The translations under genes and the position numbers were made by a program. The notes below the pieces were generated by a model. The model made no database searches. It saw nothing but the letters and a program-made list of their open reading frames with translations, and had not been told where the DNA came from. Below, one piece after another: positions 1 through 64,000 of a DNA stretch of 64,000 nt (position 1 is its first letter; each line of letters opens with the position of its first letter). This DNA is from Anaerolineaceae bacterium (lineage in GTDB: Bacteria; Chloroflexota; Anaerolineae; Anaerolineales; Anaerolineaceae): NCBI GenBank assembly GCA_034429975.1, contig DAOUFM010000118.1:18570-82569 (forward strand), given 5' to 3'.

Positions 1-1346
1 GCTTTGGCTTTTGCCACAGCCGGGCCTAATTCGCTGGCCGGGTCGTGATGAGATCCAAATCCAATAACGACATCCAGCATGATGACAGCCACCTGTGGGT
101 CCTGAGCTTCTTCTAGCAGCCGGCGAATACGCATTTCATTGTCCATCATTGGGTGCAATCGTCCAACTGTGAATTCATCTTCGCCTAAATCGACAATCGT
201 ATGTTCTTCACTGGTCAGGGAATCTTTCAACTTATTTTCTTTCTTTATCGGCGCGTTAGCCCACACCCGGCCAACATAATCTTCCAACAGGAATTGGGCT
301 TCATAAGCCAGGGTGCCACCAGAAAAGAGACCACGGAAATATTTTTGTCCGGGTGCGAATTTTTCAAGCGGAAGAACCGGGGCACCAGTCAGATCCGGCA
401 TTTTATTTGCCAGCTCAACAGCCAAAGCCGCCGCATCGTCCATACCGGTAGCAAACCATAAGTTGCCATCCCGGCGCATACTGGGTTTGCGGGCAATGAA
501 GTTGATGACCACTGGCTTCTTAACTTTTCGAGCCTGACGAATAACCTTCTCGGCAATATCGGCAGCCGGTGGTTTTGATACCAGTGTGATCACCCTGGTG
601 CCCGGATCTCGGGCAAGTACGTCCAGCGCCATTAAGAAAGTGGCTGCCCCAATCGGGTCTTTTAAATCACGCCCACCGGTGCCAATCCCATGGGTAATGC
701 CGCTACCCAGTTGGTGAATACGGGTGGTAACCTGCTGTAAACCAGTCCCAGCGGCTGCGACTACTCCGATGGGTCCCTTACGAATTTTGTTCGCAAACCC
801 TAAACCATTCCCACTGATCATGGCGGTACCACAATCCGGACCCATCACCAGCAGGCCTTTTTCAGCAGCTTTTGCTTTTAGGGCAATTTCATCCTCAACC
901 GAGACATTGTCGCTGAAAAGAAAAACATGTTTTCCCAAATCCAGCGCCTGGTGGGCCAAATGTGCTGCAAACCGGCCAGCCACGGAAATCAACACCCAAC
1001 TTGCCTCCGGCATCATTTCCGCTGCAGTGGCTAATGTTTTGGGGCGATAATCCTGATCGACATTTGATTTCTTGCGAGCCATCAATTCATCTACCTGACC
1101 AATGGCTCCCAGAGCGGTATCTTCGTCCGCAGCCCGGACCACAATCACCAGATCATCGGACTTGGCAGCCCGTACTTCCGGGGTGTCCAGATGGATATGA
1201 GCCAGGATTTCTTTATTTTCTTCAGTGCCCATTACCACACCGGCATCATCAACGCCGTCTAATTGGGATAGGGAACGTTGCAGTTGCATTAGAACAGCAG
1301 AATCATAATAAGATCCGGATCTAATTTCTGCTCTTATTACAGCCAT
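1..1346 (-). CDS. fdrA: FdrA-like acyl-CoA synthetase (succinyl-CoA synthetase alpha-like); N-terminal ~448 codons, C-terminus lies beyond the window start
   Basis: Absent from the ORF track because the frame stays open to the window edge. My minus-strand translation from ATG 1346..1344 reads MAVIRAEIRSGSYYDSAVLMQLQ...VMGPDCGTAMISGNGLGFANK...GIGTGGRDLKD... with no stop down to position 1. AAGGAGG SD at 1360..1354, 7 nt upstream. Confidence 0.8.
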   Translation of the reverse strand, partial: MAVIRAEIRSGSYYDSAVLMQLQRSLSQLDGVDDAGVVMGTEENKEILAHIHLDTPEVRAAKSDDLVIVVRAADEDTALGAIGQVDELMARKKSNVDQDYRPKTLATAAEMMPEASWVLISVAGRFAAHLAHQALDLGKHVFLFSDNVSVEDEIALKAKAAEKGLLVMGPDCGTAMISGNGLGFANKIRKGPIGVVAAAGTGLQQVTTRIHQLGSGITHGIGTGGRDLKDPIGAATFLMALDVLARDPGTRVITLVSKPPAADIAEKVIRQARKVKKPVVINFIARKPSMRRDGNLWFATGMDDAAALAVELANKMPDLTGAPVLPLEKFAPGQKYFRGLFSGGTLAYEAQFLLEDYVGRVWANAPIKKENKLKDSLTSEEHTIVDLGEDEFTVGRLHPMMDNEMRIRRLLEEAQDPQVAVIMLDVVIGFGSHHDPASELGPAVAKAK

Positions 1347-1378
1347 ATTTAAACCTCCTTACGGTTGACAGACAAAAC

Positions 1379-1418
1379 CAGGCGAACCGCAGCATGCCAT
1401 TCGCCTGTTGTGTTTTTT
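1379..1418. promoter_or_regulatory. Hairpin CAGGCGAA-N13-TTCGCCTG flanked by A/T tracts, inside the fdrA 5' leader; possible attenuator
   Basis: 8-bp perfect stem at 1379-1386/1400-1407. TTGTGTTTTTT follows on the plus strand and GGTTTTGTC follows on the minus strand. No plus-strand gene lies upstream that it could terminate. Confidence 0.3.
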
Positions 1419-1790
1419 CTATCTATTTGACAATAAACTATTTTTACCAGATCCATTAAAAGTTGTTTATTCATACAACTTGCTCAAAGAAGGACGTCTT
1501 CATTACGCATGTTAATGGTCTACCAATAAGGGTATGAAAACACCCAGCAACGATAAAAAATCAATCCAGAGATTGGTTTAGGAAAAAACGATTTGAACAA
1601 CCATCAAAGAAGATAATTGCAATATCAGTATAGCATTTTCAAAATCACGAGTCAATTTGATCGATTTCCAAATCAGGTCGTTTTTTTGAGAGTGCCCATC
1701 ATCTGTTCTACTATTAAAAGTGCTACCGCTATTGTTTCAGCTAACCAGGGTTTTGACCTACAGAATTTTTTACCAATAAATATCATTTTC

Positions 1791-1821
1791 AAAAAAAGGA
1801 AGGATCGATAATGATCCTTCC
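1791..1821 (-). terminator. Rho-independent terminator of the 240-aa gene
   Basis: Stem GGAAGGATC (1798-1806) pairs with GATCCTTCC (1813-1821), 6-nt loop. Read on the minus strand it is followed by a T7 run (A7 at 1791-1797), 13 nt after the stop at 1834. Confidence 0.75.
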
Positions 1822-1833
1822 TTTTGGTTTGAG

Positions 1834-2556
1834 TTAGAGATTCAGTTCGGGCATTCTAAGAACTTCATTCGCCTTACGAACCTCATCGGTTGGGTTAAAG
1901 TCCATTTGATTCCCAATGTAATTTGGTAACCAATTTTTCAGGGTTAAGTTCCAGGAATCTTCTGTGACCTGGTAAATCTTAGCACCGCCTAATTCATGCT
2001 GGTACTGTGGCCAGGGCAGAGTTGGTTGTGCCATTGCCAATCCAGCCATACGCCAGCCATTATAGCTCTCAAAGGTGGACCACCATTGCTTTGCTTTGAC
2101 CACTTCCATGGCATAGTATGTCTTGGCATAATACATTGCCCAACCCACTTTTCCACGCCGTGAGAAAGCCATGGTGTGCAGGCTGATGGCGATATCCTTA
2201 TCCCAGAAACGCCCATTGGCAAAACCAACAAATTCACCGTCGATTAAACCGAGCAGTGTGAAGGCATCTTTCAGTCTCTTGCGGCGTACAGCCAAAATTT
2301 CACCATAAACCCGGACACCAACGAGATCATAGAAGTCTTTGGGTTCTTCCATTACAAGTTTCATGAAGCCAAGCAATTGATCGATATCATCATCGACCAT
2401 CGAGCGAATGAATAAGGTGCGGCCATCTTCCAATAGATAGGAAGCATCCGGCCAGGGAGGTAAATTCATTGGGGTTGCTTGCAGCAAGCCCTCAATTTCC
2501 GCTACGTCAATGGACATCTTTTCTACTGATACTGGTACTGGGGGGGTTAATTTCAT
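1834..2556 (-). CDS. Hypothetical protein, possibly a GNAT-like acyltransferase fold
   Basis: 240-aa ORF with its own terminator. The segment FVGFANGRF...MAFSRRGKVGWAMYYAK loosely resembles the GNAT motif A region. No firm motif was recognised. Confidence 0.55.
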   Translation of the reverse strand: MKLTPPVPVSVEKMSIDVAEIEGLLQATPMNLPPWPDASYLLEDGRTLFIRSMVDDDIDQLLGFMKLVMEEPKDFYDLVGVRVYGEILAVRRKRLKDAFTLLGLIDGEFVGFANGRFWDKDIAISLHTMAFSRRGKVGWAMYYAKTYYAMEVVKAKQWWSTFESYNGWRMAGLAMAQPTLPWPQYQHELGGAKIYQVTEDSWNLTLKNWLPNYIGNQMDFNPTDEVRKANEVLRMPELNL

Positions 2557-2971
2557 TTTGCAAACTCCTTAAACAATAATTTTGGGGGGTTCTTTTTTAA
2601 CCTGAGTTACTTACTCCCGGTTAGCTGACAATAAAATACCGAACGTCTCAAATCTGTGACGCGGTGTGCCATTCATTATTTGGTTATCATGAAAGCATTG
2701 GGAATAATATCCAGCACTTAATTAGTATAGCAAACCGAAAATTACGAGTCAATTATATTTGTCCGACAATTCATGTGATATTTGGTCATTTTTTTGTTAA
2801 CCAGCTTTCCCGCGATCTTATTAACCTGAAAAATTTCAGAATTATCATTATTCAAAATTACCATCTTTTTCAATATAATCTTTTATGAAACTTATCGCTA
2901 AATTTGTGTTATATTTTATTATTCAATTATTTTTGTGTAGAATTGTTTGATCGCCGACGAGGAGATTTTTT

Positions 2972-3865
2972 ATGGATTGGTCCATTTTTGTCATTATCAT
3001 TCAACTAATTTTTCTGGAAGGGATTCTTTCACTGGATAACGCTGCCGTCCTGGGAGCTTTGGTTTCGAGACTGCCAGAACATGATCACATCCCCTGGCCA
3101 AAGAAAATGACCAAAATTGGACATAAACTGGATAAACCTTTGGGGTTCCAAAGAGTGGCTGCTCTCAGGGTTGGTTTGTTGGGTGCTTATGGCGGCCGGA
3201 TCATCATGCTCTTTCTGGCAAATTACATCATTCATAACCCCTGGTTGAAAATCGTAGGTGCAGCCTATCTTTTACATTTAGCACTCAGCGAATTAGGGTC
3301 AAAAGACCATATAGCCACTAAGGAAAAAGAACATCATCATACCAAAGAGCATAGTTTCTGGATGACCGTTTTGACGGTCGAATTGATGGACCTGGCATTC
3401 AGTCTGGATAATGTGGTGGCAGCCGTTTCTTTATCCAACAAAATCTGGGTTGTAATTGTAGGCGTCGCTATCGGGATTTTAATTATGCGCTTTGCCGCTG
3501 GGATATTCAGTACAGTGGTTATTCATTTTCCAGTTTTAAAACCGGCAGCTTATGTTCTTATTTTTAATATCGGCATTGAAATTTTATTGACCGAATTCGC
3601 CGGCATGGAATTCAATGACTGGGCACGCTTTGGTATTTCCATGGGAACAATTCTTTTTGCCATGGCATACTCAAAATTCAAATTTTTGCATTTCTTACAC
3701 CCTCTTTTTATCTGGTTAAGCCAGGGGTTCGGTTTGATTGATGGGCTGGTTTCCTGGATCTTCATTCCTTTCAAAGCCCTGTTTCGTCTCATCTTCTCTC
3801 ACTTCAAACGACCGGTTGCCAGAGAAAAAGTTACGACCCAAGACATCGACCCGCAACCCAATTGA
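2972..3865 (+). CDS. TerC/DUF475-family integral membrane protein
   Basis: 297 aa, multi-TM, with the duplicated family signature LSLDNAAVLGALV and LAFSLDNVVAAVSLS. GAGGAG SD before ATG 2972. Confidence 0.75.
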   Translation: MDWSIFVIIIQLIFLEGILSLDNAAVLGALVSRLPEHDHIPWPKKMTKIGHKLDKPLGFQRVAALRVGLLGAYGGRIIMLFLANYIIHNPWLKIVGAAYLLHLALSELGSKDHIATKEKEHHHTKEHSFWMTVLTVELMDLAFSLDNVVAAVSLSNKIWVVIVGVAIGILIMRFAAGIFSTVVIHFPVLKPAAYVLIFNIGIEILLTEFAGMEFNDWARFGISMGTILFAMAYSKFKFLHFLHPLFIWLSQGFGLIDGLVSWIFIPFKALFRLIFSHFKRPVAREKVTTQDIDPQPN

Positions 3866-4119
3866 ATGATTATTAATTTCAGTATTCAAGGGCTTGTAAT
3901 TTTCAATTCCTGTTTTATCATTTATGTCCTGAATACTTCTCATTTTGAATTACATTCAACATTAAATTTAAGACTTTTAGGGATTGAATTTTTATTTTTC
4001 GTGCTATTATAATAATAATTGCTTATTGTTTTCCCTATTTATTACTGGCAAATTTAATGGCCCAAAATAAAATTTTTTTGAAATTAATATTCTTCTGCTA
4101 CTCATTTACCAGGTAATTT

Positions 4120-4149
4120 GGGGGACCAATTTTTTGTTCCCCCTTTTTT
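4120..4149 (+). terminator. Terminator-like hairpin plus T6, about 30 nt upstream of the BMP transporter start
   Basis: GGGGGAC...GTTCCCCC stem (4120-4143) followed by TTTTTT (4144-4149). It could end terC transcription or serve as a leader attenuator for the ABC operon. Confidence 0.5.
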
Positions 4150-4177
4150 ATTCATACCCTATTAAAGGAGTTTAGAA

Positions 4178-5188
4178 ATGGGAAAAAGAAAAGTCATATT
4201 AATTACTGTTCTGATCTTGTTGTCACTGTTGGCAACCCAATGTGCTCCAGCGGCAAAGCAAGAAGCCGCACCGGCAGAAAAAGTATATAAATTGGCTGCC
4301 ATTTTCCCTGGCGTAATCACCGACGCAGACTACAACACACTCGCTTACGAAGGGATCGTTGGTCTCCAAAAAGAAACCGGCATTGAAACAGCTTATTCAG
4401 AAAGTGTGGCTGTTCCGGATGTAGATCGTGTTATGCGTGAATACATCGACGCTGGTTATAACATCATCTGGACGCATGGCGGTCAGTTTGTGAACCAAAC
4501 TGCTGATTTAGCGCCCCAATTCCCCGATGTGGTCTTCATCGCTGAAGGTGACGATGCACTCCCCAACCCACCCGCTAATTTATGGTTCATTGACCGTAAC
4601 TTCCACGGTGGTTTTTATGGAATCGGTGCAGTTGCTGCCCGGGCCACCAAAACCGGAAAGATTGGTTATTTAGGTGGATTAACCTTGCCATTCTCATACG
4701 CAGAGGCTCACGCTGTTCAACAGGCTGTGAAAGATTCTGGTTTACCGGTTGAAGTTAAATTTGTTTGGGCAGGTGACTTCAATGATCCTACCAAAGCCCG
4801 TCAGGTGGCAGATGCCCTCATCGCTGAAGGTTGTGATGTCATTATGGGTTCATTAAATCTCGGCATGTTTGGCTTATTTGAAGCAGTCAAAGCAGCTCCG
4901 AATAAAGTGCTCGTGACCGCAAAATACACCGACAAATCTTCCTATGCGCCAGATAACTATATCACCTCCTTCCTTTACAATTTCACAATTCCTTTGAAAG
5001 CCATTTATGAAAAGGTAAAAGAAGGACAATTAGGTGGATATTACAAACTGGACTTCTCTTCTGGTTCGTTCATCCAAACCCCCTTACAAAATGTTGACCC
5101 TTCTGTAGCCACCGAAGTGGAAGCCATTATTAATGACTTGAACACCGGCAAACTTGAGGTAGTTAAAGACAGCAGCGAAATAAAATAA
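4178..5188 (+). CDS. BMP-family (Med/PnrA-like) ABC transporter substrate-binding lipoprotein, nucleoside/purine type
   Basis: Lipoprotein signal MGKRKVILITVLILLSLLATQC. KLAAIFPGVITDADYNTLAYEG is typical of basic-membrane-protein family binders. First gene of an SBP-ATPase-permease-permease operon. Confidence 0.8.
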   Translation: MGKRKVILITVLILLSLLATQCAPAAKQEAAPAEKVYKLAAIFPGVITDADYNTLAYEGIVGLQKETGIETAYSESVAVPDVDRVMREYIDAGYNIIWTHGGQFVNQTADLAPQFPDVVFIAEGDDALPNPPANLWFIDRNFHGGFYGIGAVAARATKTGKIGYLGGLTLPFSYAEAHAVQQAVKDSGLPVEVKFVWAGDFNDPTKARQVADALIAEGCDVIMGSLNLGMFGLFEAVKAAPNKVLVTAKYTDKSSYAPDNYITSFLYNFTIPLKAIYEKVKEGQLGGYYKLDFSSGSFIQTPLQNVDPSVATEVEAIINDLNTGKLEVVKDSSEIK

Positions 5189-5211
5189 AAATCCCTGTAT
5201 TTATTGAATCA

Positions 5212-5244
5212 AACCGTGCGTTGCCGGAATGACAACGCACGGTT
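5212..5244 (+). promoter_or_regulatory. Intra-operon 12-bp hairpin after the binding-protein gene
   Basis: AACCGTGCGTTG (5212-5223) pairs with CAACGCACGGTT (5233-5244), perfect, with only a weak U tract. This is the usual position for an SBP mRNA stabiliser or partial terminator. Confidence 0.5.
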
Positions 5245-5312
5245 CTTAGAAACATGAGCCTGGCTTTGCTCATCAAATTTATTGTTACCGGGCTTAAAGG
5301 TAAAGCAGAGTT

Positions 5313-6890
5313 ATGGAAGATCAAATCATCCTCGAACTTAAAAATGTACGTAAAGTTTTTGACCAGACCATAGCCCTCGATAATGTCTCTTTTACACTAA
5401 AACGAGGTGAAATTCATGGTTTATTGGGGGGAAATGGTGCTGGAAAAACCACTTTAATGAATATTTTATATGGGTTGTATAAAAAAGATGAAGGTGAAAT
5501 CATTTTGCGAGGGCAACCCATCAATATTCAAGGTCCCCGAGATGCCATTCATCAAGGTATCGGGATGGTGCATCAGCACTTTTTACAGATCAGCAACTTT
5601 TCGGTTCTGGAAAATATTGTTTTAGGAACCGAAATAAAAAATAAATTTACTATGAAGATGGATGAGGAAGCCCAAAAAGTTGAGAACCTTTGTGAACGGT
5701 TTGGTTTAGATGTAAATGTTACTGATGTAATCAGCTCTTTAACGGTTGGCGCTCGTCAGAAGGTGGAAATTCTGAAAGCACTGTATCGCGGCGTTGACAT
5801 CCTTATCCTGGATGAACCCACCACTAATCTTACCCCCCAGGAAGTTGATGCCTTATTTGAATCGTTGCGGGTGATGGTCAATGAAGGTCTCAGTATCGTC
5901 TTCATTACCCATAAACTGCGCGAGGTTTTAAGTGTCTGTGATCGCATCACTGTCTTAAGGGAAGGAAAAAATATTACCACCCTGGAACGTAAAGATGCAT
6001 CCGAAGAAGTTTTTGTTCGTGCTATGGTGGGAGAAAAAATGGATATCGAACATTCCATTTATTTTGCTACCGAAGACCGGAAAGCTTTTGATCGCAGTAA
6101 GGCTGGGACCCCCAAATTTACCCTTGAAAACGTATCCTACATTTCTTCAGACGGAATATCCAAACTCAAGGATATCAGCCTGGACATATATGGAGGGGAA
6201 ATCGTCGGCATCGCGGGGGTTGCCGGAAACGGTCAACGCGAACTTGCAGAAGTCGTTGCAGGTGTGATTCCAGTCTCATCCGGCAGAAAGGTCTTCCTGG
6301 ATAAGGATATTACCCATAAAACTAACGAAGAACTTCTCCACACTGGCTTCTCATACGTCCCTGAAGACCGTTTGACTGACGGCTTTCTGGTTAAGGCAAC
6401 TGTCGCTCAAAACCTGATTTTGGGTCATCACCGCGGGAAACCTTACAGTGACGGGAAATTCATTGATTGGAAAAAAGTTCATTCAGAATGCACCGAACAC
6501 ATTAAGGAATACAATATCAAGACCAGCGGACCCGCTGAAATTGGAGGGAATCTATCAGGCGGAAATATTCAACGGGTTATGATTGCACGCGCATTCTGCC
6601 TTGCCTCTGAAGTTATGCTGGCTCACAATCCCACCCGTGGATTGGATATCCCTTCCATGGATTTTGTTTACCAGAAATTATTGGCTCGCCGGGCTGCTAA
6701 TTATGCTACTCTTCTCATTTCAGAAGATCTAGATGAACTGATGCGTATTTGTGACCGGATTGCTGTAATCTACCGGGGACAAATCCTGGGAATTTTGGCA
6801 CGGGAAGAATTTGATAAATACGCCATTGGACGTTTGATGAGTGGCATCACGTCAGAAAATCAACCAGTAGCGGAGGGAACCATCTCATGA
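5313..6890 (+). CDS. ABC transporter ATP-binding protein with duplicated ATPase domains (sugar/nucleoside class)
   Basis: 525 aa. Walker A GGNGAGKTT, Walker B ILILDEPT, second domain with LSGGNIQRV signature. Confidence 0.9.
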   Translation: MEDQIILELKNVRKVFDQTIALDNVSFTLKRGEIHGLLGGNGAGKTTLMNILYGLYKKDEGEIILRGQPINIQGPRDAIHQGIGMVHQHFLQISNFSVLENIVLGTEIKNKFTMKMDEEAQKVENLCERFGLDVNVTDVISSLTVGARQKVEILKALYRGVDILILDEPTTNLTPQEVDALFESLRVMVNEGLSIVFITHKLREVLSVCDRITVLREGKNITTLERKDASEEVFVRAMVGEKMDIEHSIYFATEDRKAFDRSKAGTPKFTLENVSYISSDGISKLKDISLDIYGGEIVGIAGVAGNGQRELAEVVAGVIPVSSGRKVFLDKDITHKTNEELLHTGFSYVPEDRLTDGFLVKATVAQNLILGHHRGKPYSDGKFIDWKKVHSECTEHIKEYNIKTSGPAEIGGNLSGGNIQRVMIARAFCLASEVMLAHNPTRGLDIPSMDFVYQKLLARRAANYATLLISEDLDELMRICDRIAVIYRGQILGILAREEFDKYAIGRLMSGITSENQPVAEGTIS

Positions 6891-7894
6891 CGACTGTAAA
6901 AAGAGCGATTCCTTATTTACTGGCCGTGGTTGCATCCTTCGTTGCGGCTGGCATTTTTATCGCGTTAATGGGTTTCAACGTCGTTAAGGCTTTTGAAACC
7001 ATTCTGTTTACATCCTTTCGAACCCCAAATGGCTTTATTCAGACCTTATTAAAATTTATCCCGCTGCTTTTGCTGGCATTAGCCTTTACCATTCCATTAA
7101 CTGCCGGAAAATTCAACATCGGTGGGGAAGGTCAAATGATCGCCGGCGGGATTGGAGCAGCCTTTGTGGGGATTATGTTCGGAAATTTACCAGCCATCCT
7201 GCTTGTTCCGCTGGTAATTCTGGGAGGAATCGTGGGTGGCGCTTTGTGGGGATTAATACCCGCCTTGCTGTTGTATAAATTCAATATCAACGAGATTCTC
7301 ACCACGGTTTTGTTCAACTTTCTCTCTCTTTTCCTGATCGATTATTTCTGCACAGGCCCCTGGCGTGACCCGGCTGCCGGACACCCTACCACCATTGCAA
7401 TCAGTAAAGCCGGCTGGCTGCCAACTTTGGTTAAAAATCCACCTTTGCATATCGGCATTATTATCGCCATCCTGGTCGCCATTGGGATTTATATCTTTAC
7501 CGCAAAAACCACCAGCGGCTATGAAATGATTGCTACCGGTGCTAACCCGCGTGCATCCAGAGTGTTTGGGATCAAGGTAAAAAACATGTTTGTTCTCTCC
7601 CTGGTGTTGGGCGGCGCAGTCGCCGGCCTAGCTGGAGCATTCGAAGTAGCTGGCAATCAGCATCGTTTGATTGAAGGCATGCAATCCAACTTCCTGGTTC
7701 TGGGATTAATCATCGGGTTAATATCCAAAGGGAATAACGCAGCCGTTCCATTTGTGGCCTTCATGATCTCGGTGTTGGAAGTCGGCGCCAGCGCCATGCA
7801 GCGCACCATGATGATCCCGGTTGAAATGGTCTTCATCGTGGAAGCTTTAATTTTGTTATTCGTCCTCTTATCGGACGTGGTCAGGAGGAAATAA
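6887..7894 (+). CDS. ABC transporter permease (BMP/nucleoside system)
   Basis: 335-aa polytopic ORF whose ATGA start overlaps the ATPase stop. Confidence 0.85.
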   Translation: MTTVKRAIPYLLAVVASFVAAGIFIALMGFNVVKAFETILFTSFRTPNGFIQTLLKFIPLLLLALAFTIPLTAGKFNIGGEGQMIAGGIGAAFVGIMFGNLPAILLVPLVILGGIVGGALWGLIPALLLYKFNINEILTTVLFNFLSLFLIDYFCTGPWRDPAAGHPTTIAISKAGWLPTLVKNPPLHIGIIIAILVAIGIYIFTAKTTSGYEMIATGANPRASRVFGIKVKNMFVLSLVLGGAVAGLAGAFEVAGNQHRLIEGMQSNFLVLGLIIGLISKGNNAAVPFVAFMISVLEVGASAMQRTMMIPVEMVFIVEALILLFVLLSDVVRRK

Positions 7895-7897
7895 GTT

Positions 7898-8827
7898 ATG
7901 GAAATCGTCATCAATTTCTTAAGGCTCGTACTCCTGTCAATGGTCCCGTTTGTCCTGGCAGCGCAGGGAACTATGATTGGGGGGCGGACGGGTGTGTTCA
8001 ATGTCGCTCAGGAAGGTATTATGCTGGTTGGTGCTTCCTTAGGCTTTCTGGTGAGTTATTATTCCAAAAGCGTCCTTTTAGGTGTCATTGTGGCCATGCT
8101 GGCAGGTGGAATTTTCGGGTTGGCATTGGCTTACTTTACGACCTCCCTAAAAATGAATCAATTTGTCATTGGACTCTCACTCTTTTTTATTGGTGTAGGT
8201 GTTTCGACGCTCTTACCAAAACTAATTCTGGGAATCACGCTCTCTCCCCCGCTTATTCCCACCTTGAAGGGAGTTGCCATCCCCTTATTGAGCAAGATTC
8301 CGTTTATTGGCCCCATCTTTTTCGATCAAAACCTGATGGTTTATTTCTCCATCCTCATTTCGATTGCTCTCTGGTATTTTCTGTACCGTACCCAGAAGGG
8401 GCTCGAATTGCGCTCCGTGGGTGAATATCCTATGACGGCGGATTCGCTGGGTATCAACACCACCAGTATGCGTTACTGGAGCTCGATTGTCGGCGGGATG
8501 TTGATTGGCATGGCGGGCGCCTATCTTCCCATGGTATATTCCGGCACTTTCACCGAAGGTATGACGATGGGACGTGGCTGGCTGGCGATTGCATTAACCT
8601 TCTTTGGCGGTTGGAGCCCCATGCCCATTTTGTACGGCTCTTTATTCTTCTCAGCTGTGGAAGTCCTGGCGTTCCGCGTACAGGTCATTGGCAGCGTGGT
8701 GCCCTACCAATTCCTGCAAATGTTGCCCTACGTCGCCACCATTCTGGTGATGATTATCACCTTCAAACGCGCCCGTGTTCCTGGTTTCCTGGGTTTGAAC
8801 TACGACCGGGAAAAAAGAACGTTGTAA
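7898..8827 (+). CDS. ABC transporter permease (second subunit)
   Basis: 309-aa polytopic ORF starting 3 nt after the preceding permease. Confidence 0.85.
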   Translation: MEIVINFLRLVLLSMVPFVLAAQGTMIGGRTGVFNVAQEGIMLVGASLGFLVSYYSKSVLLGVIVAMLAGGIFGLALAYFTTSLKMNQFVIGLSLFFIGVGVSTLLPKLILGITLSPPLIPTLKGVAIPLLSKIPFIGPIFFDQNLMVYFSILISIALWYFLYRTQKGLELRSVGEYPMTADSLGINTTSMRYWSSIVGGMLIGMAGAYLPMVYSGTFTEGMTMGRGWLAIALTFFGGWSPMPILYGSLFFSAVEVLAFRVQVIGSVVPYQFLQMLPYVATILVMIITFKRARVPGFLGLNYDREKRTL

Positions 8828-8832
8828 CCCCC

Positions 8833-8860
8833 GTAGGGGTTTTCGGCCGAAAACCCCTAC
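8833..8860 (+). terminator. Perfect 28-nt palindrome directly after the operon stop codon
   Basis: GTAGGGGTTTTCGG (8833-8846) pairs with CCGAAAACCCCTAC (8847-8860), 5 nt after TAA 8825-8827. No classic U tract; its right arm is the first unit of the tandem array. Confidence 0.5.
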
Positions 8861-8963
8861 ACAAAAACCCCTACACAATAAAAACCCTACACAAAAAAAC
8901 CCTACCCGAAAACCCCTACACAAAAACCCCTACATAGAAAACCCCTACACAAAAAACCAACAC
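8849..8963. repeat. About 8 degenerate tandem copies of a 13-16-nt unit, A(4-7)CCCCTACAC
   Basis: Read directly: gaaaacccctacac / aaaaacccctacac / aataaaaaccctacac / aaaaaaaccctaccc / gaaaacccctacac / aaaaacccctacat / agaaaacccctacac / aaaaaaccaacac. Confidence 0.9.
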
Positions 8964-8987
8964 AAATTATCGAATCCCTGTTTGCGG

Positions 8988-8996
8988 TGCTATAAT
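8988..8996 (+). promoter_or_regulatory. Extended -10 promoter element (TGcTATAAT) for gatCA
   Basis: TG at 8988-8989 and TATAAT at 8991-8996, 32 nt upstream of the gatC ATG. The -35 is weak. Confidence 0.45.
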
Positions 8997-9027
8997 TACC
9001 CTCTCATTTTTATCAGGAGTGGATTCG

Positions 9028-9324
9028 ATGCTGTTAACCATCCAGGAAGTTGAACATATTGCCGAGCTGGCAAAATTAGATTTGTCGGCGGAAGAGAAAG
9101 AACAATACCGTGAACAGCTCTCGGCCATTCTGGAATATGCAGCTATTTTGCAGCAGGTCAATACCGCTGACATTCTACCAGTCGCAGCTGTAAATCCGCA
9201 ACAGCCATTCCTGCGGGAAGATATTCTTCACCCCTCCCATTTGGCTGAATCAATCCGCGCAAGAACGCCGCACACAGCGGATCAACATTTCATCGCGCCT
9301 TCCGAATTGGAAAATAATCCATGA
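9028..9324 (+). CDS. gatC: Asp-tRNA(Asn)/Glu-tRNA(Gln) amidotransferase subunit C
   Basis: MLLTIQEVEHIAELAKLDLSAEEKEQYREQLSAILEYA is a typical GatC. AGGAG at 9015-9019 favours ATG 9028 over the track's GTG 9019. The stop overlaps the gatA start. Confidence 0.85.
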   Translation: MLLTIQEVEHIAELAKLDLSAEEKEQYREQLSAILEYAAILQQVNTADILPVAAVNPQQPFLREDILHPSHLAESIRARTPHTADQHFIAPSELENNP

Positions 9325-10793
9325 GTTCTTTGACTGACTTACCAGTCCATGAGGCTCTACATTTATTAACCCGCAGGGAAATTTCCAGCCTTGAGCTCAC
9401 TCAGGCTTACCTGGCGCAAATTGACCGGCTGGAGCCGCAAATAAAAGCCTTCATCACGCTGACACCGGATCTGGCTTTGCAGCAAGCCGCCAACGCGGAT
9501 GCACTACGGCGCACGGGGGAGCAAGTCCCGGCCTTATCAGGTTTACCGCTCGCCATCAAGGATGTATTCGCTCTGGAGAACATCCCCTGTACCTGTGGTT
9601 CGCGTATGCTAGCCAATTTCATTCCGCCTTATACGGCAACCAGTGTACAGCATTTACTGGCGGCAGGCGCTGTCGTTCTGGGAAAAACAAATACCGACGA
9701 ATTTGCCATGGGGTCATCCACTGAAAATTCAGCTTACCAAACTACCCGCAACCCCTGGAACCTGGCACATGTACCGGGTGGGTCTTCCGGGGGATCAGCC
9801 GCAGCCGTCAGTGCTCACATGGCGCCAGTCGCGCTGGGCAGTGACACTGGCGGATCCGTACGGCAGCCGGCTTCATTCTGTGGCATTACCGGGTTAAAAC
9901 CCACCTATGGGCGTATCTCCCGCTACGGGCTGATTGCTTATGGTTCCTCTCTGGATAGTGTTGGCATCTTTGCGCGTTCGGTTGAAGATTTAGCGCTGAT
10001 TTTTACACAGATCGCTGGGCATGATAGGCTGGATTCAACCAGTGTAAGCATGCCAGTGCCTGACATCCAGCTCAACACTGAACCCTCTCTCAAGGGAGTA
10101 CGCCTGGGAGTGCCAAAAGAATACTTTATTTCTGGTATTCAGGCAGACATTGAAAGCCGCGTGCGGACAGCCATTGCCCAATTTGAAGCCCTGGGCGCCC
10201 AAATTGTTGAGATCAGCTTACCGCATACTGAATTTGCCGTGCCAGTCTATTATCTGATCGCGACCGCGGAAGCATCTACCAATCTGGCACGCTATGACGG
10301 CTTACGCTATGGCTATTCCGTGGAGTCCCCCGCCTTGTGGGAACGCATTCGCTTAACGCGGGGATCAGGTTTTGGGCCGGAAGTAAAACGGCGCATCATG
10401 CTGGGTACTTATGCGCTTTCAGCCGGTTATTATGAAGCCTATTATGGAAAAGCTCAAAAAGTACGCTCGCTCATCAAACAGGATTTCGATCAGGCCTTCC
10501 AGCAGGTAGATGCCATCGCTACCCCGGTTGCTCCAACCACAGCCTTTAAAATGGGCGAGCATAGCAATGACCCCCTGGCTATGTACCTGGAGGATATTTT
10601 TACCCTGCCCACCAATCTGGCAGGTATCCCCGGGCTGGCCTTTCCAGTTGGTTTTGACCATCAGGGGTTACCAGTTGGCATGCAATTAATGGGACCACAC
10701 TTTAAAGAAGAAACTCTGATTAAACTGGTACATGCCTATCAACAAACTACAAATTGGCACACCTTGACACCGCTACTGGCTTCAAATAAATAG
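9321..10793 (+). CDS. gatA: Glutamyl-tRNA(Gln) amidotransferase subunit A (amidase signature family)
   Basis: 490 aa with the amidase signature GGSSGGSAAAV and GSDTGGSVRQPA. Coupled to gatC through an ATGA overlap. Confidence 0.92.
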   Translation: MSSLTDLPVHEALHLLTRREISSLELTQAYLAQIDRLEPQIKAFITLTPDLALQQAANADALRRTGEQVPALSGLPLAIKDVFALENIPCTCGSRMLANFIPPYTATSVQHLLAAGAVVLGKTNTDEFAMGSSTENSAYQTTRNPWNLAHVPGGSSGGSAAAVSAHMAPVALGSDTGGSVRQPASFCGITGLKPTYGRISRYGLIAYGSSLDSVGIFARSVEDLALIFTQIAGHDRLDSTSVSMPVPDIQLNTEPSLKGVRLGVPKEYFISGIQADIESRVRTAIAQFEALGAQIVEISLPHTEFAVPVYYLIATAEASTNLARYDGLRYGYSVESPALWERIRLTRGSGFGPEVKRRIMLGTYALSAGYYEAYYGKAQKVRSLIKQDFDQAFQQVDAIATPVAPTTAFKMGEHSNDPLAMYLEDIFTLPTNLAGIPGLAFPVGFDHQGLPVGMQLMGPHFKEETLIKLVHAYQQTTNWHTLTPLLASNK

Positions 10794-10911
10794 ATTAAGT
10801 GCTGGTATTTTGGGAAAAGACAAGCCGATTAAACGAACGAGATAAAGAAAATTGCTATAATTATTCTATTATTTCTTGTTTTTTAATTCTCAGATCAACC
10901 CTGAGGGCTGC

Positions 10912-12441
10912 ATGAATCAGATTCGAAAATTCACAGACAAAAACAATCTTTGGAAGACGATTGGTATCAGCGGCTTGATATTAATCCTGGTAAAACTCTT
11001 TCTCAGTCAAACTCCAGCGCTGGCAACCGGGTATATCCTGTTCTTTTCTTTCCTGGCCAGTTTTAGCATTGCCCTGGGAATTTATTTTCATCAGCCTTAC
11101 CCCATTAAAGGTTGGTATTTGTTGGCTTTAGGTCAATTCTTAGATTCGGTCGGCAATATCTTCTTTTGTTTATACTTTTACCATGACAGAAAGGAAGCGC
11201 TTCTCATTCCGCTGGCCGCTTTCTATGTTCTGGGGGGGCTTTTCTTCTTTATTGCCATGCTTTCCATGATCGGGCATTATCGTAAAGAAATTTCTTCCAG
11301 CGCTTTGCTGAATGGGCTAATTATCACCTTTTCAGCCGGGATTTTTATCTGGGTTCTGGTGTTGAAGGATGATCTGGTTAACCCCTCTTCATTTTTTGAA
11401 ATTGTGCAACAATTCATCTTTGTTCTGACCGTCTTATTGATTATCTTTATCCTGGCGCTTATTTTTATGCTGCGCTCCGGGCAAATTACCGCACTTTATC
11501 TGCTTTTTGCTGCTGGTTTAATTATGGTGGTTGGAATCCTTAATTACTTTAAATTGTACGGTTTCACCGCGCAGATTTTTGCCATATCCGGGCAAGGGAT
11601 GATGCCCTTCATGGAATTGTTTTACGCTGCCGGGTATCTCCTGGTATCAATGGCTTTTTTACACCCTTCCATCGCCAAATTCCAGCCCAATACATTGTTT
11701 CTGCGCATTGATGCCAATCGCAATATTATCAATATTCTGGGGGTTTCCTTCTTACTCCTCCCAATCTCCTATGCTATTCAAATTTTTCGTGGGCGGCCAG
11801 TCAACGATTTACTCATGTTGGGTTCAATTTCACTGGTTTACATTCTGGTTTTCCTGCAGGTCCTTAATTTGACAAAAAGTTATTATCAGGTCAAAAATAA
11901 AAATTTGGAATTAAACAATCAGAACGAGATCTTAAAAACCCTGGCAAACACCGACCATGTCACCCAGCTTTTTAACCGTAAATTTTTATACGAATTTGGT
12001 GAACAGGCTTTAAAGAATGCCCTTTTTATTCGCAAACGCCTGGCTATCGCGATGATTAAACTGGATGATTTTGATATTCTGCTGAGTATGCTCACCCGTC
12101 AGGAAGCCGACAAAATATTGCAGGACGTCGCCAATGTCTTTCTGAATATCAAGCGCAAGGATGACATCGTGATTCGCTATGGGGATAGTGAGTTTGTAAT
12201 CATTTTCGATGATATCCGTCCGGATTTGAATTTTGAACAATTGATGGAACGCTTCCGCGAGAAAGCTAAATTTCCGGTCAGCCTTGGCAAACTTGAAATG
12301 ATCGTCTCGTTTAGCGCCGGGATCGCCTTTCTGCCGGATGATGGCGGCGATATCAACACCCTGGTGGAAAAAGCAGACCAGGCTTTAATTCAAGCCCGGC
12401 TGGCCGGCAAAGAAGCTATTAAACTCTTTTCCTCCTTATAG
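10912..12441 (+). CDS. Membrane-anchored GGDEF-domain protein with a degenerate active site (GDSEF)
   Basis: About 9 predicted TM segments followed by a GGDEF-like domain (LFNRKFL...VIRYGDSEFVIIF). ATG 10912 is preferred over TTG 10876, but the start is uncertain. Confidence 0.75.
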   Translation: MNQIRKFTDKNNLWKTIGISGLILILVKLFLSQTPALATGYILFFSFLASFSIALGIYFHQPYPIKGWYLLALGQFLDSVGNIFFCLYFYHDRKEALLIPLAAFYVLGGLFFFIAMLSMIGHYRKEISSSALLNGLIITFSAGIFIWVLVLKDDLVNPSSFFEIVQQFIFVLTVLLIIFILALIFMLRSGQITALYLLFAAGLIMVVGILNYFKLYGFTAQIFAISGQGMMPFMELFYAAGYLLVSMAFLHPSIAKFQPNTLFLRIDANRNIINILGVSFLLLPISYAIQIFRGRPVNDLLMLGSISLVYILVFLQVLNLTKSYYQVKNKNLELNNQNEILKTLANTDHVTQLFNRKFLYEFGEQALKNALFIRKRLAIAMIKLDDFDILLSMLTRQEADKILQDVANVFLNIKRKDDIVIRYGDSEFVIIFDDIRPDLNFEQLMERFREKAKFPVSLGKLEMIVSFSAGIAFLPDDGGDINTLVEKADQALIQARLAGKEAIKLFSSL

Positions 12442-12549
12442 CCTGCTGTTTCCCTATATTCTATACATTCGAAATCCTTGATACTTTTCCTGATTCCATA
12501 CGTATATTAAAGGAAAGGTAAAACCTTCTTCAATAACAGAAAGGGAAAA

Positions 12550-12987
12550 ATGACAAATTCAAACGTGATTATTCAACAACAAAAAGGCCCGGGGTTGCTC
12601 CTGCGAGCCATCTATTTTTTCTTCATCGGTCTCTGGCTGGGGGCTATCTGGACGACCATTGCCTGGCTGCTTGTGGTATCCATTATCGGTTTACCTTTGG
12701 GGCTGCTGATGCTCAATCGTTTGCCCCAGGTGATGACCCTCAAACCGATACATGAAAACCGCTACCTCATTCAGAAAGATGGCCGTTGGGTGGTCCGTAC
12801 ATCCGCACCGGCTCAGGCTTCTTTTCTAGCCCGGGCTTTGTACTTCATCCTGATTGGTTGGTGGTTCAGCGCCCTGTGGCTGCTTTCCGCCTGGGCCATC
12901 TCCGGGATCACACTCGGTTTAGGGTTGCCATTAGCTTTCTGGATGTTTGATCGCGTACCAGCCGTCACCACGCTGTCACGTTATTAA
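12550..12987 (+). CDS. YccF-like inner-membrane component domain protein
   Basis: 145 aa with two internal repeats (IIGLPLGLLMLNRLPQVMTLKP / GITLGLGLPLAFWMFDRVPAVTTLSR), characteristic of the YccF family. Confidence 0.6.
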   Translation: MTNSNVIIQQQKGPGLLLRAIYFFFIGLWLGAIWTTIAWLLVVSIIGLPLGLLMLNRLPQVMTLKPIHENRYLIQKDGRWVVRTSAPAQASFLARALYFILIGWWFSALWLLSAWAISGITLGLGLPLAFWMFDRVPAVTTLSRY

Positions 12988-13077
12988 TCATCTGCCATTT
13001 TCTTTTCTCTACTCAGAGCTCCCCAATTATGTTATCATCGCTAACGTTTTCCAATCCTGATAACCTGGGGAGCAACC

Positions 13078-13842
13078 TTGCTTCAATTCACAATCCCAAT
13101 TTTGATAATCCTGTTTGCCGGCGGTTTTATGGCCGGCTTTGTCGATTCGATCGCCGGTGGGGGCGGAATCATCTCTGTGCCAATCCTGCTCTCCGTCGGA
13201 CTTCCACCTCACCTGGCGTTGGGGACCAACAAACTCCAGTCCACTTTCGGCAGTTTCATGGCCTCGATCAATTACTCGCGCGGTGGATTGGTGAAAGTAA
13301 AGGAGCTTGGTCTGGGAATTTTGCTGACCGCCATTGGTGCCATGGCTGGAACACTGGCAGTCCAACAGATTCCCCAATCTTTTTTGGAATATCTTATCCC
13401 GATTCTGCTCCTGCTCATTTTCATGATCATGCTCATCTCGAAAAATTTTGGCATGGAGGACCAGAAACCACGTTGGCCTGCCCGCTTATTTTATCTAGTC
13501 TTTGGGCTGGGGATTGGTTTTTTTGATGGCTTTTTTGGACCTGGCACCGGCACTTTTTGGATGATGGCTTTTGTGTTTCTGCTTGGTTTTAATCTTAAAA
13601 AAGCCACCGCCCATACCAAATGGATGAATTTTACCAGCAACGTGATTTCATTGATTTTTTTCGCTCTCGGCGGAAAAGTTCTGATCCTTCCGGGGCTAAC
13701 CATGGCCGTTGGCCAGCTCAGTGGCGCCTTTCTGGGCTCCAAATTGGTCTTGCGTTCCAGCACAAAGTTTATCCGTATCTTCTTTTTACTCGTAACTGCC
13801 GCAACCATTATCCGCTTAATTTATACTTCTTTCTTTTCTTAA
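13078..13842 (+). CDS. TSUP (TauE/SafE, YfcA-like) family anion exporter
   Basis: 254 aa, about 8 TM, with N-terminal FAGGFMAGFVDSIAGGGGIISVPILL typical of TSUP. TTG start with a GGGGAG SD. Confidence 0.75.
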   Translation: MLQFTIPILIILFAGGFMAGFVDSIAGGGGIISVPILLSVGLPPHLALGTNKLQSTFGSFMASINYSRGGLVKVKELGLGILLTAIGAMAGTLAVQQIPQSFLEYLIPILLLLIFMIMLISKNFGMEDQKPRWPARLFYLVFGLGIGFFDGFFGPGTGTFWMMAFVFLLGFNLKKATAHTKWMNFTSNVISLIFFALGGKVLILPGLTMAVGQLSGAFLGSKLVLRSSTKFIRIFFLLVTAATIIRLIYTSFFS

Positions 13843-13896
13843 AAAACAAATTTTCACCTTCTTTAATACGAAATCGAACGAAAAATCAACCGTTAC

Positions 13897-14064
13897 ATGA
13901 CCAAAAATGTCGTCACAGTTACCCCCCAAACCACCCTAGAGGAATGCATGCAGATTATGGCGCAGAAAAAAGTCCGCCATCTCCCGGTCATGGATCAAAA
14001 AGAACTGGTGGGATTAATCTCCTATGGCGACGTCATCCGGGCACTGGTGGAAAGAAAAGAATGA
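13897..14064 (+). other. 55-codon single-CBS-domain ORF; either a remnant or a miniprotein (below the ORF-track cutoff)
   Basis: My translation is MTKNVVTVTPQTTLEECMQIMAQKKVRHLPVMDQKELVGLISYGDVIRALVERKE. It resembles the second CBS repeat of the 144-aa protein at 15852-16286. Confidence 0.45.
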
Positions 14065-14097
14065 AAATGAATATATCAATGCTGGCGTACTGGGGCC

Positions 14098-14190
14098 ATG
14101 CTTTCTCCGGCTGTAGGTGCTATTTTAATGTCGCTGAGCACCATCATCGTCGCCCTCAACGCCCAGTTGCTACGCCCACAGCGCTTGTGA
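14098..14190 (+). pseudogene. 3'-terminal remnant of a P1B-type ATPase gene
   Basis: The frame reads (..WRTGA)MLSPAVGAILMSLSTIIVALNAQLLRPQRL*. This matches the conserved last TM helix and tail of heavy-metal ATPases, but there is no upstream body of the gene. Confidence 0.55.
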
Positions 14191-14325
14191 GTAAACTGAA
14201 AAAAAACGCTCGCTTTTTTTACATCATTAATCTTCATACCTCGTTGTCGTAATCATTCTTTTTAACCGAGAACAGAAATAAAAAATATATCTCACATTAT
14301 CCTTAAAACCTATTTCAAGACGGTA

Positions 14326-14486
14326 CACTAAATCCCAAATCCTAAACCCTGAAACCTGAATCCTAAATCCTAAACCCTAAGTCCTAAACTCTAAATCCTG
14401 AAGCCTGAATCCTAAACCCTAAACCCTGAATCCTGAATCCTGAACCCTGAAACCTGAATCCTGAACCCTGAACCCTAAACCCTAAT
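14326..14486. repeat. 23 tandem heptamers, NCCTRAA (CCCTAAA/TCCTGAA variants)
   Basis: 161 nt parse exactly into 7-nt units: cactaaa tcccaaa tcctaaa ccctgaa acctgaa ... ccctaaa ccctaat. Confidence 0.95.
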
Positions 14487-14558
14487 TAGAAATCATTTTC
14501 TAAAAAACACTTGTAATAGAAAATATTTTCTGTTATACTAAATAGAACAATTATTCTA
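14487..14558 (+). promoter_or_regulatory. Promoter TTGTAA-17-TATACT embedded in three 16-bp palindromes, TAGAA-N6-TTCTA
   Basis: Sites: TAGAAATCATTTTCTA (14487-14502), TAGAAAATATTTTCTG (14517-14532), TAGAACAATTATTCTA (14543-14558). The -35 is at 14511-14516 and the -10 at 14534-14539. Confidence 0.6.
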
Positions 14559-14572
14559 TTGCGAGGTTTTTG

Positions 14573-14752
14573 ATGAAAAAACAATCCACCACCCCTGTTT
14601 CCGCCTTTTTCATGGGCATTTTCTGGGTCATTCTAACCATCAACGCTACCTTCAACTGGGGATCCAACGGAACAGTGCTCTTCTGGCTCATCTTTACTAT
14701 TCTGATCGGCTGGTTCGTAATTGCCATACAGAGCAGGATGCACAGGGCATAA
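14573..14752 (+). CDS. 59-aa two-TM small membrane protein, monocistronic
   Basis: MKKQSTTPVSAFFMGIFWVILTINATFNWGSNGTVLFWLIFTILIGWFVIAIQSRMHRA. GAGG SD at 14563-14566. It has its own promoter and terminator. Confidence 0.6.
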   Translation: MKKQSTTPVSAFFMGIFWVILTINATFNWGSNGTVLFWLIFTILIGWFVIAIQSRMHRA

Positions 14753-14792
14753 AGGCAACCATAAATTCATACCGTTTCAACTCCTGAAAATT

Positions 14793-14817
14793 CCTGCCCG
14801 TTTTAGCAGGTTTTTTT
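14793..14817 (+). terminator. Rho-independent terminator
   Basis: CCTGC (14793-14797) pairs with GCAGG (14806-14810), followed by T7 (14811-14817). Confidence 0.65.
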
Positions 14818-14873
14818 ACCAAATTTATGGTAAAAATAATTAATCCATTTGCTCGTGAATAAGGAGATGATTC

Positions 14874-15323
14874 GTGAGTATTGAATTACGCCCTATTACC
14901 AAAGATAATTTCGGGTCGATTATTAACCTGGAAGTCAGCCAGGATCAGGTCAATTTCGTCGCCAGCAATTTGTATTCCATCGCTGAATCCAAAGTCTACC
15001 CGGAATGTATCCCGCTCGCCATTTATGCTAATGGCACACCGGTTGGCTTCCTGATGTATGCCTTCGATCACAAAGACGCCAGTTACTGGATTTGCCGCTT
15101 GATGGTCGACCGCTATTTTCAGGGCAAGGGCTACGGCCGGCAAGCGATGCAGCAAATCCTGGTTGAAATCAAGAAACGCCCAAATATCGATTTTGTGAAG
15201 CTCAGCATCAACCCCTATAATCAGGCTGCTGAAAAGTTGTACTCGGATTTAGGTTTTGTCAAAACAGGTGAAACTGTAGAGGGTGAAGAAGTGATGTGTC
15301 TGCATTTTAAAACGGATACTTAA
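14874..15323 (+). CDS. GNAT-family N-acetyltransferase
   Basis: 149 aa. RLMVDRYFQGKGYGRQAMQQIL is a GNAT motif A (Q/R-x-x-G-x-G). GTG start with an AAGGAG SD. Confidence 0.8.
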   Translation: MSIELRPITKDNFGSIINLEVSQDQVNFVASNLYSIAESKVYPECIPLAIYANGTPVGFLMYAFDHKDASYWICRLMVDRYFQGKGYGRQAMQQILVEIKKRPNIDFVKLSINPYNQAAEKLYSDLGFVKTGETVEGEEVMCLHFKTDT

Positions 15324-15333
15324 CCCCGGCCGT

Positions 15334-15855
15334 ATGAAAAGAAAAAGGACGAACTCACAAAAACTATCTCCGCAATTTATAATGGAACCAATCGGGGTCA
15401 TTTATACCAACCATCTGGAAGCTTCCGGCACGCCTATCCAACCAACCGCAGCCAGGGAGAGCCTTGGAAAAATTATCATTCACAAGGAATTGGAAAGCGG
15501 ATTAAAAGACCTGGACGGATTCTCCCACATTATTCTGCTCTACTTTTTTGACCAGGTCAGGCAAAGTAAATTATTGGTTACCCCATTTTTAGATGATATT
15601 GAAAGAGGAGTATTCGCCACCCGCGCCCCAGCACGTCCCAATCCAATCGGGTTATCGATCGTCCAATTGATCAAGATTGAAGACAATCAAATCACTTTTT
15701 CCGGGGCAGACATGCTCAACAACACCCCTCTCCTGGATATTAAACCGTATGTACCATCCTTTGATCAACAGCAAGTTGAACGAATTGGATGGCTGGAAAA
15801 CAGTGTTAAACGCCTATCCGCAACCAGTGACGATGGCAGGTTTCTGAAAGACTAA
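15334..15855 (+). CDS. trmO: TsaA/TrmO-like tRNA (t6A37) methyltransferase (YaeB/UPF0066 family)
   Basis: IGVIYTNHLE...DLDGFSHIILLYFFD...RAPARPNPIGLSIVQL...TPLLDIKPYVP match the family hallmarks. Confidence 0.75.
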   Translation: MKRKRTNSQKLSPQFIMEPIGVIYTNHLEASGTPIQPTAARESLGKIIIHKELESGLKDLDGFSHIILLYFFDQVRQSKLLVTPFLDDIERGVFATRAPARPNPIGLSIVQLIKIEDNQITFSGADMLNNTPLLDIKPYVPSFDQQQVERIGWLENSVKRLSATSDDGRFLKD

Positions 15856-16286
15856 CGGCTGCCAGTGATATATTGCTGTAAATCGTGAATCAAGGCGTCG
15901 CGATCTTTCAGCAGGGTGCTGACCATATCCCGCATCGAGATCACCCCCAGGAACTTACCTTCTTCAGTCACCAATAAGTGCCGGAAATTTCGGTTAATCA
16001 TGGTTTGCATGCACTCTTCCAATGGCGTTTCAGCCGGAACTGTAACGACGTTGCGCGTCATAAAGGTGCTGACCGGTATTTCCAACATAGCTTCGCCTTC
16101 TTCTGCCAGGTGATTCATCATATCACGTTCAGAGATGATCCCGACCAGATTGCCATCCTCAAGAACCGGCAAAGCGCCAATTTTCTTTTCCACCATCATT
16201 CCGATAGCGGCGCGCATACTGGTATTAGGAGAAATATAATAGATGGTGCTGCCTTTAAGCTGGATTAATTCCTTAACTTTCAACAT
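15852..16286 (-). CDS. CBS-domain pair protein
   Basis: 144 aa made of two CBS repeats. AGGAG SD 7 nt upstream of ATG 16286. Confidence 0.8.
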   Translation of the reverse strand: MLKVKELIQLKGSTIYYISPNTSMRAAIGMMVEKKIGALPVLEDGNLVGIISERDMMNHLAEEGEAMLEIPVSTFMTRNVVTVPAETPLEECMQTMINRNFRHLLVTEEGKFLGVISMRDMVSTLLKDRDALIHDLQQYITGSR

Positions 16287-16427
16287 CGTAACGCTCCTGT
16301 TTGTCCATTGCAGAGAATTTTGGGTTAATTGTTATGAAATTGTATCAAAAAAAAATCTTTTTTCAAGTTTATATATGCTTTAAAAAATCAGTTTTACAAA
16401 ACCAGGGATGAAACCATTATGGACACA

Positions 16428-17777
16428 TCAAAGCCCAATAATCCACTTAGCGATCGAAAAATAAATCAACAAGCCGGTTGCATCCACGATGGTGCTCATC
16501 ACCGGTCCTGAAACGACGGTGGGGTCAATTTTAAATTTTGCTGCCAGCAGCGGTAGAACTGCTCCAGAGGAATTTGCCCAAATGACGATCACCAGAATCG
16601 ATACGGCTACAGTGATAGCCACGCTCACCGGTGTGCCCCAGGTGATGGCACGAATATAGGCGAAAATCGCCATGCCCAACCCGAGCATCAGCCCCACCCG
16701 CATTTCATGCCACAGCGAAACCAGTGCGTCGCGCACTTCGAGATCACCAATGGCCAGGGCACGGATGATCGTACTGGTTGTCTGCGCGCCTGCGTTTCCG
16801 CCTGTGCCGATCAACAACGGGATAAAGTACGACAGCGAGACCACGGTCGCCAGTTCATTTTCAAATAAGCGCATCACCGTTCCAGTCAGGCTGCCAGTGA
16901 CAAAAAGCAGCATTAGCCAGCCGATTCGCTTTTCTGCAATATGTAATGGTCCAATGGAAAGATAAGGTTCTTCCAGAGGTAATGCACCACCCATACGTTG
17001 GAAGTCCTCAGTGGTTTCTTCTTCAATTGCGTCGATGACATCGTCCACGGTGATCACACCGATCAGTTTGTGTTCTTCATTGATGACCGGAAGGGCTAAC
17101 AAATCGTATTTACTGATTAGACGCGCCACCTCTTCCTGATCAGTCCCGGCTGGCACTGTGATCACTTCTGTGTCCATGATCTCTTCCAGCAGTGTGTCTG
17201 GGTCAGCCGTGATCAGGTCACGGAGTCCGAGCACCCCTGAAAGCACATCATTCCGGTCAACGATAAAGAGGTAATAGATATCCTCGCGGTTGGGTTTAAG
17301 GGTTCGCAGCAGGTGAATGGCATCCGCGGCCCGCATCTTGCGGCGTAACACCATAAAATCTGAAGTCATCAACCCTCCGGCGCTGTCATCTTTATGCAGC
17401 ATCAAGGGGCGGATGTCTTCCGGATTTTCCAATCCTGCCAGAATGATCTCTGCCTGGGTGTGCTCAATATCTCCCAAAAGGTCAGCCGCTTCATCCGGCT
17501 CCATTTCATCCACGATGCGGATGGCACTCTCAGAATCCAGGGCGCTAACCAATTCCGCCGCATCGCGATCTTCCAGCTCTTCCAGGATATCCGCAGAAAC
17601 AGATGGATCCAGATGGGGCAACAAGGCGATTTTATCCTCATCTTCCAACTCATAGAAGATCTCAGCCTGATCCTGTGTACGGTACTTCTCTAACACAGAA
17701 ATAGCTGCGTTAATATCACTTTTTTCCAGTGCAGATTCAATCTGAGCCAGAATTGTATCGGGATTAATTTTCAACAT
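16428..17777 (-). CDS. mgtE: Magnesium transporter MgtE
   Basis: Acidic N-domain, CBS pair, then C-terminal TM domain with PLLIGTGGNAGAQ. ATG 17777 has a GGAGG SD at 17789..17785; the track's TTG 17780 is one codon longer. Confidence 0.9.
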   Translation of the reverse strand: MLKINPDTILAQIESALEKSDINAAISVLEKYRTQDQAEIFYELEDEDKIALLPHLDPSVSADILEELEDRDAAELVSALDSESAIRIVDEMEPDEAADLLGDIEHTQAEIILAGLENPEDIRPLMLHKDDSAGGLMTSDFMVLRRKMRAADAIHLLRTLKPNREDIYYLFIVDRNDVLSGVLGLRDLITADPDTLLEEIMDTEVITVPAGTDQEEVARLISKYDLLALPVINEEHKLIGVITVDDVIDAIEEETTEDFQRMGGALPLEEPYLSIGPLHIAEKRIGWLMLLFVTGSLTGTVMRLFENELATVVSLSYFIPLLIGTGGNAGAQTTSTIIRALAIGDLEVRDALVSLWHEMRVGLMLGLGMAIFAYIRAITWGTPVSVAITVAVSILVIVIWANSSGAVLPLLAAKFKIDPTVVSGPVMSTIVDATGLLIYFSIAKWIIGL

Positions 17778-17956
17778 CAATACACCTCCTGGGTGATGGC
17801 CCCGGAGATGCTAATTAATCATTAACAAATTTCCTGAGGGTCACCTGAATGACATTTCGTCCGATTATACGAATGAGGTTCCCGCTCAGCGGGAGGTTGT
17901 TGCTCGTCCATATTCTCCATTCAAAAATTCGTTTAAATAATTAAACTGCTTTATTA

Positions 17957-17962
17957 TACGAC
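17957..17962. repeat. Left 6-bp target-site duplication (TACGAC) of the IS21 element
   Basis: An identical hexamer sits at 20503-20508, directly abutting both terminal inverted repeats. Confidence 0.8.
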
Positions 17963-18108
17963 TGTCACTGACCGGGGTAGACTTTACCAGAGATAGTCGC
18001 CCGATGTTTACCAGGGATGATCGGACGATGTTTACCAGGGATAGTCGCACGGTGTTTACCAGTGTGAGAAAATCTCTCCTAAAAGAACGAAGGGAGAGAG
18101 TGAACGAA

Positions 18109-19653
18109 ATGGAGCGAATCCATATGAACCTGTACAAAGAAATTATCTATCGATTAAGATCGGGAGAGAGTGAACGAAATATCACCAGAGACCTGGGCAT
18201 CAGTAGACCAACCATTCACAAATACAAACAAAAAGCAGAAGAAGCGGGCTATCTGAATAAAGAACGAGAACTTCCGAGAGTAGAAGAATTAGACGCAAAG
18301 TTAGGACCAGCGCCACGCCCTCCGCGAATTACCAGCACGGTAGAAAAACATCATGAAATAGTAAAAAAGTATCATGAGCAAGGTCTGCAGATGACAGTGA
18401 TTTATCAGCGATTACAAGAGAACTACGGATATGAGGGCAGCTATTCATCCATTAGACGCTATGTAAAACACTTGGAACCTGACAAAAAAGAAGTTTTTGT
18501 GCGCGTACACAGTGAGCCGGGTGTAGAAATGCAGGTAGATTTCGGCAGCATCGGTCAAATCTACGATCCAAAAAGCGGAAGGATAAGAACTGGCTATGTA
18601 TTTGTTGCAACCCTGAGTTATAGTCGACACCAATATGCAGAAATCGTGTGTGATCAAAAAATCAATACCTGGTTAGGATTACATCAACGCGCTTTTGCCT
18701 TTTTTGGTGGCGTGCCAGGTCGGGTAGTGCTGGATAATATAAAAGCAGGTGTGATAAAAAGCCTGGTCATTGATCCTATCATCGGAGAAGCCTACCGAAA
18801 ACTAGCCCAGCATTACAATTTTCTCATCAGTCCCAACCGTCCCAGAACACCACGCCATAAAGGAAAAGTGGAAAATGGAGTAAATTATGTTAAGCGGAAC
18901 TTCTTTGCTGGACAAGAGTTCGTAGATATAACCTGTGCCAATCAGCACCTGAAAAGCTGGGTACTGAACACCGCTGGTGTACGTAATCACGGCACCACGC
19001 GCCAGGCACCCTTGAAACTGTTTCAGGAAAATGAGAAAGAAACACTACAGAGACTACCTGTTGAAGCCTTTGATCTGTATGAAATCCGAATTGCTAAAGT
19101 ACATAATGATTGCCATATTGTTGTAGATGGTAGTTATTATTCTGTACCCTACAAATGGGTAGGCTCAGAGGTGGAAGTCCATATTCGCAAACATACACTT
19201 GAAATATATGCTCAGCAAGAACTCCTGCGAACCCATGTAAGATCTTGCCAAAAAGGACAATGGCAAACCGAAATGACAGATTATCCGCCGTACAAGGCTC
19301 AATATCTTCTAAAGACACCTCAATATTGTCTCAAAATAGCATTGTGTGTGGGACCAAATACACATCAGGTCGTTGAACATCTATTAGCAGATCGTCCACT
19401 AGACCGTCTACGTTCCGTTCAAGCTATTTTAAGATTAGCTGAAAGTGTTGGTGAAAAACGTTTAGAAGGTGCTTGTGCACGGGCAATTTATTTCGGTATT
19501 CCGACTTATCGGCATATTAAAGACATTCTCAATGCAGCACTGGATCGGGAACCACTCCCGGAGGTGGTCTCCTCTAAACCCAATCAGCAACCCTTTGCTT
19601 TCTCTAGAGCACCCCAGGAATTCTTTGGATTACCAAAGGAGGAAACACAATGA
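18109..19653 (+). CDS. istA: IS21-family transposase IstA
   Basis: N-terminal HTH (ITRDLGISRPTIHKYKQ) plus a DDE/rve core. ATG 18109 follows AGGGAGAG. The track's start at 18004 lies inside the terminal repeats. Confidence 0.9.
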   Translation: MERIHMNLYKEIIYRLRSGESERNITRDLGISRPTIHKYKQKAEEAGYLNKERELPRVEELDAKLGPAPRPPRITSTVEKHHEIVKKYHEQGLQMTVIYQRLQENYGYEGSYSSIRRYVKHLEPDKKEVFVRVHSEPGVEMQVDFGSIGQIYDPKSGRIRTGYVFVATLSYSRHQYAEIVCDQKINTWLGLHQRAFAFFGGVPGRVVLDNIKAGVIKSLVIDPIIGEAYRKLAQHYNFLISPNRPRTPRHKGKVENGVNYVKRNFFAGQEFVDITCANQHLKSWVLNTAGVRNHGTTRQAPLKLFQENEKETLQRLPVEAFDLYEIRIAKVHNDCHIVVDGSYYSVPYKWVGSEVEVHIRKHTLEIYAQQELLRTHVRSCQKGQWQTEMTDYPPYKAQYLLKTPQYCLKIALCVGPNTHQVVEHLLADRPLDRLRSVQAILRLAESVGEKRLEGACARAIYFGIPTYRHIKDILNAALDREPLPEVVSSKPNQQPFAFSRAPQEFFGLPKEETQ

Positions 19654-20411
19654 TTGCAACCCACCCTTTACTTCCAAAACTTAAACAACTGAAACTTTCC
19701 GGTATGCTCAACACTCTCGAGTTGCGCGCTGAACAGGCAGCTCAGGAACAGCTTTCTCCTTTGGATTTCTTTGCCCTCCTGCTGGATGATGAACTGGAGC
19801 GTCGGGAACAGAATCGCATGACTTACCGGTTGGCGATCTCCGGGTGTAATCCAGCTAAAACACTTTCTCTATTCGATTTCACTGCAGCTTCTGGAGTGAG
19901 CCGCTCCTTTATCACCGATTTGGCTACCTGTGCTTTTATCCAACGTCATGAAAATGTTTTCTTCTGCGGTCCCACCGGGTTAGGGAAAACCCATCTGGCG
20001 AATGCTTTGGGAATTGAGGCTTTGAAACGTAATTTTCGCGTGATCTCCAAACCAACATTCCGCTTATTATCTGACCTGAATGCTTCCAGGGCTACTGGCT
20101 CCTACAATCGCCAGATGGCTTCCGTCCTGCATTGTGATTTACTCATTCTGGATGATTTTGGACTACAAGCCTTATCGCCTGTGGCTGTTCAGGACCTCTA
20201 TGAGATTATTTGTGAACGTTATGAAAACGGTTCTATCCTGATTACTTCTAATCGTGCTTTTGAGGAATGGGCTGAGGTCTTTGGTAACGATTTATTGTCT
20301 TCGGCTGCTTTAGATCGTTTAACCCATCATGCTCATTCCCTGGTGATCCAAGGCGAAAGTTACCGCCAACGTTCTCGAAGAAAGGAGGCTTTATTGAAGG
20401 CTAAATCTTGA
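19650..20411 (+). CDS. istB: IS21 helper ATPase IstB
   Basis: Walker A GPTGLGKTHLA and Walker B LLILDDFG. ATGA overlap with istA. Confidence 0.92.
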   Translation: MIATHPLLPKLKQLKLSGMLNTLELRAEQAAQEQLSPLDFFALLLDDELERREQNRMTYRLAISGCNPAKTLSLFDFTAASGVSRSFITDLATCAFIQRHENVFFCGPTGLGKTHLANALGIEALKRNFRVISKPTFRLLSDLNASRATGSYNRQMASVLHCDLLILDDFGLQALSPVAVQDLYEIICERYENGSILITSNRAFEEWAEVFGNDLLSSAALDRLTHHAHSLVIQGESYRQRSRRKEALLKAKS

Positions 20412-20502
20412 CCTTGAGTTGTTTATTTTGGTAAATATCCATCCGATCTTGGTGGTAAACATGACCCGACTTTTGGTGGTAAACTCCCTCCGGCTATTGA
20501 CA

Positions 20503-20508
20503 TACGAC
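20503..20508. repeat. Right 6-bp target-site duplication (TACGAC)
   Basis: See the left copy at 17957-17962. Confidence 0.8.
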
Positions 20509-20682
20509 TCTTTTTTTGGCCTGTAAAACGATTCTCCCGCTCCATTTCCAAGCACAAAAATAATGTCCCAAGCCACCCCTCTCAGGACACCTTCTTCTCA
20601 TTCATCAGACAAAGACTATTTCTTTCCGCTTATATTAACTTTTTATCTCTGGAATTAATCCACAAGAATTTACCTTTAGCCC

Positions 20683-20823
20683 TTCGCCTCTGCCCTCGCA
20701 CAGCGGGGGTTCGCCCCTGCCCTCGCACAGCGGGGGTTCGCCTCTGCCCTCGCACAGCGGGGGTTCGCCCCTGCCCTCGCACAGCGGGGGTTCGCCCCTG
20801 CCCTCGCACAGCGGGGGTTCGCC
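20683..20823. repeat. 5.2 tandem copies of a 27-nt GC-rich unit, each holding a 7-bp hairpin
   Basis: The unit ttcgcc(t/c)ctgccctcgcacagcggggg occurs head-to-tail with no spacers. CCCTCGC-ACA-GCGGGGG is self-complementary (one G-U pair). The array abuts the aminotransferase stop codon. Confidence 0.95.
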
Positions 20824-21986
20824 TACACCCTATTCACAAACCGCTCAATCCGTGTCAAAGCCCGTTCCAACTTCTCATACGATGCAGCGTAAGAGACCCG
20901 GCAGAATCCTGCCCCACCAGCCCCAAACGCAGATCCTGGAACAATCGCGACACGTTCTTCATGCAGCAGACGTTCGGCGAATTCTTCATCACTCAAACCT
21001 GTCACGCTCACTTTCGGGAAAGCATAGAAAGCGCCTTTCGGCTCGAAAGTGGTCAAACCCATGCGATTAAACTCTGCCACCACAAATTTGCGCCGGCGAT
21101 CGTATTCTTCTACCATCATCTGCACGGCTTCATCCACATCCGCCAAAGCTTCCACAGCAGCAATCTGGGCAATCGTTGGGGAAGACATGACCGTATACTG
21201 GTGAACACGCACCAACCCGCCAATCAACGCAGCCGGTCCTAATGCATAACCAATCCGCCAGCCGGTCATGGCATAATCTTTCGAGAAACCGCCCAACAAT
21301 AATGTTCTTTCTTTCATTCCGGGTAGTGTGGGGAAACAGACATGTTGATGATCACCATAAACCAGGCGATCGTAGATCTCATCTGAAATGACAATCAGGT
21401 CGTGTTTTTCCGCAATCCGCCCAATTTCCTCCAACTTTTCTCTCGTGGCGACGGCTCCGGTGGGGTTATTCGGGAAACCCAGCAGAATCGCCCGGGTGCG
21501 CGGGGTGATGGCAGCTTCAATGGCAGCCGGATCCACATCAAAATTATCCTCGAGACGGCAGGGAATCTCAACCGGAACACCATCCGCCAGCTCCACTTGT
21601 GCCTGATAGGAGACAAAACAAGGCGTTGGGATGATAACTTCATCACCGGAATTGATTAAAGCTGTTGCCGCCAGGTACAAAGCCTCCGAACCTCCAACCG
21701 TGATGAGGGCCTCACTTTTTGGATCATATTGAACGCCGTAGAGCATGTTCAAATGTGCGGTTAGCTTTTCTCGTAGCTCAATTAACCCAGCATTGGATGT
21801 GTAATGGGTATGCCCTTCCTGCAGGGCACGGATTCCTGCCTGAATCACACTGGGCGGGGAATCGAAATCGGGTTCACCAATTCCCAGAGAAATTACATTT
21901 TCCATGGTGGCGGCGATGTCAAAGAATTTTCGAATGCCGGATGGTTTTAAACCTGCAACCCGGTTTGAGAGATACGATTTCGTCAT
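20823..21986 (-). CDS. PLP-dependent aminotransferase, class I/II (AspC-like)
   Basis: 387 aa. FSKDYAMTGWRIGY contains the PLP-lysine motif and NNPTG is present. Confidence 0.9.
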   Translation of the reverse strand: MTKSYLSNRVAGLKPSGIRKFFDIAATMENVISLGIGEPDFDSPPSVIQAGIRALQEGHTHYTSNAGLIELREKLTAHLNMLYGVQYDPKSEALITVGGSEALYLAATALINSGDEVIIPTPCFVSYQAQVELADGVPVEIPCRLEDNFDVDPAAIEAAITPRTRAILLGFPNNPTGAVATREKLEEIGRIAEKHDLIVISDEIYDRLVYGDHQHVCFPTLPGMKERTLLLGGFSKDYAMTGWRIGYALGPAALIGGLVRVHQYTVMSSPTIAQIAAVEALADVDEAVQMMVEEYDRRRKFVVAEFNRMGLTTFEPKGAFYAFPKVSVTGLSDEEFAERLLHEERVAIVPGSAFGAGGAGFCRVSYAASYEKLERALTRIERFVNRV

Positions 21987-22023
21987 GAGATCTCCTTATA
22001 AATGATTAAATAAAAATTATTAA

Positions 22024-23034
22024 TTAGCGAATTGAAGAAGAATTATCACCCAGACTTAATTGGGTGGTCTGACCGTGTACCTGAACCTGGCGTCCCAAAA
22101 TAGATTCTTCCAGTATGGATTTGCAGACCTCTACATCGCTTTCTAAAATGCAATTCTGTAGGATTGCGTTTTCGATCCTGCAATTTTCTCCGATGGATAC
22201 ATTTGGGCCGATCACAGAAGATTTAATAACAGCGCTGGGATGAATGTTCACCGGCGGGATGATAGCGACATGCTCACTCTGGCAAACTCCATCATTAGCA
22301 TGACCATTTTCCAGCAAATAGCGATTGGTTTCCAATACGGCTGCCGGAATGCCAGCATCCAGCCAGACGTCAATCCGCTGAGCTTTCATGTAAATACCTT
22401 TTTCCAGCATTAAATTAACCGCATCTGCCAAAAAGTATTCATTTTTCAAAGTGATTTTTCGTTGCATTTGCTCAACAATGGCTTGCATTAACTGACTGCC
22501 ATCGGCAAAGTAATAGAAACCTACCATCACGAGATTATTTTCCAGAGTCTGCGGTTTTTCTACCAGCTTTACCACCGAATCATCCTCTCGCACAACTGCC
22601 ACCCCAAAGCGCCGGGGATCTGGCACTGGTTTGACCCACACCGCTGATTGCAGCGTTGGGTCTTCCAGCATGGAAAGTTCGGTTTCTATTAATGTATCTG
22701 AAAAAGCCATCAGCATCGGGTGGCCAACAAGATATTCCCGTGCCTGATAGAGCGCATGTGATTGTCCACGCATATCGGTTTGCAGCACAAAACGATAAGA
22801 CAACTCCGGATAATATTTTTTTAAATGAGCTTCAACCTGTTCCTGCTGATTTGGGCCGACAATAAAAATGAATTCTGGTTCAAATGATTTGGGCAGTCCA
22901 TCAAATTGTCCCAGCACATAATCAAAAAAAGTTTTCCCAGCCATTGCGATGAGCGGTTTCGGCTTGCTCCAGGTATGGGGGCGCATGCGCGAACCTAAAC
23001 CAGCCATGGGGATGGCAATCTTTATTTTTGTCAA
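22024..23034 (-). CDS. Sugar-phosphate nucleotidyltransferase with a C-terminal left-handed beta-helix
   Basis: N-terminal IPMAGLGSRMRPHTWSKPKPL (G-x-G-x-R loop). C-terminal hexapeptide-like repeats (VIGPNVSIGENCRIENAIL). TTG start. Confidence 0.8.
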   Translation of the reverse strand: MTKIKIAIPMAGLGSRMRPHTWSKPKPLIAMAGKTFFDYVLGQFDGLPKSFEPEFIFIVGPNQQEQVEAHLKKYYPELSYRFVLQTDMRGQSHALYQAREYLVGHPMLMAFSDTLIETELSMLEDPTLQSAVWVKPVPDPRRFGVAVVREDDSVVKLVEKPQTLENNLVMVGFYYFADGSQLMQAIVEQMQRKITLKNEYFLADAVNLMLEKGIYMKAQRIDVWLDAGIPAAVLETNRYLLENGHANDGVCQSEHVAIIPPVNIHPSAVIKSSVIGPNVSIGENCRIENAILQNCILESDVEVCKSILEESILGRQVQVHGQTTQLSLGDNSSSIR

Positions 23035-23347
23035 AAGCTCCTCCCAGAGTTAAGTATACAGTTATTTTATCAAAGGAAACCCTTTCAATGCTATGGTATC
23101 TTCTCCATAATTGATATTATTTTCGTAATAAAAATCAAGAAGCGCTGAACAGCTCCAACCAGCCAGTCGGGCTAACGATTATTGATTTTTCACTTATCTC
23201 CCTGGTTCCCGAACAAATAAAAGAAATGAACGGGGCACAATAAGGTTGGCGCATGTGCCAATTCCAAAGGGTTAATCCTTTTAAATTCTGTTTGATTTCA
23301 TAAAACAAATCCGGTATATTTATTTTTAGAGAAAGAGGGATTAATCG

Positions 23348-23959
23348 ATGACGATTGAAACTTTTTTGAACGATCCACTGAATAGCTACCTCTTATATCA
23401 TCCTGCAGAACGGGAAGATATATTAATTGCCGCGCCCCATCATGCCCCAGTAAATGTGCCCACTCTGCCGTGTGAAACACATCCTGTATCCGACGAAAAC
23501 ACCGGCTGGATTGCCTATCATTTATCCCGGAAGCTGAGTTGCGGTTGTCTAATCGCCGGCAACTACTTTCTTGACCCCAATAAGCATCGCACGACGGATT
23601 ATTATAAAAAGATAGAAGCATTGCAACCAAAAATATTGATCGAAATCCATGCCCAGGGTAGTGGCGCTGCCAATTTCGACATTGAGATTTCCTGCGGCTC
23701 GCGCGAAAAATCCCACTTATCACAAAAAATGGCAGATGAATTGACTTTGGCCTTCGCACATGATTCGAACATGAGCACTTACAGAATCAGCGGGGATTTT
23801 GATGCCATCCATTTTAAGGCAACCAAATCCGTAACGATTAATACCAACGAATGGATCGCTTTTCATATTGAACTGCCACAAAAACTGCGGGAAAACAAAG
23901 AACAATATTTAACATTTTGCGAGGAGCTAGGGAATCTGCTCCTTCAGGGTCTCATTTAA
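23348..23959 (+). CDS. Hypothetical protein, possibly of the N-formylglutamate amidohydrolase (FGase) superfamily
   Basis: 203 aa. ILIAAPHH...FLDPNKH...ILIEIHAQGS loosely resemble FGase-family motifs. GAGGGA SD. Confidence 0.5.
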   Translation: MTIETFLNDPLNSYLLYHPAEREDILIAAPHHAPVNVPTLPCETHPVSDENTGWIAYHLSRKLSCGCLIAGNYFLDPNKHRTTDYYKKIEALQPKILIEIHAQGSGAANFDIEISCGSREKSHLSQKMADELTLAFAHDSNMSTYRISGDFDAIHFKATKSVTINTNEWIAFHIELPQKLRENKEQYLTFCEELGNLLLQGLI

Positions 23960-24032
23960 AAATTATGACAATAATTGACTAGACAAGTTTTCACCTTGGG
24001 TATAAAATTCTTTTTTCTTTCATTTTCCCGAG

Positions 24033-26972
24033 GTGCCAATGAATTCTTCCGCCAATCGTTATCTTTACCGGTTCGTCGTTACTCCTTCTCTTTCTGCCGA
24101 TCCACGTTCACAGAATTTCTTGTGCGAAGCGCATCGCCTGGGTTTCCCGCAAATCAATTCTCTGCAGGTCTCTGATTTATATTTTCTGCGCGGTAACATT
24201 CCCGCTTCAGATCTGGAAAAAATCACAAATCAAATCCTGGCGGATCCGGTGAGCTGTCATGTTGAATTTCAGCAATTAAATCTACCGGAAGCTTCTCCTA
24301 TTCCTGATTCCAGCAATACGTATCAAGTCGAGGTGGTCTTTCGCCCGGGTGTCACTGACCCGGCAGCGGAGGAATTCCTGCGAGCCGCCCAAATGCTCAC
24401 TGCTTATCAGGCGGATGCGGCTGTCAGCGGGCTGCGTTTTGTCATTCAGGGGAAAGATCTGACCGCTGATGGCATTCACCTCCTGGCGAAACGATTGCTC
24501 GCCAATGCTGTGATCCAAACTTACGCATTGGGCACTATCACCCCCGGCTTTACGCAGGAAAACCCGGCATCTGGCAAGGTCGAACGCATCGATCTTATCT
24601 CCATGAACTCAGAAGAATTGCTGCAGCTTTCTCTGGAGCGACGTGCAGCCTTAAATCTGGAAGAAATGCTCGCCATCCAGGTTTACTGCCAGCAGGAGCA
24701 GCGCCAACTCACCGATGTGGAGTTCGAAATGATCGCCCAGACCTGGAGTGAACACTGCGTCCACAAGACTTTTAAATCGGTGGTCGAGGTGCACAATCCG
24801 GACAAGCAGGACCAACGTTTCCCTGAACACTATACGCATCTCTTTAATCAAACCATCCGGGCCGCTACCGAAAAGCTTAACAAACCCTGGGTACTCTCCG
24901 CCTTCCGCGACAACGCTGGAATTATCGCCTTTGGTGAACAGCATGAACTCTCATTTAAGGTAGAGACCCATAACCATCCTTCAGCCATTGAACCTTTTGG
25001 CGGGGCGAACACGGGCGTAGGTGGTGTCATTCGCGATGTGATGGGTGTCTCTGCCCGGCCAATCGCGGTCACCGACATCCTTTGTGTCGGACCACAGGAT
25101 CAACCCTTTGAGCAAATCCCGGAAGGAACGCTGCATCCCCGCCGCATTGCCACCCAGGCCGCGTTGGGAGTGCAGGATTACAGCAATAAGATCGGCGTCC
25201 CGACAGTCAACGGAGCTATTTATTACGACCCGGGTTATACCGCCAATCCGCTGGTGTTCTGTGGTTGTGTCGGGCTGGCCCCCCGCAATTCACACTCGCG
25301 TGCCAACCAACCCGGTGATCATGTCGTTGTATTAGGCGCTAAAACCGGCCGCGATGGACTCCGGGGTGCGACTTTTTCCTCGATGGCAATGGACGCTCAA
25401 ACCGGGGAAGTGGTTGGTGCCTCCGTACAAATTGGCGATCCAATCGTAGAAAAAGGATTGGTGGACGTCCTGCAGATTGCCCGCGATCAGCAACTCTATA
25501 CCGCCATCACCGATTGTGGGGCGGGTGGTTATGCCTCGGCAGTGGGCGAAATGGCCAGCGAATGCGGCGCAATCGTTCAACTGGCGGATGTAACCCTCAA
25601 ATACCCTGGACTGGAGCCCTGGGAAATCTGGCTTTCAGAATCACAGGAACGCATGGTCATTGCTGTACCACCTCAAAATCTGGCTTCTTTACAGTCGCTA
25701 TGTGAAAAATTCTCGGTGGATATGATCACCATCGGGCAATTCAACGCCAGCGGGCGCATCCAGGTGTATTTTCACGCTGAATTGGTGCTCGATCTGGATA
25801 ATCAATTTCTGTATCACGGGTTGCCACAACGCAAGCTGCTTGCTGAGATTCGCCCATCCGTTTACAAGCCCGGCTGGGTTAACCCTGAAAACATCTTCCC
25901 AATAGAAGGAGTACAAAGCACATTATTGGCACTGCTGGCTCATCCAAATATCACCTCGAAAGAAAGCGTCATCCGCTTATATGATTATGAAGTCCAGGGC
26001 AGCACCGTACTCAAGCCTCTATGCGGAGTGCTGGATGATGGCCCAGCGGATGGCTGTCTGCTCAAACCCCTGACCTTGCCGGGCGACGAAGCCTTTGTAC
26101 TCAGCCTGGCGATGAACCCTGAATATGGTAAACTCGATCCCTACCAGATGACCTTGCATGCCATTGATGAAGCCATTCGCAACGCAGTCTGTTGTGGCGC
26201 AGACCCTGAAAAGATTGCCATTCTGGATAATTTCTGCTGGGGTGACCCCACCCGCCCGGAAACAATGGGCGATCTCGTTCAGGCAGCACAAGCCTGTTAT
26301 GACGGCGCCCTGCGTTATGGCACTCCGTATATCAGCGGAAAAGATTCATTCAACAATGAATATCTCGGTTCGGATGGGTTGCGGCATGCCATTCCGGCTA
26401 CCTTGTTGATCTCTGCGATCGGCATCATCCCGGATTGGCGCCTGGCAATGACCAGCGCCGTAAAGCAGCCAGGCAATCTTCTTTATCTGGTGGGGCACTT
26501 CGACCCTCGTTTTGGCGGCAGCCATCACAACCTTATTCCGGGAATTCCCAATATTCCAGAGGGGTTACCTGTCTGCCACCCGCATGCTCCGCAAATTTAC
26601 CAGCGCATCTATCAGGCCAATCAAGCCGGTTGGGTTCAATCCGCTCATGATTTAAGTGAAGGTGGGCTGGCTGTAGCCGCTGCTGAAATGGCCATTGGTG
26701 GGCGCCATGGGTTGCGTCTCTGGTTAAACGATGAGCAAGCCTACCGTGAAGCTTTCGGTGAGACTGCTGGCTGTATCCTTCTGGAGGTAGCACCTAAAGA
26801 TCAGATCTCTTTCCAGAACCATTTCATCGGGTTACCCCTGCGTCAGATTGGTGAGGTCCTAACAGAACCACAATTTGAAATACTTTCCGGAAACCAATCC
26901 TGGCTATCTATCCAACTGGAACGTCTGGTGCAGGCCTGGAAATACCAAAACACTGAGGAGGTGCAGTCATGA
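24033..26972 (+). CDS. purL: FGAM synthase subunit PurL with two N-terminal PurS-like repeats fused on (PurS-PurS-PurL)
   Basis: 979 aa. WSEHCVHKTF sits at about residue 245, versus about 50 in a small PurL as I remember the B. subtilis protein. The N-terminal extension carries two PurS-like units ending ILADPVSCHVEF and RLLANAVIQTYAL. Confidence 0.9.
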   Translation: MPMNSSANRYLYRFVVTPSLSADPRSQNFLCEAHRLGFPQINSLQVSDLYFLRGNIPASDLEKITNQILADPVSCHVEFQQLNLPEASPIPDSSNTYQVEVVFRPGVTDPAAEEFLRAAQMLTAYQADAAVSGLRFVIQGKDLTADGIHLLAKRLLANAVIQTYALGTITPGFTQENPASGKVERIDLISMNSEELLQLSLERRAALNLEEMLAIQVYCQQEQRQLTDVEFEMIAQTWSEHCVHKTFKSVVEVHNPDKQDQRFPEHYTHLFNQTIRAATEKLNKPWVLSAFRDNAGIIAFGEQHELSFKVETHNHPSAIEPFGGANTGVGGVIRDVMGVSARPIAVTDILCVGPQDQPFEQIPEGTLHPRRIATQAALGVQDYSNKIGVPTVNGAIYYDPGYTANPLVFCGCVGLAPRNSHSRANQPGDHVVVLGAKTGRDGLRGATFSSMAMDAQTGEVVGASVQIGDPIVEKGLVDVLQIARDQQLYTAITDCGAGGYASAVGEMASECGAIVQLADVTLKYPGLEPWEIWLSESQERMVIAVPPQNLASLQSLCEKFSVDMITIGQFNASGRIQVYFHAELVLDLDNQFLYHGLPQRKLLAEIRPSVYKPGWVNPENIFPIEGVQSTLLALLAHPNITSKESVIRLYDYEVQGSTVLKPLCGVLDDGPADGCLLKPLTLPGDEAFVLSLAMNPEYGKLDPYQMTLHAIDEAIRNAVCCGADPEKIAILDNFCWGDPTRPETMGDLVQAAQACYDGALRYGTPYISGKDSFNNEYLGSDGLRHAIPATLLISAIGIIPDWRLAMTSAVKQPGNLLYLVGHFDPRFGGSHHNLIPGIPNIPEGLPVCHPHAPQIYQRIYQANQAGWVQSAHDLSEGGLAVAAAEMAIGGRHGLRLWLNDEQAYREAFGETAGCILLEVAPKDQISFQNHFIGLPLRQIGEVLTEPQFEILSGNQSWLSIQLERLVQAWKYQNTEEVQS

Positions 26973-27742
26973 AACCTAAAGTCCTGATTTTATACGTACC
27001 CGGCACCACCCGGGAAGCGGAACTCAGCATCGCTTTTCAACACGCCGGGGCACTCACCGAGATTCTCCCTCTCAGCCCAACTCAGCGATCACAACCTGGC
27101 TGGAAAGATTACCAGATTTTGGCGCTGCCCGGGGGTTTCTCCTATGCCGATGCTCTGGGAGCCGGAAAGTTGTGGGCGCTGGAATTACAGACGTATTTTA
27201 AGGAAGAACTGCAGCATTTTATCGCTGATGGAAAGCCGGTTATTGGCATCGGTAATGGGTTTCAGGCTTTGGTAAAATCCAGTATCTTGCCTGGCAGCAC
27301 TCCCACGAGTCAGTCTCCAATCGTCAGCCTGACTGTTAACCATAACGGTAGATTTGACTCCCGTTGGGTCTATTTGCAGCCGCAATCCCAAACCTGCCTT
27401 TGGACAGTTGGGCTGGAGGGCATGATCTTTTGCCCAATTGCTCACAAAGAGGGTAATTTCCAGTTGACTGACCCATCCCAACGCACCGTTCTGCAGCAAC
27501 AGGACCAGATCGCACTGTGTTATCACCAGCCGGATGGCTCTCCGGCCAACGGGGAATACCCACACAACCCCAATGGATCTCAGGCCGATATCGCTGGAAT
27601 TTGTAATCCGCAGGGTAATGTTTTAGGTTTAATGCCTCACCCCGAAAACCATCTTTTTAGCTTTCAAAACCCGCATCGAGTTGCTCATCAGTCTGGGTTG
27701 AGTTTATTCAAAAATGGCGTTCAATACGCCCAACAAAGTTGA
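26969..27742 (+). CDS. purQ: FGAM synthase glutamine amidotransferase subunit PurQ (nucleophile position is Gly)
   Basis: LPGGFSYAD, GKPVIGIGNGFQALV and LGLMPHPE align with remembered PurQ sequences. Codon 95 (27251-27253) is GGT where the catalytic Cys is expected. Confidence 0.88.
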   Translation: MKPKVLILYVPGTTREAELSIAFQHAGALTEILPLSPTQRSQPGWKDYQILALPGGFSYADALGAGKLWALELQTYFKEELQHFIADGKPVIGIGNGFQALVKSSILPGSTPTSQSPIVSLTVNHNGRFDSRWVYLQPQSQTCLWTVGLEGMIFCPIAHKEGNFQLTDPSQRTVLQQQDQIALCYHQPDGSPANGEYPHNPNGSQADIAGICNPQGNVLGLMPHPENHLFSFQNPHRVAHQSGLSLFKNGVQYAQQS

Positions 27743-27753
27743 GGAAAGAAAAA

Positions 27754-28725
27754 ATGCTGAAAACCGAAACAATCCAAAAAGCAATCCCTCTGGCGCTGGA
27801 GGGCACGAATCTGCCCCTACCAGGCAAACAACACGGTAAGGTGCGTGATTGGTATCAACTCCCACAACAGCAGAGGTTGATCGTCACCAGTGATCGCCTC
27901 TCGGCTTTTGATCGCAATCTGGCTGCCGTGCCATATAAAGGGCAGGTGCTCAATCAACTGGCTGCCTGGTGGTTTTCTCAGACTGAGGATGTGATCCCCA
28001 ATCATCTGCTCAGTATTCCGGACCCAAATTGTGCTGTGGTTCAAGAGGTGGAGCCGCTGCCCATTGAGGTGATTGTGCGCGGTTATATCACCGGAGTGAC
28101 CAGCACAGCCTTATGGTATCGTTACAATCTGGGAGAACGAGAAATCTATGGCTACCATTTCCCGGAAGGCTTACGCAAGAATCAACCCCTGCGACACACC
28201 ATCATCACCCCCACCACCAAAGGCGGTCCAAGCGGGCACGATGAACGTCTGACCTGTGCCGAGGTTGTGAATAATGGTTACCTACCTCAAAAAGATTGGG
28301 ATGTGATTCAAGCAGCGGCGTTACAAATTTTTCAAAAAGGCCAGGAAGTGGCTGCAGCAGCGGGATTAATTCTGGTAGATACCAAATATGAGTTTGGTCG
28401 CACCCCATTTGGTGAAATCATCCTGATTGATGAGGTTCACACCCCGGATTCTTCCCGTTTCTGGAAAGCAGAAAACTACGCCGAGCGTTTCGAACGGGGG
28501 CAGGAACCAGAGAATTTTGATAAGGAATTTATCCGCATCGCCTATGCCGATCAGGGTTATCGCGGTGATGGAGAGCCCCCACACATGCCGGATCAGTTAT
28601 GGGTACAGGCCAGCCAGCGCTACATCAAAATCTATGAAGTGCTAACCAGGTTGGAATTTATTCCAGGCGAGTACCCGGCGGAAGAGCGCATCCATAAAAA
28701 TTTACAGGAAGCAGGTATTTTATGA
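27754..28725 (+). CDS. purC: SAICAR synthetase (long form)
   Basis: LIVTSDRLSAFDR and LILVDTKYEFG motifs. ATG 27754 has a GAGGA SD; the track's TTG start at 27739 overlaps purQ. Confidence 0.9.
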   Translation: MLKTETIQKAIPLALEGTNLPLPGKQHGKVRDWYQLPQQQRLIVTSDRLSAFDRNLAAVPYKGQVLNQLAAWWFSQTEDVIPNHLLSIPDPNCAVVQEVEPLPIEVIVRGYITGVTSTALWYRYNLGEREIYGYHFPEGLRKNQPLRHTIITPTTKGGPSGHDERLTCAEVVNNGYLPQKDWDVIQAAALQIFQKGQEVAAAAGLILVDTKYEFGRTPFGEIILIDEVHTPDSSRFWKAENYAERFERGQEPENFDKEFIRIAYADQGYRGDGEPPHMPDQLWVQASQRYIKIYEVLTRLEFIPGEYPAEERIHKNLQEAGIL

Positions 28726-29210
28726 AGAAAGCCTATGTTGTCATCCTGATGGGTTCCAAATCGGATCTGGAACACGCCCAGAAAATAAAATCGGCAGCGG
28801 AGTCCTTTGGGATTCCGGTGGAACTGCGGGTAGGCTCCGCCCATAAAACTGCTGAACACGTCACCCAGATGCTGAAAGCCTATGAAGCAGACCCCACTCC
28901 CAAAGTCTATGTCACCATTGCCGGGCGCTCCAATGCGCTTTCCGGCTTTACGGATGGCATGGTGACCGCACCTGTGATTGCCTGTCCACCGCCATCTGAA
29001 AGTTATGCTGGCGCAGATATCTATTCTTCCTTGCGAATGCCTTCCGGAATTGCTCCAGCAGTCGTGTTGGAACCGGCTAATGCTGCTTTGTTAGCAGCCA
29101 AAATCATCGCGCTTACTGATGCTGAAGTTAAGCAAAAAGTGGCTGCCTTCCAACACAAAAACGCCCGAACAATTATCCAGGACGATCAGGAACTTTATGG
29201 AAAACATTAA
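28722..29210 (+). CDS. purE: Class II PurE (AIR carboxylase type)
   Basis: The protein has SAHK (not SAHR), IAGRSNALSGF and PVIACPP, the class II (PAICS-like) signatures as I remember them. No purK is in the operon. ATGA overlap with purC. Confidence 0.85.
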   Translation: MKKAYVVILMGSKSDLEHAQKIKSAAESFGIPVELRVGSAHKTAEHVTQMLKAYEADPTPKVYVTIAGRSNALSGFTDGMVTAPVIACPPPSESYAGADIYSSLRMPSGIAPAVVLEPANAALLAAKIIALTDAEVKQKVAAFQHKNARTIIQDDQELYGKH

Positions 29211-30627
29211 TTTTTCTCTCCATTCCGATCACCCTCATGAAGAATGTGGTGTCCTGGGAATCTTTGCTCCGCAGGAAGATGTAGCCCGCATGGCTTTTTT
29301 TGGTCTGTTCGCCTTACAGCATCGCGGGCAGGATGCTACCGGGTTGGCAGTTTCAAATGGTGAGAGCATCCGTCTGCATAAAGATATCGGGTTGGTATCA
29401 CACGTGTTTACACCAGGCGTTTTAGAAAAAATGGGCGGCGATTTTGCCATCGGGCATACCCGTTACACCATCGAAGGCGTTGCCACCGCCAGTAATTCAC
29501 AACCCTTTATGCTCAACACCCAATTTGGCCCGTTAGCTCTGGCACATAATGGCAGTCTGGTCAATGCCCCCGAATTGCGCGAACGTTTGATGCGCTCCGG
29601 GGTTGGCTTAACTTCCAACACCGATACCGAAGTCATGCTCATGATGTTAGCCGGTGCGCACGGGGATACCTGGTTCGAACGCTTACAGGATGCGATGCAG
29701 CATTGGGTCGGCGCTTATTCTCTGGTGCTGCTTACCAAAGATCAGGTTTTTGCTGTACGTGACCCGTGGGGAATTCGCCCTTTAAGTGTGGGCTTACTGC
29801 CTAATGGCGGGCATGCTGCCGCTTCCGAGACCGGGGCTCTGATGACGCTGGGGTGTGAAGCGGTGCGTGAAGTGCAGCCGGGAGAGATTGTCGCCCTCAG
29901 CAATACCGCTTTAACCGTCAACCAGGCATTACGGCCAGCGAAAAAACGTGCTTTTTGTTCCTTTGAGCATGTGTATTTCTCCCGCCCGGATGCCTACTGG
30001 GACAGGCGCAGCGTCCATTCGGTGCGCCATCGTTTAGGAGTAGAGCTGGCTCACCAGGCGCCTACAGACGCAGATGTGGTCATCCCGATCCCGGATTCGT
30101 CCATCTCAGCAGCAATTGGCTATTCACAGGCTTCCGGCATCCCCTACAACATCGGTTTCATTAAAAATCGCTACATTGGGCGTACCTTTATCGAACCCAC
30201 CGATTTCCTGCGGAAACAGGGAGTCGCTCTGAAATACAATGTACTGGTAGAGACGGTATCCGACAAACGGGTAGTCATGGTGGACGATTCAATTGTGCGC
30301 GGTAACACTACCGGTCCCCTCATCCAATTGCTGCGCAAGGCTGGCGCCAGAGAAGTGCATGTGCGTATTTCCAGCCCGCCGGTGAGACATCCTTGCCATC
30401 TGGGCGTCAATATGGGAACGTATGCAGAATTAATTGCTGCCCATAAAAGCGTGGATGAAATTCGCCAGCATGTCGGCGCCGATTCTTTAGTCTACCTGAC
30501 ACTGGAAGGTATGATGAAAGCCATTGGCAGCGAAAATGGTTATTGTGCCGCCTGTTTCACCGGGATCAATCCGACTTTTATCCAAAATAATGACCGGAAT
30601 GCTGGCAATAAAAACACAGAAGATTGA
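29197..30627 (+). CDS. purF: Amidophosphoribosyltransferase with propeptide and Fe-S type C-terminus
   Basis: MENINFSLHSDHPHEE-CGVLGIF places the N-terminal nucleophile Cys after a propeptide. DSIVRG and CAACFTG are present. ATG 29197 is preferred over the track start at 29119. Confidence 0.9.
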   Translation: MENINFSLHSDHPHEECGVLGIFAPQEDVARMAFFGLFALQHRGQDATGLAVSNGESIRLHKDIGLVSHVFTPGVLEKMGGDFAIGHTRYTIEGVATASNSQPFMLNTQFGPLALAHNGSLVNAPELRERLMRSGVGLTSNTDTEVMLMMLAGAHGDTWFERLQDAMQHWVGAYSLVLLTKDQVFAVRDPWGIRPLSVGLLPNGGHAAASETGALMTLGCEAVREVQPGEIVALSNTALTVNQALRPAKKRAFCSFEHVYFSRPDAYWDRRSVHSVRHRLGVELAHQAPTDADVVIPIPDSSISAAIGYSQASGIPYNIGFIKNRYIGRTFIEPTDFLRKQGVALKYNVLVETVSDKRVVMVDDSIVRGNTTGPLIQLLRKAGAREVHVRISSPPVRHPCHLGVNMGTYAELIAAHKSVDEIRQHVGADSLVYLTLEGMMKAIGSENGYCAACFTGINPTFIQNNDRNAGNKNTED

Positions 30628-30640
30628 GCGGGAGGGAAGC

Positions 30641-32917
30641 ATGCGCGTATTACTGATTGGTTCGGGCGGTCGTGAACATGCCATCGCCTGGAAGCTGGCA
30701 CAATCAAGCCGCCAACCTGAACTTTTCTTTGCCCCCGGCAATGACGCCATGGCAGAACTGGGCGCCTGTATTCCGCTGGCTGTCGAGGATGCAGCCGGGA
30801 TAACCCAATTTGCAGTCCACAACGCAATTGACCTGGTGGTTATCGGACCAGAAGCTGCGCTGGCAGCCGGTGTTAGTGATGAAGTGTCAGCAGCCGGGAT
30901 TGCCGTGTTCGGCCCAACCCGGGCTGCCGCTCAACTGGAAACTTCCAAAGCTTTTGCCAAGAATTTTATGCAGGAACGGAAAATCCCCACCGCTCATTTT
31001 GCTGTTTTTGAAGATTATCCAGCAGCCTGTGCTCATCTGGAGCAGATTGATTACCCGGTGGTGATCAAAGCTTCCGGATTAGCAGCCGGCAAAGGTGTCA
31101 TCCTCCCGGAAAACAATCAGGAAGCTTTGGCTGCTTTGCAATCCATTTTCATAGAGAAAGTGTTTGGAGAGGCAGGCAGCCAGGTGGTCATAGAAGAACG
31201 CCTCACTGGCCCGGAGATTTCAGTACAGGCTTTTTCAGATGGGCACAACCTGTCCCTGATACCTCCAGCTCAGGATCATAAACGCCTGCTAACCGGTGAC
31301 CTGGGTCCCAATACCGGCGGAATGGGTGCCTATGCGCCGGCATCTCTCGTAAATGAACACCAATTGAGCGAAATTCAAAACACCATCCTGAAACCTGCCC
31401 TGGATGGCTTGCAGGCTTTGGGAATCCCCTTTGTGGGCGTTTTGTATGCCGGCTTGATGCTTACCTCCGCTGGTCCACGAGTGTTGGAGTTCAATGCCCG
31501 TCTGGGCGACCCGGAAACTCAGGTAATTCTGCCCTTGCTGAAAAGTGATTTGCTGGAAGTTATGCTGGCCTGCACGCACGGACGCCTGCAGGAGTTAGAG
31601 GTGCAGTGGTCAACACAGTCGGCGGTTTGTGTAGTGCTGGCATCCGCCGGATATCCTGGGAGATTACAAACCGGATTTCCGTTGACAGGTTTGAAACGGA
31701 ATTTTCCAAATGGAATGCTCTTTCATGCCGGCACACGCTGGCAGGAGGACCATTTCATTAATTCAGGCGGACGGGTGCTGGGGGTGACCGCCTGGGCAGA
31801 CTCGTTACCAGACGCCATTGAAACTACGTACCAGGCGGTAGAACAGATTCATTTTGATGGCAGACAATACCGGCAGGATATCGGACGAAAAGGCCTGCCA
31901 AAGCAAGCCCATTCGAATGCCTATCAGCAAGCCGGGGTCAATATTGATGCCGGCAACCAGGCAGTCCAGTTGATGAAAGCTGCTGTTCAATCCACCTTCA
32001 CGCCCCAGGTGCTTTCTCAGGTGGGCAGTTTTGGCGGTTTGTTCGAAATCTCCCATCTGAAATCCGGAGCGATTCTGGTAGCCTCCACTGACGGGGTCGG
32101 TACCAAAGTAGAAATAGCTGCCCGGCTGGGTCGTTATCACGGCATTGGAGAGGACATTGTCAATCACTGTACCAATGACATCCTGGTACAGGGCGCCCAT
32201 CCTCTTTTCTTCCTGGATTATTTCGCCACGGCGAAACTGCAACCTGAAATCGTGGCTGAAATTGTCAGCGGGATGGCGCATGCCTGCCGTGAGAATGGCT
32301 GTGCATTATTGGGCGGAGAAACTGCAGAAATGCCCGGTGTCTATCTTCCAGGAGCTTTTGATGTCGCCGGTACTATCGTCGGAGTTGTGCAACCAGACGT
32401 AATTCTCCCGCGTAAAGAGTTGGTCAGGCCCGGAGATTTTTTGATTGGCTTCCAGTCCAGCGGGCCGCATACCAACGGCTATTCCTTAATCCGCAATCTG
32501 TGTGAGAATGAAGATTTGCTGGCTGAGCGCTCTGACCTGGGGGGCAGCCTGGCCGATCTTCTGCTCGCCCCGCATCGTTCCTATCTAAAATTGCTCCATC
32601 CTTACCTCAGTCATTTCAAAGCGCTGGCACATATCACCGGCGGCGGATTCATCGAGAATATTCCACGAGTGTTACCGGACCATCTTCAGGTGGTAATTGA
32701 ACGGCATGGCTGGCAAATTCCTCCGCTTTACCATTGGTTACAGCAAAAGGGACAGATTGGCGACGAGGAAATGGCACGCGTCTTCAATTTGGGGATTGGC
32801 ATGGTCGCGATCATTGACCCGGCCGAGTGGGATAATCTCCGTTCGTTAATTCCAGAAACTGGTTTTGTGATCGGTTATGTCAGCGAGCAACAAACATCCC
32901 GGGTGGTGTTGAAATGA
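30641..32917 (+). CDS. purDM: Bifunctional GAR synthetase / AIR synthetase (PurD-PurM fusion)
   Basis: MRVLLIGSGGREHAIAWKL opens a PurD ATP-grasp domain. From about residue 420, YQQAGVNIDAGN...DGVGTK...GGGFIENIPR is PurM. GGAGGG SD before ATG 30641. Confidence 0.9.
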   Translation: MRVLLIGSGGREHAIAWKLAQSSRQPELFFAPGNDAMAELGACIPLAVEDAAGITQFAVHNAIDLVVIGPEAALAAGVSDEVSAAGIAVFGPTRAAAQLETSKAFAKNFMQERKIPTAHFAVFEDYPAACAHLEQIDYPVVIKASGLAAGKGVILPENNQEALAALQSIFIEKVFGEAGSQVVIEERLTGPEISVQAFSDGHNLSLIPPAQDHKRLLTGDLGPNTGGMGAYAPASLVNEHQLSEIQNTILKPALDGLQALGIPFVGVLYAGLMLTSAGPRVLEFNARLGDPETQVILPLLKSDLLEVMLACTHGRLQELEVQWSTQSAVCVVLASAGYPGRLQTGFPLTGLKRNFPNGMLFHAGTRWQEDHFINSGGRVLGVTAWADSLPDAIETTYQAVEQIHFDGRQYRQDIGRKGLPKQAHSNAYQQAGVNIDAGNQAVQLMKAAVQSTFTPQVLSQVGSFGGLFEISHLKSGAILVASTDGVGTKVEIAARLGRYHGIGEDIVNHCTNDILVQGAHPLFFLDYFATAKLQPEIVAEIVSGMAHACRENGCALLGGETAEMPGVYLPGAFDVAGTIVGVVQPDVILPRKELVRPGDFLIGFQSSGPHTNGYSLIRNLCENEDLLAERSDLGGSLADLLLAPHRSYLKLLHPYLSHFKALAHITGGGFIENIPRVLPDHLQVVIERHGWQIPPLYHWLQQKGQIGDEEMARVFNLGIGMVAIIDPAEWDNLRSLIPETGFVIGYVSEQQTSRVVLK

Positions 32918-33549
32918 CAGCTTTAGCGAACAAAGCGCGTCTGGTTGTGCTGATTTCTGGAAATGGCTCCAATCTGCAAGCGATCATTAATGCTATTCAA
33001 TCCGGTCATCTCCCCGCAGAAATCATGGCGGTGGTATCCAATCAAGCCGGTGTCTTCGGTTTGGAACGTGCCTCTATTGCTGGTATCCCCGCATTGATAT
33101 TCCCAAAATTGAAAGACCAGACCCGGGAAGAATATGATGCTCAATTAGCCCGTCTGATCCAACCCTTTGCCCCTGATTGGGTGCTTCTGGCTGGCTGGAT
33201 GCGGATCCTGACCCTAGATTTTCTGGGGCAATTCCCTGGCCGGGTGATCAACCTCCACCCGGCGTTACCAGGCGCCTTCCCAGGCACCCACGCCATCGAG
33301 CGCGCCTATGCAGCCTTTCAGCGCGGGGAAATTCAGGAAACCGGTGTAATGGTGCATCTGGTACCGGATGCCGGCGTCGATACAGGTCCCGTGGTGGCTC
33401 AGGCGGCAGTACCGATCTTGCCGGAGGATACGTTGGCTGATCTCGAAAAAAGAATCCATCAGACAGAGCATCGTTTGCTGGTTGAAACCTTAATGCAATT
33501 AATTTCCAAGGAGGAAACAAATGCCAAAAGCACTTCTATCTGTTCATGA
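32914..33549 (+). CDS. purN: GAR formyltransferase
   Basis: VVLISGNGSNLQAII and INLHPALPGAF motifs. ATGA overlap with purDM. Confidence 0.9.
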   Translation: MTALANKARLVVLISGNGSNLQAIINAIQSGHLPAEIMAVVSNQAGVFGLERASIAGIPALIFPKLKDQTREEYDAQLARLIQPFAPDWVLLAGWMRILTLDFLGQFPGRVINLHPALPGAFPGTHAIERAYAAFQRGEIQETGVMVHLVPDAGVDTGPVVAQAAVPILPEDTLADLEKRIHQTEHRLLVETLMQLISKEETNAKSTSICS

Positions 33550-35020
33550 CAAAACCGGGTTGGTTGAATTTGCCCAGGCACTCCATCAACTGGGGTGGGA
33601 ACTGATCGCCAGCGGAGGTACTGCGCGTTTATTACGCGAGAATCGTCTGCCGATCACTGAGGTGTCAGAGTACACCAGATCACCCGAGATCCTGGGCGGC
33701 CGGGTGAAGACGCTGCATCCCGCCATCCACGGTGGCATTCTGGCGCGTGGCACCCGGGAACATCAGAGCGAATTAGAGCAATTGAACTGGCAGTACATTG
33801 ATCTGGTAGTGGTCAATTTGTATCCTTTTGAAGCCACCATCGCCCAGCCAGATGTCTCGCTGGCTGAAGCGATCGAACAGATTGATATCGGTGGCGTCGC
33901 CCTTATCCGCGCAGCCGCCAAGAATCATGAACGTGTCACCCTGATTTGTGACCCGGGTGACTACAACCAGGTGCAATTGGCACTTAAAAATGGTGGGATA
34001 AGCCCAGAATTAAGGCGGGAACTGGCTATCAAAGGCTTCTGTACTACCACCCATTACGACGCCATCATTGCTGATTATCTGAGCGGATCAGAAACGCAAA
34101 GCTTGCATTTGTACCCTATCCAATCTTTACGCTATGGCGAAAACCCGCATCAATCTGCACAGTTATTCGCTTATCAAGCCGGGCAGGCCCCATTGGGAGG
34201 TCGTGTCTTGCAGGGCAAAGAACTCTCCTACAACAACCTGCTCGACCTGGACGCAGCCTGGCGCGCGGTGATCAGTTTTGAGGAGTGCAGTGTTGCCATT
34301 GTTAAACATCTCTCACCCTGTGGCATTGCCTCAGCAGAACGCCAGGTGGAAGCCTACCAGCACGCTCTGGAAAGTGACCCGGTTTCTGCTTTTGGCGGAA
34401 TCGTCGCTTTTAACCGACCATTAGATGGGGAGACCGCTGAAAGCGTCAGCCAGTTGTTTGTCGAATGTATCGCAGCGCCTGGATTCAGCCCGGCTGCATT
34501 GGAGATTCTTGGACAGAAAAAGAATTTGCGCTTGCTGGAAATGCCCAATCTCGAAGTTGAGCCACTGGTGGAATATCGCTCCATTGTCCGCGGTTTATTA
34601 CAACAAACTGTCGATCTGGGTGATCCCAAGGGCACGCACTGGCGGGTGGTGACCGAGAAACAGCCAACATCAGAACAATATGATGATTTGATGTTCGCCT
34701 GGAAAGCCTGCCAGCACGTCAAATCCAACGCGATTGTTTTTGCCAAAGGCAAAGCCACAGTTGGTATCGGGGGCGGGCAACCTAATCGGGTGGACTGCGT
34801 CGTCATGGCAGCCCAACGCGCCGGTGAGAAAGCCCGCGGAGCAGTGATGGCATCGGATGCCTTCTTTCCATTCTCTGACTCAGTCGAAAAAGCCGCGGCT
34901 GCCGGAGTGGTTGCTATTGTCCAGCCAGGCGGGTCTGTCCGCGATCAGGAATCGATTGATCTCTGCAATCGGCTGGGCATCAGTATGGTATTCACCGCTG
35001 TCCGTCATTTCAGGCACTAA
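33521..35020 (+). CDS. purH: Bifunctional AICAR formyltransferase / IMP cyclohydrolase
   Basis: ALLSVHDKTG, RVKTLHP, YGENPHQ and GGSVRD motifs. Overlaps purN by 29 nt. Confidence 0.92.
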   Translation: MPKALLSVHDKTGLVEFAQALHQLGWELIASGGTARLLRENRLPITEVSEYTRSPEILGGRVKTLHPAIHGGILARGTREHQSELEQLNWQYIDLVVVNLYPFEATIAQPDVSLAEAIEQIDIGGVALIRAAAKNHERVTLICDPGDYNQVQLALKNGGISPELRRELAIKGFCTTTHYDAIIADYLSGSETQSLHLYPIQSLRYGENPHQSAQLFAYQAGQAPLGGRVLQGKELSYNNLLDLDAAWRAVISFEECSVAIVKHLSPCGIASAERQVEAYQHALESDPVSAFGGIVAFNRPLDGETAESVSQLFVECIAAPGFSPAALEILGQKKNLRLLEMPNLEVEPLVEYRSIVRGLLQQTVDLGDPKGTHWRVVTEKQPTSEQYDDLMFAWKACQHVKSNAIVFAKGKATVGIGGGQPNRVDCVVMAAQRAGEKARGAVMASDAFFPFSDSVEKAAAAGVVAIVQPGGSVRDQESIDLCNRLGISMVFTAVRHFRH

Positions 35021-35077
35021 AGACAATTTAACTGCACAGACTTATTGCAAAGGAAAAACAACAGGTTTATCGGTCAC

Positions 35078-35105
35078 TTGACGCGCGGAGAAAAAACCTT
35101 ATAAT
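35078..35105 (+). promoter_or_regulatory. Sigma70-type promoter TTGACG-16-TATAAT
   Basis: -35 at 35078-35083 and -10 at 35100-35105. This placement argues for the ATG 35149 start of the downstream small gene. Confidence 0.55.
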
Positions 35106-35148
35106 GCATTTAAAGGCTTATCTAAATCAAGCCGGATTGGAGATCGTT

Positions 35149-35361
35149 ATGGCTGAGAAAACAAGCGAAGGACCGAAGAACCCGAAAATTAAAGAAGCCC
35201 GCGAACATATGCGCGCTGCCCGTGAAAACATGCATAAAGTTGCAGAATCATTTCTTCCTGAAGGCGTGCGCGATCATCAACGCGCCGCTCGGAAAGAATT
35301 TCTATTGGGACTGCGCAGTCTCTTAGATGCGGCCATCGAACAATCTGAAAAAACAAATTAA
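35149..35361 (+). CDS. 70-aa helical hypothetical protein
   Basis: MAEKTSEGPKNPKIKEAREHMRAARENMHK... GGAG SD 6 nt upstream, with its own promoter and terminator. Confidence 0.55.
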   Translation: MAEKTSEGPKNPKIKEAREHMRAARENMHKVAESFLPEGVRDHQRAARKEFLLGLRSLLDAAIEQSEKTN

Positions 35362-35381
35362 TTTCTAACCAAGCGTAAATT

Positions 35382-35420
35382 AAAAAGAGCATGCTGATCC
35401 TTTTCAGGCATGCTCTTTTT
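35382..35420. terminator. Bidirectional rho-independent terminator between convergent genes
   Basis: AAAAAGAGCATGC (35382-35394) pairs with GCATGCTCTTTTT (35408-35420). Confidence 0.8.
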
Positions 35421-35434
35421 GGTTAAGATTTTTG

Positions 35435-37114
35435 TTACCGCCTCAGGAGGATGATCAAGAATAAAATTCCAGCCATGCTGAAGAAAAGCGTTGCCACCAA
35501 CCCTTCGCCCCCCAGAAAGAACTGTCCGCCTGCTAAAAAGAAAGCCGCGAAAAGAATCGCCAGTGTCGTTTTCCGTTGTGCTCTCTGGAGATGTTCAAAC
35601 TCACGATGCAGCCCTGGCACCCGAACGTCCAGGCGTCCCTGTTCCAAGCGTGTCATCAGGTTATCGGCCCTGGCTGGTAGGCGAATCGCCAGTTGAAACA
35701 GCCGGGTGATTTCGCTCCAGATCATGGACCAGCGATCATCCTGATCCTGACCTGACAGTTTGCCAGTGTAAGGAACGATGTTCTCAAAGATATTGAAATC
35801 CGGGTCCAGCCCGGTGCAAATTCCGGAAAGGATGCTGACACAACGCCCCAGTAAAATGATATTATCCGGGGCTTGAAAAGGCATTTCATACAACAGATCC
35901 TCGAACTCCTTCATAAAATCTCTGGCTTCAGAGGCGTGCATCGACATCAATTGGCTGGTGGATTTCCCCCAAAAGCGGTCAAACACCCGTTGGCTGGCTC
36001 GTTCAAGCAAATCCAGGTTGGTGCCTGGCAGCAAGATATCCAGCATTTCGTATGCTTTAATCAACCGGGCGGCGTCCTGCGTTCCGATCGCCAGAACAAC
36101 CTCTTTCAGTCCATTGTAAGTATTTTCTGCGAGCGTGTCTGCCATCCCAAAATCGACAAATGTGATTTTCCAGTTCTCCGGGTCATCTCCATCAGCAGCC
36201 GGTTGGACAAACAGGTTGCCGGGATGCGGGTCGGCATGAAAGAAGCGATCCTCAAAAATCTGTTTTAAATAAGCATTGAACAGCTGTTTCGCCACCGCAC
36301 TGCGATCAATTCCTGCTTTTTCAATCGCTTCGTAATCTGTGATCTTAATACCCATCACATTCTCCAGGGTAAGAACCCGTTTCGTGGTATGACTCCAGAT
36401 CACTTTCGGAACGCGAATATTCGGTAGATCCTTAAAGTTTTCAGCAAACACCTCAGCATTTTTACCTTCATGGATGTAATCGATCTCTTCATATAAGGTG
36501 GCACTGAATTCATCGATCAGACGGGGCAAATTGGCATGCCGGCTGATGGGTTTATATTTCTGCAACCAATAGCCGACAATTTCGAGGGCTGACAGGTCAA
36601 TTTTGACAATCTCCTCAATGCGCGGGCGCTGTACTTTAACCACCACCTCAGGGATTTGAACCTCACCAGCGTCTTTCTGACGCAGACGGGCAACATACAC
36701 CTGCCCGATCGAAGCGGATGCAAAGGGTTGTGTATCAAATTCAGCAAAGACCTGCTTCATCGGTAAACCAAATTCAGCTTCAATCAAGGTTTTAATTGGT
36801 TCAAACGGCGCCGGCAGCACTTCATCCTGTAAACCAGCCAATTCCTCGGTCACTTCACGCGGCATTACATCCAGGCGAGCTGACAGGAACTGCCCCATCT
36901 TGATCAGCACACCACCCATCCGGATGGCTAATAAGCGAAAGCGTTGGGCTATTTTTCGAATACGCCCTGAACGGGTAGCTCTTGATAAGCGTCTCAATCC
37001 CAGGCGCGGAAGAATCAGATCCCACCAAATGACTCCCAGAATGGTCAAGCCAAAGAAAAACAGGATGCGGTAATAACGGTGTCGTAACATTAAACTGATT
37101 ATACTCTGCGCCAA
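35435..37114 (-). CDS. ABC1/UbiB-family atypical kinase
   Basis: 559 aa. FASASIGQVYVARL and FHADPHPGNLFV motifs, with C-terminal TM helices. Confidence 0.88.
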   Translation of the reverse strand: MAQSIISLMLRHRYYRILFFFGLTILGVIWWDLILPRLGLRRLSRATRSGRIRKIAQRFRLLAIRMGGVLIKMGQFLSARLDVMPREVTEELAGLQDEVLPAPFEPIKTLIEAEFGLPMKQVFAEFDTQPFASASIGQVYVARLRQKDAGEVQIPEVVVKVQRPRIEEIVKIDLSALEIVGYWLQKYKPISRHANLPRLIDEFSATLYEEIDYIHEGKNAEVFAENFKDLPNIRVPKVIWSHTTKRVLTLENVMGIKITDYEAIEKAGIDRSAVAKQLFNAYLKQIFEDRFFHADPHPGNLFVQPAADGDDPENWKITFVDFGMADTLAENTYNGLKEVVLAIGTQDAARLIKAYEMLDILLPGTNLDLLERASQRVFDRFWGKSTSQLMSMHASEARDFMKEFEDLLYEMPFQAPDNIILLGRCVSILSGICTGLDPDFNIFENIVPYTGKLSGQDQDDRWSMIWSEITRLFQLAIRLPARADNLMTRLEQGRLDVRVPGLHREFEHLQRAQRKTTLAILFAAFFLAGGQFFLGGEGLVATLFFSMAGILFLIILLRR

Positions 37115-37254
37115 ATAATAATCGTCTCATTAGCTGTATTTACCTTTATTCTTAAAATGAAAAAGTGTGTGGCTCAAGAATTAATAAGCGACACACTTTT
37201 TCTTTTTTCATCACTTTCCGAATATTCAAATTATCTTTCCAGAATGATTTTTTA

Positions 37255-37974
37255 TTATCCTCCCAGGTAAGCCTCTTTCACTTTCGGATTGCCTAGCAAT
37301 TCCACACCGGTTCCGGTTTGAGAAATGGTACCGGTCTCAAGAACATAACCCCGATTTGCCAACCGTAGAGCCATGTTGGCATTCTGTTCCACCAGCAAAA
37401 TGGTGGTGCCAGTCTGATTGATCTCCTGCAGAACCCTGAAAATTTCACGGACCAGCACCGGCGCCAATCCCATGGAGGGCTCATCCAACAGCATCATTTT
37501 TCCCCGGCTCATTAACGCCCGACCGACTGCCAGCATCTGCTGCTCACCACCGGACAGCGTGCCACCTAATTGTCCACGCCTTTCTTCCAGGCGGGGAAAA
37601 ATTTCAAAAACACGTTTGTAGTCTTTATCCAGTTCTGATTTGTCTTTTCGGCTCCAGGTGGCCAGTTTCAGGTTTTCCAAAACGGTCAGGTTTCCAAAGA
37701 TACCACGCCCTTCCGGAACCTGAGCAATTCCCATCCCAACAATTTTGTCGGCAGAAATAGCGTTCAGACTTTTCCCTTGATAGGTGACCGAGCCTTTATA
37801 GGGCACCAAACCGGAAATAGCACGCAAAGTAGAAGATTTTCCAGCTCCATTGGCGCCAATTAAAGTGACAATTTCGCCTTCATACACATCGAAGGAGATG
37901 CCTTTTACAGCCTTGATATTTCCATAGGAAATCGTTAATTCTTTGACGGATAAGGTGATCTCCGCTGAACTCAT
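37255..37974 (-). CDS. livF: Branched-chain amino acid ABC transporter ATP-binding protein
   Basis: GANGAGKSST, LSGGEQQML and LLDEPSMGLAP motifs. Confidence 0.9.
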   Translation of the reverse strand: MSSAEITLSVKELTISYGNIKAVKGISFDVYEGEIVTLIGANGAGKSSTLRAISGLVPYKGSVTYQGKSLNAISADKIVGMGIAQVPEGRGIFGNLTVLENLKLATWSRKDKSELDKDYKRVFEIFPRLEERRGQLGGTLSGGEQQMLAVGRALMSRGKMMLLDEPSMGLAPVLVREIFRVLQEINQTGTTILLVEQNANMALRLANRGYVLETGTISQTGTGVELLGNPKVKEAYLGG

Positions 37975-38738
37975 AGTTCACCTCCTTCTCCCAGATAGGC
38001 TTCAAGAACTTTTGGATTATTCTGAATTTCATGTGGCAGCCCTTCCGCCAGAGTAGCACCAAAATCCAGGACTTTTAAGCGCTCACAAACGCCCATCACC
38101 AACCTCATTTGATGTTCAATCAAGATGATGGTTAGTTTAAATTCTTTCCGAATCCAGGTAATAAACTCCATCAATTGCACGATTTCATTAGGGTTCATCC
38201 CGGCGGCTGGTTCGTCCAACAATAGAATTTTCGGATGGGTCGCCAGTGCACGAGCAATTTCCAACCGGCGTTGTGACCCATAAGGTAGATTCTTGGCGGC
38301 TTCATCCGCTAAATCCTGCAACTTGAACACCGCCAAAAGGTCCATCGAATCATTGGTGATACGGTGCTCCTCTTCTTTGTAACGCCCCATGTGAAACATT
38401 CCCTCTAATGGGTTGTAATCAGTTTGCGAATAATGCGCAATGCGTACATTATCCAGCACAGAAAGATCCCTAAAGAGTCGGATGTTCTGGAACGTTCTGG
38501 CGATACCCAAAGCGGTGATCTGGTTGGGAGTTTTTCCGACCAATTCAACGCCTTCCATGGTAATACTACCCTTTGAGGCTTTATAGACACCTGTTATCAG
38601 GTTGAAGACTGTTGTCTTACCGGCACCATTCGGGCCTATGATGCCCACCAGTTCAAAGGGTTGTAAATCAAGATTAAAGTTGGAGACCGCGCATAGTCCG
38701 CCAAAGTAGTGGGTTACTTCTTTAGCCTGCAGCAACAT
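37971..38738 (-). CDS. livG: Branched-chain amino acid ABC transporter ATP-binding protein
   Basis: GPNGAGKTT and LLLDEPAAGMNP motifs. ATG 38738 has a GGAGG SD at 38749..38745; the track start is at 38777. Confidence 0.9.
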   Translation of the reverse strand: MLLQAKEVTHYFGGLCAVSNFNLDLQPFELVGIIGPNGAGKTTVFNLITGVYKASKGSITMEGVELVGKTPNQITALGIARTFQNIRLFRDLSVLDNVRIAHYSQTDYNPLEGMFHMGRYKEEEHRITNDSMDLLAVFKLQDLADEAAKNLPYGSQRRLEIARALATHPKILLLDEPAAGMNPNEIVQLMEFITWIRKEFKLTIILIEHQMRLVMGVCERLKVLDFGATLAEGLPHEIQNNPKVLEAYLGEGGEL

Positions 38739-39777
38739 CTTCAGCCTCCTTTTTCTTGCGCCATAACTTGCTGGCAATCAGGTCATATCCGGGGATAAAC
38801 CAGCGGAATTCCTTCAAGCCCATAATACCCCGTGGCCGGTAAATCATCAGCAATACCAACACCAAGGGCATTAAGACCATCCGCCACATGCCCAACGGGC
38901 GTAACACCTCCAGCAAAACCGTAAAAATAACCGCCCCAATCATCGAACCGGCAATCGATCCAATTCCACCCAGGTAGACCATGATGAGAATGTCGGTTGA
39001 TTTTACGATATCGAACACCCGTGGGCTGATAAATTGGAGGACATGCGCAAACAACGCGCCCCCAATGCCTGCAAAGAAGGAGGAGAGGATAAAGGCCAAA
39101 AGTTTGGTTTGTTTCGTATTCACACTCATCAGGTCACTGGCAATTTCATCTTCTCGGATGGACAATACCCCGCGGCCATATTTCGAATAAACAAAATTTC
39201 GAATAACTGCAATCGTAATAACGACCCAGATAAATGTCCACGGTAAGGTAGTTAGTTTGGGAATGCCAGGAATACCGCGTGGCCCTCCAATCGCATCAAT
39301 GTTTTCAATCACAGATTTTACAATCATCAGGAACGCCAGCGTGACAATCGCCAGATAGTCTCCTCTGGTTTTGAAGGAAGGGATGGCGACTACCAACCCG
39401 ACCAGTGCCGCGCCGAGCCCGCCAGCGACTACAACCAACGGGAATAGCCAGGGAATCAACTTGTCGGGCAAAACAGCCGTTGTAAGCAATGCTGAAACAT
39501 ATGCTCCAACCGCCATAAACCCGGCATGACCAACAGAGAATTCGCCCATAAACCCGTTAATTAAATTTAGGCTGGTCGTCAAAATGATGTTAATTCCAAC
39601 ATAAATTATGATCAGAATTACATACTCATTTAATAATCTAAATTGTGGTATCGCAAAGGATAAGATCAATCCAATACCCAGCAAAATCGGTAATAGCTTG
39701 CGATTCGTAGCAATCTTTTCCCATTGCACTTTAAACCGTTCGATCCATGTTTGTAGTTGAGAAGAATTGGTTGTCAT
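38722..39777 (-). CDS. livM: Branched-chain amino acid ABC transporter permease
   Basis: 351-aa polytopic ORF in the conserved liv operon position. Confidence 0.85.
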   Translation of the reverse strand: MTTNSSQLQTWIERFKVQWEKIATNRKLLPILLGIGLILSFAIPQFRLLNEYVILIIIYVGINIILTTSLNLINGFMGEFSVGHAGFMAVGAYVSALLTTAVLPDKLIPWLFPLVVVAGGLGAALVGLVVAIPSFKTRGDYLAIVTLAFLMIVKSVIENIDAIGGPRGIPGIPKLTTLPWTFIWVVITIAVIRNFVYSKYGRGVLSIREDEIASDLMSVNTKQTKLLAFILSSFFAGIGGALFAHVLQFISPRVFDIVKSTDILIMVYLGGIGSIAGSMIGAVIFTVLLEVLRPLGMWRMVLMPLVLVLLMIYRPRGIMGLKEFRWFIPGYDLIASKLWRKKKEAEDVAAG

Positions 39778-39779
39778 GG

Positions 39780-40655
39780 CTACACCTTCTGTGGTCTTGG
39801 TTTTCCAAGGATACCGTACGGGCGAAAGATCAGTAAGATCAACAACAGAGTGAAGGCGACAAAATCGCGATAGGTGGAAGGCAGGAAGGCTGCCACCAAA
39901 ATTTCCACACCACCCAGGATAAATCCGCCGATCATCGCGCCGCGAATATTACCAATCCCCCCAACCACCGCAGCGATGAAGGCCTTCCACCCGATCAGGA
40001 TCCCCATATACGGGTCAATGACCGGAAAGGCCAATGCATACATCACCCCGGCTGCACCGCCTAAACTGGTTCCAATTGCAAAAGTTGCAGAGATCACCAG
40101 GTTCAATGGCACACCCATCAAGGGGACAATCGTTTTATCCCAGGAGATGGCGCGCATGGCCATTCCTACCATCGTCTTGCGGATAATATAATCCAATATA
40201 ATCAGCAAGATGATCGAAAGGATGATGATCAACACCTGCAGCGATGAAATGGAAACGCCGCCAACATTCCAGGTTATATTTTTTATTAAGGTGGGGACGT
40301 GCTGAGGGTAGGGGGCAAATACGAGCGTAAAATTTTCCAGAAAAATGCCCACTCCCAAAGCGGTAATAATCGCGGATACACGTGGCGCCTGGCGCAAAGG
40401 TTTATACGCAAAACGCTCGATCAACACACCCACAATCGCCACACCGATCATCGAAAGCAGCAGGGTAGGAACAAAAGGTAATCCCAGCGCCGTAGCAGCC
40501 AGGAAACAGAAAAAAGCTCCCACCATAAACAGATCGCCATGGGCAAAATTGATCATGGTTAAAATTCCATAAACCATGGTGTAACCCAAAGCAATCAACG
40601 CATAAATACTACCCAGTTGCAGGGCATTTAGAATTTGTTGAAAAAGATATGTCAT
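39780..40655 (-). CDS. livH: Branched-chain amino acid ABC transporter permease
   Basis: 291-aa polytopic ORF. MTYLFQQILNALQLGSIYALIALGYTMVYG is a typical LivH N-terminus. Confidence 0.88.
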   Translation of the reverse strand: MTYLFQQILNALQLGSIYALIALGYTMVYGILTMINFAHGDLFMVGAFFCFLAATALGLPFVPTLLLSMIGVAIVGVLIERFAYKPLRQAPRVSAIITALGVGIFLENFTLVFAPYPQHVPTLIKNITWNVGGVSISSLQVLIIILSIILLIILDYIIRKTMVGMAMRAISWDKTIVPLMGVPLNLVISATFAIGTSLGGAAGVMYALAFPVIDPYMGILIGWKAFIAAVVGGIGNIRGAMIGGFILGGVEILVAAFLPSTYRDFVAFTLLLILLIFRPYGILGKPRPQKV

Positions 40656-40669
40656 TGGATACCCCTGGG

Positions 40670-40710
40670 AAAAAAATCATCCGCAGGTGGAGATTTCACG
40701 CCTGCGGATG
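40670..40710 (-). terminator. Intra-operon attenuating terminator after the binding-protein gene
   Basis: CATCCGCAGG (40678-40687) pairs with CCTGCGGATG (40701-40710). On the minus strand it is followed by T7 (A7 at 40670-40676). Confidence 0.6.
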
Positions 40711-40725
40711 TTGATGAGAGAGAAT

Positions 40726-41898
40726 CTACGGGTTCGCGTTTGCAAACCAGACGAATTTATCGCCTTTCACCTGTAGGATCACCGCGCTCTTGATCGGGTC
40801 GCCTGAACCTTCTTTGAAGGCCATATTACCGGTTACCCCTTCGAAGTTGGAGATCTTGGTCATACCGTCACGCACCGCTTCGCGATCAATCTTGCCAGCA
40901 TTTTGCAGAGCCTGCCAGAGTAATCCAAAAGAATCAAACGTCAGAGCAGCAACATCATCCGGTGTAACGCCATATTTAGCGCTATACTCATTGATAAATT
41001 TTTTCGCATTTGGTGTAGCGGCATCCGCTGCATAATGAGTGCTGAAATAATAGCCTTCACAATCGGTGCCACACAGTGTGATCAGCTCAGAACTGCCCCA
41101 GGAATCGGACCCCAGGAAGGGCACATTGATGCCCAATTGATGCGCCTGTTGAATCTGCAGAGGGACTTCACTGTAATAATTCGGCAGGAAAATAACTTCC
41201 GGCCCGGCTTCTTTAATTTTGGTTAACTGAGCAGTGAAGTTCTTGTCGCCGGTGGTATAGGTCTCATAAGCCACGACTTTTCCACCATTCTCTTCATAAG
41301 TTTCTTTAAAGAATTCTGCAATTCCTTTGTTGTATTCTGAAGCAACATCAAACAAAACAGCAGCTTTTGTAGTTTTCAAATTATCCAGCGCAAATTTCGC
41401 AACCACACGTCCCTGGAAAGGATCAATAAAAGCCGCCCGGAACACGTATTTCTTGGGTTCATCAGTCTTGGCATCCAGGGTGGTCTTTGGGCTGGTTGAC
41501 CAGGGGCTGATCAATACCACCTTTGAGCTTTCTGCTACTTCCGAAGCTGGGATGGCATAACGGCTGGCATTTGGCCCAATGATGGCAACGACGTTTTGTT
41601 GCGTGATCAGTTTTTGGGCTGCCGAAGCAGATTGATCAGCTTTGCCAGCATTATCTTCGATATATAACTCGACTTTATATTTCTTGCCGCCAACTTCCAG
41701 CCCGCCAGCATCATTGATTTCCTGAACCGCCATTTCTGCTGCATTCTTACAGGAAGCACCCACCGCTGGGATATCACCGGTTAATTCAGCAATGACACCC
41801 ACTTTGATGGTTTGCGCCTGGCCACCTGACTGGCCACATGCGCTTAATACCATACTTAAAATCAAAACCACGCCTAATAATAAGGCTATCTTTTTCAT
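40726..41898 (-). CDS. livK: Leu/Ile/Val-type ABC transporter substrate-binding lipoprotein
   Basis: Lipobox LSMVLSAC, then a type I periplasmic-binding fold with KVGVIAELTGDIPAVG. Confidence 0.88.
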   Translation of the reverse strand: MKKIALLLGVVLILSMVLSACGQSGGQAQTIKVGVIAELTGDIPAVGASCKNAAEMAVQEINDAGGLEVGGKKYKVELYIEDNAGKADQSASAAQKLITQQNVVAIIGPNASRYAIPASEVAESSKVVLISPWSTSPKTTLDAKTDEPKKYVFRAAFIDPFQGRVVAKFALDNLKTTKAAVLFDVASEYNKGIAEFFKETYEENGGKVVAYETYTTGDKNFTAQLTKIKEAGPEVIFLPNYYSEVPLQIQQAHQLGINVPFLGSDSWGSSELITLCGTDCEGYYFSTHYAADAATPNAKKFINEYSAKYGVTPDDVAALTFDSFGLLWQALQNAGKIDREAVRDGMTKISNFEGVTGNMAFKEGSGDPIKSAVILQVKGDKFVWFANANP

Positions 41899-42024
41899 TT
41901 CTTATTCCTCCGTGAATTATTCAATTAGGGATTGGGTTGAGTAACAAAATAAAAATTGAGTTGGGGAAAGATATATCTACCGGAAGCAATCACCTCCATT
42001 CAATATAACCTAGTCTATCTTTTT

Positions 42025-42053
42025 ATATTACAGAAGTTATTTACTAATGTCAA
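42025..42053 (-). promoter_or_regulatory. Promoter TTGACA-17-TAATAT for the liv operon
   Basis: On the minus strand the -35 is at 42053..42048 and the -10 at 42030..42025. An inverted repeat TAGAAAT-N8-ATTTCTA (42055-42076) abuts the -35. Confidence 0.55.
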
Positions 42054-42124
42054 CTAGAAATTTGACATTATTTCTATCAGATTCATCAAGAATAGGATAT
42101 AGCTAAAAGCTATCAGGGGAAAGT

Positions 42125-42166
42125 AAAAAAGAAAAAGTCTGCCCCTCTAATTTTTATTAGAGGGGC
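42125..42166 (-). terminator. Rho-independent terminator of the AT-rich operon
   Basis: 11-bp perfect stem GCCCCTCTAAT (42141-42151) pairing with ATTAGAGGGGC (42156-42166). On the minus strand it is followed by a TTTTTCTTTTTT tract. Confidence 0.8.
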
Positions 42167-42247
42167 TTTGAAAAAGAGTAGGAAAAGATTGTTTGTAAAT
42201 TAGCCTTGATAATTAAAAATTAAATAAATATTTTTCTTTATTAAATC

Positions 42248-42556
42248 TTAATTTTTAACTTTCTGGTTTTCGGATGAATCTTGTTGGCCTTGTTCAAGAC
42301 TTGCTTTGAGAAAAACTTCTTTTGCCAATTGTAATCTTTCTTTTCCTTCAGTATTAATTCCAGCATTTTCTGCAGTAACTCGCCATAACTCTTCAGGATA
42401 AGCTAAGCTTAAACTGTAACTCCTCTCATAGTTTTCAAAGAAATCTCTCAAAAAATTGAAATCTTCATCAGAAATTATTTCTTTCTTCATTTCAACAACA
42501 AGATCATGGATTTCATTGGCGACTTGAATTAATTCTCTCTTTATGGATCTCTTCAT
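42248..42556 (-). CDS. 102-aa hypothetical protein (helical, acidic); no domain recognised
   Basis: Its start overlaps the upstream stop by 1 nt (TAATG). Very AT-rich. Confidence 0.6.
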   Translation of the reverse strand: MKRSIKRELIQVANEIHDLVVEMKKEIISDEDFNFLRDFFENYERSYSLSLAYPEELWRVTAENAGINTEGKERLQLAKEVFLKASLEQGQQDSSENQKVKN

Positions 42557-43389
42557 TATATAAAAAGCTCCTGCGGCAGCAAATTTGCTGCTAAATCAGG
42601 TAAATCCCACCAACTTTTATCAAGGATTTCTGAATTCCCATTTTCAGGAACCTCATTTTCAACAAATAAAACTTGCCAGGGATTGATTTGCATAGGATTA
42701 TTTGTCTGGTTACTCACTAAAGTAGTAAGGATTTCATGAACAATATTCTGTTTATCTTCTCCACTGCGAATTAGAATACTCGACAATTCAAGTATCGGAT
42801 TGGATAGAGAGGTATCATCATCTAATTCGCCACTGAATGACGCACCATTCAGGTTTCTTGATAGAACAATGGCAGGTGCTGTTTTTGTAAATAAGCAAAA
42901 AGTTCTAAGTAAGGAAGAATAAAACTGAAAGCATAATTGTGAGGAATAAGCATCTTCTGATAATTCGTTTTCATTGTGGTTATGGATACTGGTATTAATA
43001 ATTAAAGTATCCTGCTCCCAGAAGATATCAAGATTTCCAATGATGAAATCATTAGCCAGTTCTGTATCTCGTATTTCTTGTTGAGGAGCTCCTTTTTCAA
43101 AAACAAACTGATTTCTAAGATTTCTTTCCCTCTCAGAAAAAGAATTGTTATTAACTTCATCACCAGCAGGGTAGTATTTGATTAAAAAGTTTGCAACATT
43201 CTCGAGTTGAGATGGGAGTGAAAACAAATCAAAAACACCTGAAAAATTATGTAGCCAAAAATACCAACCTCTGTTTTTGGTAAGTCCACTCACCATTCTA
43301 AATCCAATTTGATCCCTAATTTTTTCATTAAAAATTGAATACAAAATGATATTATTTATTTTAGAAAGTATCTTATTGTTTTTATCCAT
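42556..43389 (-). CDS. 277-aa hypothetical protein; no domain recognised
   Basis: Long ORF in the lowest-G+C DNA of the window. AGGA SD. Coupled to the 102-aa gene. Confidence 0.65.
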   Translation of the reverse strand: MDKNNKILSKINNIILYSIFNEKIRDQIGFRMVSGLTKNRGWYFWLHNFSGVFDLFSLPSQLENVANFLIKYYPAGDEVNNNSFSERERNLRNQFVFEKGAPQQEIRDTELANDFIIGNLDIFWEQDTLIINTSIHNHNENELSEDAYSSQLCFQFYSSLLRTFCLFTKTAPAIVLSRNLNGASFSGELDDDTSLSNPILELSSILIRSGEDKQNIVHEILTTLVSNQTNNPMQINPWQVLFVENEVPENGNSEILDKSWWDLPDLAANLLPQELFI

Positions 43390-43408
43390 CGCAATCCTAT
43401 TTTTGTTT

Positions 43409-43444
43409 TATGCCTACAGAGGATGAAGCTCCTCTATAGGCATA
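43409..43444. other. 15-bp-stem hairpin between the MBL gene and the 277-aa gene
   Basis: TATGCCTACAGAGGA (43409-43423) pairs with TCCTCTATAGGCATA (43430-43444) with one mismatch. No U tract on either strand. Confidence 0.5.
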
Positions 43445-43467
43445 ATATCCGGATCTATCGGCTTTAA

Positions 43468-44613
43468 CTACCCAAAAACAATCGTGTCACCATTTCCAAG
43501 ATAATCAGCACACTTTGAACCAAACGAAGCGGTCCCTTTTATAACCGGGTAACCAGCCTCAACGAATTTGTGAGCGGTCAGGTTGCCTGTACAATGGTTA
43601 CAGCCAATTTTCTGGAAGCCATATTCTTTCAACCCAAACACTAAATCATCATAGCGTGGGTCCCAATCTTCAAATGGCGATATATGTAGTCCACCATATA
43701 CACCATAGGGGCGATCACCACCCTTGATCGTCGAATAACAGGCTTCAGCCATTTGTAAAATACCCTGATGGCAACAGCCTGTCACTTGAACGATACCATG
43801 ATCTTTTACATTGAAAAACAGAGATTGCTCTCCAAATACACGGCAAATTATTCCTACCGGGAAATAATAGCCGGCAGTTCCAGGAATTTGCTTTCCATTT
43901 TTATCGTGGACCGGGAAAAGATGGAATTTTTTTGATTGGGTTTCATATAACTTTCCTTTAAACCCAGATTGTTTAATAAATTCTTTTCCTTCGGGATAAT
44001 AATCTCCTCCAATGTACATATCAATATCATTCTTATATTTCATTGTTGCAGGTAAGCCCCAAAAATGATCAAAGTGCTCATGGCTCACGAAAAGATTATC
44101 GATTTCTCCGTTTTTAAGCATTTTGTCAACGCCTGTTTCCTGGAAGCGTTTATCAGTCCAATCAAAATTCCAGCCTGTATCCAAGAGAATGAATTTTCGA
44201 TCTCCATCTAGCAATTCTATATCTAAGAGAGCTGCAAATCCTCCTGCATTGTCTACATTCAAATCTCCGCGGGGATTACCTGGTTTCCCAGCTGGTGGCC
44301 ATGGATATTCCCACTGATTGACTAACAACCCACCCATGTCAGCAAAATCTTTTGTGAGCGTCGCATTATCAAACCAGCTTGTTTCACTAATACAAGTAAT
44401 GGTTAGCTTTTTAATTTCTCCAATATCTATATCACCCTTTTTTCTTTCCTCTAAAAATCTTTTTCGCCAGGGAGAAACAGAAAATGCACCCATTGTTCCG
44501 ACAAATCCGCCTACAGCGCCAACCCCCATCCATTGTAAGAAATTCCTTCTTGAAACTTCACCCTCATTCTTTTCATCAATAAGGATCTGATCATTTTTTT
44601 CTTTATTTTCCAT
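43468..44613 (-). CDS. Tat-exported MBL-fold metallo-hydrolase (COG1237-like)
   Basis: Twin-arginine signal SRRNFLQWMGVGAVGG. HxHxDH motif VSHEHFDHFWG, plus TGCCHQG, GGLHISP and GCNHCTG. ATG 44613 has a GGAGG SD; the track's TTG start at 44658 would overlap the miniprotein ORF. Confidence 0.8.
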   Translation of the reverse strand: MENKEKNDQILIDEKNEGEVSRRNFLQWMGVGAVGGFVGTMGAFSVSPWRKRFLEERKKGDIDIGEIKKLTITCISETSWFDNATLTKDFADMGGLLVNQWEYPWPPAGKPGNPRGDLNVDNAGGFAALLDIELLDGDRKFILLDTGWNFDWTDKRFQETGVDKMLKNGEIDNLFVSHEHFDHFWGLPATMKYKNDIDMYIGGDYYPEGKEFIKQSGFKGKLYETQSKKFHLFPVHDKNGKQIPGTAGYYFPVGIICRVFGEQSLFFNVKDHGIVQVTGCCHQGILQMAEACYSTIKGGDRPYGVYGGLHISPFEDWDPRYDDLVFGLKEYGFQKIGCNHCTGNLTAHKFVEAGYPVIKGTASFGSKCADYLGNGDTIVFG

Positions 44614-44639
44614 TTTTTTCCTCCAATCTTCATTCAACT

Positions 44640-44753
44640 CTAGGGAAAAATTTTCCAATTAGGAATAACCAGGAGAAAGAAAGCAAAGAATAAAATAGCG
44701 CCAAGGATTACTCCTACAATAACCCCTTTCCAGTTTACTTTAGATGTTTCCAT
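44640..44753 (-). CDS. 37-aa single-TM miniprotein (below the ORF-track cutoff)
   Basis: My translation is METSKVNWKGVIVGVILGAILFFAFFLLVIPNWKIFP. Its ATG overlaps the upstream TAA (TAATG) and GGAGGA lies 6 nt upstream. Confidence 0.5.
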   Translation of the reverse strand: METSKVNWKGVIVGVILGAILFFAFFLLVIPNWKIFP

Positions 44754-46057
44754 TATTTTTCCTCCACAATAGCAACCTTAATTTTTTTAAATCCAGGCCA
44801 GTTATCCATAAACCAATGATGGATCAACATCATGTTAATAAACCAAATGGTTGGCACCATCGGATATTGCATCGCATGCGCCATTTCCTGTTGTACACCC
44901 AGGTATAAATGCCCTGTTTTGTAGTAAAAGACATATACAGCAATTCCTAGAATAAATGTTACAACGGTTCTAATTGTCCAATTAACCGGTTTGCTGAATT
45001 TTTTCGGCCAGTTTCCACAATAAAAAGTAATAAACATTGCCGGCAACAAGAAAAACACCATTGTTTCCCCAACATGTAACCAGCGCCAACCTGGGTCAGC
45101 CATATAACGATCACCCAAAATAGCTGGCCCAAACGCTAATTCCTGCGCAAAATAAATTCCGAAGGCAAAGGCAAAGGCAATAACGATAATCCCGAAAAAG
45201 GTAACCAATCCCCTCAGCCCGGTACGTTTTATTTCTGAGAAGGGCCATCTTTCCCAGATAGTTTCGACCAACCAAACGACAACCGTACAACACATGATCC
45301 AGGCAATATGAAAATTCCCACTAACAGTTCCGGCAATATTCATCCACCAAGGAGGAGTAACTGCTGCAAAATATTGCCAGGGGAAATAAATAATTCCCAT
45401 ATGTGAATGCATAGTTGCCAGATAAATCATTGTGGCAATGAAAAAAGTAACTACCAGAACGGTAATTCCAAGAGCAGGTTGTTTCAATTTATCCCAGGGG
45501 CGGTTTTCAAATGCGACTGGCCATGCAGGGCTTAACCAAGAAGCCAAGGCAGCAAACATCAAACAAGCCAACGAGGCATATTCCATTGCAAAAAATTCGG
45601 TAATGCCTAATTCTGCCACCATTCGAGATGGGCTAAAATACGTGATTGCAAAATTACCCAAGAAACCAAAGAAAAAACCTCGAATCAGAATGAGCAAAAT
45701 TCCGGTCATTACCAGCGTCAAAACGATCCCTTTGATGATCGGATGAGTCCTTTCTAACCAGCTTCGCTTGAATGGCCAATAATGGAAAAGATAAACCATC
45801 CAGATAGCTATAATTAGAATCCAGCGGGTGTACATATATCCAACCTGAGGTGTGTATAAACGCAGAACACCTCGCGGGTCCATAAAGATCCACCAGGTTA
45901 CATAAAAAATAGCAGCCACAAACAAAAAACTCACAACCTGAGGCCATGGTGATCGCCAACGCCCGACCAGCTTTCGCTCTTCGAGATAGCCAGTACCAAA
46001 AGTCTCTTCAGATACAGAGGTTTCTTTTGCGCCGAGGGCAATATCGGCTGTACTCAT
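44753..46057 (-). CDS. 434-aa polytopic, Trp/His-rich membrane protein of unknown family
   Basis: About 11-12 hydrophobic segments. First gene of the operon, with an AAAGGAGAG SD. Confidence 0.75.
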   Translation of the reverse strand: MSTADIALGAKETSVSEETFGTGYLEERKLVGRWRSPWPQVVSFLFVAAIFYVTWWIFMDPRGVLRLYTPQVGYMYTRWILIIAIWMVYLFHYWPFKRSWLERTHPIIKGIVLTLVMTGILLILIRGFFFGFLGNFAITYFSPSRMVAELGITEFFAMEYASLACLMFAALASWLSPAWPVAFENRPWDKLKQPALGITVLVVTFFIATMIYLATMHSHMGIIYFPWQYFAAVTPPWWMNIAGTVSGNFHIAWIMCCTVVVWLVETIWERWPFSEIKRTGLRGLVTFFGIIVIAFAFAFGIYFAQELAFGPAILGDRYMADPGWRWLHVGETMVFFLLPAMFITFYCGNWPKKFSKPVNWTIRTVVTFILGIAVYVFYYKTGHLYLGVQQEMAHAMQYPMVPTIWFINMMLIHHWFMDNWPGFKKIKVAIVEEK

Positions 46058-46122
46058 AACAACTCTCCTTTCAAAAATTATTGGGGGGATTCCTGCTTTG
46101 AGAATTAGCAGTGCTTATCATG

Positions 46123-46150
46123 ATTGTAACACTAATAAAATATAATACAA
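46123..46150 (-). promoter_or_regulatory. Candidate promoter TTGTAT-16-TACAAT for the membrane/MBL operon
   Basis: On the minus strand the -35 is at 46150..46145 and the -10 at 46128..46123. The -10 overlaps the motif TGTAACACTAA (46125-46135), which recurs as TGTTACACTAA at 46434-46444. Confidence 0.4.
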
Positions 46151-46505
46151 CTAATAAATTAGTTATGTCCTAAATATAATGATATTATTCACATAATATA
46201 ATATGTGTTAAAATACATTTAAAGGTTGATAAAAACGCTTTTCTTATTCAATAAAAAAAACCGAAAGGATAATTTTTACGTATAATCGAAATTCATAAAC
46301 AGCTGACTTTAAGAAAAAGTAAAGCTTTTTGTTACTCTTACTTCACTTTTTTCTGCCTGAGTTCCAGCTGGAAAGGGTAAAATACGAAAGTTACTCAAAT
46401 TCGTCATTTTTTAGCATTGTTGCTTCGATTTAATGTTACACTAACTGAAAAAAGATGAAATAATAGCAGCATTACAATCAAACAGAGTAAGAACATCGAG
46501 GAATA

Positions 46506-47147
46506 ATGACAGAAATCTCAACCACCTCAGGAAATGATCAACTTAATCACGAACAAGAAGTCGATATTGGAAATCGCATTCGCGATCTCCGAATTGATCG
46601 AGGTTTAACAATAAAAGAATTAGCTGCTTTGAGTGAACTTTCCGTCAACGCTTTAAGCCTGATTGAAAATGGGAAAACATCGCCTTCTATTAATACCATG
46701 CGGCAAATAGGAAAAGCCCTGAAAGTGCCGATGACAAAATTTTTTGAACCACAAAGGGAAGAAAAAAAAGTGGTTTACATTCCAAAAAATCAGCGTAATT
46801 CCGTGTTTGCCAAAGTAGCGGAATTTTCGTATTTAAGTAAAGATTTAGTTGGAAAAGGATTCGATGTTCTCATCGTCTCAACTCCACCATTATCAGACAG
46901 TGGACCAATACCAATTAATCACAGCGGCTATGAGTTTGTTTTTTGTCTGATAGGAAAAATTTTGTATTCAGTTGAAAATGAACATTTCTTGCTTGAACCT
47001 GGCGATAGTGTTGCTTTTATTGCATCTTTGAACCATCAATGGAAGAACCTTGACACGACTGAATCTAAATATTTATTAGTGATGGTAAGTACTGAAACTG
47101 AACCTGCGTTAATTGCAATCAATGAACACTTTCCTGACAAACACTAA
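46506..47147 (+). CDS. XRE-family HTH regulator with a C-terminal cupin sensor domain
   Basis: IGNRIRDLRIDRGLTIKELAALSELSVNALSLIENGKTSP is the HTH. GYEFVFCLIGKILYSVENEHFLLEPGDSVAF is the cupin. It is divergent from the operon. Confidence 0.85.
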   Translation: MTEISTTSGNDQLNHEQEVDIGNRIRDLRIDRGLTIKELAALSELSVNALSLIENGKTSPSINTMRQIGKALKVPMTKFFEPQREEKKVVYIPKNQRNSVFAKVAEFSYLSKDLVGKGFDVLIVSTPPLSDSGPIPINHSGYEFVFCLIGKILYSVENEHFLLEPGDSVAFIASLNHQWKNLDTTESKYLLVMVSTETEPALIAINEHFPDKH

Positions 47148-47333
47148 GTTAATAATTCTTTATATTAACTTTTTCAACCTACAAAATAGTATAATGGGTA
47201 AGCATTCATCTCTATTTTCCTGGGGATCATCTACTACGTTTGAACTCCGCAAAAGAGAAATCCAAACCTGACTGATTTATTGACTTGTCAGAAAACCAAA
47301 CCTATCCGAGGCTGACAAAGGAGATTACATCGT

Positions 47334-47819
47334 ATGGAAGAAACAAGAGAAAGTAACCTGACAAACGAGAATAATCGCTACGCTCGTTTTCGTCCGGTTT
47401 TATCCAAACGCTGGTTACTCATCATCGCCGGCTGCATGTGGTCAGCAGTTGGTATTATGCTGATGACCTACGCGATCGTGTGGCTGACCAGGGAGCTTTC
47501 CATTAGCTCAATTCTGCTGGGTCTTCTTGGCGTGGCTCTTTCGATAGCGATGTTTCGTTTCATTTTTAAGAAAATTGCCAATAAAAATGTAGATCGCATC
47601 CTCTCGCTAGATGACAAAGCCTGTCTTTTTTCCTTCCAGCCCTGGACCAGTTATTTGATCATCGTCTTTATGATGACACTTGGAATTATCCTGAAAAACT
47701 CTGCCATCCCCAAACCTTACCTGGCCGTCGTCTACATGACCATCGGCAGTGCCCTCTTTCAAGCCAGCATCACCTATTACACGCACTTTGCTGTGTACCA
47801 AAGTTCAGGCGTTTCTTAA
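47334..47819 (+). CDS. 161-aa 4-TM hypothetical membrane protein
   Basis: AAGGAG SD and hydrophobic segments. Confidence 0.6.
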   Translation: MEETRESNLTNENNRYARFRPVLSKRWLLIIAGCMWSAVGIMLMTYAIVWLTRELSISSILLGLLGVALSIAMFRFIFKKIANKNVDRILSLDDKACLFSFQPWTSYLIIVFMMTLGIILKNSAIPKPYLAVVYMTIGSALFQASITYYTHFAVYQSSGVS

Positions 47820-47996
47820 GAATCAGGCAGATCTTAATATCTCATCCCAACCCACACCACCCCCTAATCATCTCCCATTATAAAATCTAACAAAATTCTT
47901 CCTGAATGATAAATTTAGCTGCAAATAACGATCTTTATCATATTGACTTCAATCCAACGAGGTGATAACCTAATACATAAGGCTAACGGAAGAGTT

Positions 47997-48065
47997 TATG
48001 AAAATTCTGGTAAAGCATTTTCTCTCCTTCTAAGCGGACACGTCCGATGTGTCCGCTTATATTTT
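47997..48065 (+). promoter_or_regulatory. 10-aa uORF whose stop overlaps a rho-independent terminator, upstream of gdhA
   Basis: GGAAGAG-N3-ATG. The uORF encodes MKILVKHFLSF* (47997-48032). The stem AAGCGGACAC (48031-48040) pairs with GTGTCCGCTT (48048-48057) and is followed by ATATTTT. Confidence 0.45.
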
Positions 48066-48110
48066 AAGGGCTCAACCGCTGACCAAATCTCAAGCTTACA
48101 GGAGAAATAA

Positions 48111-49397
48111 ATGGCTTCTTCAACCAATGCATTTGAAATGGCACAAGCCCAGTTCGATCATGTTGCTGAGTTGCTGCAATTAGACCCGGATGTGCGCGAG
48201 ATCCTGCGCTGGCCTTTGCGCGAATTTCAATTCCGCATCCCGGTGCGGATGGATGATGGCAGTATCCGCGTTTTTCAGGGTTTTCGCGTTCAGCACAATG
48301 ACTCCCGCGGACCAAATAAAGGCGGTATTCGTTTTCATCCGGCAGAAACGATCGATACTGTACGGGCGCTGGCAACCTGGATGACGTGGAAATGTGCCGT
48401 GGTCGATATCCCGCTGGGCGGTGGCAAGGGTGGTGTGGTGGTTGACCCTGCTACGCTTTCTACAGCCGAGAAAGAACGCCTGGTGCGTGGGTATATTCAG
48501 CAGCTCTGGAGAAATATCGGCCCCCGCCAGGACGTGCCGGCGCCAGATGTGGGCACCACGCCGCAAATGATGGGCTGGATGATGGATGAATACTCCAAAT
48601 TAACCGGTCAATATACCCCCGGCGTCATCACCGGCAAACCGGTCGGTAATGGCGGGTCGCTTGGTCGTACCGAAGCCACCGGTTTTGGCGTAATCTACAC
48701 CGTCAGGGAAGCGCTCAAACATCTCAAATTAGATCCCACAAAATGTACCGCCGCTATTCAGGGCTTTGGCAATGTCGCTCAATATGCAGCCATTGGATTT
48801 ATTGAATTCCTGGGTGGCAAGGTGATCTGCGTTTCCTATTGGGATCGTGAAGATCGTGCTTCTTACACTGTCAGCAAAGCTGATGGAATTGATCCGCATT
48901 TCTTAAGAGCCATCACCGACCAGTATGGCACCATCGATAAAGCCAAAGCCAGAGAAGCAGGCTATGTGATTGAAGATGGCGACGCCTGGATCTCCAAGGA
49001 AGTGGATGTTATCATCCCCGCTGCGTTGGAAGGCCAGATTAACGCCGACAGCGTTAAGAAGATACATGCCAGTGTAAAAATAATTGCCGAAGGCGCCAAT
49101 GGCCCCACCACCCCTGATGCAGACAAGGTCATTCAGGAGAAAGGCATTTTCCTGGTGCCCGACTTTTTATGCAATGCCGGCGGTGTGACCGTCTCTTACT
49201 TTGAAGGCGTGCAAAACGATATGAACTTCTACTGGGGCAAAGAAGAAGTGCTCGAAAAAGAAGATCAGAAAATGACCTCTGCTTTCCAGGCTGTGCTCGA
49301 AATGTCATTGAAAGAAGATGTCTACATGCGCGACGCAGCTTACATGGTCGCCATTGCCCGGGTGGTGAAAGCCATGGGGCTGCGCGGCTGGATATAA
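48111..49397 (+). CDS. gdhA: Glutamate dehydrogenase
   Basis: GGIRFHP and DIPLGGGKGGV motifs, with a GFGNV Rossmann motif. 428 aa. Confidence 0.92.
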   Translation: MASSTNAFEMAQAQFDHVAELLQLDPDVREILRWPLREFQFRIPVRMDDGSIRVFQGFRVQHNDSRGPNKGGIRFHPAETIDTVRALATWMTWKCAVVDIPLGGGKGGVVVDPATLSTAEKERLVRGYIQQLWRNIGPRQDVPAPDVGTTPQMMGWMMDEYSKLTGQYTPGVITGKPVGNGGSLGRTEATGFGVIYTVREALKHLKLDPTKCTAAIQGFGNVAQYAAIGFIEFLGGKVICVSYWDREDRASYTVSKADGIDPHFLRAITDQYGTIDKAKAREAGYVIEDGDAWISKEVDVIIPAALEGQINADSVKKIHASVKIIAEGANGPTTPDADKVIQEKGIFLVPDFLCNAGGVTVSYFEGVQNDMNFYWGKEEVLEKEDQKMTSAFQAVLEMSLKEDVYMRDAAYMVAIARVVKAMGLRGWI

Positions 49398-49417
49398 ACT
49401 GAATTTTCAAGTCAACC

Positions 49418-49455
49418 TAAAGGCTGACACGAAAAACGGTCAGCCTTTATTTTTT
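49418..49455. terminator. Bidirectional terminator
   Basis: TAAAGGCTGAC (49418-49428) pairs with GTCAGCCTTTA (49439-49449), followed by T6. Confidence 0.7.
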
Positions 49456-49704
49456 GCTTATGGACAAAAAACGGCGCAAGTTAACCCCACCGGAAGCGGT
49501 CATGGCGATTCCAGCACCAATCGCCAGCCCAATAGGGTGTTCTTTAAAATAGGAAGCATCCAGAAAAAATGTGAGAAACAAGAGGATGCCATGCAGATAG
49601 AATTGAGGGCTTTTAGTCATAAAGGCGATAAAGAAGCAAATTAACGGGCTGATGATGGTAGCCATAGAATAGACCATTGCAAGATTGTCAGAACGCCTGC
49701 CCAA
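49447..49704 (-). CDS. Small 2-TM membrane ORF overlapping the previous one in another frame
   Basis: 85-aa track ORF with no SD of its own. Internal ATGs at 49677 and 49665. Confidence 0.35.
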   Translation of the reverse strand: MGRRSDNLAMVYSMATIISPLICFFIAFMTKSPQFYLHGILLFLTFFLDASYFKEHPIGLAIGAGIAMTASGGVNLRRFLSISKK

Positions 49705-49802
49705 ATCACCACCAAACCCAGGGCAATCTCCCAGATACCATCACCCATGAATTTCAGAACCAGGTCTGTCCGCACAACCGTTTTCTTTTGTTTTTTTGCC
49801 AT
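49641..49802 (-). CDS. 53-aa small membrane ORF, possibly the 5' half of a frameshifted gene
   Basis: ATG 49802 with an AGAGG SD. My translation is MAKKQKKTVVRTDLVLKFMGDGIWEIALGLVVIWAGVLTILQWSILWLPSSAR*. It is below the track cutoff. Confidence 0.4.
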   Translation of the reverse strand: MAKKQKKTVVRTDLVLKFMGDGIWEIALGLVVIWAGVLTILQWSILWLPSSAR

Positions 49803-49859
49803 GAATTACCTCTTTTAATGGGATAAATCCATCATAGCGGAACTGCGGATACCTGTCAA

Positions 49860-50501
49860 TTAAAGGATCAATTGTCTTTGAATAGCGATTGAAACTGCAG
49901 CAACGCGACTTTCCACCCCTAGTTTTGTGAAGATATTGCCAATATGATATTTGACAGTCGAAGCGCTGATCAATAACTTCCCGGCAATTTCATTGTTGGA
50001 TAGACCATTAATAATAAACTTGAGCACATCCCGTTCTCGTTCGGTTAAATCTTCTAGCGGCAGGAGCGGATATTCATTTGAGTCAGAAAAAACTTTGCTC
50101 ACTTCAGGTGCAATCATCATGCGGCCGGCGATTGCCGATCGAATTGCCTGCGCCAGTTCCCTGGACTGCACATTCTTCATCAGATAACCGTTTGCCCCAG
50201 CCTGTAAAGCGCCTTGTAATAAAGCATCATCCAGATAACTGGTCAGAGCGATCATAGTTATTTTTGGTTGTTTCTGGCGAATAGCCCGAATGGCAGCCAA
50301 CCCTCCTATTCCGGGCATTTTCAAATCCATGAGAAGAACATCCGGCTGCAATGCCACCGTTTTCTCAATCGCTTCCTCGCCACTGGATGCCTCACCAATC
50401 AATTCAAAATCTTCAATGGTCATTAAAAAAGCACTCAATCCACTGAGAACTACAGCATGGTCGTCCACAATCAAAATTTTAATTTTTTTAGCCGCTTTCA
50501 T
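49860..50501 (-). CDS. NarL/LuxR-family response regulator (REC + HTH)
   Basis: ILIVDDH...LLMDLKMPG (receiver Asp) and LTERERDVLKFIINGLSNNEIA (LuxR HTH). Confidence 0.9.
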   Translation of the reverse strand: MKAAKKIKILIVDDHAVVLSGLSAFLMTIEDFELIGEASSGEEAIEKTVALQPDVLLMDLKMPGIGGLAAIRAIRQKQPKITMIALTSYLDDALLQGALQAGANGYLMKNVQSRELAQAIRSAIAGRMMIAPEVSKVFSDSNEYPLLPLEDLTERERDVLKFIINGLSNNEIAGKLLISASTVKYHIGNIFTKLGVESRVAAVSIAIQRQLIL

Positions 50502-50519
50502 TTACCCTCTGCGCGTTAT

Positions 50520-51089
50520 TTATTTACCTTCAATTAAATTCAATGCCAGGTGCTGAGTTTTTATCATGGCTGTTTGGAAAGCCTTTTCTTTCATTTGCAT
50601 TACCACCACCTTCGCATCGATAAACTCCATACCCAATGCTTTCGCTACTGAGATACGGTGATGACCATCCCGCACAAAATAATAAATTCCAAGCTGAACC
50701 AGTTCGACTGCTGGAACATGGTCTCCTCGTAAAAATAAATCTGAAATACATAACCAGCGCTGATGGTTGCGTTCAGACTTTGGGGCAAAATTATCATCAT
50801 AATCCTGACAACGGTTTTCTGATCCAATCACCAGGCGCAAAGGAATAGCATGCACGCCGATTTCAACCATGTTTACCGCGGTACCCTCTTGAACAAATGC
50901 AGTGAGCGGGAACAGTTCACAGGGTTTTCTTAGCAAGTTTTTGAAAAATCGGTGAAAAAAGCCTTTTAAACGCATGCGATTGTACAGGGCAAAAGATTGT
51001 TCTCGGATCATAATCGAACGCGAGGGTTCACCCCATTCGACCTCATGCCGGAAATATGTGCGGTTATCCATCGTATTTCTTGTTTTCAT
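50520..51089 (-). CDS. ParB/sulfiredoxin-like domain protein
   Basis: The C-terminal half has YYFVRDGHHRISVAKALG (the DGHHR ParB N-domain motif). The N-terminal ~100 aa are not recognised. Confidence 0.6.
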   Translation of the reverse strand: MKTRNTMDNRTYFRHEVEWGEPSRSIMIREQSFALYNRMRLKGFFHRFFKNLLRKPCELFPLTAFVQEGTAVNMVEIGVHAIPLRLVIGSENRCQDYDDNFAPKSERNHQRWLCISDLFLRGDHVPAVELVQLGIYYFVRDGHHRISVAKALGMEFIDAKVVVMQMKEKAFQTAMIKTQHLALNLIEGK

Positions 51090-51457
51090 CGTTTAGATTT
51101 TTCCTTTTCTCACTCTGAAGAATACAATAGTTAACCACACGAGTCACCCATAAACCTGCCAGTTATCTCTAAGACAGGCGATGGATATTTTTCCTCGCCT
51201 TTTGACCAGCAGAAACTTTCTTCAGGAAAAAAGATTCGCAATTCGATCGGAAATCATTACAATTAGTAGAAATAACCAGAATTGTCGTGAAATAAGCTTT
51301 TTTTTACAAAAATCACCAATAAATACCTGCAGCTAACAAAAATGTGAAGCTTTTTTGTTATTTATTTATTTCCAAATTGTTTTTTTCATATATACTATAA
51401 TCAAGTTCTATGTTTCGCTGTGAGGTTTTTGGTTTGCCAGGTATCAAGGAGTGATCT

Positions 51458-52150
51458 ATGAAAAATACTGTCCTGAATTTGCTAACGGTTCTGGTTTTGG
51501 TGGCGATTGCGGTTTTCTGTCTTATTCTCGCTGTCTTATTTATCAACCCGAATTCACCCATTAACCCATTCCCACCAGGCAAGCTACCAGAATTGTTGGT
51601 ATTACCAACTGCCACGGCAACTGAAAGACAACTCCCCACCTTCGAAGATTTGCCAGATGTTTTTCCTCCTACATCCACCCAAGCGATTGCACAATTACCA
51701 ACCCTAAGACCCTCATCAACTCCATTACCTACCTTTACCTCCTTTGTTTTACCCAGTGCAACCCCATCCAATACCCCCACCAAAACACCGACCGAAACTC
51801 CGGAAGCAACCGCTACCAGCGAGCTTTATCAGTGTTCCATTATTTTCTCGCAACCCAATGGCGCAACTTTTCCTCCCGGGGGTGATTTTGATGGAAAATG
51901 GAACCTACGCAACACCGGCACCCAGCAATGGAGTGATGAATTTGATTGGGTATTCGTCAGCGGGGATCGTTTCCAGGTCTCAGCGGATGTGGTTGACCTC
52001 AACCAATACATCAACCCCGGCAATGATGTCACCTTTATTGTCGATATGATTGCACCCAAACAACCTGGAACTTACAAAGCCAAATGGGCTTTACGTACCA
52101 ATCAGGGTTTGTTTTTCTGTGAATCAGAAATCACTCTGACCGTAAGATAA
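51458..52150 (+). CDS. Membrane-anchored protein with a Pro/Thr-rich linker and an NBR1-like Ig domain
   Basis: N-terminal TM, then a PT-rich stretch. The C-terminus GDFDGKWNLRNTGTQQW...PGTYKAKWALRT resembles the NBR1-type Ig-like domain. Confidence 0.6.
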   Translation: MKNTVLNLLTVLVLVAIAVFCLILAVLFINPNSPINPFPPGKLPELLVLPTATATERQLPTFEDLPDVFPPTSTQAIAQLPTLRPSSTPLPTFTSFVLPSATPSNTPTKTPTETPEATATSELYQCSIIFSQPNGATFPPGGDFDGKWNLRNTGTQQWSDEFDWVFVSGDRFQVSADVVDLNQYINPGNDVTFIVDMIAPKQPGTYKAKWALRTNQGLFFCESEITLTVR

Positions 52151-52160
52151 GTAGATGACA

Positions 52161-52188
52161 AAAAGGGCTGCAAAATCAGCCCTTTTTT
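52161..52188. terminator. Bidirectional terminator between convergent genes
   Basis: AAAAGGGCTG (52161-52170) pairs with CAGCCCTTTT (52177-52186). Confidence 0.75.
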
Positions 52189-52219
52189 ATTTAATAATCC
52201 TCCGGTTGATTAGAGGAAC

Positions 52220-53179
52220 TTATTTTTCCTGCCAGCTTTGAGTGTACCAGGTCAGGTACTCTCCGATATGGCTTGTCCAATAATCAGCCGTATGCCCTCC
52301 AGGGTTTACTGAATATTCCAGTGGAACCTGGTTTTGCTGTAAATATAAAACGAAGGGTTCGCTAAACTTCCGATAGGGATCCATCTCACCAATATCGAAC
52401 CAAAATTGCGGGAGGCTGTTCGTATCCTTTTGCAGCCATTCTTTTACTCTGTTCATATCTCCGGAAAAAGTGGTAAAACTGTGACCGCCAATCTTCTCAA
52501 AAGCATCCGGGTAAGCGAACCCAACCCTGACTGCCCAATTTCCACCTCTGGATAATCCTCCCAGAGCACGGTATTGGCGTTCCAGCCGAAAATTATATTG
52601 CCTGATTAACTGCGGCACCAAATCATCCACCAATGCCTGGTCATAGCGGGAGGTGTAGGAGTCCTGCAGATATAAACGTTCAAACGGCATGATAATCGCC
52701 AGCGGTTCAATCTTTTTTGCAGTGATCCACTGGTCTGCTAAATCGGTCAGCCCCAGTTTGATCCACTGATCCTGGACGCCATTTTGACCATGCAGCATGA
52801 TCAAAAATGGGTAACCCACCTCTCTTTTTGAGTTATAACAGGGAGGTAAATACACATTTGCTTTAATGGATTCAGCCAATATTTCAGAATAAAATTTTTC
52901 TTCATGGATAGTGCCTGTGGTTTCCAGGCAGGGGATTTCAGCAGCAGTTGGAGATGGCAAGATCACGGTTGGAGAAGGCGTTTTTGTCGCAGTTCGAACG
53001 AGTGTTGGGAGGATGATTTCAGTTCGCGAGATGACAACTGTTGGGATAATGACATGATCAGAGATGTTGTTTTCAGGGGTCTGCATTGGGGTCAGTTGAC
53101 AGCCACTCACAAGAATTCCTGAAATAGCAGCCGCAATAAAAAAGAGAAAAATTCCCCATTTGTATCTTGACGATTTCAT
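52220..53179 (-). CDS. Secreted lipoprotein esterase (alpha/beta hydrolase, esterase-D / enterochelin-esterase-like)
   Basis: Lipobox LVSGC. FLIMLHGQNG and ALGGLSRGGNWA (G-x-S-x-G nucleophile elbow). Confidence 0.7.
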   Translation of the reverse strand: MKSSRYKWGIFLFFIAAAISGILVSGCQLTPMQTPENNISDHVIIPTVVISRTEIILPTLVRTATKTPSPTVILPSPTAAEIPCLETTGTIHEEKFYSEILAESIKANVYLPPCYNSKREVGYPFLIMLHGQNGVQDQWIKLGLTDLADQWITAKKIEPLAIIMPFERLYLQDSYTSRYDQALVDDLVPQLIRQYNFRLERQYRALGGLSRGGNWAVRVGFAYPDAFEKIGGHSFTTFSGDMNRVKEWLQKDTNSLPQFWFDIGEMDPYRKFSEPFVLYLQQNQVPLEYSVNPGGHTADYWTSHIGEYLTWYTQSWQEK

Positions 53180-53196
53180 CTTGTTGCGATTATACT
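53167..53196 (+). promoter_or_regulatory. Promoter TTGACG-18-TATACT for tRNA-Pro
   Basis: -35 at 53167-53172 and -10 at 53191-53196, 9 nt before the tRNA 5' end. It lies within the first codons of the opposite-strand esterase gene. Confidence 0.5.
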
Positions 53197-53205
53197 CTGT
53201 TTGCT

Positions 53206-53279
53206 CGGGGTGTAGCGCAGTTGGATAGCGTACCGCGTTTGGGACGCGGGGGTCGGCGGTTCAAGTCCGCCCACCCCGA
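53206..53279 (+). tRNA. tRNA-Pro (anticodon UGG)
   Basis: Folded by hand. Acceptor CGGGGTG/CACCCCG, D stem GCGC/GCGT, anticodon stem CCGCG/CGCGG with loop TTTGGGA, T arm GGCGG-TTCAAGT-CCGCC, discriminator A. CCA is not encoded. Confidence 0.9.
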
Positions 53280-53283
53280 CAGG

Positions 53284-53308
53284 AAAACAGTCTTTCGGCT
53301 GTTTTTTT
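53284..53308 (+). terminator. Rho-independent terminator after the tRNA
   Basis: AAAACAGTC (53284-53292) pairs with GGCTGTTTT (53297-53305), followed by further Ts. Confidence 0.65.
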
Positions 53309-53398
53309 AATCAGTCTGTTTTCTTTTTTTTATTATTTATCCTTTCCATGATAAAATTTGAATTTGAGAATCATATTTAAATGAGGTGATCAGAAATT

Positions 53399-53710
53399 AT
53401 GGCTAAAATTAAATACGATGGAATATTGGAAGCAGTGCATCTGGACGCGGATGGTCAAGTAGAAATCGCTCGTATTTATGAAAAGAGAGGCGCTGTTTTT
53501 TCTGATCGTTTCCTGGTAAGTCGCGATGAGTTAATCAAACGCATTAACAAAGGCCAGAAATTTCTGCTAGGCACCCGCATACCCAAAACTGGATCGGTGT
53601 TCAATACCAGCGAGCCGGTGCGCGTGGCCTCAGTAGATGGCAAAGAGAACCTGCAGGTAGGGGAAGGGGATGCCAAAGGGGATCTGTTGACAAACGTTCC
53701 TCGTTTTTAA
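53399..53710 (+). CDS. 103-aa hypothetical protein
   Basis: GAGGTGA SD. Its stop overlaps the next start (TAATG). Confidence 0.6.
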   Translation: MAKIKYDGILEAVHLDADGQVEIARIYEKRGAVFSDRFLVSRDELIKRINKGQKFLLGTRIPKTGSVFNTSEPVRVASVDGKENLQVGEGDAKGDLLTNVPRF

Positions 53711-54453
53711 TGTCCGAGTTTTTTCTGTCGATTATTATTCCAGCACATAATGAAGAAGAACGTTTACCACCTTCTTTAGAATTGGTGGCTGATTTTGTTC
53801 AGCAGCAATCCTATCCAATTGAAGTGATTGTGGTGGAGAATGGCAGCAGTGACCAGACCCTGCAAGTTGCTCAATCCTTTCAGCAAAAAATGCCTTTTTT
53901 ACGAGTAATAAGCGAGCAGCAAAGCGGCAAGGGATTGGCAGTCAAAAGCGGTATGTTAGCTGCCAGAGGAACTTATCGCATCTTTTGTGATGCTGATTTT
54001 TCCATGCCGGTCAGCGAAATCAGCAAATTCATACCAGCAGAAAATGAATCTTATGATATTGCGATTGCCTCCCGGGAGTTACCTGGTTCCCGACGAGTGG
54101 ATGAACCGGAGTTCCGCCATTTAATTGGGCGGGTTTTTAATGCGTTGGTTCGTTATTCTTTACTACCCGGCTTGCATGACACTCAGTGCGGTTTCAAGGC
54201 CTTTCGAGGTGCAATCGTACCGCATCTTTTTAACCTGCAGACCATGTCTGGCTGGTCATTTGACGCGGAATTGCTCTTTATTGCCCAGCGCTTCCAATAT
54301 AAAATCATCGAAGTGCCTATCACCTGGCATTACAAGCCGGGTACCCGTTTACATATTTTTAAAGATTCCATCCAGATGGCATCCGACCTGTTTACGATCC
54401 GGCGTAACGCCCGGCAAGGATTGTATGACCAGAAGAACCAGGCCAGTCATTGA
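53710..54453 (+). CDS. Family 2 glycosyltransferase (dolichyl/polyprenyl-phosphate glycosyltransferase-like)
   Basis: SIIIPAHNEEERL, VVENGSSD and FCDADFS (DxD) motifs. Confidence 0.85.
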   Translation: MSEFFLSIIIPAHNEEERLPPSLELVADFVQQQSYPIEVIVVENGSSDQTLQVAQSFQQKMPFLRVISEQQSGKGLAVKSGMLAARGTYRIFCDADFSMPVSEISKFIPAENESYDIAIASRELPGSRRVDEPEFRHLIGRVFNALVRYSLLPGLHDTQCGFKAFRGAIVPHLFNLQTMSGWSFDAELLFIAQRFQYKIIEVPITWHYKPGTRLHIFKDSIQMASDLFTIRRNARQGLYDQKNQASH

Positions 54454-55078
54454 GATACCGGCGGCGCCCAATTTAGAGTATGAGTGCCAGCTTTGGGATC
54501 GAGGGGTACAAATGGTGGCTGGTGTGGATGAAGCCGGGAGAGGAGCCTGGGCTGGGCCGGTCGTGGCAGCAATGGTCATCTTCCCTAATGAGAATAATCT
54601 CGCACAGGTTCTGTTCGGTGTCCGCGACTCGAAGCAAATAAACGCTGAAAAACGAGCTTATTGGGCCGGTATCATTCAGGAACAAGCTCTCGCCTGGGGT
54701 GTTGGTTTTTCGGATCATAGCGAGATCGACCAGATAGGGATTTTACCAGCCACGCGCCTGGCTATGCAGCGGGCACTGGAGCGATTAACCATCCCGGCAC
54801 AGCATCTCTTAATCGATGCGGTTGTTCTCCCCAAAAACACCGTTCCACAAACTGCTCTGATCAAGGGCGACCAACGCAGTCTGAGCATCGCAGCTGCTTC
54901 CATCCTGGCAAAAACCACCCGGGATGCTTTTATGCAGCAAGAAGAAACCAGCTATCCAGGCTACGGCTTTACCCGCCATAAAGGCTACGGCACCCGCTTC
55001 CATCAGGCAGCGCTCAAAGAGCTTGGACCGTGCCCAATTCACCGCATGAGCTTTCGACCGCTGCGTGAGCAATCCTGA
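54425..55078 (+). CDS. rnhB: Ribonuclease HII
   Basis: VAGVDEAGRGAWAGPVVAA, DSKQ and GYGT motifs. ATG 54425 is preferred; the track ORF from 54125 runs antiphase through the GT2 gene. Confidence 0.88.
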   Translation: MTRRTRPVIEIPAAPNLEYECQLWDRGVQMVAGVDEAGRGAWAGPVVAAMVIFPNENNLAQVLFGVRDSKQINAEKRAYWAGIIQEQALAWGVGFSDHSEIDQIGILPATRLAMQRALERLTIPAQHLLIDAVVLPKNTVPQTALIKGDQRSLSIAAASILAKTTRDAFMQQEETSYPGYGFTRHKGYGTRFHQAALKELGPCPIHRMSFRPLREQS

Positions 55079-55082
55079 AGGA

Positions 55083-56387
55083 TTATTCTTTGGGTTCTGC
55101 TGGGTTAGCGCCAATAAATGTTCCATGGGGAATGATCGTGTTTTTCGGAATTACGACAATCCCATCCCGCACTGAAAATAAGGTCTCATCCATTTCAGTG
55201 CCCCTTGGAAATGGTCGGATTGTCACACCCCGTCCTATGCGCACGTTCTTATCCAGAATGGCTCCTTCAATATAAGAACCATTCCCGACTCCAATTGGAA
55301 TTTCAAAATCAAGCATACCTGGCAGGTAATCCTCACGATTACAGGAAGAAGTGCGATCATAATAATCAGCGCCCATCATAATTGTGTCAATAATCTGCAC
55401 CCCGGAACGAATTTGAGAACGCAGCCCAATGACCGAGTGGCGTATTTCAGCATGGTTGATACAACAGCCGTCCGTCAATAACACACTCTCTAATTGACTA
55501 TCTTCTATGGTAGAGCCCGGTAAAAAGCGTGGGTGCGAATAAATGGGGCTTTTCTGATCAAAGAAATTAAAAGGTGAATTTGGTCCGGTTAACAGCAAAT
55601 TGGTGTCATAAAAAGAACGAATCGTTCCAATATCTTCCCAGTAACCATCAAAATCAAATCCATACACGCGTTTATGGTCGATTGCTCCCGGAATAACATG
55701 TTTTCCAAAATCATCCATGCTGAAATTATCCAGCATTTCACATAAAACATCTGTGTTGAACATGTAAATTCCCATCGAGCCCAAAAAAGGCCGGGCTTCG
55801 TCATCACGACTCACCAGATCTGCCAGCACCTCCGGATCAGTCGGTTTTTCGGCAAAACGTGTGATTTCAAAGTTCTCATCCCGTTTTAAAATCCCAAAGC
55901 GATCGGTTTCATTTTTCCGGATAGGCTGCACTGCGATGGTAATTTCAGCATTTTTCTCCCAGTGGAAACGCGCCATTTCCTCATAGTCCATACGGTAAAG
56001 ATGATCACCCGCCAGAATTAAAACGTAAGGAGTACGGGCTGATTTGATCTCATATATTTGTTTTCTGACTGCGTCTGCGGTTCCTTGATACCAATCTTCG
56101 GTGTAAACCGTCTGCTCTGCTGCCCAAATCTGCACCCAGCCGGTGTGGAAAGCATCAAACTGGTAGGTGGCGGTGATGTGGCGATGTAAAGAGACCGAAT
56201 TGAATTGGGTTAAAACTGCCATTTTATAGATGCCAGAATTAATACAATTGCTGATGGGAATATCAATCAAACGATATTTACCGGCAATTGGCACCGCCGG
56301 TTTGGAACGCATCGAGGTTAACGGCTGTAATCGAGAACCGCGACCTCCTCCCAGTATCACCGCTAAAATCTGATTCATCGTTGGCAT
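55083..56387 (-). CDS. glgC: Glucose-1-phosphate adenylyltransferase
   Basis: ILGGGRGSRLQPLTSMRSKPAVPIAGKYRLIDIPISNCINSG. ATG 56387 lies 5 nt after a GGAGG SD; the track start is at 56411. Confidence 0.9.
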   Translation of the reverse strand: MPTMNQILAVILGGGRGSRLQPLTSMRSKPAVPIAGKYRLIDIPISNCINSGIYKMAVLTQFNSVSLHRHITATYQFDAFHTGWVQIWAAEQTVYTEDWYQGTADAVRKQIYEIKSARTPYVLILAGDHLYRMDYEEMARFHWEKNAEITIAVQPIRKNETDRFGILKRDENFEITRFAEKPTDPEVLADLVSRDDEARPFLGSMGIYMFNTDVLCEMLDNFSMDDFGKHVIPGAIDHKRVYGFDFDGYWEDIGTIRSFYDTNLLLTGPNSPFNFFDQKSPIYSHPRFLPGSTIEDSQLESVLLTDGCCINHAEIRHSVIGLRSQIRSGVQIIDTIMMGADYYDRTSSCNREDYLPGMLDFEIPIGVGNGSYIEGAILDKNVRIGRGVTIRPFPRGTEMDETLFSVRDGIVVIPKNTIIPHGTFIGANPAEPKE

Positions 56388-56545
56388 ATCAACCTCCAGC
56401 ACAATTCTCATTTAATTATAGATGAGCGAATAGAACTAGTCCAGATGTTGTTTCATCTCCTCTCATCGATTCAATTGTCTTATTTCAGAGGATGATAAAA
56501 TAAAACCAGTTCTCTCTCTTTCATTACTCAAAAATTAATGACCTC

Positions 56546-57802
56546 ATGACCCGCCCCCTAAAACCTGATCAGATACTGACCCCGCTGGGGATTGGATTAA
56601 CGCTTTCTTTACTGGGAGATTCCACCCTTTACACCGTACTGCCATCCCCGGATATTGCCAGTCAGGTTGGATTGAGTCTGGGAATGGTCGGTTTTCTCCT
56701 CGGCATCAATCGTCTGGTGCGCTTGCTCTTTAATAGTATCGCCGGCTGGATCTATGATCGCCTGCCCCGCCGCCCATTAATGCTCATTTCTCTGGCAACT
56801 GCCACTCTCTCAACTACTTTTTATGCCTTTGGATCCGGACCCTTCGTGTTGACAATTGGCCGAATTTTGTGGGGTATATCCTGGGCGGGTATGTGGATCG
56901 GAGCCAACAGCATTGCCCTGGATATTTCGAATGATTTGAATCGCGGCAGCATCAATGGGAAGTTGCAAATGTGGTACTTCATCGGCATCGCTATTTCGTC
57001 CTTTTGTGGAGGGCTCTTTACAGATCTTTTCGCTTTTCGCGGTGGTATGTGGGTCAGTGCATTTTTTGCCGCTTGCGGATGGCTGATCTGGTTACGATTT
57101 TTACCAGAAACCCGTTATTTAAAGGAAAGAACGTTTGATCCTTCTTTAAAGGAAGAAAGCAAACAGAAAACCAACTTTCCCTGGAAATTAACCATCGCCT
57201 GTGGAATCCCATTTTTTATCATTCGTGTCGTATTTATCGGTATTTTAGGCGCCACCACAATTTTATGGTTATCACAATTTATGGCAGATGGTAGTTTACT
57301 CCTGGGCGATACCATCCTGCCGCTGGCTACTTTGAGTGGCACCTTTATTGCTGTACGCCTCGTTATCAGCGTCCTTAGCGCTCCTCCGGTTGGTTGGGTT
57401 TCTGACAAACTTAATCGCCGTTGGGCGGTTTTAGTAGTGCTCTTTTTGCTTTTTGGATCTGGAGGCTTTATCATTCTGGCATCCCAAAATATTTGGGTGT
57501 CAATACTTGGGGTGATCACTTCAGCTATCGCGGGCGGGAGTATCCCGGGGATTATAACTGCAATTATTGGTGATCAAATCCCGCAGGATCACCAAAGCCG
57601 TGTGTTGGGGTTTGTTTTTTCTTTTGGTGATCTGGGTTCAGCCATCGGACCGGCGTTGGCGCTCAGTTTGATGGGCGTCATCAGTCTTCCTGCATTATTT
57701 CTTGGCTGTGCACTTTTGCTCGCTTTAACAGGTGGCTTGCTATTGATTCCAGCACTTTTTGAACATCGAAAAACAATTTTAAACGAAAAACGACTTGCAT
57801 AA
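56546..57802 (+). CDS. MFS transporter
   Basis: 418 aa, about 12 TM, with an MFS loop motif GWIYDRLPRRP. Confidence 0.8.
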   Translation: MTRPLKPDQILTPLGIGLTLSLLGDSTLYTVLPSPDIASQVGLSLGMVGFLLGINRLVRLLFNSIAGWIYDRLPRRPLMLISLATATLSTTFYAFGSGPFVLTIGRILWGISWAGMWIGANSIALDISNDLNRGSINGKLQMWYFIGIAISSFCGGLFTDLFAFRGGMWVSAFFAACGWLIWLRFLPETRYLKERTFDPSLKEESKQKTNFPWKLTIACGIPFFIIRVVFIGILGATTILWLSQFMADGSLLLGDTILPLATLSGTFIAVRLVISVLSAPPVGWVSDKLNRRWAVLVVLFLLFGSGGFIILASQNIWVSILGVITSAIAGGSIPGIITAIIGDQIPQDHQSRVLGFVFSFGDLGSAIGPALALSLMGVISLPALFLGCALLLALTGGLLLIPALFEHRKTILNEKRLA

Positions 57803-57840
57803 GAAAATGTACAGGTCGTTCAGAGTTTAGTAAACAGTAT

Positions 57841-58362
57841 TCAGGCGATTTCCAGCGGTTTTTGATTTACCTGCTGGCTCACTTTAACAGGGATGGATTC
57901 CATCAGTGCTTTTTCTGTAAAGCACATTTGTCTTGAAACCTTGATCAGATCCGCTATTTTGGTTTCTTCTTCTTCCGAGTCGATCAGAATTTCAATTTCG
58001 AAGCCATCACAAAAACCTTCAGCATCACCTTTTAAAACCGAGCCCTGTTCATGGAAATGAGCCGTCACATTCACCCGTTCATTTCGGATATTCAGCTTTC
58101 TTTTAGCCGCAACCTGCGACACATGGGAGATCAGTCAAAGCGCCATCCCGGCAACGAAATACGAAAGCGGGGTTGGTGCTGTGCCTTCTCCACCCGGCAT
58201 ATAAGAACCCTCGTCGCTAATAAAAGCGTACATGCGTCCGGTTTCCGGTTGCCCGGCCAATACCTGTTTTCTCCATTTTTCGATGGATGAAGCTTCAGCG
58301 CGAACTTCGATCCCTCTAAAACCAGTGGGAGTTTTATTGTCTGTCATGATGATTCCTTTCAT
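57841..58362 (-). CDS. OsmC/Ohr-family protein interrupted by an in-frame TGA at the catalytic Cys position; candidate selenoprotein, otherwise a pseudogene
   Basis: Track ORFs 58135-58362 and 57841-58122 are in the same frame, separated only by TGA (58137..58135) plus 4 codons. The joined sequence reads ...GGEGTAPTPLSYFVAGMAL-U-LISHVSQVAAKRKL...SRQMCFTEKAL. An alternative start at ATG 58347 has an AAGGA SD. Confidence 0.6.
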
Positions 58363-58429
58363 CCTGAATTTTTATCAGTATAGCACGGATAAAAAGAAGA
58401 AAGAATTTAATACCATGCCAATATCAACA

Positions 58430-60406
58430 TCAGGCTTTCATTAACCGCATGCCATTTAAGATGACAATCAAGACGGATGCCTGATGGATTAACATTCCAC
58501 CAGCCATATGAACCTCTCGCAGTAAGACGCCTGCCAGCAAAGCCGCTACTGTAACAAGGGCAATGAATACATTCTGGTGGATATTTCTTAAAACCGCCTT
58601 CGATAAAGAGATGGCCTGGGGAATTTTCCGTAAATCATCCGCCATCAAGGCGATGTCGGCGGTTTCGATCGCAATCCCGGAACCAGCCGCTCCCATAGCT
58701 ATCCCGATATCCGCAGAAGCCAGGGCGGGGGCATCATTAATTCCATCCCCAACCATCGCCACAACCTTATGTTCCTTTTTAAGTTGTTGAATGATTTCTA
58801 GTTTGTTTTCGGGCAACAGGTTGGCATACACATGCTCAATCCCGGCTTGTCTGGCGACCGCCTGGGCAGTCACCTCATCATCTCCTGTCAGCATGACAAT
58901 TTTCTGCAATCCGATGTGCTTCAATTCCGTGATCATTTCAGGCGACTTCCGGCGAATAGAGTCAGCAATCCCAAAAATGCCGATGATATTCTGATCCTTT
59001 GCGACCAAGACAGCGGTTTTCCCATCGGATTTCAGAATATTCAGCGCCTGTTGAACAGGTTCCGAGCAATAAATGCCCGCGTCTCCCATCAATTCTTCCG
59101 TACCAATGCGGATACGGATTCCCTGATATTGGGTTGACACTCCCTTACCGAGCAACAACTGAAATTCATCCGGTTCGGGGATTTCACCCAGACGATTGGC
59201 AGCTTCCATGATGGGTTTTGCAAGCGGATGCTCAGAATGAATTTCAGCAATCCCAGCCCAATATAAGATTGATTTCTGATCCTCGGACCAGGCATCATTA
59301 TTGTTATCTGCATTACTATCCGATAGGCTGACCTCAGTCGAGTTTTCAACCACCAGAATATCGGTTAGACGAGGTTTCCCCTCCGTCAAGGTTCCGGTTT
59401 TATCTAGGGCAATTGCCTGAATTTTGCCGGCATTTTCCAAGTATTCTCCGCCTTTGATCAAAATCCCCTGTTTGGCAGCCCGGCCAATTCCAGCCACAAT
59501 TGACACCGGAGTAGAGATAACCAGGGCACCTGGGCAGCCAATCACTAACAAAGTCAGAGATAGGTCAATATCCCGCGTGATTAAAAAAGTAAGAACGCTT
59601 AACCCAATGATCGCCGGAGTATACCATTGCGAAAAGCGCTCCATAAACCGTTGCGTGGGAGCTTTTTCTTCCTGAGCTTCCTCCACACGTTGAATGATTC
59701 GTACCAGAGTGGTATCTGCTCCAATACCGGTTGCTTTAATCTTTAACACACCATTCTGGATGATACTTCCTGCAAAAACGCGACTCCCAACTGATTTCTC
59801 CTCCGGAATCGGTTCACCAGTAATAGCACTTTCATTCACCGCTGCGATACCTTCTACCACCTCTCCATCCACTGGAATTTTAGAGCCTGGTTTAATTAAC
59901 AGGAGATCACCCCTTTGTACTTCCCCCGCAGCAATTTCCACCTGTTTTCCTTTTCTTAAGACAATCGCTGTAACAGGCACTAAATCTAATAAATCACTCA
60001 GCACTTCGCGGGTGCGGCTTAAGGTGCGTGCTTCCAGGTAGGCGCCAAACATAAAAAGAAAGGTGACAGCCGCCGCCTCCCAGTATTCCCCAATGATTAA
60101 TGCTCCAATAAAAGCAATGCTCACCAGAAGTTCAATACTAAAGGCCTTGTTACGCAGGTTAATCCAGGCGCGTTCAACAATATCCGCACCGGCGATGACG
60201 GCTGCAATTATCAGAAGCAGGTTCCCAACTAAAAAGAGAGCTGGAATTAACCTGGCTCCCAATCCAATCAGGATTAGAACCCCACTCAGAGAGGTAATAA
60301 ATTTACGGCGATTCCGGGCATCCTGATACCATTTTTTGAAGAGAGCAGCAAAAGAAATTGAGTTTTTATTGATGTTAGAAAGCTGAGACACTGGCTTCAT
60401 ATCCAA
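58430..60406 (-). CDS. P1B-type heavy-metal ATPase lacking a fused metal-binding domain; TM motif CPG
   Basis: DKTGTLT, SEHPLAKPI and GDGINDAPAL motifs. The TM motif is VIGCPGALVISTP and the last TM reads IHQASVLIVILNGMRLM. The start is TTG 60406 or ATG 60400. Confidence 0.88.
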   Translation of the reverse strand: MDMKPVSQLSNINKNSISFAALFKKWYQDARNRRKFITSLSGVLILIGLGARLIPALFLVGNLLLIIAAVIAGADIVERAWINLRNKAFSIELLVSIAFIGALIIGEYWEAAAVTFLFMFGAYLEARTLSRTREVLSDLLDLVPVTAIVLRKGKQVEIAAGEVQRGDLLLIKPGSKIPVDGEVVEGIAAVNESAITGEPIPEEKSVGSRVFAGSIIQNGVLKIKATGIGADTTLVRIIQRVEEAQEEKAPTQRFMERFSQWYTPAIIGLSVLTFLITRDIDLSLTLLVIGCPGALVISTPVSIVAGIGRAAKQGILIKGGEYLENAGKIQAIALDKTGTLTEGKPRLTDILVVENSTEVSLSDSNADNNNDAWSEDQKSILYWAGIAEIHSEHPLAKPIMEAANRLGEIPEPDEFQLLLGKGVSTQYQGIRIRIGTEELMGDAGIYCSEPVQQALNILKSDGKTAVLVAKDQNIIGIFGIADSIRRKSPEMITELKHIGLQKIVMLTGDDEVTAQAVARQAGIEHVYANLLPENKLEIIQQLKKEHKVVAMVGDGINDAPALASADIGIAMGAAGSGIAIETADIALMADDLRKIPQAISLSKAVLRNIHQNVFIALVTVAALLAGVLLREVHMAGGMLIHQASVLIVILNGMRLMKA

Positions 60407-60590
60407 CAGACTGAACGGCTTTTACTAGATCATCGCTTTTTACCAGTTGTTCATCATGTTCTACAGCAATTCGACCTGTTGAGAAGAAAACTTTCGCGCT
60501 GGAAACGCCCTTCAAGCTGGTCAGAGCTTTCTCAATTTTTGCCACACAAGAGGGGCAGGATAATTCAGCACTTCTTAAGGTTGTTTTCAT
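60375..60590 (-). CDS. HMA-domain metallochaperone-like protein (CxxC)
   Basis: 71 aa with LSCPSCVAKIEKAL. AGGAG SD 7 nt upstream. Overlaps the ATPase start by 26-32 nt. Confidence 0.8.
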   Translation of the reverse strand: MKTTLRSAELSCPSCVAKIEKALTSLKGVSSAKVFFSTGRIAVEHDEQLVKSDDLVKAVQSVGYEASVSAF

Positions 60591-60688
60591 GGTTTATCTC
60601 CTTTTGGTAATTTTTCCCAATTATAAAGGAAATAACCAGACTCTTCTCTGCGCTGGATCAGTTAATCGCAGGCAATTTCATTTTTTTT

Positions 60689-61441
60689 TTATTGTTCGGG
60701 GTTTGCCAGACTCAGAATTCCATCCCAATTAATAATTGAAATCCATTTGCGGCCGCTCTTAATCACCCCAATCCTCTGATATTGGCGCAACACCCGGCTG
60801 ACGGTTTCGGGCGTGGTTGCGGTCATTTCTGCCAGATCCTCACGCGAGATGGGGGCATTAATTAGAATTCCTTGCCCGGTGGGTTTTCCTAATTTTTCTC
60901 CTAATGTCACCAATGTCGCCGCAATTCGTTTTTCGACTGGCATCGTGCTGATCGTAAAAACCCGTTGGTTGGCAGCAATCAGTTTTTTTTCCATAATCTG
61001 CAACGATTTAATTGCCAGAGAAGGAAACTTTTCCAGAATTTGACCAAAAGCCTGACTGTTAATGCTCAATACACAGCAGGAGGTTAAAGCTTGGACAGTA
61101 TCAGGGTATATTTTTGATCCAAATACTGACAAATTTCCGAATAAATCTCCTTCCAGGAGGATATCCAGCAAGACATTGCGCTTTTCAAAGCCGGGTTGAA
61201 ATAATTTAAGCTTTCCTTCCGCAACTACGTACATTTTTTCGGCTAAATCACCGGTGAAATAAATAAATTCATTGGGTTCATAACCGAGTGAAGCAAATTG
61301 CTGATTGACCTGATCTAATTCTTCTGGCGTGAGGTCAGTAAAAAAAGGTAACCGGCCTAAGATTTTTAAACGCAGGTCGATTGAACAATGATGTTCATGC
61401 GTAAAAACCAGATTAACCGGAGATTTTCTGCGGGCATTCAT
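60689..61441 (-). CDS. Crp/Fnr-family transcriptional regulator
   Basis: cNMP-binding-like beta-barrel plus a C-terminal HTH (REDLAEMTATTPETVSRVLRQ). The N-terminus carries THEHHCS. Confidence 0.85.
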   Translation of the reverse strand: MNARRKSPVNLVFTHEHHCSIDLRLKILGRLPFFTDLTPEELDQVNQQFASLGYEPNEFIYFTGDLAEKMYVVAEGKLKLFQPGFEKRNVLLDILLEGDLFGNLSVFGSKIYPDTVQALTSCCVLSINSQAFGQILEKFPSLAIKSLQIMEKKLIAANQRVFTISTMPVEKRIAATLVTLGEKLGKPTGQGILINAPISREDLAEMTATTPETVSRVLRQYQRIGVIKSGRKWISIINWDGILSLANPEQ

Positions 61442-61687
61442 GCAATGTATTATAGCAAATCATCGTTTATTTGATGGTTTTAGGTTAACAATTTAGCGGA
61501 TTTAAGTCATAATCCCAAATCAAAACCTGAATATTTTGTTTTTTATATCAAATTCATTCGTTTTATGTTACTATTTTGTTTGTTTCTGGATAGAACATAG
61601 TTAATTAATGGTTATTTGTTGTAGAATATTGACAAAATCAGATAACAATTCAAATATAATAAACAAAAAATGTCCGAACTCTAAAAA

Positions 61688-63490
61688 ATGAAAACTGCGC
61701 ATTTGAAAATTCAGCAATCAAATCGGGTAGGAAGAATAATCATATCAATCATTTTCTTCTTCCTATACATTGGGACATTTCTTGTCGCTCAACCTCTATT
61801 GGGAAATGGCATTTCGGTATTGTCCATTTTTCCAGTAATATTGGTTATTTTGTTTTTCGGTTTGAAATGGGGAATCCTTAGCAGTGTATTTATCCTGGTT
61901 GTAAATTTCCATTTATTTATGAATTTTATTAACCCACAGGGACTATTTTTTGCATTGAAGGCTAGCATTCCTGGATTTATTATTAATTTGGTTGGGGTTT
62001 CAGCCGCGGGTGTTCTTCTGGGTTTTCATACCGGTTTTACCAAAGAGCTTGAGGAACGCGAATTATTCGAAAGGGCTTTGCAAAAAAGTGAGCAACGCTA
62101 CCGGTCACAATTTACAAACATGATTGATGGTATGGCGATTGATGAAATTATCTATGCAGATGGAGAACCGGTTGATTGGGTGATACTGGATGTAAATCCG
62201 GCTTATGAAAAAATTATGAATACAACCCGGGATGAAGTTGTTGGTAAATCTGCTACCACCCTTTACGGGTTTTTCGGTAACATCCGTCCGATCGTAAAGG
62301 ATTTTGACAAAGCGTTAAAAACAGGCCAGCCGGTTTCCAAAGAAATTTATTCAGCTTTACATGTAGGAAAAATTCTTTACACCGCTTTTTCAATGGGCGA
62401 GAATCAAGTGGCTGTTATTTTTAAAGAAATCGAAGATCAGGAAAAAGTTCTTCTGGCAGAAAAGAAACATCGCGATTATATGGACACCTTAGCCACCATT
62501 ACTTCCGCTTTAAACAAAACCATAAAATTGGATGAAGTTCTGGATATTATACTTGCCAGCATGGAGAAATTTGTTCCTTTTGATGCCGCCGATATTACTC
62601 TGATTCAAGATAATCGCTTAAAAATGGCGCGCTATAGTGGTTATGAGAAATTTGGACTGGAAGATTTTGCGAAAAATTTCGAAGTCCGGTTGGACGAAAT
62701 GTTAACCACCCATTGGATGCTGGAAAATAAAACACAATTAATTATTGCTGACACGTCAAATTCTGATCTTTGGACGACTTTCCCGGAAGTAAACTGGATC
62801 AAATCCTACTTGGGAATTCCTATCTTTATGAAAGGACAATTAACTGGTTTTCTTAATTTCCTCAGTGCGAAAAAAGGATTCTACGAAAATTTTATAGTAG
62901 ACCAAATAATCCCGTTTACAGAACAGGCTGCTTTTGCAATTGAGAACTCACGCTTGTACAAAGAAGTTCAGGAGTTAGCAGTTGTTGATCCATTAACCAA
63001 AGCTTATAACCGTCGTGGGTTTGCAGAAATTGCGAATCGTGAAATTGAAATTTCTCATCGCTTTTTCCGACCATTATCATTATTATTTTTGGACATTGAC
63101 CATTTTAAAGAGGTCAATGATGTTTTTGGACATGCCGTTGGGGATCAAATATTATTTGAAATTGCAGAGCGATGCCGAAATTCAATCAGGAATGTGGATG
63201 TCGTTAGCCGGCATGGGGGTGAAGAATTTCTAGTTTTGTTAATGGAAACCGGTTTAACCGATGGCTTAAGAACTGCCAGACGGATTCAGGCAATCATAAA
63301 AGATTATCCATTTCAAACAGTAGCCGGCCCGATTTCAATCACCGTATCGGTGGGTGTGGCGGAGTTTAATCATCAGGTTGAAGGATTGGATGCTTTGATC
63401 CATAATGCCGATATGGCTTTGTACAAAGCCAAATCCAGCGGCCGTAATCAGGTAATTGCTTTCCAATCCCTGGATGAAAATTCAAATTAA
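61688..63490 (+). CDS. Membrane-anchored PAS-GAF-GGDEF diguanylate cyclase
   Basis: About 5 N-terminal TM segments, then PAS-like and GAF-like regions. Intact active site SRHGGEEFLVLL. Confidence 0.85.
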   Translation: MKTAHLKIQQSNRVGRIIISIIFFFLYIGTFLVAQPLLGNGISVLSIFPVILVILFFGLKWGILSSVFILVVNFHLFMNFINPQGLFFALKASIPGFIINLVGVSAAGVLLGFHTGFTKELEERELFERALQKSEQRYRSQFTNMIDGMAIDEIIYADGEPVDWVILDVNPAYEKIMNTTRDEVVGKSATTLYGFFGNIRPIVKDFDKALKTGQPVSKEIYSALHVGKILYTAFSMGENQVAVIFKEIEDQEKVLLAEKKHRDYMDTLATITSALNKTIKLDEVLDIILASMEKFVPFDAADITLIQDNRLKMARYSGYEKFGLEDFAKNFEVRLDEMLTTHWMLENKTQLIIADTSNSDLWTTFPEVNWIKSYLGIPIFMKGQLTGFLNFLSAKKGFYENFIVDQIIPFTEQAAFAIENSRLYKEVQELAVVDPLTKAYNRRGFAEIANREIEISHRFFRPLSLLFLDIDHFKEVNDVFGHAVGDQILFEIAERCRNSIRNVDVVSRHGGEEFLVLLMETGLTDGLRTARRIQAIIKDYPFQTVAGPISITVSVGVAEFNHQVEGLDALIHNADMALYKAKSSGRNQVIAFQSLDENSN

Positions 63491-63532
63491 TAAAAATTTT
63501 TATACCCCTTGTGGGTACCTCCGATCTCGTAA

Positions 63533-63560
63533 TAAAAAAAGACCTCTCGCGAAGTCTTTT
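63533..63560. terminator. Bidirectional terminator-like hairpin
   Basis: AAAAGAC...GTCTTTT with an inner TCGCGA palindrome, lying between convergent genes. Confidence 0.45.
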
Positions 63561-63646
63561 GCTCAGGCGGGAGCGACGGGGTTCACCTTATATCCAAGTA
63601 ATTTCGAAAGAATTTAAGTAAATGCACAAACAATAATTTTGATTTT

Positions 63647-64000
63647 TTAATCTGCTAATCTGCGCAACAGATCATTAAAATATTGTTGGAATTCACTGGA
63701 GATAATATCTTTTTGCGCTGCTCGCGGCAAAATTGATTGAAAGTGCTTCTTTAACTCGTCCAAATCGATGAAATTCGATTTAACAAGAAATACCACATCC
63801 TCCATGTCACTTTCAAATCCTCGCGCAATTTTACTGATCGCAATGGTGTATAGATCGAACAAATAAACTTTAATCTGACCGAACCGACCAATAAATTTTC
63901 TACGAGTTTCCGCTCCTGCAGGAAGTGGAACAAATTCAGCTATAGGCACTTCTTCAATATCCAACTGATACTCAACTGCCAGCTCGTTCATAATCGTTTC
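63647..64000 (-). CDS. Hypothetical protein, probably 5'-truncated by the window end (possibly the C-terminal part of a nucleotidyltransferase-fold protein)
   Basis: 114-aa ORF from ATG 63991, but the frame stays open to position 64000. The functional call is tentative. Confidence 0.5.
   Translation of the reverse strand, partial: ETIMNELAVEYQLDIEEVPIAEFVPLPAGAETRRKFIGRFGQIKVYLFDLYTIAISKIARGFESDMEDVVFLVKSNFIDLDELKKHFQSILPRAAQKDIISSEFQQYFNDLLRRLAD

Follow-up and report, generated by a model that had tools for sequence, protein, structure and literature searches.

A conserved operon encoding a polytopic membrane protein of an undescribed family and a predicted Tat-exported metallo-beta-lactamase-fold enzyme

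Results

A five-gene operon with a divergent regulator

The window, by which we mean the whole 64-kb stretch of DNA analysed, carries a single five-gene operon on its minus strand (46057-42248). The genes encode, in order, a polytopic membrane protein (MEM), a 37-aa peptide, a metallo-beta-lactamase-fold enzyme with a Tat signal (MBL) and two further proteins, P277 and P102. The features of the region are as follows.

46506-47147, plus strand, divergent: XRE-HTH and cupin regulator, PuuR-like (HTH_3 5e-13, Cupin_2 2e-9)
46184-46211, minus strand: promoter-like site, TTAACA-16-AATAAT, 10/12 positions, in the 448-nt AT-rich divergent intergenic region
44753-46057, minus strand: MEM, 434 aa, ATG start, GGAG 8 nt upstream
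44640-44753, minus strand: miniprotein, 37 aa, single TM segment, GGAGG upstream
43468-44613, minus strand: MBL-fold enzyme, 381 aa from the ATG of MENKEK, GGAGG upstream
43409-43444, minus strand: 15-bp hairpin in the 78-nt MBL-P277 gap, read from the sequence, with a 3' tract that is A-rich, not T-rich
42556-43389, minus strand: P277, 277 aa, cytoplasmic accessory protein
42248-42556, minus strand: P102, 102 aa, first codon overlapping the P277 stop
42141-42166, minus strand: terminator-like hairpin, 11 pairs (6 G-C) followed by a T-rich tail, 80 nt past the P102 stop

A preliminary description of this DNA had recognized the first three genes as a tightly coupled trio. Their coordinates, common strand and coupling are as it gave them, including the TAATG overlap that places the miniprotein ATG within the MEM stop and the 26 nt from the miniprotein stop to the MBL start. 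The trio itself must be enlarged to four conserved protein families, since the two coupled genes downstream of MBL, encoding P277 and P102, also belong to it. The program that listed the open reading frames began MBL at an upstream TTG (44658) that overlaps the miniprotein gene; the ATG preceded by a ribosome-binding site, which is also used in the JGI/Logan gene calls, is the better start. The terminator-like hairpin at 42141-42166, which would close the operon, and the promoter-like site both come from a consensus scan only, and because promoter-like sites are no more numerous in the 448-nt region than in shuffled sequence, the one at 46184-46211 is weak evidence of a promoter. A search of 42000-47400, the 448-nt leader included, found no riboswitch.

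The XRE-cupin regulator is kept beside the module in Leptolinea/Anaerolineaceae relatives (54-55% identity), while other lineages have GntR/FCD regulators or OrpR-like sigma-54 activators, the latter in 22 loci, with -24/-12 elements upstream of MEM in 15 of 68 loci. OrpR-like activators are Fe-S redox-sensing proteins (PMC8359166). Regulators of the GntR/FCD and XRE-cupin types typically accompany catabolic operons, an observation that we counted in favor of transport.

MEM represents an undescribed membrane-protein family

The preliminary description was unable to place MEM in any family, and our searches of Pfam, NCBIfam and PDB sequences came up equally empty: there was no Pfam or NCBIfam match even at E <= 1 and nothing in the PDB at E <= 10, and only 171 of 1.84 billion representatives matched in a profile search. 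As judged from these searches, MEM is a member of an undescribed membrane-protein family. Many MEM homologues bear the JGI label "AAT family amino acid transporter", which we rejected for want of any HMM match. Odd-length matches that might have been MEM-MBL Rosetta-stone fusions were likewise discarded, as chimeric assemblies with parts of PEP carboxykinase or PilT.

An AlphaFold model built from an alignment of 65 sequences, including a diverged subfamily, was confident (pLDDT 84.4, pTM 0.86), with its lowest confidence in loop 216-247; an earlier model from 22 sequences (pLDDT 68) was too weak and gave only GPCR noise in Foldseek. The confident model has 10 TM helices rather than the 11-12 first proposed. 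Because of the distribution of K+R residues, 20 in the inner loops versus 4 in the outer ones, the topology can be fixed, and both the N- and the C-terminus of MEM are cytoplasmic. The helices form five tandem 2-TM hairpins, every one of which terminates in a cytoplasmic WP(F/W)xK motif. TM2-5 can be aligned by hhalign with TM6-9 in the same orientation, that is, as parallel hairpins (probability 95%, E 6e-9), and 9 of the 10 hairpin pairs gave probabilities of 60-93%, scores that TM composition can inflate.

Foldseek comparison of the confident model with the PDB revealed no relative (best E 0.039, TM 0.15). Its top matches, 6lod_C and 6f0k_C, are insignificant (E 0.039-0.12, TM 0.15, rmsd >20 Å) and represent ActC/ActF of alternative complex III, which are NrfD-like subunits. 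No APC/LeuT-fold chain was significant among the Foldseek matches, and an APC/AAT identity was also rejected on the grounds that the MEM repeat consists of parallel hairpins and not of the 5+5 inverted repeat of the LeuT fold. Thus, the match to a known transporter or respiratory family that the preliminary description had named as the outcome that would speak against it was found neither by sequence nor by Foldseek.

MEM homologues are 59-82% identical across phyla. Residues T69, P70, G73, Y140, E159, H217, H219, P226, Q228 and G315 are conserved solely in those subfamilies that are linked to MBL, and most of these subfamily-specific residues lie on the outer face. The His-containing segments to which attention had been drawn earlier, MHSHMGIIYFPWQYF and LIHHWFMDNWPGF, are present. 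Conservation of subfamily-1 MEM is unusually high for a carrier, which could mean a role in catalysis rather than transport.

The 37-aa single-TM peptide, which had been presented as a component of its own, is encoded by a real gene that appears in the public gene calls for the same contig and is kept in Anaerolineae-type relatives at 44-65% identity. It is not an independent component, but the split-off equivalent of the C-terminal helix, TM11, of longer MEM homologues (466-481 aa), with which it aligns via G-x3-G-x3-G-(V/A)-x2-(Y/F)-F ... P. The peptide itself matched nothing in Pfam, NCBIfam or PADLOC.

An MBL-fold enzyme with a predicted twin-arginine signal

MBL matches Pfam Lactamase_B (PF00753) with 29.9 bits against a cut-off of 22.7, which assigns it to the metallo-beta-lactamase superfamily, and contains all of the motifs first read from it (SRRNFLQ, HEHFDH, TGCCHQG and GCNHCTG). 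Its COG1237-type assignment, also proposed at that time, rests on these motifs and on the nearest PDB relatives, 7dck, 2p4z and 3h3e (E 2e-10 to 3e-5), whose TGCxH and HC(T/S)G motifs (TGCAH/TGCSH and HCSG/HCTG) align with those of MBL. Across two subfamilies, R22, F25, H178-x-H180-x-D182-H183, TGCCH282, GGxH310 and C338-N-H340-C341 are invariant; the set HxHxDH, TGCCH, GGxH and CNHC is thus retained although the sequences are merely 42-48% identical.

The twin-arginine motif SRRNFLQ is followed by the hydrophobic stretch WMGVGAVGGFVGTMGAFSV, and RRxF/L is found in 114 of 120 homologues. From these features we infer that MBL is exported as a Tat substrate, although the Tat HMMs score below threshold (TAT_signal PF10518, 18.1 vs 22.7 bits; TIGR01409, 14.2 vs 16.7). 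Textbook AxA sites are present in 16 of 16 subfamily-2 loci, whereas subfamily-1 MBL has no AxA site and instead a conserved YSYSP(W/L)RK after the h-region, with Pro at +1. The signal of subfamily-1 MBL is therefore probably left uncleaved, remaining as an N-terminal membrane anchor. The pairing of this signal anchor with TM11 is a correlation between two subfamilies only, with respect to which subfamily 1b, having neither TM11 nor a clear AxA site, is ambiguous.

P277 is the N-terminal domain of a COG0523 protein in other lineages

P277 has no Pfam, NCBIfam or PADLOC match and no cobW domain. In most other lineages the gene at this position encodes a long COG0523 (CobW-like) GTPase of which P277 makes up the N-terminal domain; it corresponds to residues ~28-220 of these ~610-aa proteins, which have a CxCC motif as well as the domains cobW and CobW_C. 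The P277 orthologue of locus L001 matches the long CobW protein of locus L006 with E 6e-18 over 198 aa; for the P277 of the window the E value against the L006 protein is 0.002, and against subfamily-2 proteins it is 1e-8. Some subfamily-2 P277 proteins have Cys/His-rich tails. The long CobW gene directly follows the MBL gene in 63 of 80 subfamily-1 loci, and no COG0523 gene lies anywhere in the 64-kb window. This absence and the sub-cut-off Tat HMM scores were both counted against the explanation that we prefer below.

P102 found nothing in Pfam, NCBIfam or PADLOC, but it matches small proteins of loci L174 (E 5e-14) and L173 (E 1e-13) and a 143-aa protein of L001 (E 8e-6). In most lineages the P102 family has an N-terminal twin-arginine-like motif, which is degenerate in the window protein. 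Neither for P102 nor for MEM or P277 was a characterized homologue found.

The gene set is conserved in mostly anaerobic bacteria

Loci were retrieved with subfamily alignments; no stretch is conserved enough across all of the diverged MEM relatives. Co-occurrence across genomes, which the preliminary description had proposed as a check, proved to be nearly complete: in subfamily 1 the MEM and MBL genes are adjacent and co-directional in 80/80 species-level loci, which is far beyond chance, in subfamily 1b in 20/20 bacterial loci and in subfamily 2 in 23/24. Each of these three diverged subfamilies also has homologues of P277 and P102 beside them, and the gene order is different in each. The gene set is kept in at least ~285 species-level genomes, mostly of anaerobic bacteria, from the Desulfobacterota, Chloroflexota, Nitrospirota, Negativicutes, Spirochaetota, SAR324, Acidobacteriota and some Proteobacteria. 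Most hosts come from sulfidic, metal-limited habitats; Desulfohalobium retbaense, Desulfomonile tiedjei, Cohaesibacter and Ferrimonas lipolytica are cultured hosts.

A fourth subfamily of MEM-like proteins (261 species), whose members are ~25% identical to MEM, occurs without MBL or any other periplasmic partner. Its genes sit among those for CoA ligases, CoA transferases, acyl-CoA dehydrogenases, thiolases and amidases, that is, in acyl-CoA/carboxylate catabolic operons, and the family therefore behaves like a transporter.

Several neighbors recur beside the module. A monohaem cytochrome c (CxxCH) adjoins it in ~10 of 24 subfamily-2 loci, with none in subfamilies 1 and 1b or in the window; ExbB-ExbD-TonB genes lie directly downstream in D. 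retbaense and Desulfuromusa; and proteins with NifX/ORP-like domains adjoin 17 loci. The cytochrome hints at redox chemistry, and the ExbB-ExbD-TonB genes, ORP-like proteins and COG0523 fusion could point to metal handling; both observations were counted against our preferred explanation. The lipoprotein P124 was considered as a cytochrome and rejected, as it lacks CxxCH. In Cohaesibacter the neighbors include ectoine-type catabolic genes, and in D. retbaense sulfatase/anSME genes; being on the opposite strand and unconserved elsewhere, they were not accepted as parts of the module.

Discussion

Tentatively, and with less than even confidence, we favor the explanation that the four families, represented by five genes here, serve one membrane-coupled extracytoplasmic reaction, carried out by an outward-facing binuclear-metal enzyme that is docked on a transporter-like membrane protein. 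MBL would be folded and loaded with metal in the cytoplasm, where P277, fused to a COG0523 GTPase in most lineages, may serve a metallochaperone as its adaptor for docking to the client or the membrane, and P102 may be a second cytoplasmic helper. The holo-enzyme would then be exported by Tat, its signal probably being kept as an N-terminal membrane anchor in the subfamily of the window, and would dock on MEM at its outer face, which is strongly conserved, while TM11, supplied here by the miniprotein, may pack against the anchor helix. There MBL would convert a small extracellular substrate, most likely by hydrolysing an ester, phosphoester or amide-type bond, and MEM, with its five transporter-like hairpins, would move the product or substrate across the membrane. 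Expression would be set by a lineage-specific regulator, XRE-cupin here and GntR/FCD or OrpR-like sigma-54 elsewhere. The preliminary description had suggested an extracytoplasmic transformation linked to uptake or electron transfer. Uptake has become the best reading, and we assign MEM a putative transport role because of the genomic context of its ~25%-identical paralogues in catabolic operons; for electron transfer there are weak hints, namely the monohaem cytochrome c that one subfamily has at some of its loci, and the insignificant NrfD-like Foldseek matches.

Earlier doubt that a system of this composition had been described is borne out by literature searches, in which COG1237/DHPS-like MBL proteins combined with Tat signals, CobW/COG0523 or sulfate reducers did not lead to the operon; nor did PADLOC anti-phage defence models match any of its proteins (0/5). 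The COG1237/DHPS-like proteins of known structure (7dck, 2p4z, 3h3e; KEGG label K06897) resemble MBL in fold and in HxHxDH, TGCxH, GGxH and HC(T/S)G. At 248-284 aa they align from about residue 20-40 and therefore have no signal peptide, whereas MBL possesses a Tat signal, ~85 extra N-terminal residues, the additional invariant C281 and C338, and obligate partners in MEM, P277 and P102. A GTPase gene following that of MBL, as in 63/80 loci, is the usual chaperone-client arrangement of COG0523 proteins (CobW/ZigA/YeiR/Nha3-type). Unlike those described, the module GTPase has a ~280-aa N-terminal domain (P277), its presumed client is Tat-exported, and the window encodes the P277 domain without the GTPase. 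MEM shares with TehA/SLAC1 the architecture of ten TM helices in five tandem helical hairpins with both termini cytoplasmic (PMC3172217). This resemblance is architectural only: MEM has no Pfam SLAC1 match, and no such chain was among its top 50 Foldseek matches.

Metal acquisition or trafficking provides an alternative that we consider unlikely. MEM would import a metal or metal complex by means of its outer H-x-H/Met site and membrane-embedded Glu residues, periplasmic MBL would release or process this metal, bound until then in a chelate or a sulfide-type complex, and P277-COG0523 would receive it at the cytoplasmic face. Such a role would suit the CxCC-containing COG0523 domain that is fused to P277 in 63/80 loci, the Cys/His-rich tails, the ExbB-ExbD-TonB and NifX/ORP-like neighbors and the sulfidic, metal-limited habitats, as well as the outer-face T-M-H-S/P-H-M and TM residues E159/E331, which are conserved only in the MBL-linked subfamilies. 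However, the adjoining regulators are XRE-cupin, GntR/FCD and redox-sensing sigma-54 proteins; none of those seen beside the module is a metalloregulator (Zur, Fur, NikR or ModE type), and a metal riboswitch is absent. In addition, Anaerolineae and subfamilies 1b and 2 can do without the COG0523 domain, the complete catalytic motif set of MBL would be needless in a mere binding protein, and the paralogous MEM-like subfamily is tied to organic-acid catabolism.

It is quite improbable, in our estimation, that the module is a respiratory or detoxifying redox system, with MEM as a quinone-interacting anchor like NrfD/PsrC/ActC and MBL as a redox metalloenzyme, likened to flavodiiron proteins or persulfide dioxygenases, that exchanges electrons in part via the small cytochrome c. 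Tat systems of the NrfD/PsrC/ActC kind also combine a folded, cofactor-loaded exported subunit, a polytopic partner and cytoplasmic helpers, so that Tat export with dedicated helpers follows the logic of complex iron-sulfur molybdoenzymes; the redox-sensing OrpR-like activators, the cytochrome c of subfamily 2, the TM2-5/TM6-9 repeat and the ActC/ActF entries heading the Foldseek list point the same way. Those entries are insignificant, though, and MEM has neither a Pfam match to NrfD nor a significant structural one. No molybdopterin, Fe-S or flavin subunit is encoded, the catalytic subunit being MBL-fold instead; the cytochrome is missing from subfamilies 1 and 1b and from the window; and the fourth MEM-like subfamily lacks any periplasmic partner. 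Flavodiiron proteins have the metal motif HxExDH, whereas that of MBL is the hydrolase-type HxHxDH.

A bolder proposal, which we likewise regard as rather doubtful, is that MEM and MBL jointly constitute a membrane-bound metalloenzyme of a new kind. Outer-face residues H217-x-H219, Q228 and Y140 of MEM, with E159/E331 in the membrane, would complete or feed the active site of docked MBL, and the complex would have a COG0523-type chaperone of its own for maturation and would process and import a substrate beyond ordinary carriers in reduced, sulfidic habitats, e.g. a metal-thio complex or other metal-bound species. If this were true, MEM would be a membrane-protein fold without a solved relative.

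Finally, in ComEC, too, a polytopic channel goes together with an extracytoplasmic MBL domain, the two being fused there and separate here, and MBL weakly matches NCBIfam ComEC_Rec2 (E 0.045 here, 4e-4 for the L006 orthologue), but a split ComEC-like device for nucleic-acid uptake or degradation, in which an MBL nuclease would face outward from a membrane channel, is very improbable, given that these matches span only the generic HxHxDH region far below the 190-bit cut-off, MEM is unrelated to the membrane part of ComEC and matches neither Competence nor DUF4131, the MBL subfamilies differ, the nearest relatives here being COG1237-type, and com/pil genes are absent from the neighborhoods.

Three of the four conserved families of this system, MEM, P277 and P102, are missing from Pfam and NCBIfam, and MEM is still without a solved structural relative in spite of its confident model. 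Solving the system would give a function to an operon that is widespread among the anaerobic bacteria of sediments and digesters, and would define a new transporter-like fold. It would also explain how a COG0523 metallochaperone reaches a Tat-exported client via a dedicated adaptor domain, and would provide the first physiological role for an extracytoplasmic COG1237-type MBL.

Organization of the operon and its surroundings

The coupled genes recognized in the preliminary description, encoding a 434-aa membrane protein (MEM), a 37-aa single-TM peptide (the miniprotein) and a Tat-signal metallo-beta-lactamase-fold protein (MBL), were confirmed on the minus strand with their TAATG overlap and 26-nt gap, and every sequence motif quoted there was found. 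The unit is, however, not limited to these three genes, since genes for a 277-aa protein (P277) and a 102-aa protein (P102) follow on the same strand, with a terminator-like hairpin after them:

46506-47147, divergent from the operon: XRE-cupin regulator
44753-46057, minus strand: MEM, 434 aa
44640-44753, minus strand: miniprotein ORF, 37 aa, its ATG overlapping the MEM stop as TAATG
43468-44613, minus strand: MBL-fold gene, 381 aa from an ATG after GGAGG, 26 nt past the miniprotein stop
43409-43444, minus strand: hairpin of 15 bp with one G.T pair, in the 78 nt that separate MBL from P277
42556-43389, minus strand: P277 gene, downstream of MBL
42248-42556, minus strand: P102 gene, its start overlapping the P277 stop
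42141-42166: terminator-like hairpin, operon end

Public gene calls on identical contigs annotate the same genes, the 37-aa gene included. The tract behind the hairpin between MBL and P277 is rich in A, not in T. This hairpin could serve to process or stabilize the mRNA, or attenuate transcription in part and so set the ratio of enzyme to helpers.

The operon, the XRE-cupin regulator and a gene for a 161-aa membrane protein lie in a patch (42000-47900) of 37.3% GC, versus 45.6% for the whole window, with P277 and P102 at 32-33%. Horizontal acquisition of this patch is possible and would agree with the conservation of the module across phyla. The 161-aa protein (47334-47819, plus strand, just beyond the regulator) has several hydrophobic segments and no Pfam or NCBIfam family; it was seen in identical contigs alone and not in the 80%-identical relatives. 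The flanks carry a branched-chain amino-acid/amide-type ABC transporter (39780-41898, minus strand; Peripla_BP_6 binding protein and permeases) and a glutamate dehydrogenase (48111-49397, plus strand), both kept in identical contigs and unlinked to the module in other species.

A riboswitch search found none, and the regulator of the module varies by lineage. The XRE-cupin regulator is conserved in Leptolinea/Anaerolineaceae relatives, a GntR/FCD regulator occurs at 21 loci, and other loci have a sigma-54 activator, whose PAS domain at 22 loci of the window type (subfamily 1; L018 5721-7076 and 21 others) contains C-x-[DE]-x6-C-x3-C, the Fe-S ligand spacing of OrpR from Desulfovibrio vulgaris (PMC8359166). 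Elements of the -24/-12 type (TGGCA-N7-TTGC[AT]) lie 210-700 nt upstream of MEM at 15 of 68 loci, where about one would be expected.

Four protein families stay together across genomes

For subfamily 1, a MEM relative was found in 242 of 185,579 species genomes. Cultured hosts include D. retbaense, D. tiedjei, Cohaesibacter and Ferrimonas lipolytica. Co-occurrence elsewhere, suggested earlier as a check on the association, held for MEM and MBL at all 80 subfamily-1 loci retrieved, with the MBL gene after MEM on the same strand; this order is also seen in D. hydrogenovorans, Desulfuromusa, Cohaesibacter and D. retbaense. A small P102 homologue usually lies directly upstream of MEM in this subfamily, and in most lineages P102 homologues begin with a twin-arginine-like S/T-R-[RK]-x-F-[FL] lacking a hydrophobic h-region. 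In subfamily 1b, whose MEM is about 45% identical and whose hosts include Negativicutes, Syntrophaceae and Nitrospiraceae, the MBL-MEM pair occurs with P277 and P102 at every one of 20 bacterial loci, the genes being arranged in a third order. Subfamily 2 is more diverged (MEM about 30% and MBL 37-42% identical to the window proteins; P102 homologous at E 1e-14 and P277 at E 1e-8), and its hosts include Geobacteraceae, Nitrospirota, Desulfomonile tiedjei, Propionivibrio, Rhodoferax and Desulfobacula. Its gene order, [monohaem cytochrome c]-MBL-MEM-P102-P277, was found in 23 of 24 loci, the cytochrome adjoining the module in about 10 of the 24 (e.g. L174 10258-10572; L173 6355-6696); this cytochrome is small and secreted, with CxxCH and a Dehyd-heme_bind match exactly at cut-off. 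Because the same four families stay together through three rearrangements, there is strong evidence that MEM, MBL, P277 and P102 are one functional unit.

Other neighbours recur. At 17 loci (e.g. L069 7385-7765) a protein of about 130 aa with a NifX/orange-protein-like domain, weakly matching the MrpORP C-terminus (NF041136), is encoded directly upstream of the small protein and MEM. Outside Anaerolineae, a lipoprotein of about 124 aa ending GPKSGKVEY is often encoded between MBL and CobW (a COG0523 metallochaperone GTPase) (L006 12578-12952; L048, L058, L062 and others); it has two conserved cysteines, is sometimes a tandem duplicate of 230-380 aa, and a search for its family gave no assignment.

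MEM and its eleventh helix

The preliminary description could not place MEM in a family, and the databases bear this out: there was no match in Pfam or NCBIfam even at E <= 1, among PDB sequences at E <= 10, or in PADLOC. When 1.84 billion cluster representatives were searched with a profile, only 171 proteins were returned, so that MEM forms a small family that stays apart from any larger one. Conservation inside the subfamily is extraordinary: MEM is 59-82% identical between phyla or classes (Anaerolineae, Desulfobacterota, Spirochaetota, SAR324, Acidobacteriota, Planctomycetota and Alphaproteobacteria), and more than 130 positions are invariant among 22 sequences.

An AlphaFold model from close homologues was weak (pLDDT 68), and one made after a diverged subfamily was added to the alignment was confident (pLDDT 84.4, pTM 0.86), giving ten TM helices instead of the about 11-12 segments first proposed. 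The loops contain 20 lysines and arginines in one set versus 4 in the other, which makes the two termini cytoplasmic and exposes the long 216-247 loop (MHSHM...PWQ...PPWW...SGNFH) on the outside; the outer loops comprise residues 60-69, 137-153, 216-247, 310-321 and 386-399. TM2-5 repeat as TM6-9 (hhalign probability 95%, E 6e-9), and a finer repeat divides the protein into five hairpins of two TM helices, all of which end on the cytoplasmic side with a WP(F/W)xK motif. The same five-hairpin architecture has been described for TehA/SLAC1 (PMC3172217). Foldseek of the confident model against the PDB found no relative, the top entries being ActC and ActF of alternative complex III (best E 0.039, TM 0.15); APC, TehA and SLAC1 chains were not prominent among the results, and membership of the TehA/SLAC1 family is unsupported.

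Beyond the Anaerolineae-type lineage, MEM homologues are 466-481 aa long (about 470 aa in D. retbaense), with a C-terminal cytoplasmic linker and an eleventh TM helix (TM11). The miniprotein is a real gene, derived by fission of TM11 or representing an ancestral pre-fusion state, because it aligns to this helix (common pattern G-x3-G-x3-G-(V/A)-x2-(Y/F)-F ... P) and is conserved, 44-65% identical, in five related species that also encode it on its own.

The enzyme and its helpers

MBL belongs to Pfam Lactamase_B (29.9 bits versus a cut-off of 22.7), and its match to the Pfam Tat HMM (18.1 bits) is under the 22.7 cut-off. Residues invariant in subfamilies 1 and 2 are R22, F25, H178-x-H180-x-D182-H183, T-G-C280-C281-H282, G-G-x-H310 and C338-N-H340-C341. 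TGCxH and HC(T/S)G motifs are also found in its closest solved relatives (7dck, 2p4z, 3h3e). These cytoplasmic proteins lack C281 and C338.

The subfamily-1 signal contains G-x3-G repeats followed by a conserved YSYSP(W/L)RK, and has no AxA site, with proline at the would-be cleavage position, whereas the signals of subfamily 2, whose MEM lacks TM11, end in a canonical AxA (16 of 16 examined). We infer that the subfamily-1 signal is retained as an anchor helix, with which TM11 or the miniprotein may pair. Subfamily 1b, which has no TM11 and no clear AxA site, is neutral on this point.

At 63 of 80 subfamily-1 loci the MBL gene is followed by one for a COG0523 protein of about 610 aa, whose C-terminal half comprises cobW and CobW_C domains with a CxCC motif and whose N-terminal ~280 aa are homologous to P277 (L001 orthologue, E 6e-18). 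Some subfamily-2 P277 proteins have C-terminal tails such as GTGCCCCH.

Interpretation

The most economical reading is an outward-facing binuclear-metal enzyme, metallated in the cytoplasm, exported by Tat and provided with a membrane partner. MBL would receive its metal with the aid of P277, acting alone or together with the COG0523 GTPase or a Cys-rich tail, would leave the cytoplasm in folded form via Tat, and would be held on its dedicated partner MEM, which would most likely carry substrate or product across the membrane. Known systems follow a comparable logic, in which an exported enzyme with a cofactor is joined by maturation factors and a membrane partner. Less likely alternatives for the operon are a metal-acquisition device and, slightly less likely again, a redox module. 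A ComEC-like device is unlikely.

A fourth MEM-like subfamily, in 261 species including Desulfosporosinus and Syntrophobacteraceae, lacks MBL, P277 and P102 neighbours (loci L093-L172, e.g. L099 6001-7170, L148, L126). Also missing from it are H-x-H on the outer face and several further residues that are conserved in subfamilies linked to MBL. Its neighbours are CoA ligases, CoA transferases, acyl-CoA dehydrogenases, thiolases, mutase/MeaB and amidase/GatC-like genes, and it is likely a new carboxylate uptake carrier family of sulfate reducers and syntrophs. Very distant MEM-like genes (23-26% identical), with no MBL nearby, occur in Thermoproteota and Asgard (Freyarchaeota, Jordarchaeia) MAGs (L218-L221).

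A literature search found no paper on this operon. Three of its four protein families are undescribed, no relative of the MEM fold has been solved, and there is a real chance that this membrane component does something new.

Follow-up and report, generated by a model that had tools for sequence, protein, structure and literature searches.

OsmC-like selenoproteins have been known since 2005, when Zhang, Fomenko and Gladyshev reported, from the Sargasso Sea selenoproteome, an OsmC-like family of three genes with the motif UxxT and belonging to COG1765 (PMC1088965), and they are also listed in reviews from 2022 and 2026. Precisely this family is covered by a curated NCBI model, NF041052 "OsmC-related (seleno)protein", and NCBI has given this name, for example, to a protein encoded in an Anaerolineales MAG (P0045). 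Here we analyze one gene within a 64-kb stretch of DNA, the whole of which we refer to as the window, and we find that it is a plain member of this already published, curated selenoprotein family, so that it represents nothing new in kind. The window gene and P0045 are alike in length, in both redox positions and in lineage (Anaerolineae), and apart from P0045 being the Cys form and the window gene the predicted selenocysteine (Sec) form, nothing of note differs between them. Compared by description with the Sargasso Sea family, the window gene has the same OsmC-like domain, with its predicted Sec likewise placed as the N-terminal of the two redox residues, and it too has Cys homologues and a predicted bacterial SECIS (bSECIS) downstream; the two differ in motif (UxxT in the Sargasso Sea family, U-L-I-S, i.e., UxxS, in the window) and in source (marine plankton vs. 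Anaerolineae). An earlier, sequence-only reading of this DNA had stated that computational surveys of selenoproteomes include OsmC-like proteins, and the 2005 study bears this out (PMC1088965).

The Ohr/OsmC hydroperoxide reductases with solved structures (3eer, 6mjn and 1nye) and the OsmC-like structure 3cje share the fold and both redox positions with the window protein, with 3cje being the closest. For the RNA element, a comparison is offered by the SECIS of E. coli fdhF, in which the loop GGU occupies nt 22-24 counted from the U of UGA. The fdhF SECIS has a short G+C-rich upper stem with an A-U closure, a loop starting with GGU and a GCAGGU string, and it lies inside the coding region after the UGA, all of which the window hairpin has as well; the window GGU is instead at nt 24-26, its stem is just 5-6 bp, and the bulged U and lower stem of the fdhF SECIS are not evident.

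A single reading frame interrupted by an in-frame UGA

The ORF list and translation of the window place two minus-strand open reading frames, 58362..58135 and 58122..57841, in one common frame, with only a TGA (58137..58135) and the four codons CTG ATC TCC CAT lying between them, and our re-reading of the sequence agrees with the sequence-only reading on this arrangement. The joined product reads ...TPLSYFVAGMAL-[UGA]-LISHVSQVAAK...SRQMCFTEKAL... and comprises 173 codons plus a terminal stop when counted from 58362. The figure of 173 codons put forward earlier is therefore right as a count from that position, but the ATG at 58347 (MTDNK...) is more likely the true start, because this Met is invariant in homologues, is the start chosen by gene callers in identical contigs, and is preceded at a distance of 5 nt by a Shine-Dalgarno-like AAAGGAA (58353..58359, minus strand), a putative ribosome-binding site that we read from the letters. 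Starting at 58362 instead adds five codons (MKGII). From 58347, the predicted OsmC-related selenoprotein CDS (57841..58347, minus strand), identified by translation and by the Pfam OsmC and NCBIfam NF041052 models, has 168 codons including the Sec codon, followed by a terminal TGA stop at 57843..57841, and the in-frame UGA is codon 71, i.e., the predicted Sec is residue 71 of 168. For annotation, this means that the two short ORFs are to be merged as one 168-residue selenoprotein.

TGA otherwise behaves as an ordinary stop codon in the window. It ends 14 of 37 open frames of at least 250 codons, as well as the selenoprotein gene itself, and we therefore consider that the standard code applies; on this stop-codon usage we reject genetic codes 4 and 25. 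A six-frame scan of the window for other genes broken by a single TGA found only the OsmC-related gene to be plausible.

Approximately 20 nt past the stop of the gene, and between convergent gene ends, we observe a terminator-like hairpin followed by a U-rich run (57788..57821, minus strand), which has a minimum free energy of -13.4 kcal/mol and z = -3.31, with 1 of 200 shuffles folding equally well, and which may act as a terminator. A simple consensus terminator scan missed this hairpin. The stop of the convergent MFS transporter gene (57802) is located inside it.

Protein family, fold and predicted active site

For profile searches, a Cys was put in place of the in-frame stop. The resulting protein matched NCBIfam NF041052 with 130 bits against a cutoff of 95 (E = 6e-38, 141 of 144 profile positions) and Pfam OsmC PF02566 with 50.5 bits against a gathering threshold of 27.5 (E = 2.8e-13), which confirms the OsmC/Ohr membership that had been assigned from the layout of the protein. 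Ohr models scored far under their cutoffs (TIGR03561, 25.5 vs. 88.85; NF052637, 34.9 vs. 240). Among solved structures, the top sequence match is the uncharacterized OsmC-like protein 3cje from Jannaschia (E = 8e-9), with the Ohr structures 3eer and 6mjn next. For a Foldseek search we used the AlphaFold (AF2) model of P0003, a Cys-type homologue with 73% identity (mean pLDDT 86.5); the search gave 61 matches at E <= 0.001; all of the best 50 of these, which are those listed, are OsmC/Ohr structures from the PDB, and 3cje is the first of them (TM 0.71/0.80).

Alignment with these structures places the UGA (58135..58137, minus strand) in the column of the first Cys of the Ohr structures 3eer and 6mjn (AAC-F) and of the OsmC-like 3cje, i.e., where proteins with the OsmC/Ohr fold have their peroxidatic Cys, which is where the sequence-only reading had located it. 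The column of Cys142 (QMCFTE) is that of the second Cys in the same three structures. This Cys, which had been noted as retained within SRQMCFTEKAL, is encoded by the TGC at 57922..57924 (minus strand), is invariant in homologues and is the predicted resolving Cys. The window protein thus has both redox positions, with U71 on the long helix and C142 near the C-terminal helices.

In Ohr proteins, the Glu of the NPE motif is catalytic and lies approximately 10 residues before the peroxidatic Cys. In the window protein, and in 3cje alike, it is a Leu (TPL) that aligns with this Glu, so that, compared with Ohr, the window protein has both a predicted Sec for the first Cys and a Leu for the NPE Glu. 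The presence of Leu at this position weakens the case for a specific peroxidase mechanism and leaves the substrate uncertain; judged by its family, the chances that the window protein would carry out peroxidase chemistry appear to us to be about even. It is also conceivable, if rather unlikely, that the Anaerolineae OsmC-related selenoproteins constitute a distinct selenoenzyme and not an Ohr/OsmC-type hydroperoxide reductase. Such a reading is allowed by the lack of the Ohr Glu, by the nearest solved relative, 3cje, being uncharacterized, and by the dominance of Sec (71 of 80 species).

A further feature of the active site varies with the form of the protein. The residue two past the second Cys tracks the Sec/Cys state: 45 of the 46 Sec-type entries listed have C-F-T, and 66 of the 68 Cys-type entries listed have C-F-A (one of them C-Y-A). 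This Thr/Ala switch beside the second Cys may be a compensatory active-site change, and if these proteins were a distinct selenoenzyme, Sec and Cys forms would interchange together with Thr and Ala at this position near the partner Cys. In the window, the Thr codon after Cys142 is at 57919..57921.

Conservation of the UGA and of the downstream reading frame

Using one genome per species (GTDB), we collected 80 loci, nearly all of them from Anaerolineae, and nearly all assigned to Anaerolineaceae, Anaerolinea, Bellilinea or Leptolinea. The codon in the Sec column is TGA in 71 of these 80 species-representative genomes, TGC in seven and TGT in two. An alignment of homologues had been proposed as a check of the sequence-only reading, and its outcome is that the column holds either TGA or a Cys codon, with a downstream hairpin that covaries in the TGA genes (described below). 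Among the TGA-type loci is that of Bellilinea caldifistulae GOMI-1 (L060), which is in culture and would thus be open to tests of selenium incorporation and enzyme activity.

A search of protein databases returned 125 homologues, and the best 120 of these were classified. Cys occupies the column in 68 of these 120 and Trp ("W") in five, while six entries end exactly before it (...GMAL) and approximately 40 begin just after it. The entries with W include the two nearest relatives (83-84% identity). Sec-type members are therefore represented in public collections either with a Trp at the Sec position (P0001, P0002, P0015, P0043 and P0046) or as approximately 46 N- or C-terminal fragments, and since TGA is normally a stop in the window, we regard the W entries as gene-caller artefacts, i.e., as TGA translated under code 4. 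Many members of this family are thus present in public collections in fragmented form, or with a Trp that wrongly stands in for Sec. In one of the N-terminal fragments, P0116, a glyoxalase-like domain is joined on upstream.

Analysis of the sequence past the TGA demonstrated that the frame remains open for 94-103 codons, with no stops, in 72 of 72 TGA-type genes. Codon-position entropies in these genes, given for positions 1/2/3, are 0.29/0.14/1.43 upstream of the UGA, 0.31/0.10/1.21 for the four codons right past it, and 0.50/0.39/1.27 over codons +1 to +33 (72 genes), so that variation is gathered at third codon positions straight after the TGA. The GTG at 58122, where the second ORF would restart, is replaced in approximately 20 of 72 genes by CTG, GTT, ATA, CTT, CTA or GTA, which is not a recognized start, and this argues that the two halves are not separate genes.

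Three independent assemblies (ERZ795108, SRR8427163 and SRR28719892) contain exactly this gene, including its TGA, and a near-identical copy that retains both the TGA and the hairpin is found in SRR28263014; the protein fragment of the gene is indexed on at least 23 contigs from several sequencing runs. The recurrence of the same TGA gene in independent assemblies excludes a sequencing error. One of these contigs (ENA ERZ795108, NODE_543; L081) contains a 16-kb stretch that is 99.98% identical to window positions 47841..64000, and the organism is recurrent across samples. Another locus, on a 3.9-kb contig labelled Syntrophomonadaceae bacterium (SLSE01000177.1; L066), has a TGA gene of the usual Anaerolineae type together with the same SECIS, and may be a mis-binned contig or a case of lateral transfer.

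A covarying hairpin downstream of the UGA

The sequence-only reading had drawn attention to a hairpin, GUCGC-AGGUU-GCGGC, at 58120..58106, given as 20 nt downstream of the UGA, and our coordinates agree, with 20 nt lying between the UGA and the GGU. The candidate bSECIS hairpin (58106..58120, minus strand) begins 14 nt past the UGA and is made up of GUCGC (58120..58116), AGGUU (58115..58111) and GCGGC (58110..58106). The GUCGC/GCGGC stem has 5 bp, one of which is a U.G pair, and an A-U closure within the loop extends it to 6 bp with a GGU triloop (58114..58112). Counting the U of UGA as 1, the GGU occupies nt 24-26, and the distance from the UGA to the A of the loop is 19 nt.

The published bSECIS criteria are a loop of the form N1-G-[G|U]-N-N2, an apical loop of 3-9 nt, a stem of 4-16 bp and a UGA-loop spacing of 16-37 nt, together with an energy of -7.5 kcal/mol or lower (PMC13188914). 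The window hairpin, with its loop A-G-G-U-U, stem of 5-6 bp and spacing of 19-20 nt, lies within this pattern as far as loop, stem and spacing are concerned. Its energy is -7.2 kcal/mol, narrowly short of -7.5, a shortfall that is due to the U.G pair and that was obtained with an energy model that may differ from the published one; 69 of 71 relatives reach -7.5. When the region 58080-58140 was folded as a single sequence, z was +0.81 and the hairpin, which is too small for such a test to be informative, was not part of the minimum free energy structure. Folded alone, the hairpin is therefore no better than chance, and the case for its being real has to be made entirely by comparison across species. 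Rfam returned no SECIS family for the window at the gathering threshold, and at E <= 10 on 58040-58200 it likewise returned no SECIS family, with only a chance match to an lncRNA. The core SECIS string CGCAGGTNGCG has exactly one occurrence in the window, and no UGA-associated copies of it were found in the flanks of related loci.

Comparison of the 71 TGA-type sequences, which align over the hairpin without gaps, is highly suggestive of selection on the RNA structure. The spacing between the UGA and the hairpin does not differ among the 71 genes, each of the 71 sequences can form the complete set of five stem pairs with no pair broken, and the string CGC-AGGU-N-GCG is invariant. Both basal pairs covary: the pair between nt 24 and 38 of the alignment is GC in 58 sequences, UA in eight, AU in four and GU in one, and the pair between nt 25 and 37 is UA in 42, UG in 23 and AU in six. 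The covariation score is 0.223 compared to a mean of 0.081 for shuffles, with 0 of 500 shuffles reaching 0.223, and in a control where the 3' partners were slid by 1-3 columns, the score was at most 0.072. This covariation passes through amino-acid changes, for example, V-S...A-T, I-S...A-I, V-S...A-K and V-T...A-S.

Codon usage across the hairpin points in the same direction. At Ser +3, which is outside the stem, the four TCN codons are evenly used (20, 20, 16 and 15 genes), whereas codons in the stem region are frozen, with Ser +6 being TCG in 66 of 66 genes, Gln +7 CAG in 72 of 72 and Ala +9 GCG in 72 of 72; Val +8 is GTT in 64 of 72 TGA-type genes. The nine Cys-type genes retain only 0-2 of the five stem pairs, i.e., the hairpin is lost in genes with a Cys codon at the column. 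The proposal of the sequence-only reading, a candidate Sec-encoding UGA followed by a SECIS, is thus upheld by a TGA in 71 and a Cys codon in 9 of 80 species, and by a hairpin that covaries in the TGA genes and is absent from the Cys genes.

Selenocysteine as the predicted reading of the UGA

We conclude that the UGA at 58137..58135 is very probably decoded as selenocysteine, and that the two ORFs represent one intact OsmC-related selenoprotein gene; we give this reading, which we base on comparison of sequences, a probability of approximately 0.93. It is favored by the conservation of the UGA, by the Cys that homologues have in this column, by coding constraint that extends across and past the UGA, and by a covarying hairpin that occurs only in the UGA-type genes. 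As such, the gene provides a minimal bacterial SECIS from Anaerolineae that is cleanly supported by covariation.

Each of the other explanations accounts for part of these observations. That gene callers split the gene in two, and that Cys-type relatives exist, would both be expected if the gene were a pseudogene, in which a TGY-to-TGA nonsense mutation of a Cys-type OsmC gene has left a truncated product of 70-75 residues or nothing at all. This was the alternative named in the sequence-only reading, and it is excluded, to very near certainty, by a TGA that 71 of the 80 species have in common at this codon, by a downstream frame that is open in 72 of 72 genes and in which variation is third-position-biased, and by the identical sequence in independent assemblies; a pseudogene would also not be expected to preserve its hairpin through covariation and frozen synonymous sites. 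A split protein, in which translation terminates at the UGA and re-initiates at the GTG at 58122, and in which the two halves then assemble as an OsmC fold without the first Cys, agrees with the location of this GTG four codons past the TGA and with the many database entries that begin there. We find it just as hard to credit, in that the intervening four codons are under coding constraint (0.31/0.10/1.21, as above), the restart codon is not a recognized start in approximately 20 of 72 genes, and neither the Cys homologues nor the covariation of the hairpin are explained by it.

The UGA might also be read through but not as Sec, being translated either as Trp or Gly under code 4 or 25, or as Cys by a tRNA(Sec)-like Cys-tRNA acting at a UGA with a SECIS; such tRNA(Sec)-like Cys-tRNAs were reportedly described by Mukai et al. 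2016. The five database entries that give W at the codon are in keeping with the first of these possibilities, but 14 of the 37 long frames in the window, and this gene as well, end in TGA. In addition, a SECIS that is under strong purifying selection, in a family whose other members simply use a Cys codon, would suggest that the UGA gives something that a Cys codon does not. We therefore regard non-Sec read-through as a very unlikely explanation, although not quite as unlikely as a pseudogene or a split protein.

Under the preferred reading, i.e., decoding of UGA71 as Sec, the hairpin would function as a bacterial SECIS whose GGU loop is presented to SelB, the elongation factor specific for Sec, and SelB would bring Sec-tRNA(Sec) to the ribosome at UGA71 in place of release factor 2. 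On the long OsmC helix, the selenol of residue 71 would then be the peroxidatic or redox-active center. By analogy with the two redox positions of the family, this selenol may reduce a hydroperoxide or another oxidant and then form a selenenylsulfide with Cys142, which a thiol donor would presumably recycle. No member of this family is known to have been shown by experiment to contain selenium.

Selenocysteine machinery

Our searches for the genes required for Sec decoding covered the window and related loci. No tRNA-Sec was found in the 64-kb window (ARAGORN and Rfam) or in 60 related loci (ARAGORN), and tblastn searches with approximate E. coli SelA, SelB and SelD queries found no selA, selB or selD in the window or in the sequences on either side of the related genes. 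The approximate SelD query gave a weak match at 32048..32335 (plus strand), inside an ORF of 797 residues (30524..32917), with 27.6% identity over 98 residues (E = 3e-5); we rejected this as SelD, and the match probably reflects only an AIR-synthase-type domain that SelD has in common with a larger protein such as PurL. In the wider lineage, SelB and Sec formate dehydrogenases have been described from single-cell genomes of Anaerolineales, and SelB is also encoded by A. thermophila (PMC4959059); tRNA-Sec (PMC5389517) and selenoproteins (PMC1794560) have also been reported in Chloroflexi. From this lineage literature we infer that SelA, SelB, SelD and tRNA-Sec are encoded in this genome.

Gene neighborhood

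The genes around the OsmC-related gene are, in order, a Crp-family regulator, an HMA protein, a P-type ATPase, the OsmC-related gene itself and the convergent MFS transporter gene. The Crp-HMA-ATPase-OsmC arrangement is common only to the four closest relatives, and the convergent MFS gene to nine; with synteny limited to the closest relatives, we draw no functional inference at the level of an operon. Within this region, a 71-residue ORF encoding an HMA (CPSC) metal-binding protein (60375..60590, minus strand) overlaps the start of the P-type ATPase ORF (58430..60406, minus strand) in a different frame. The overlap recurs in the four closest relatives (L001, L002, L006 and L080) as well as in the identical contigs, in which gene calling gives two separate genes with a 17-nt overlap. 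Because the same overlap is present in all of these, it looks like a real chaperone-plus-pump pair and not a frameshift error.
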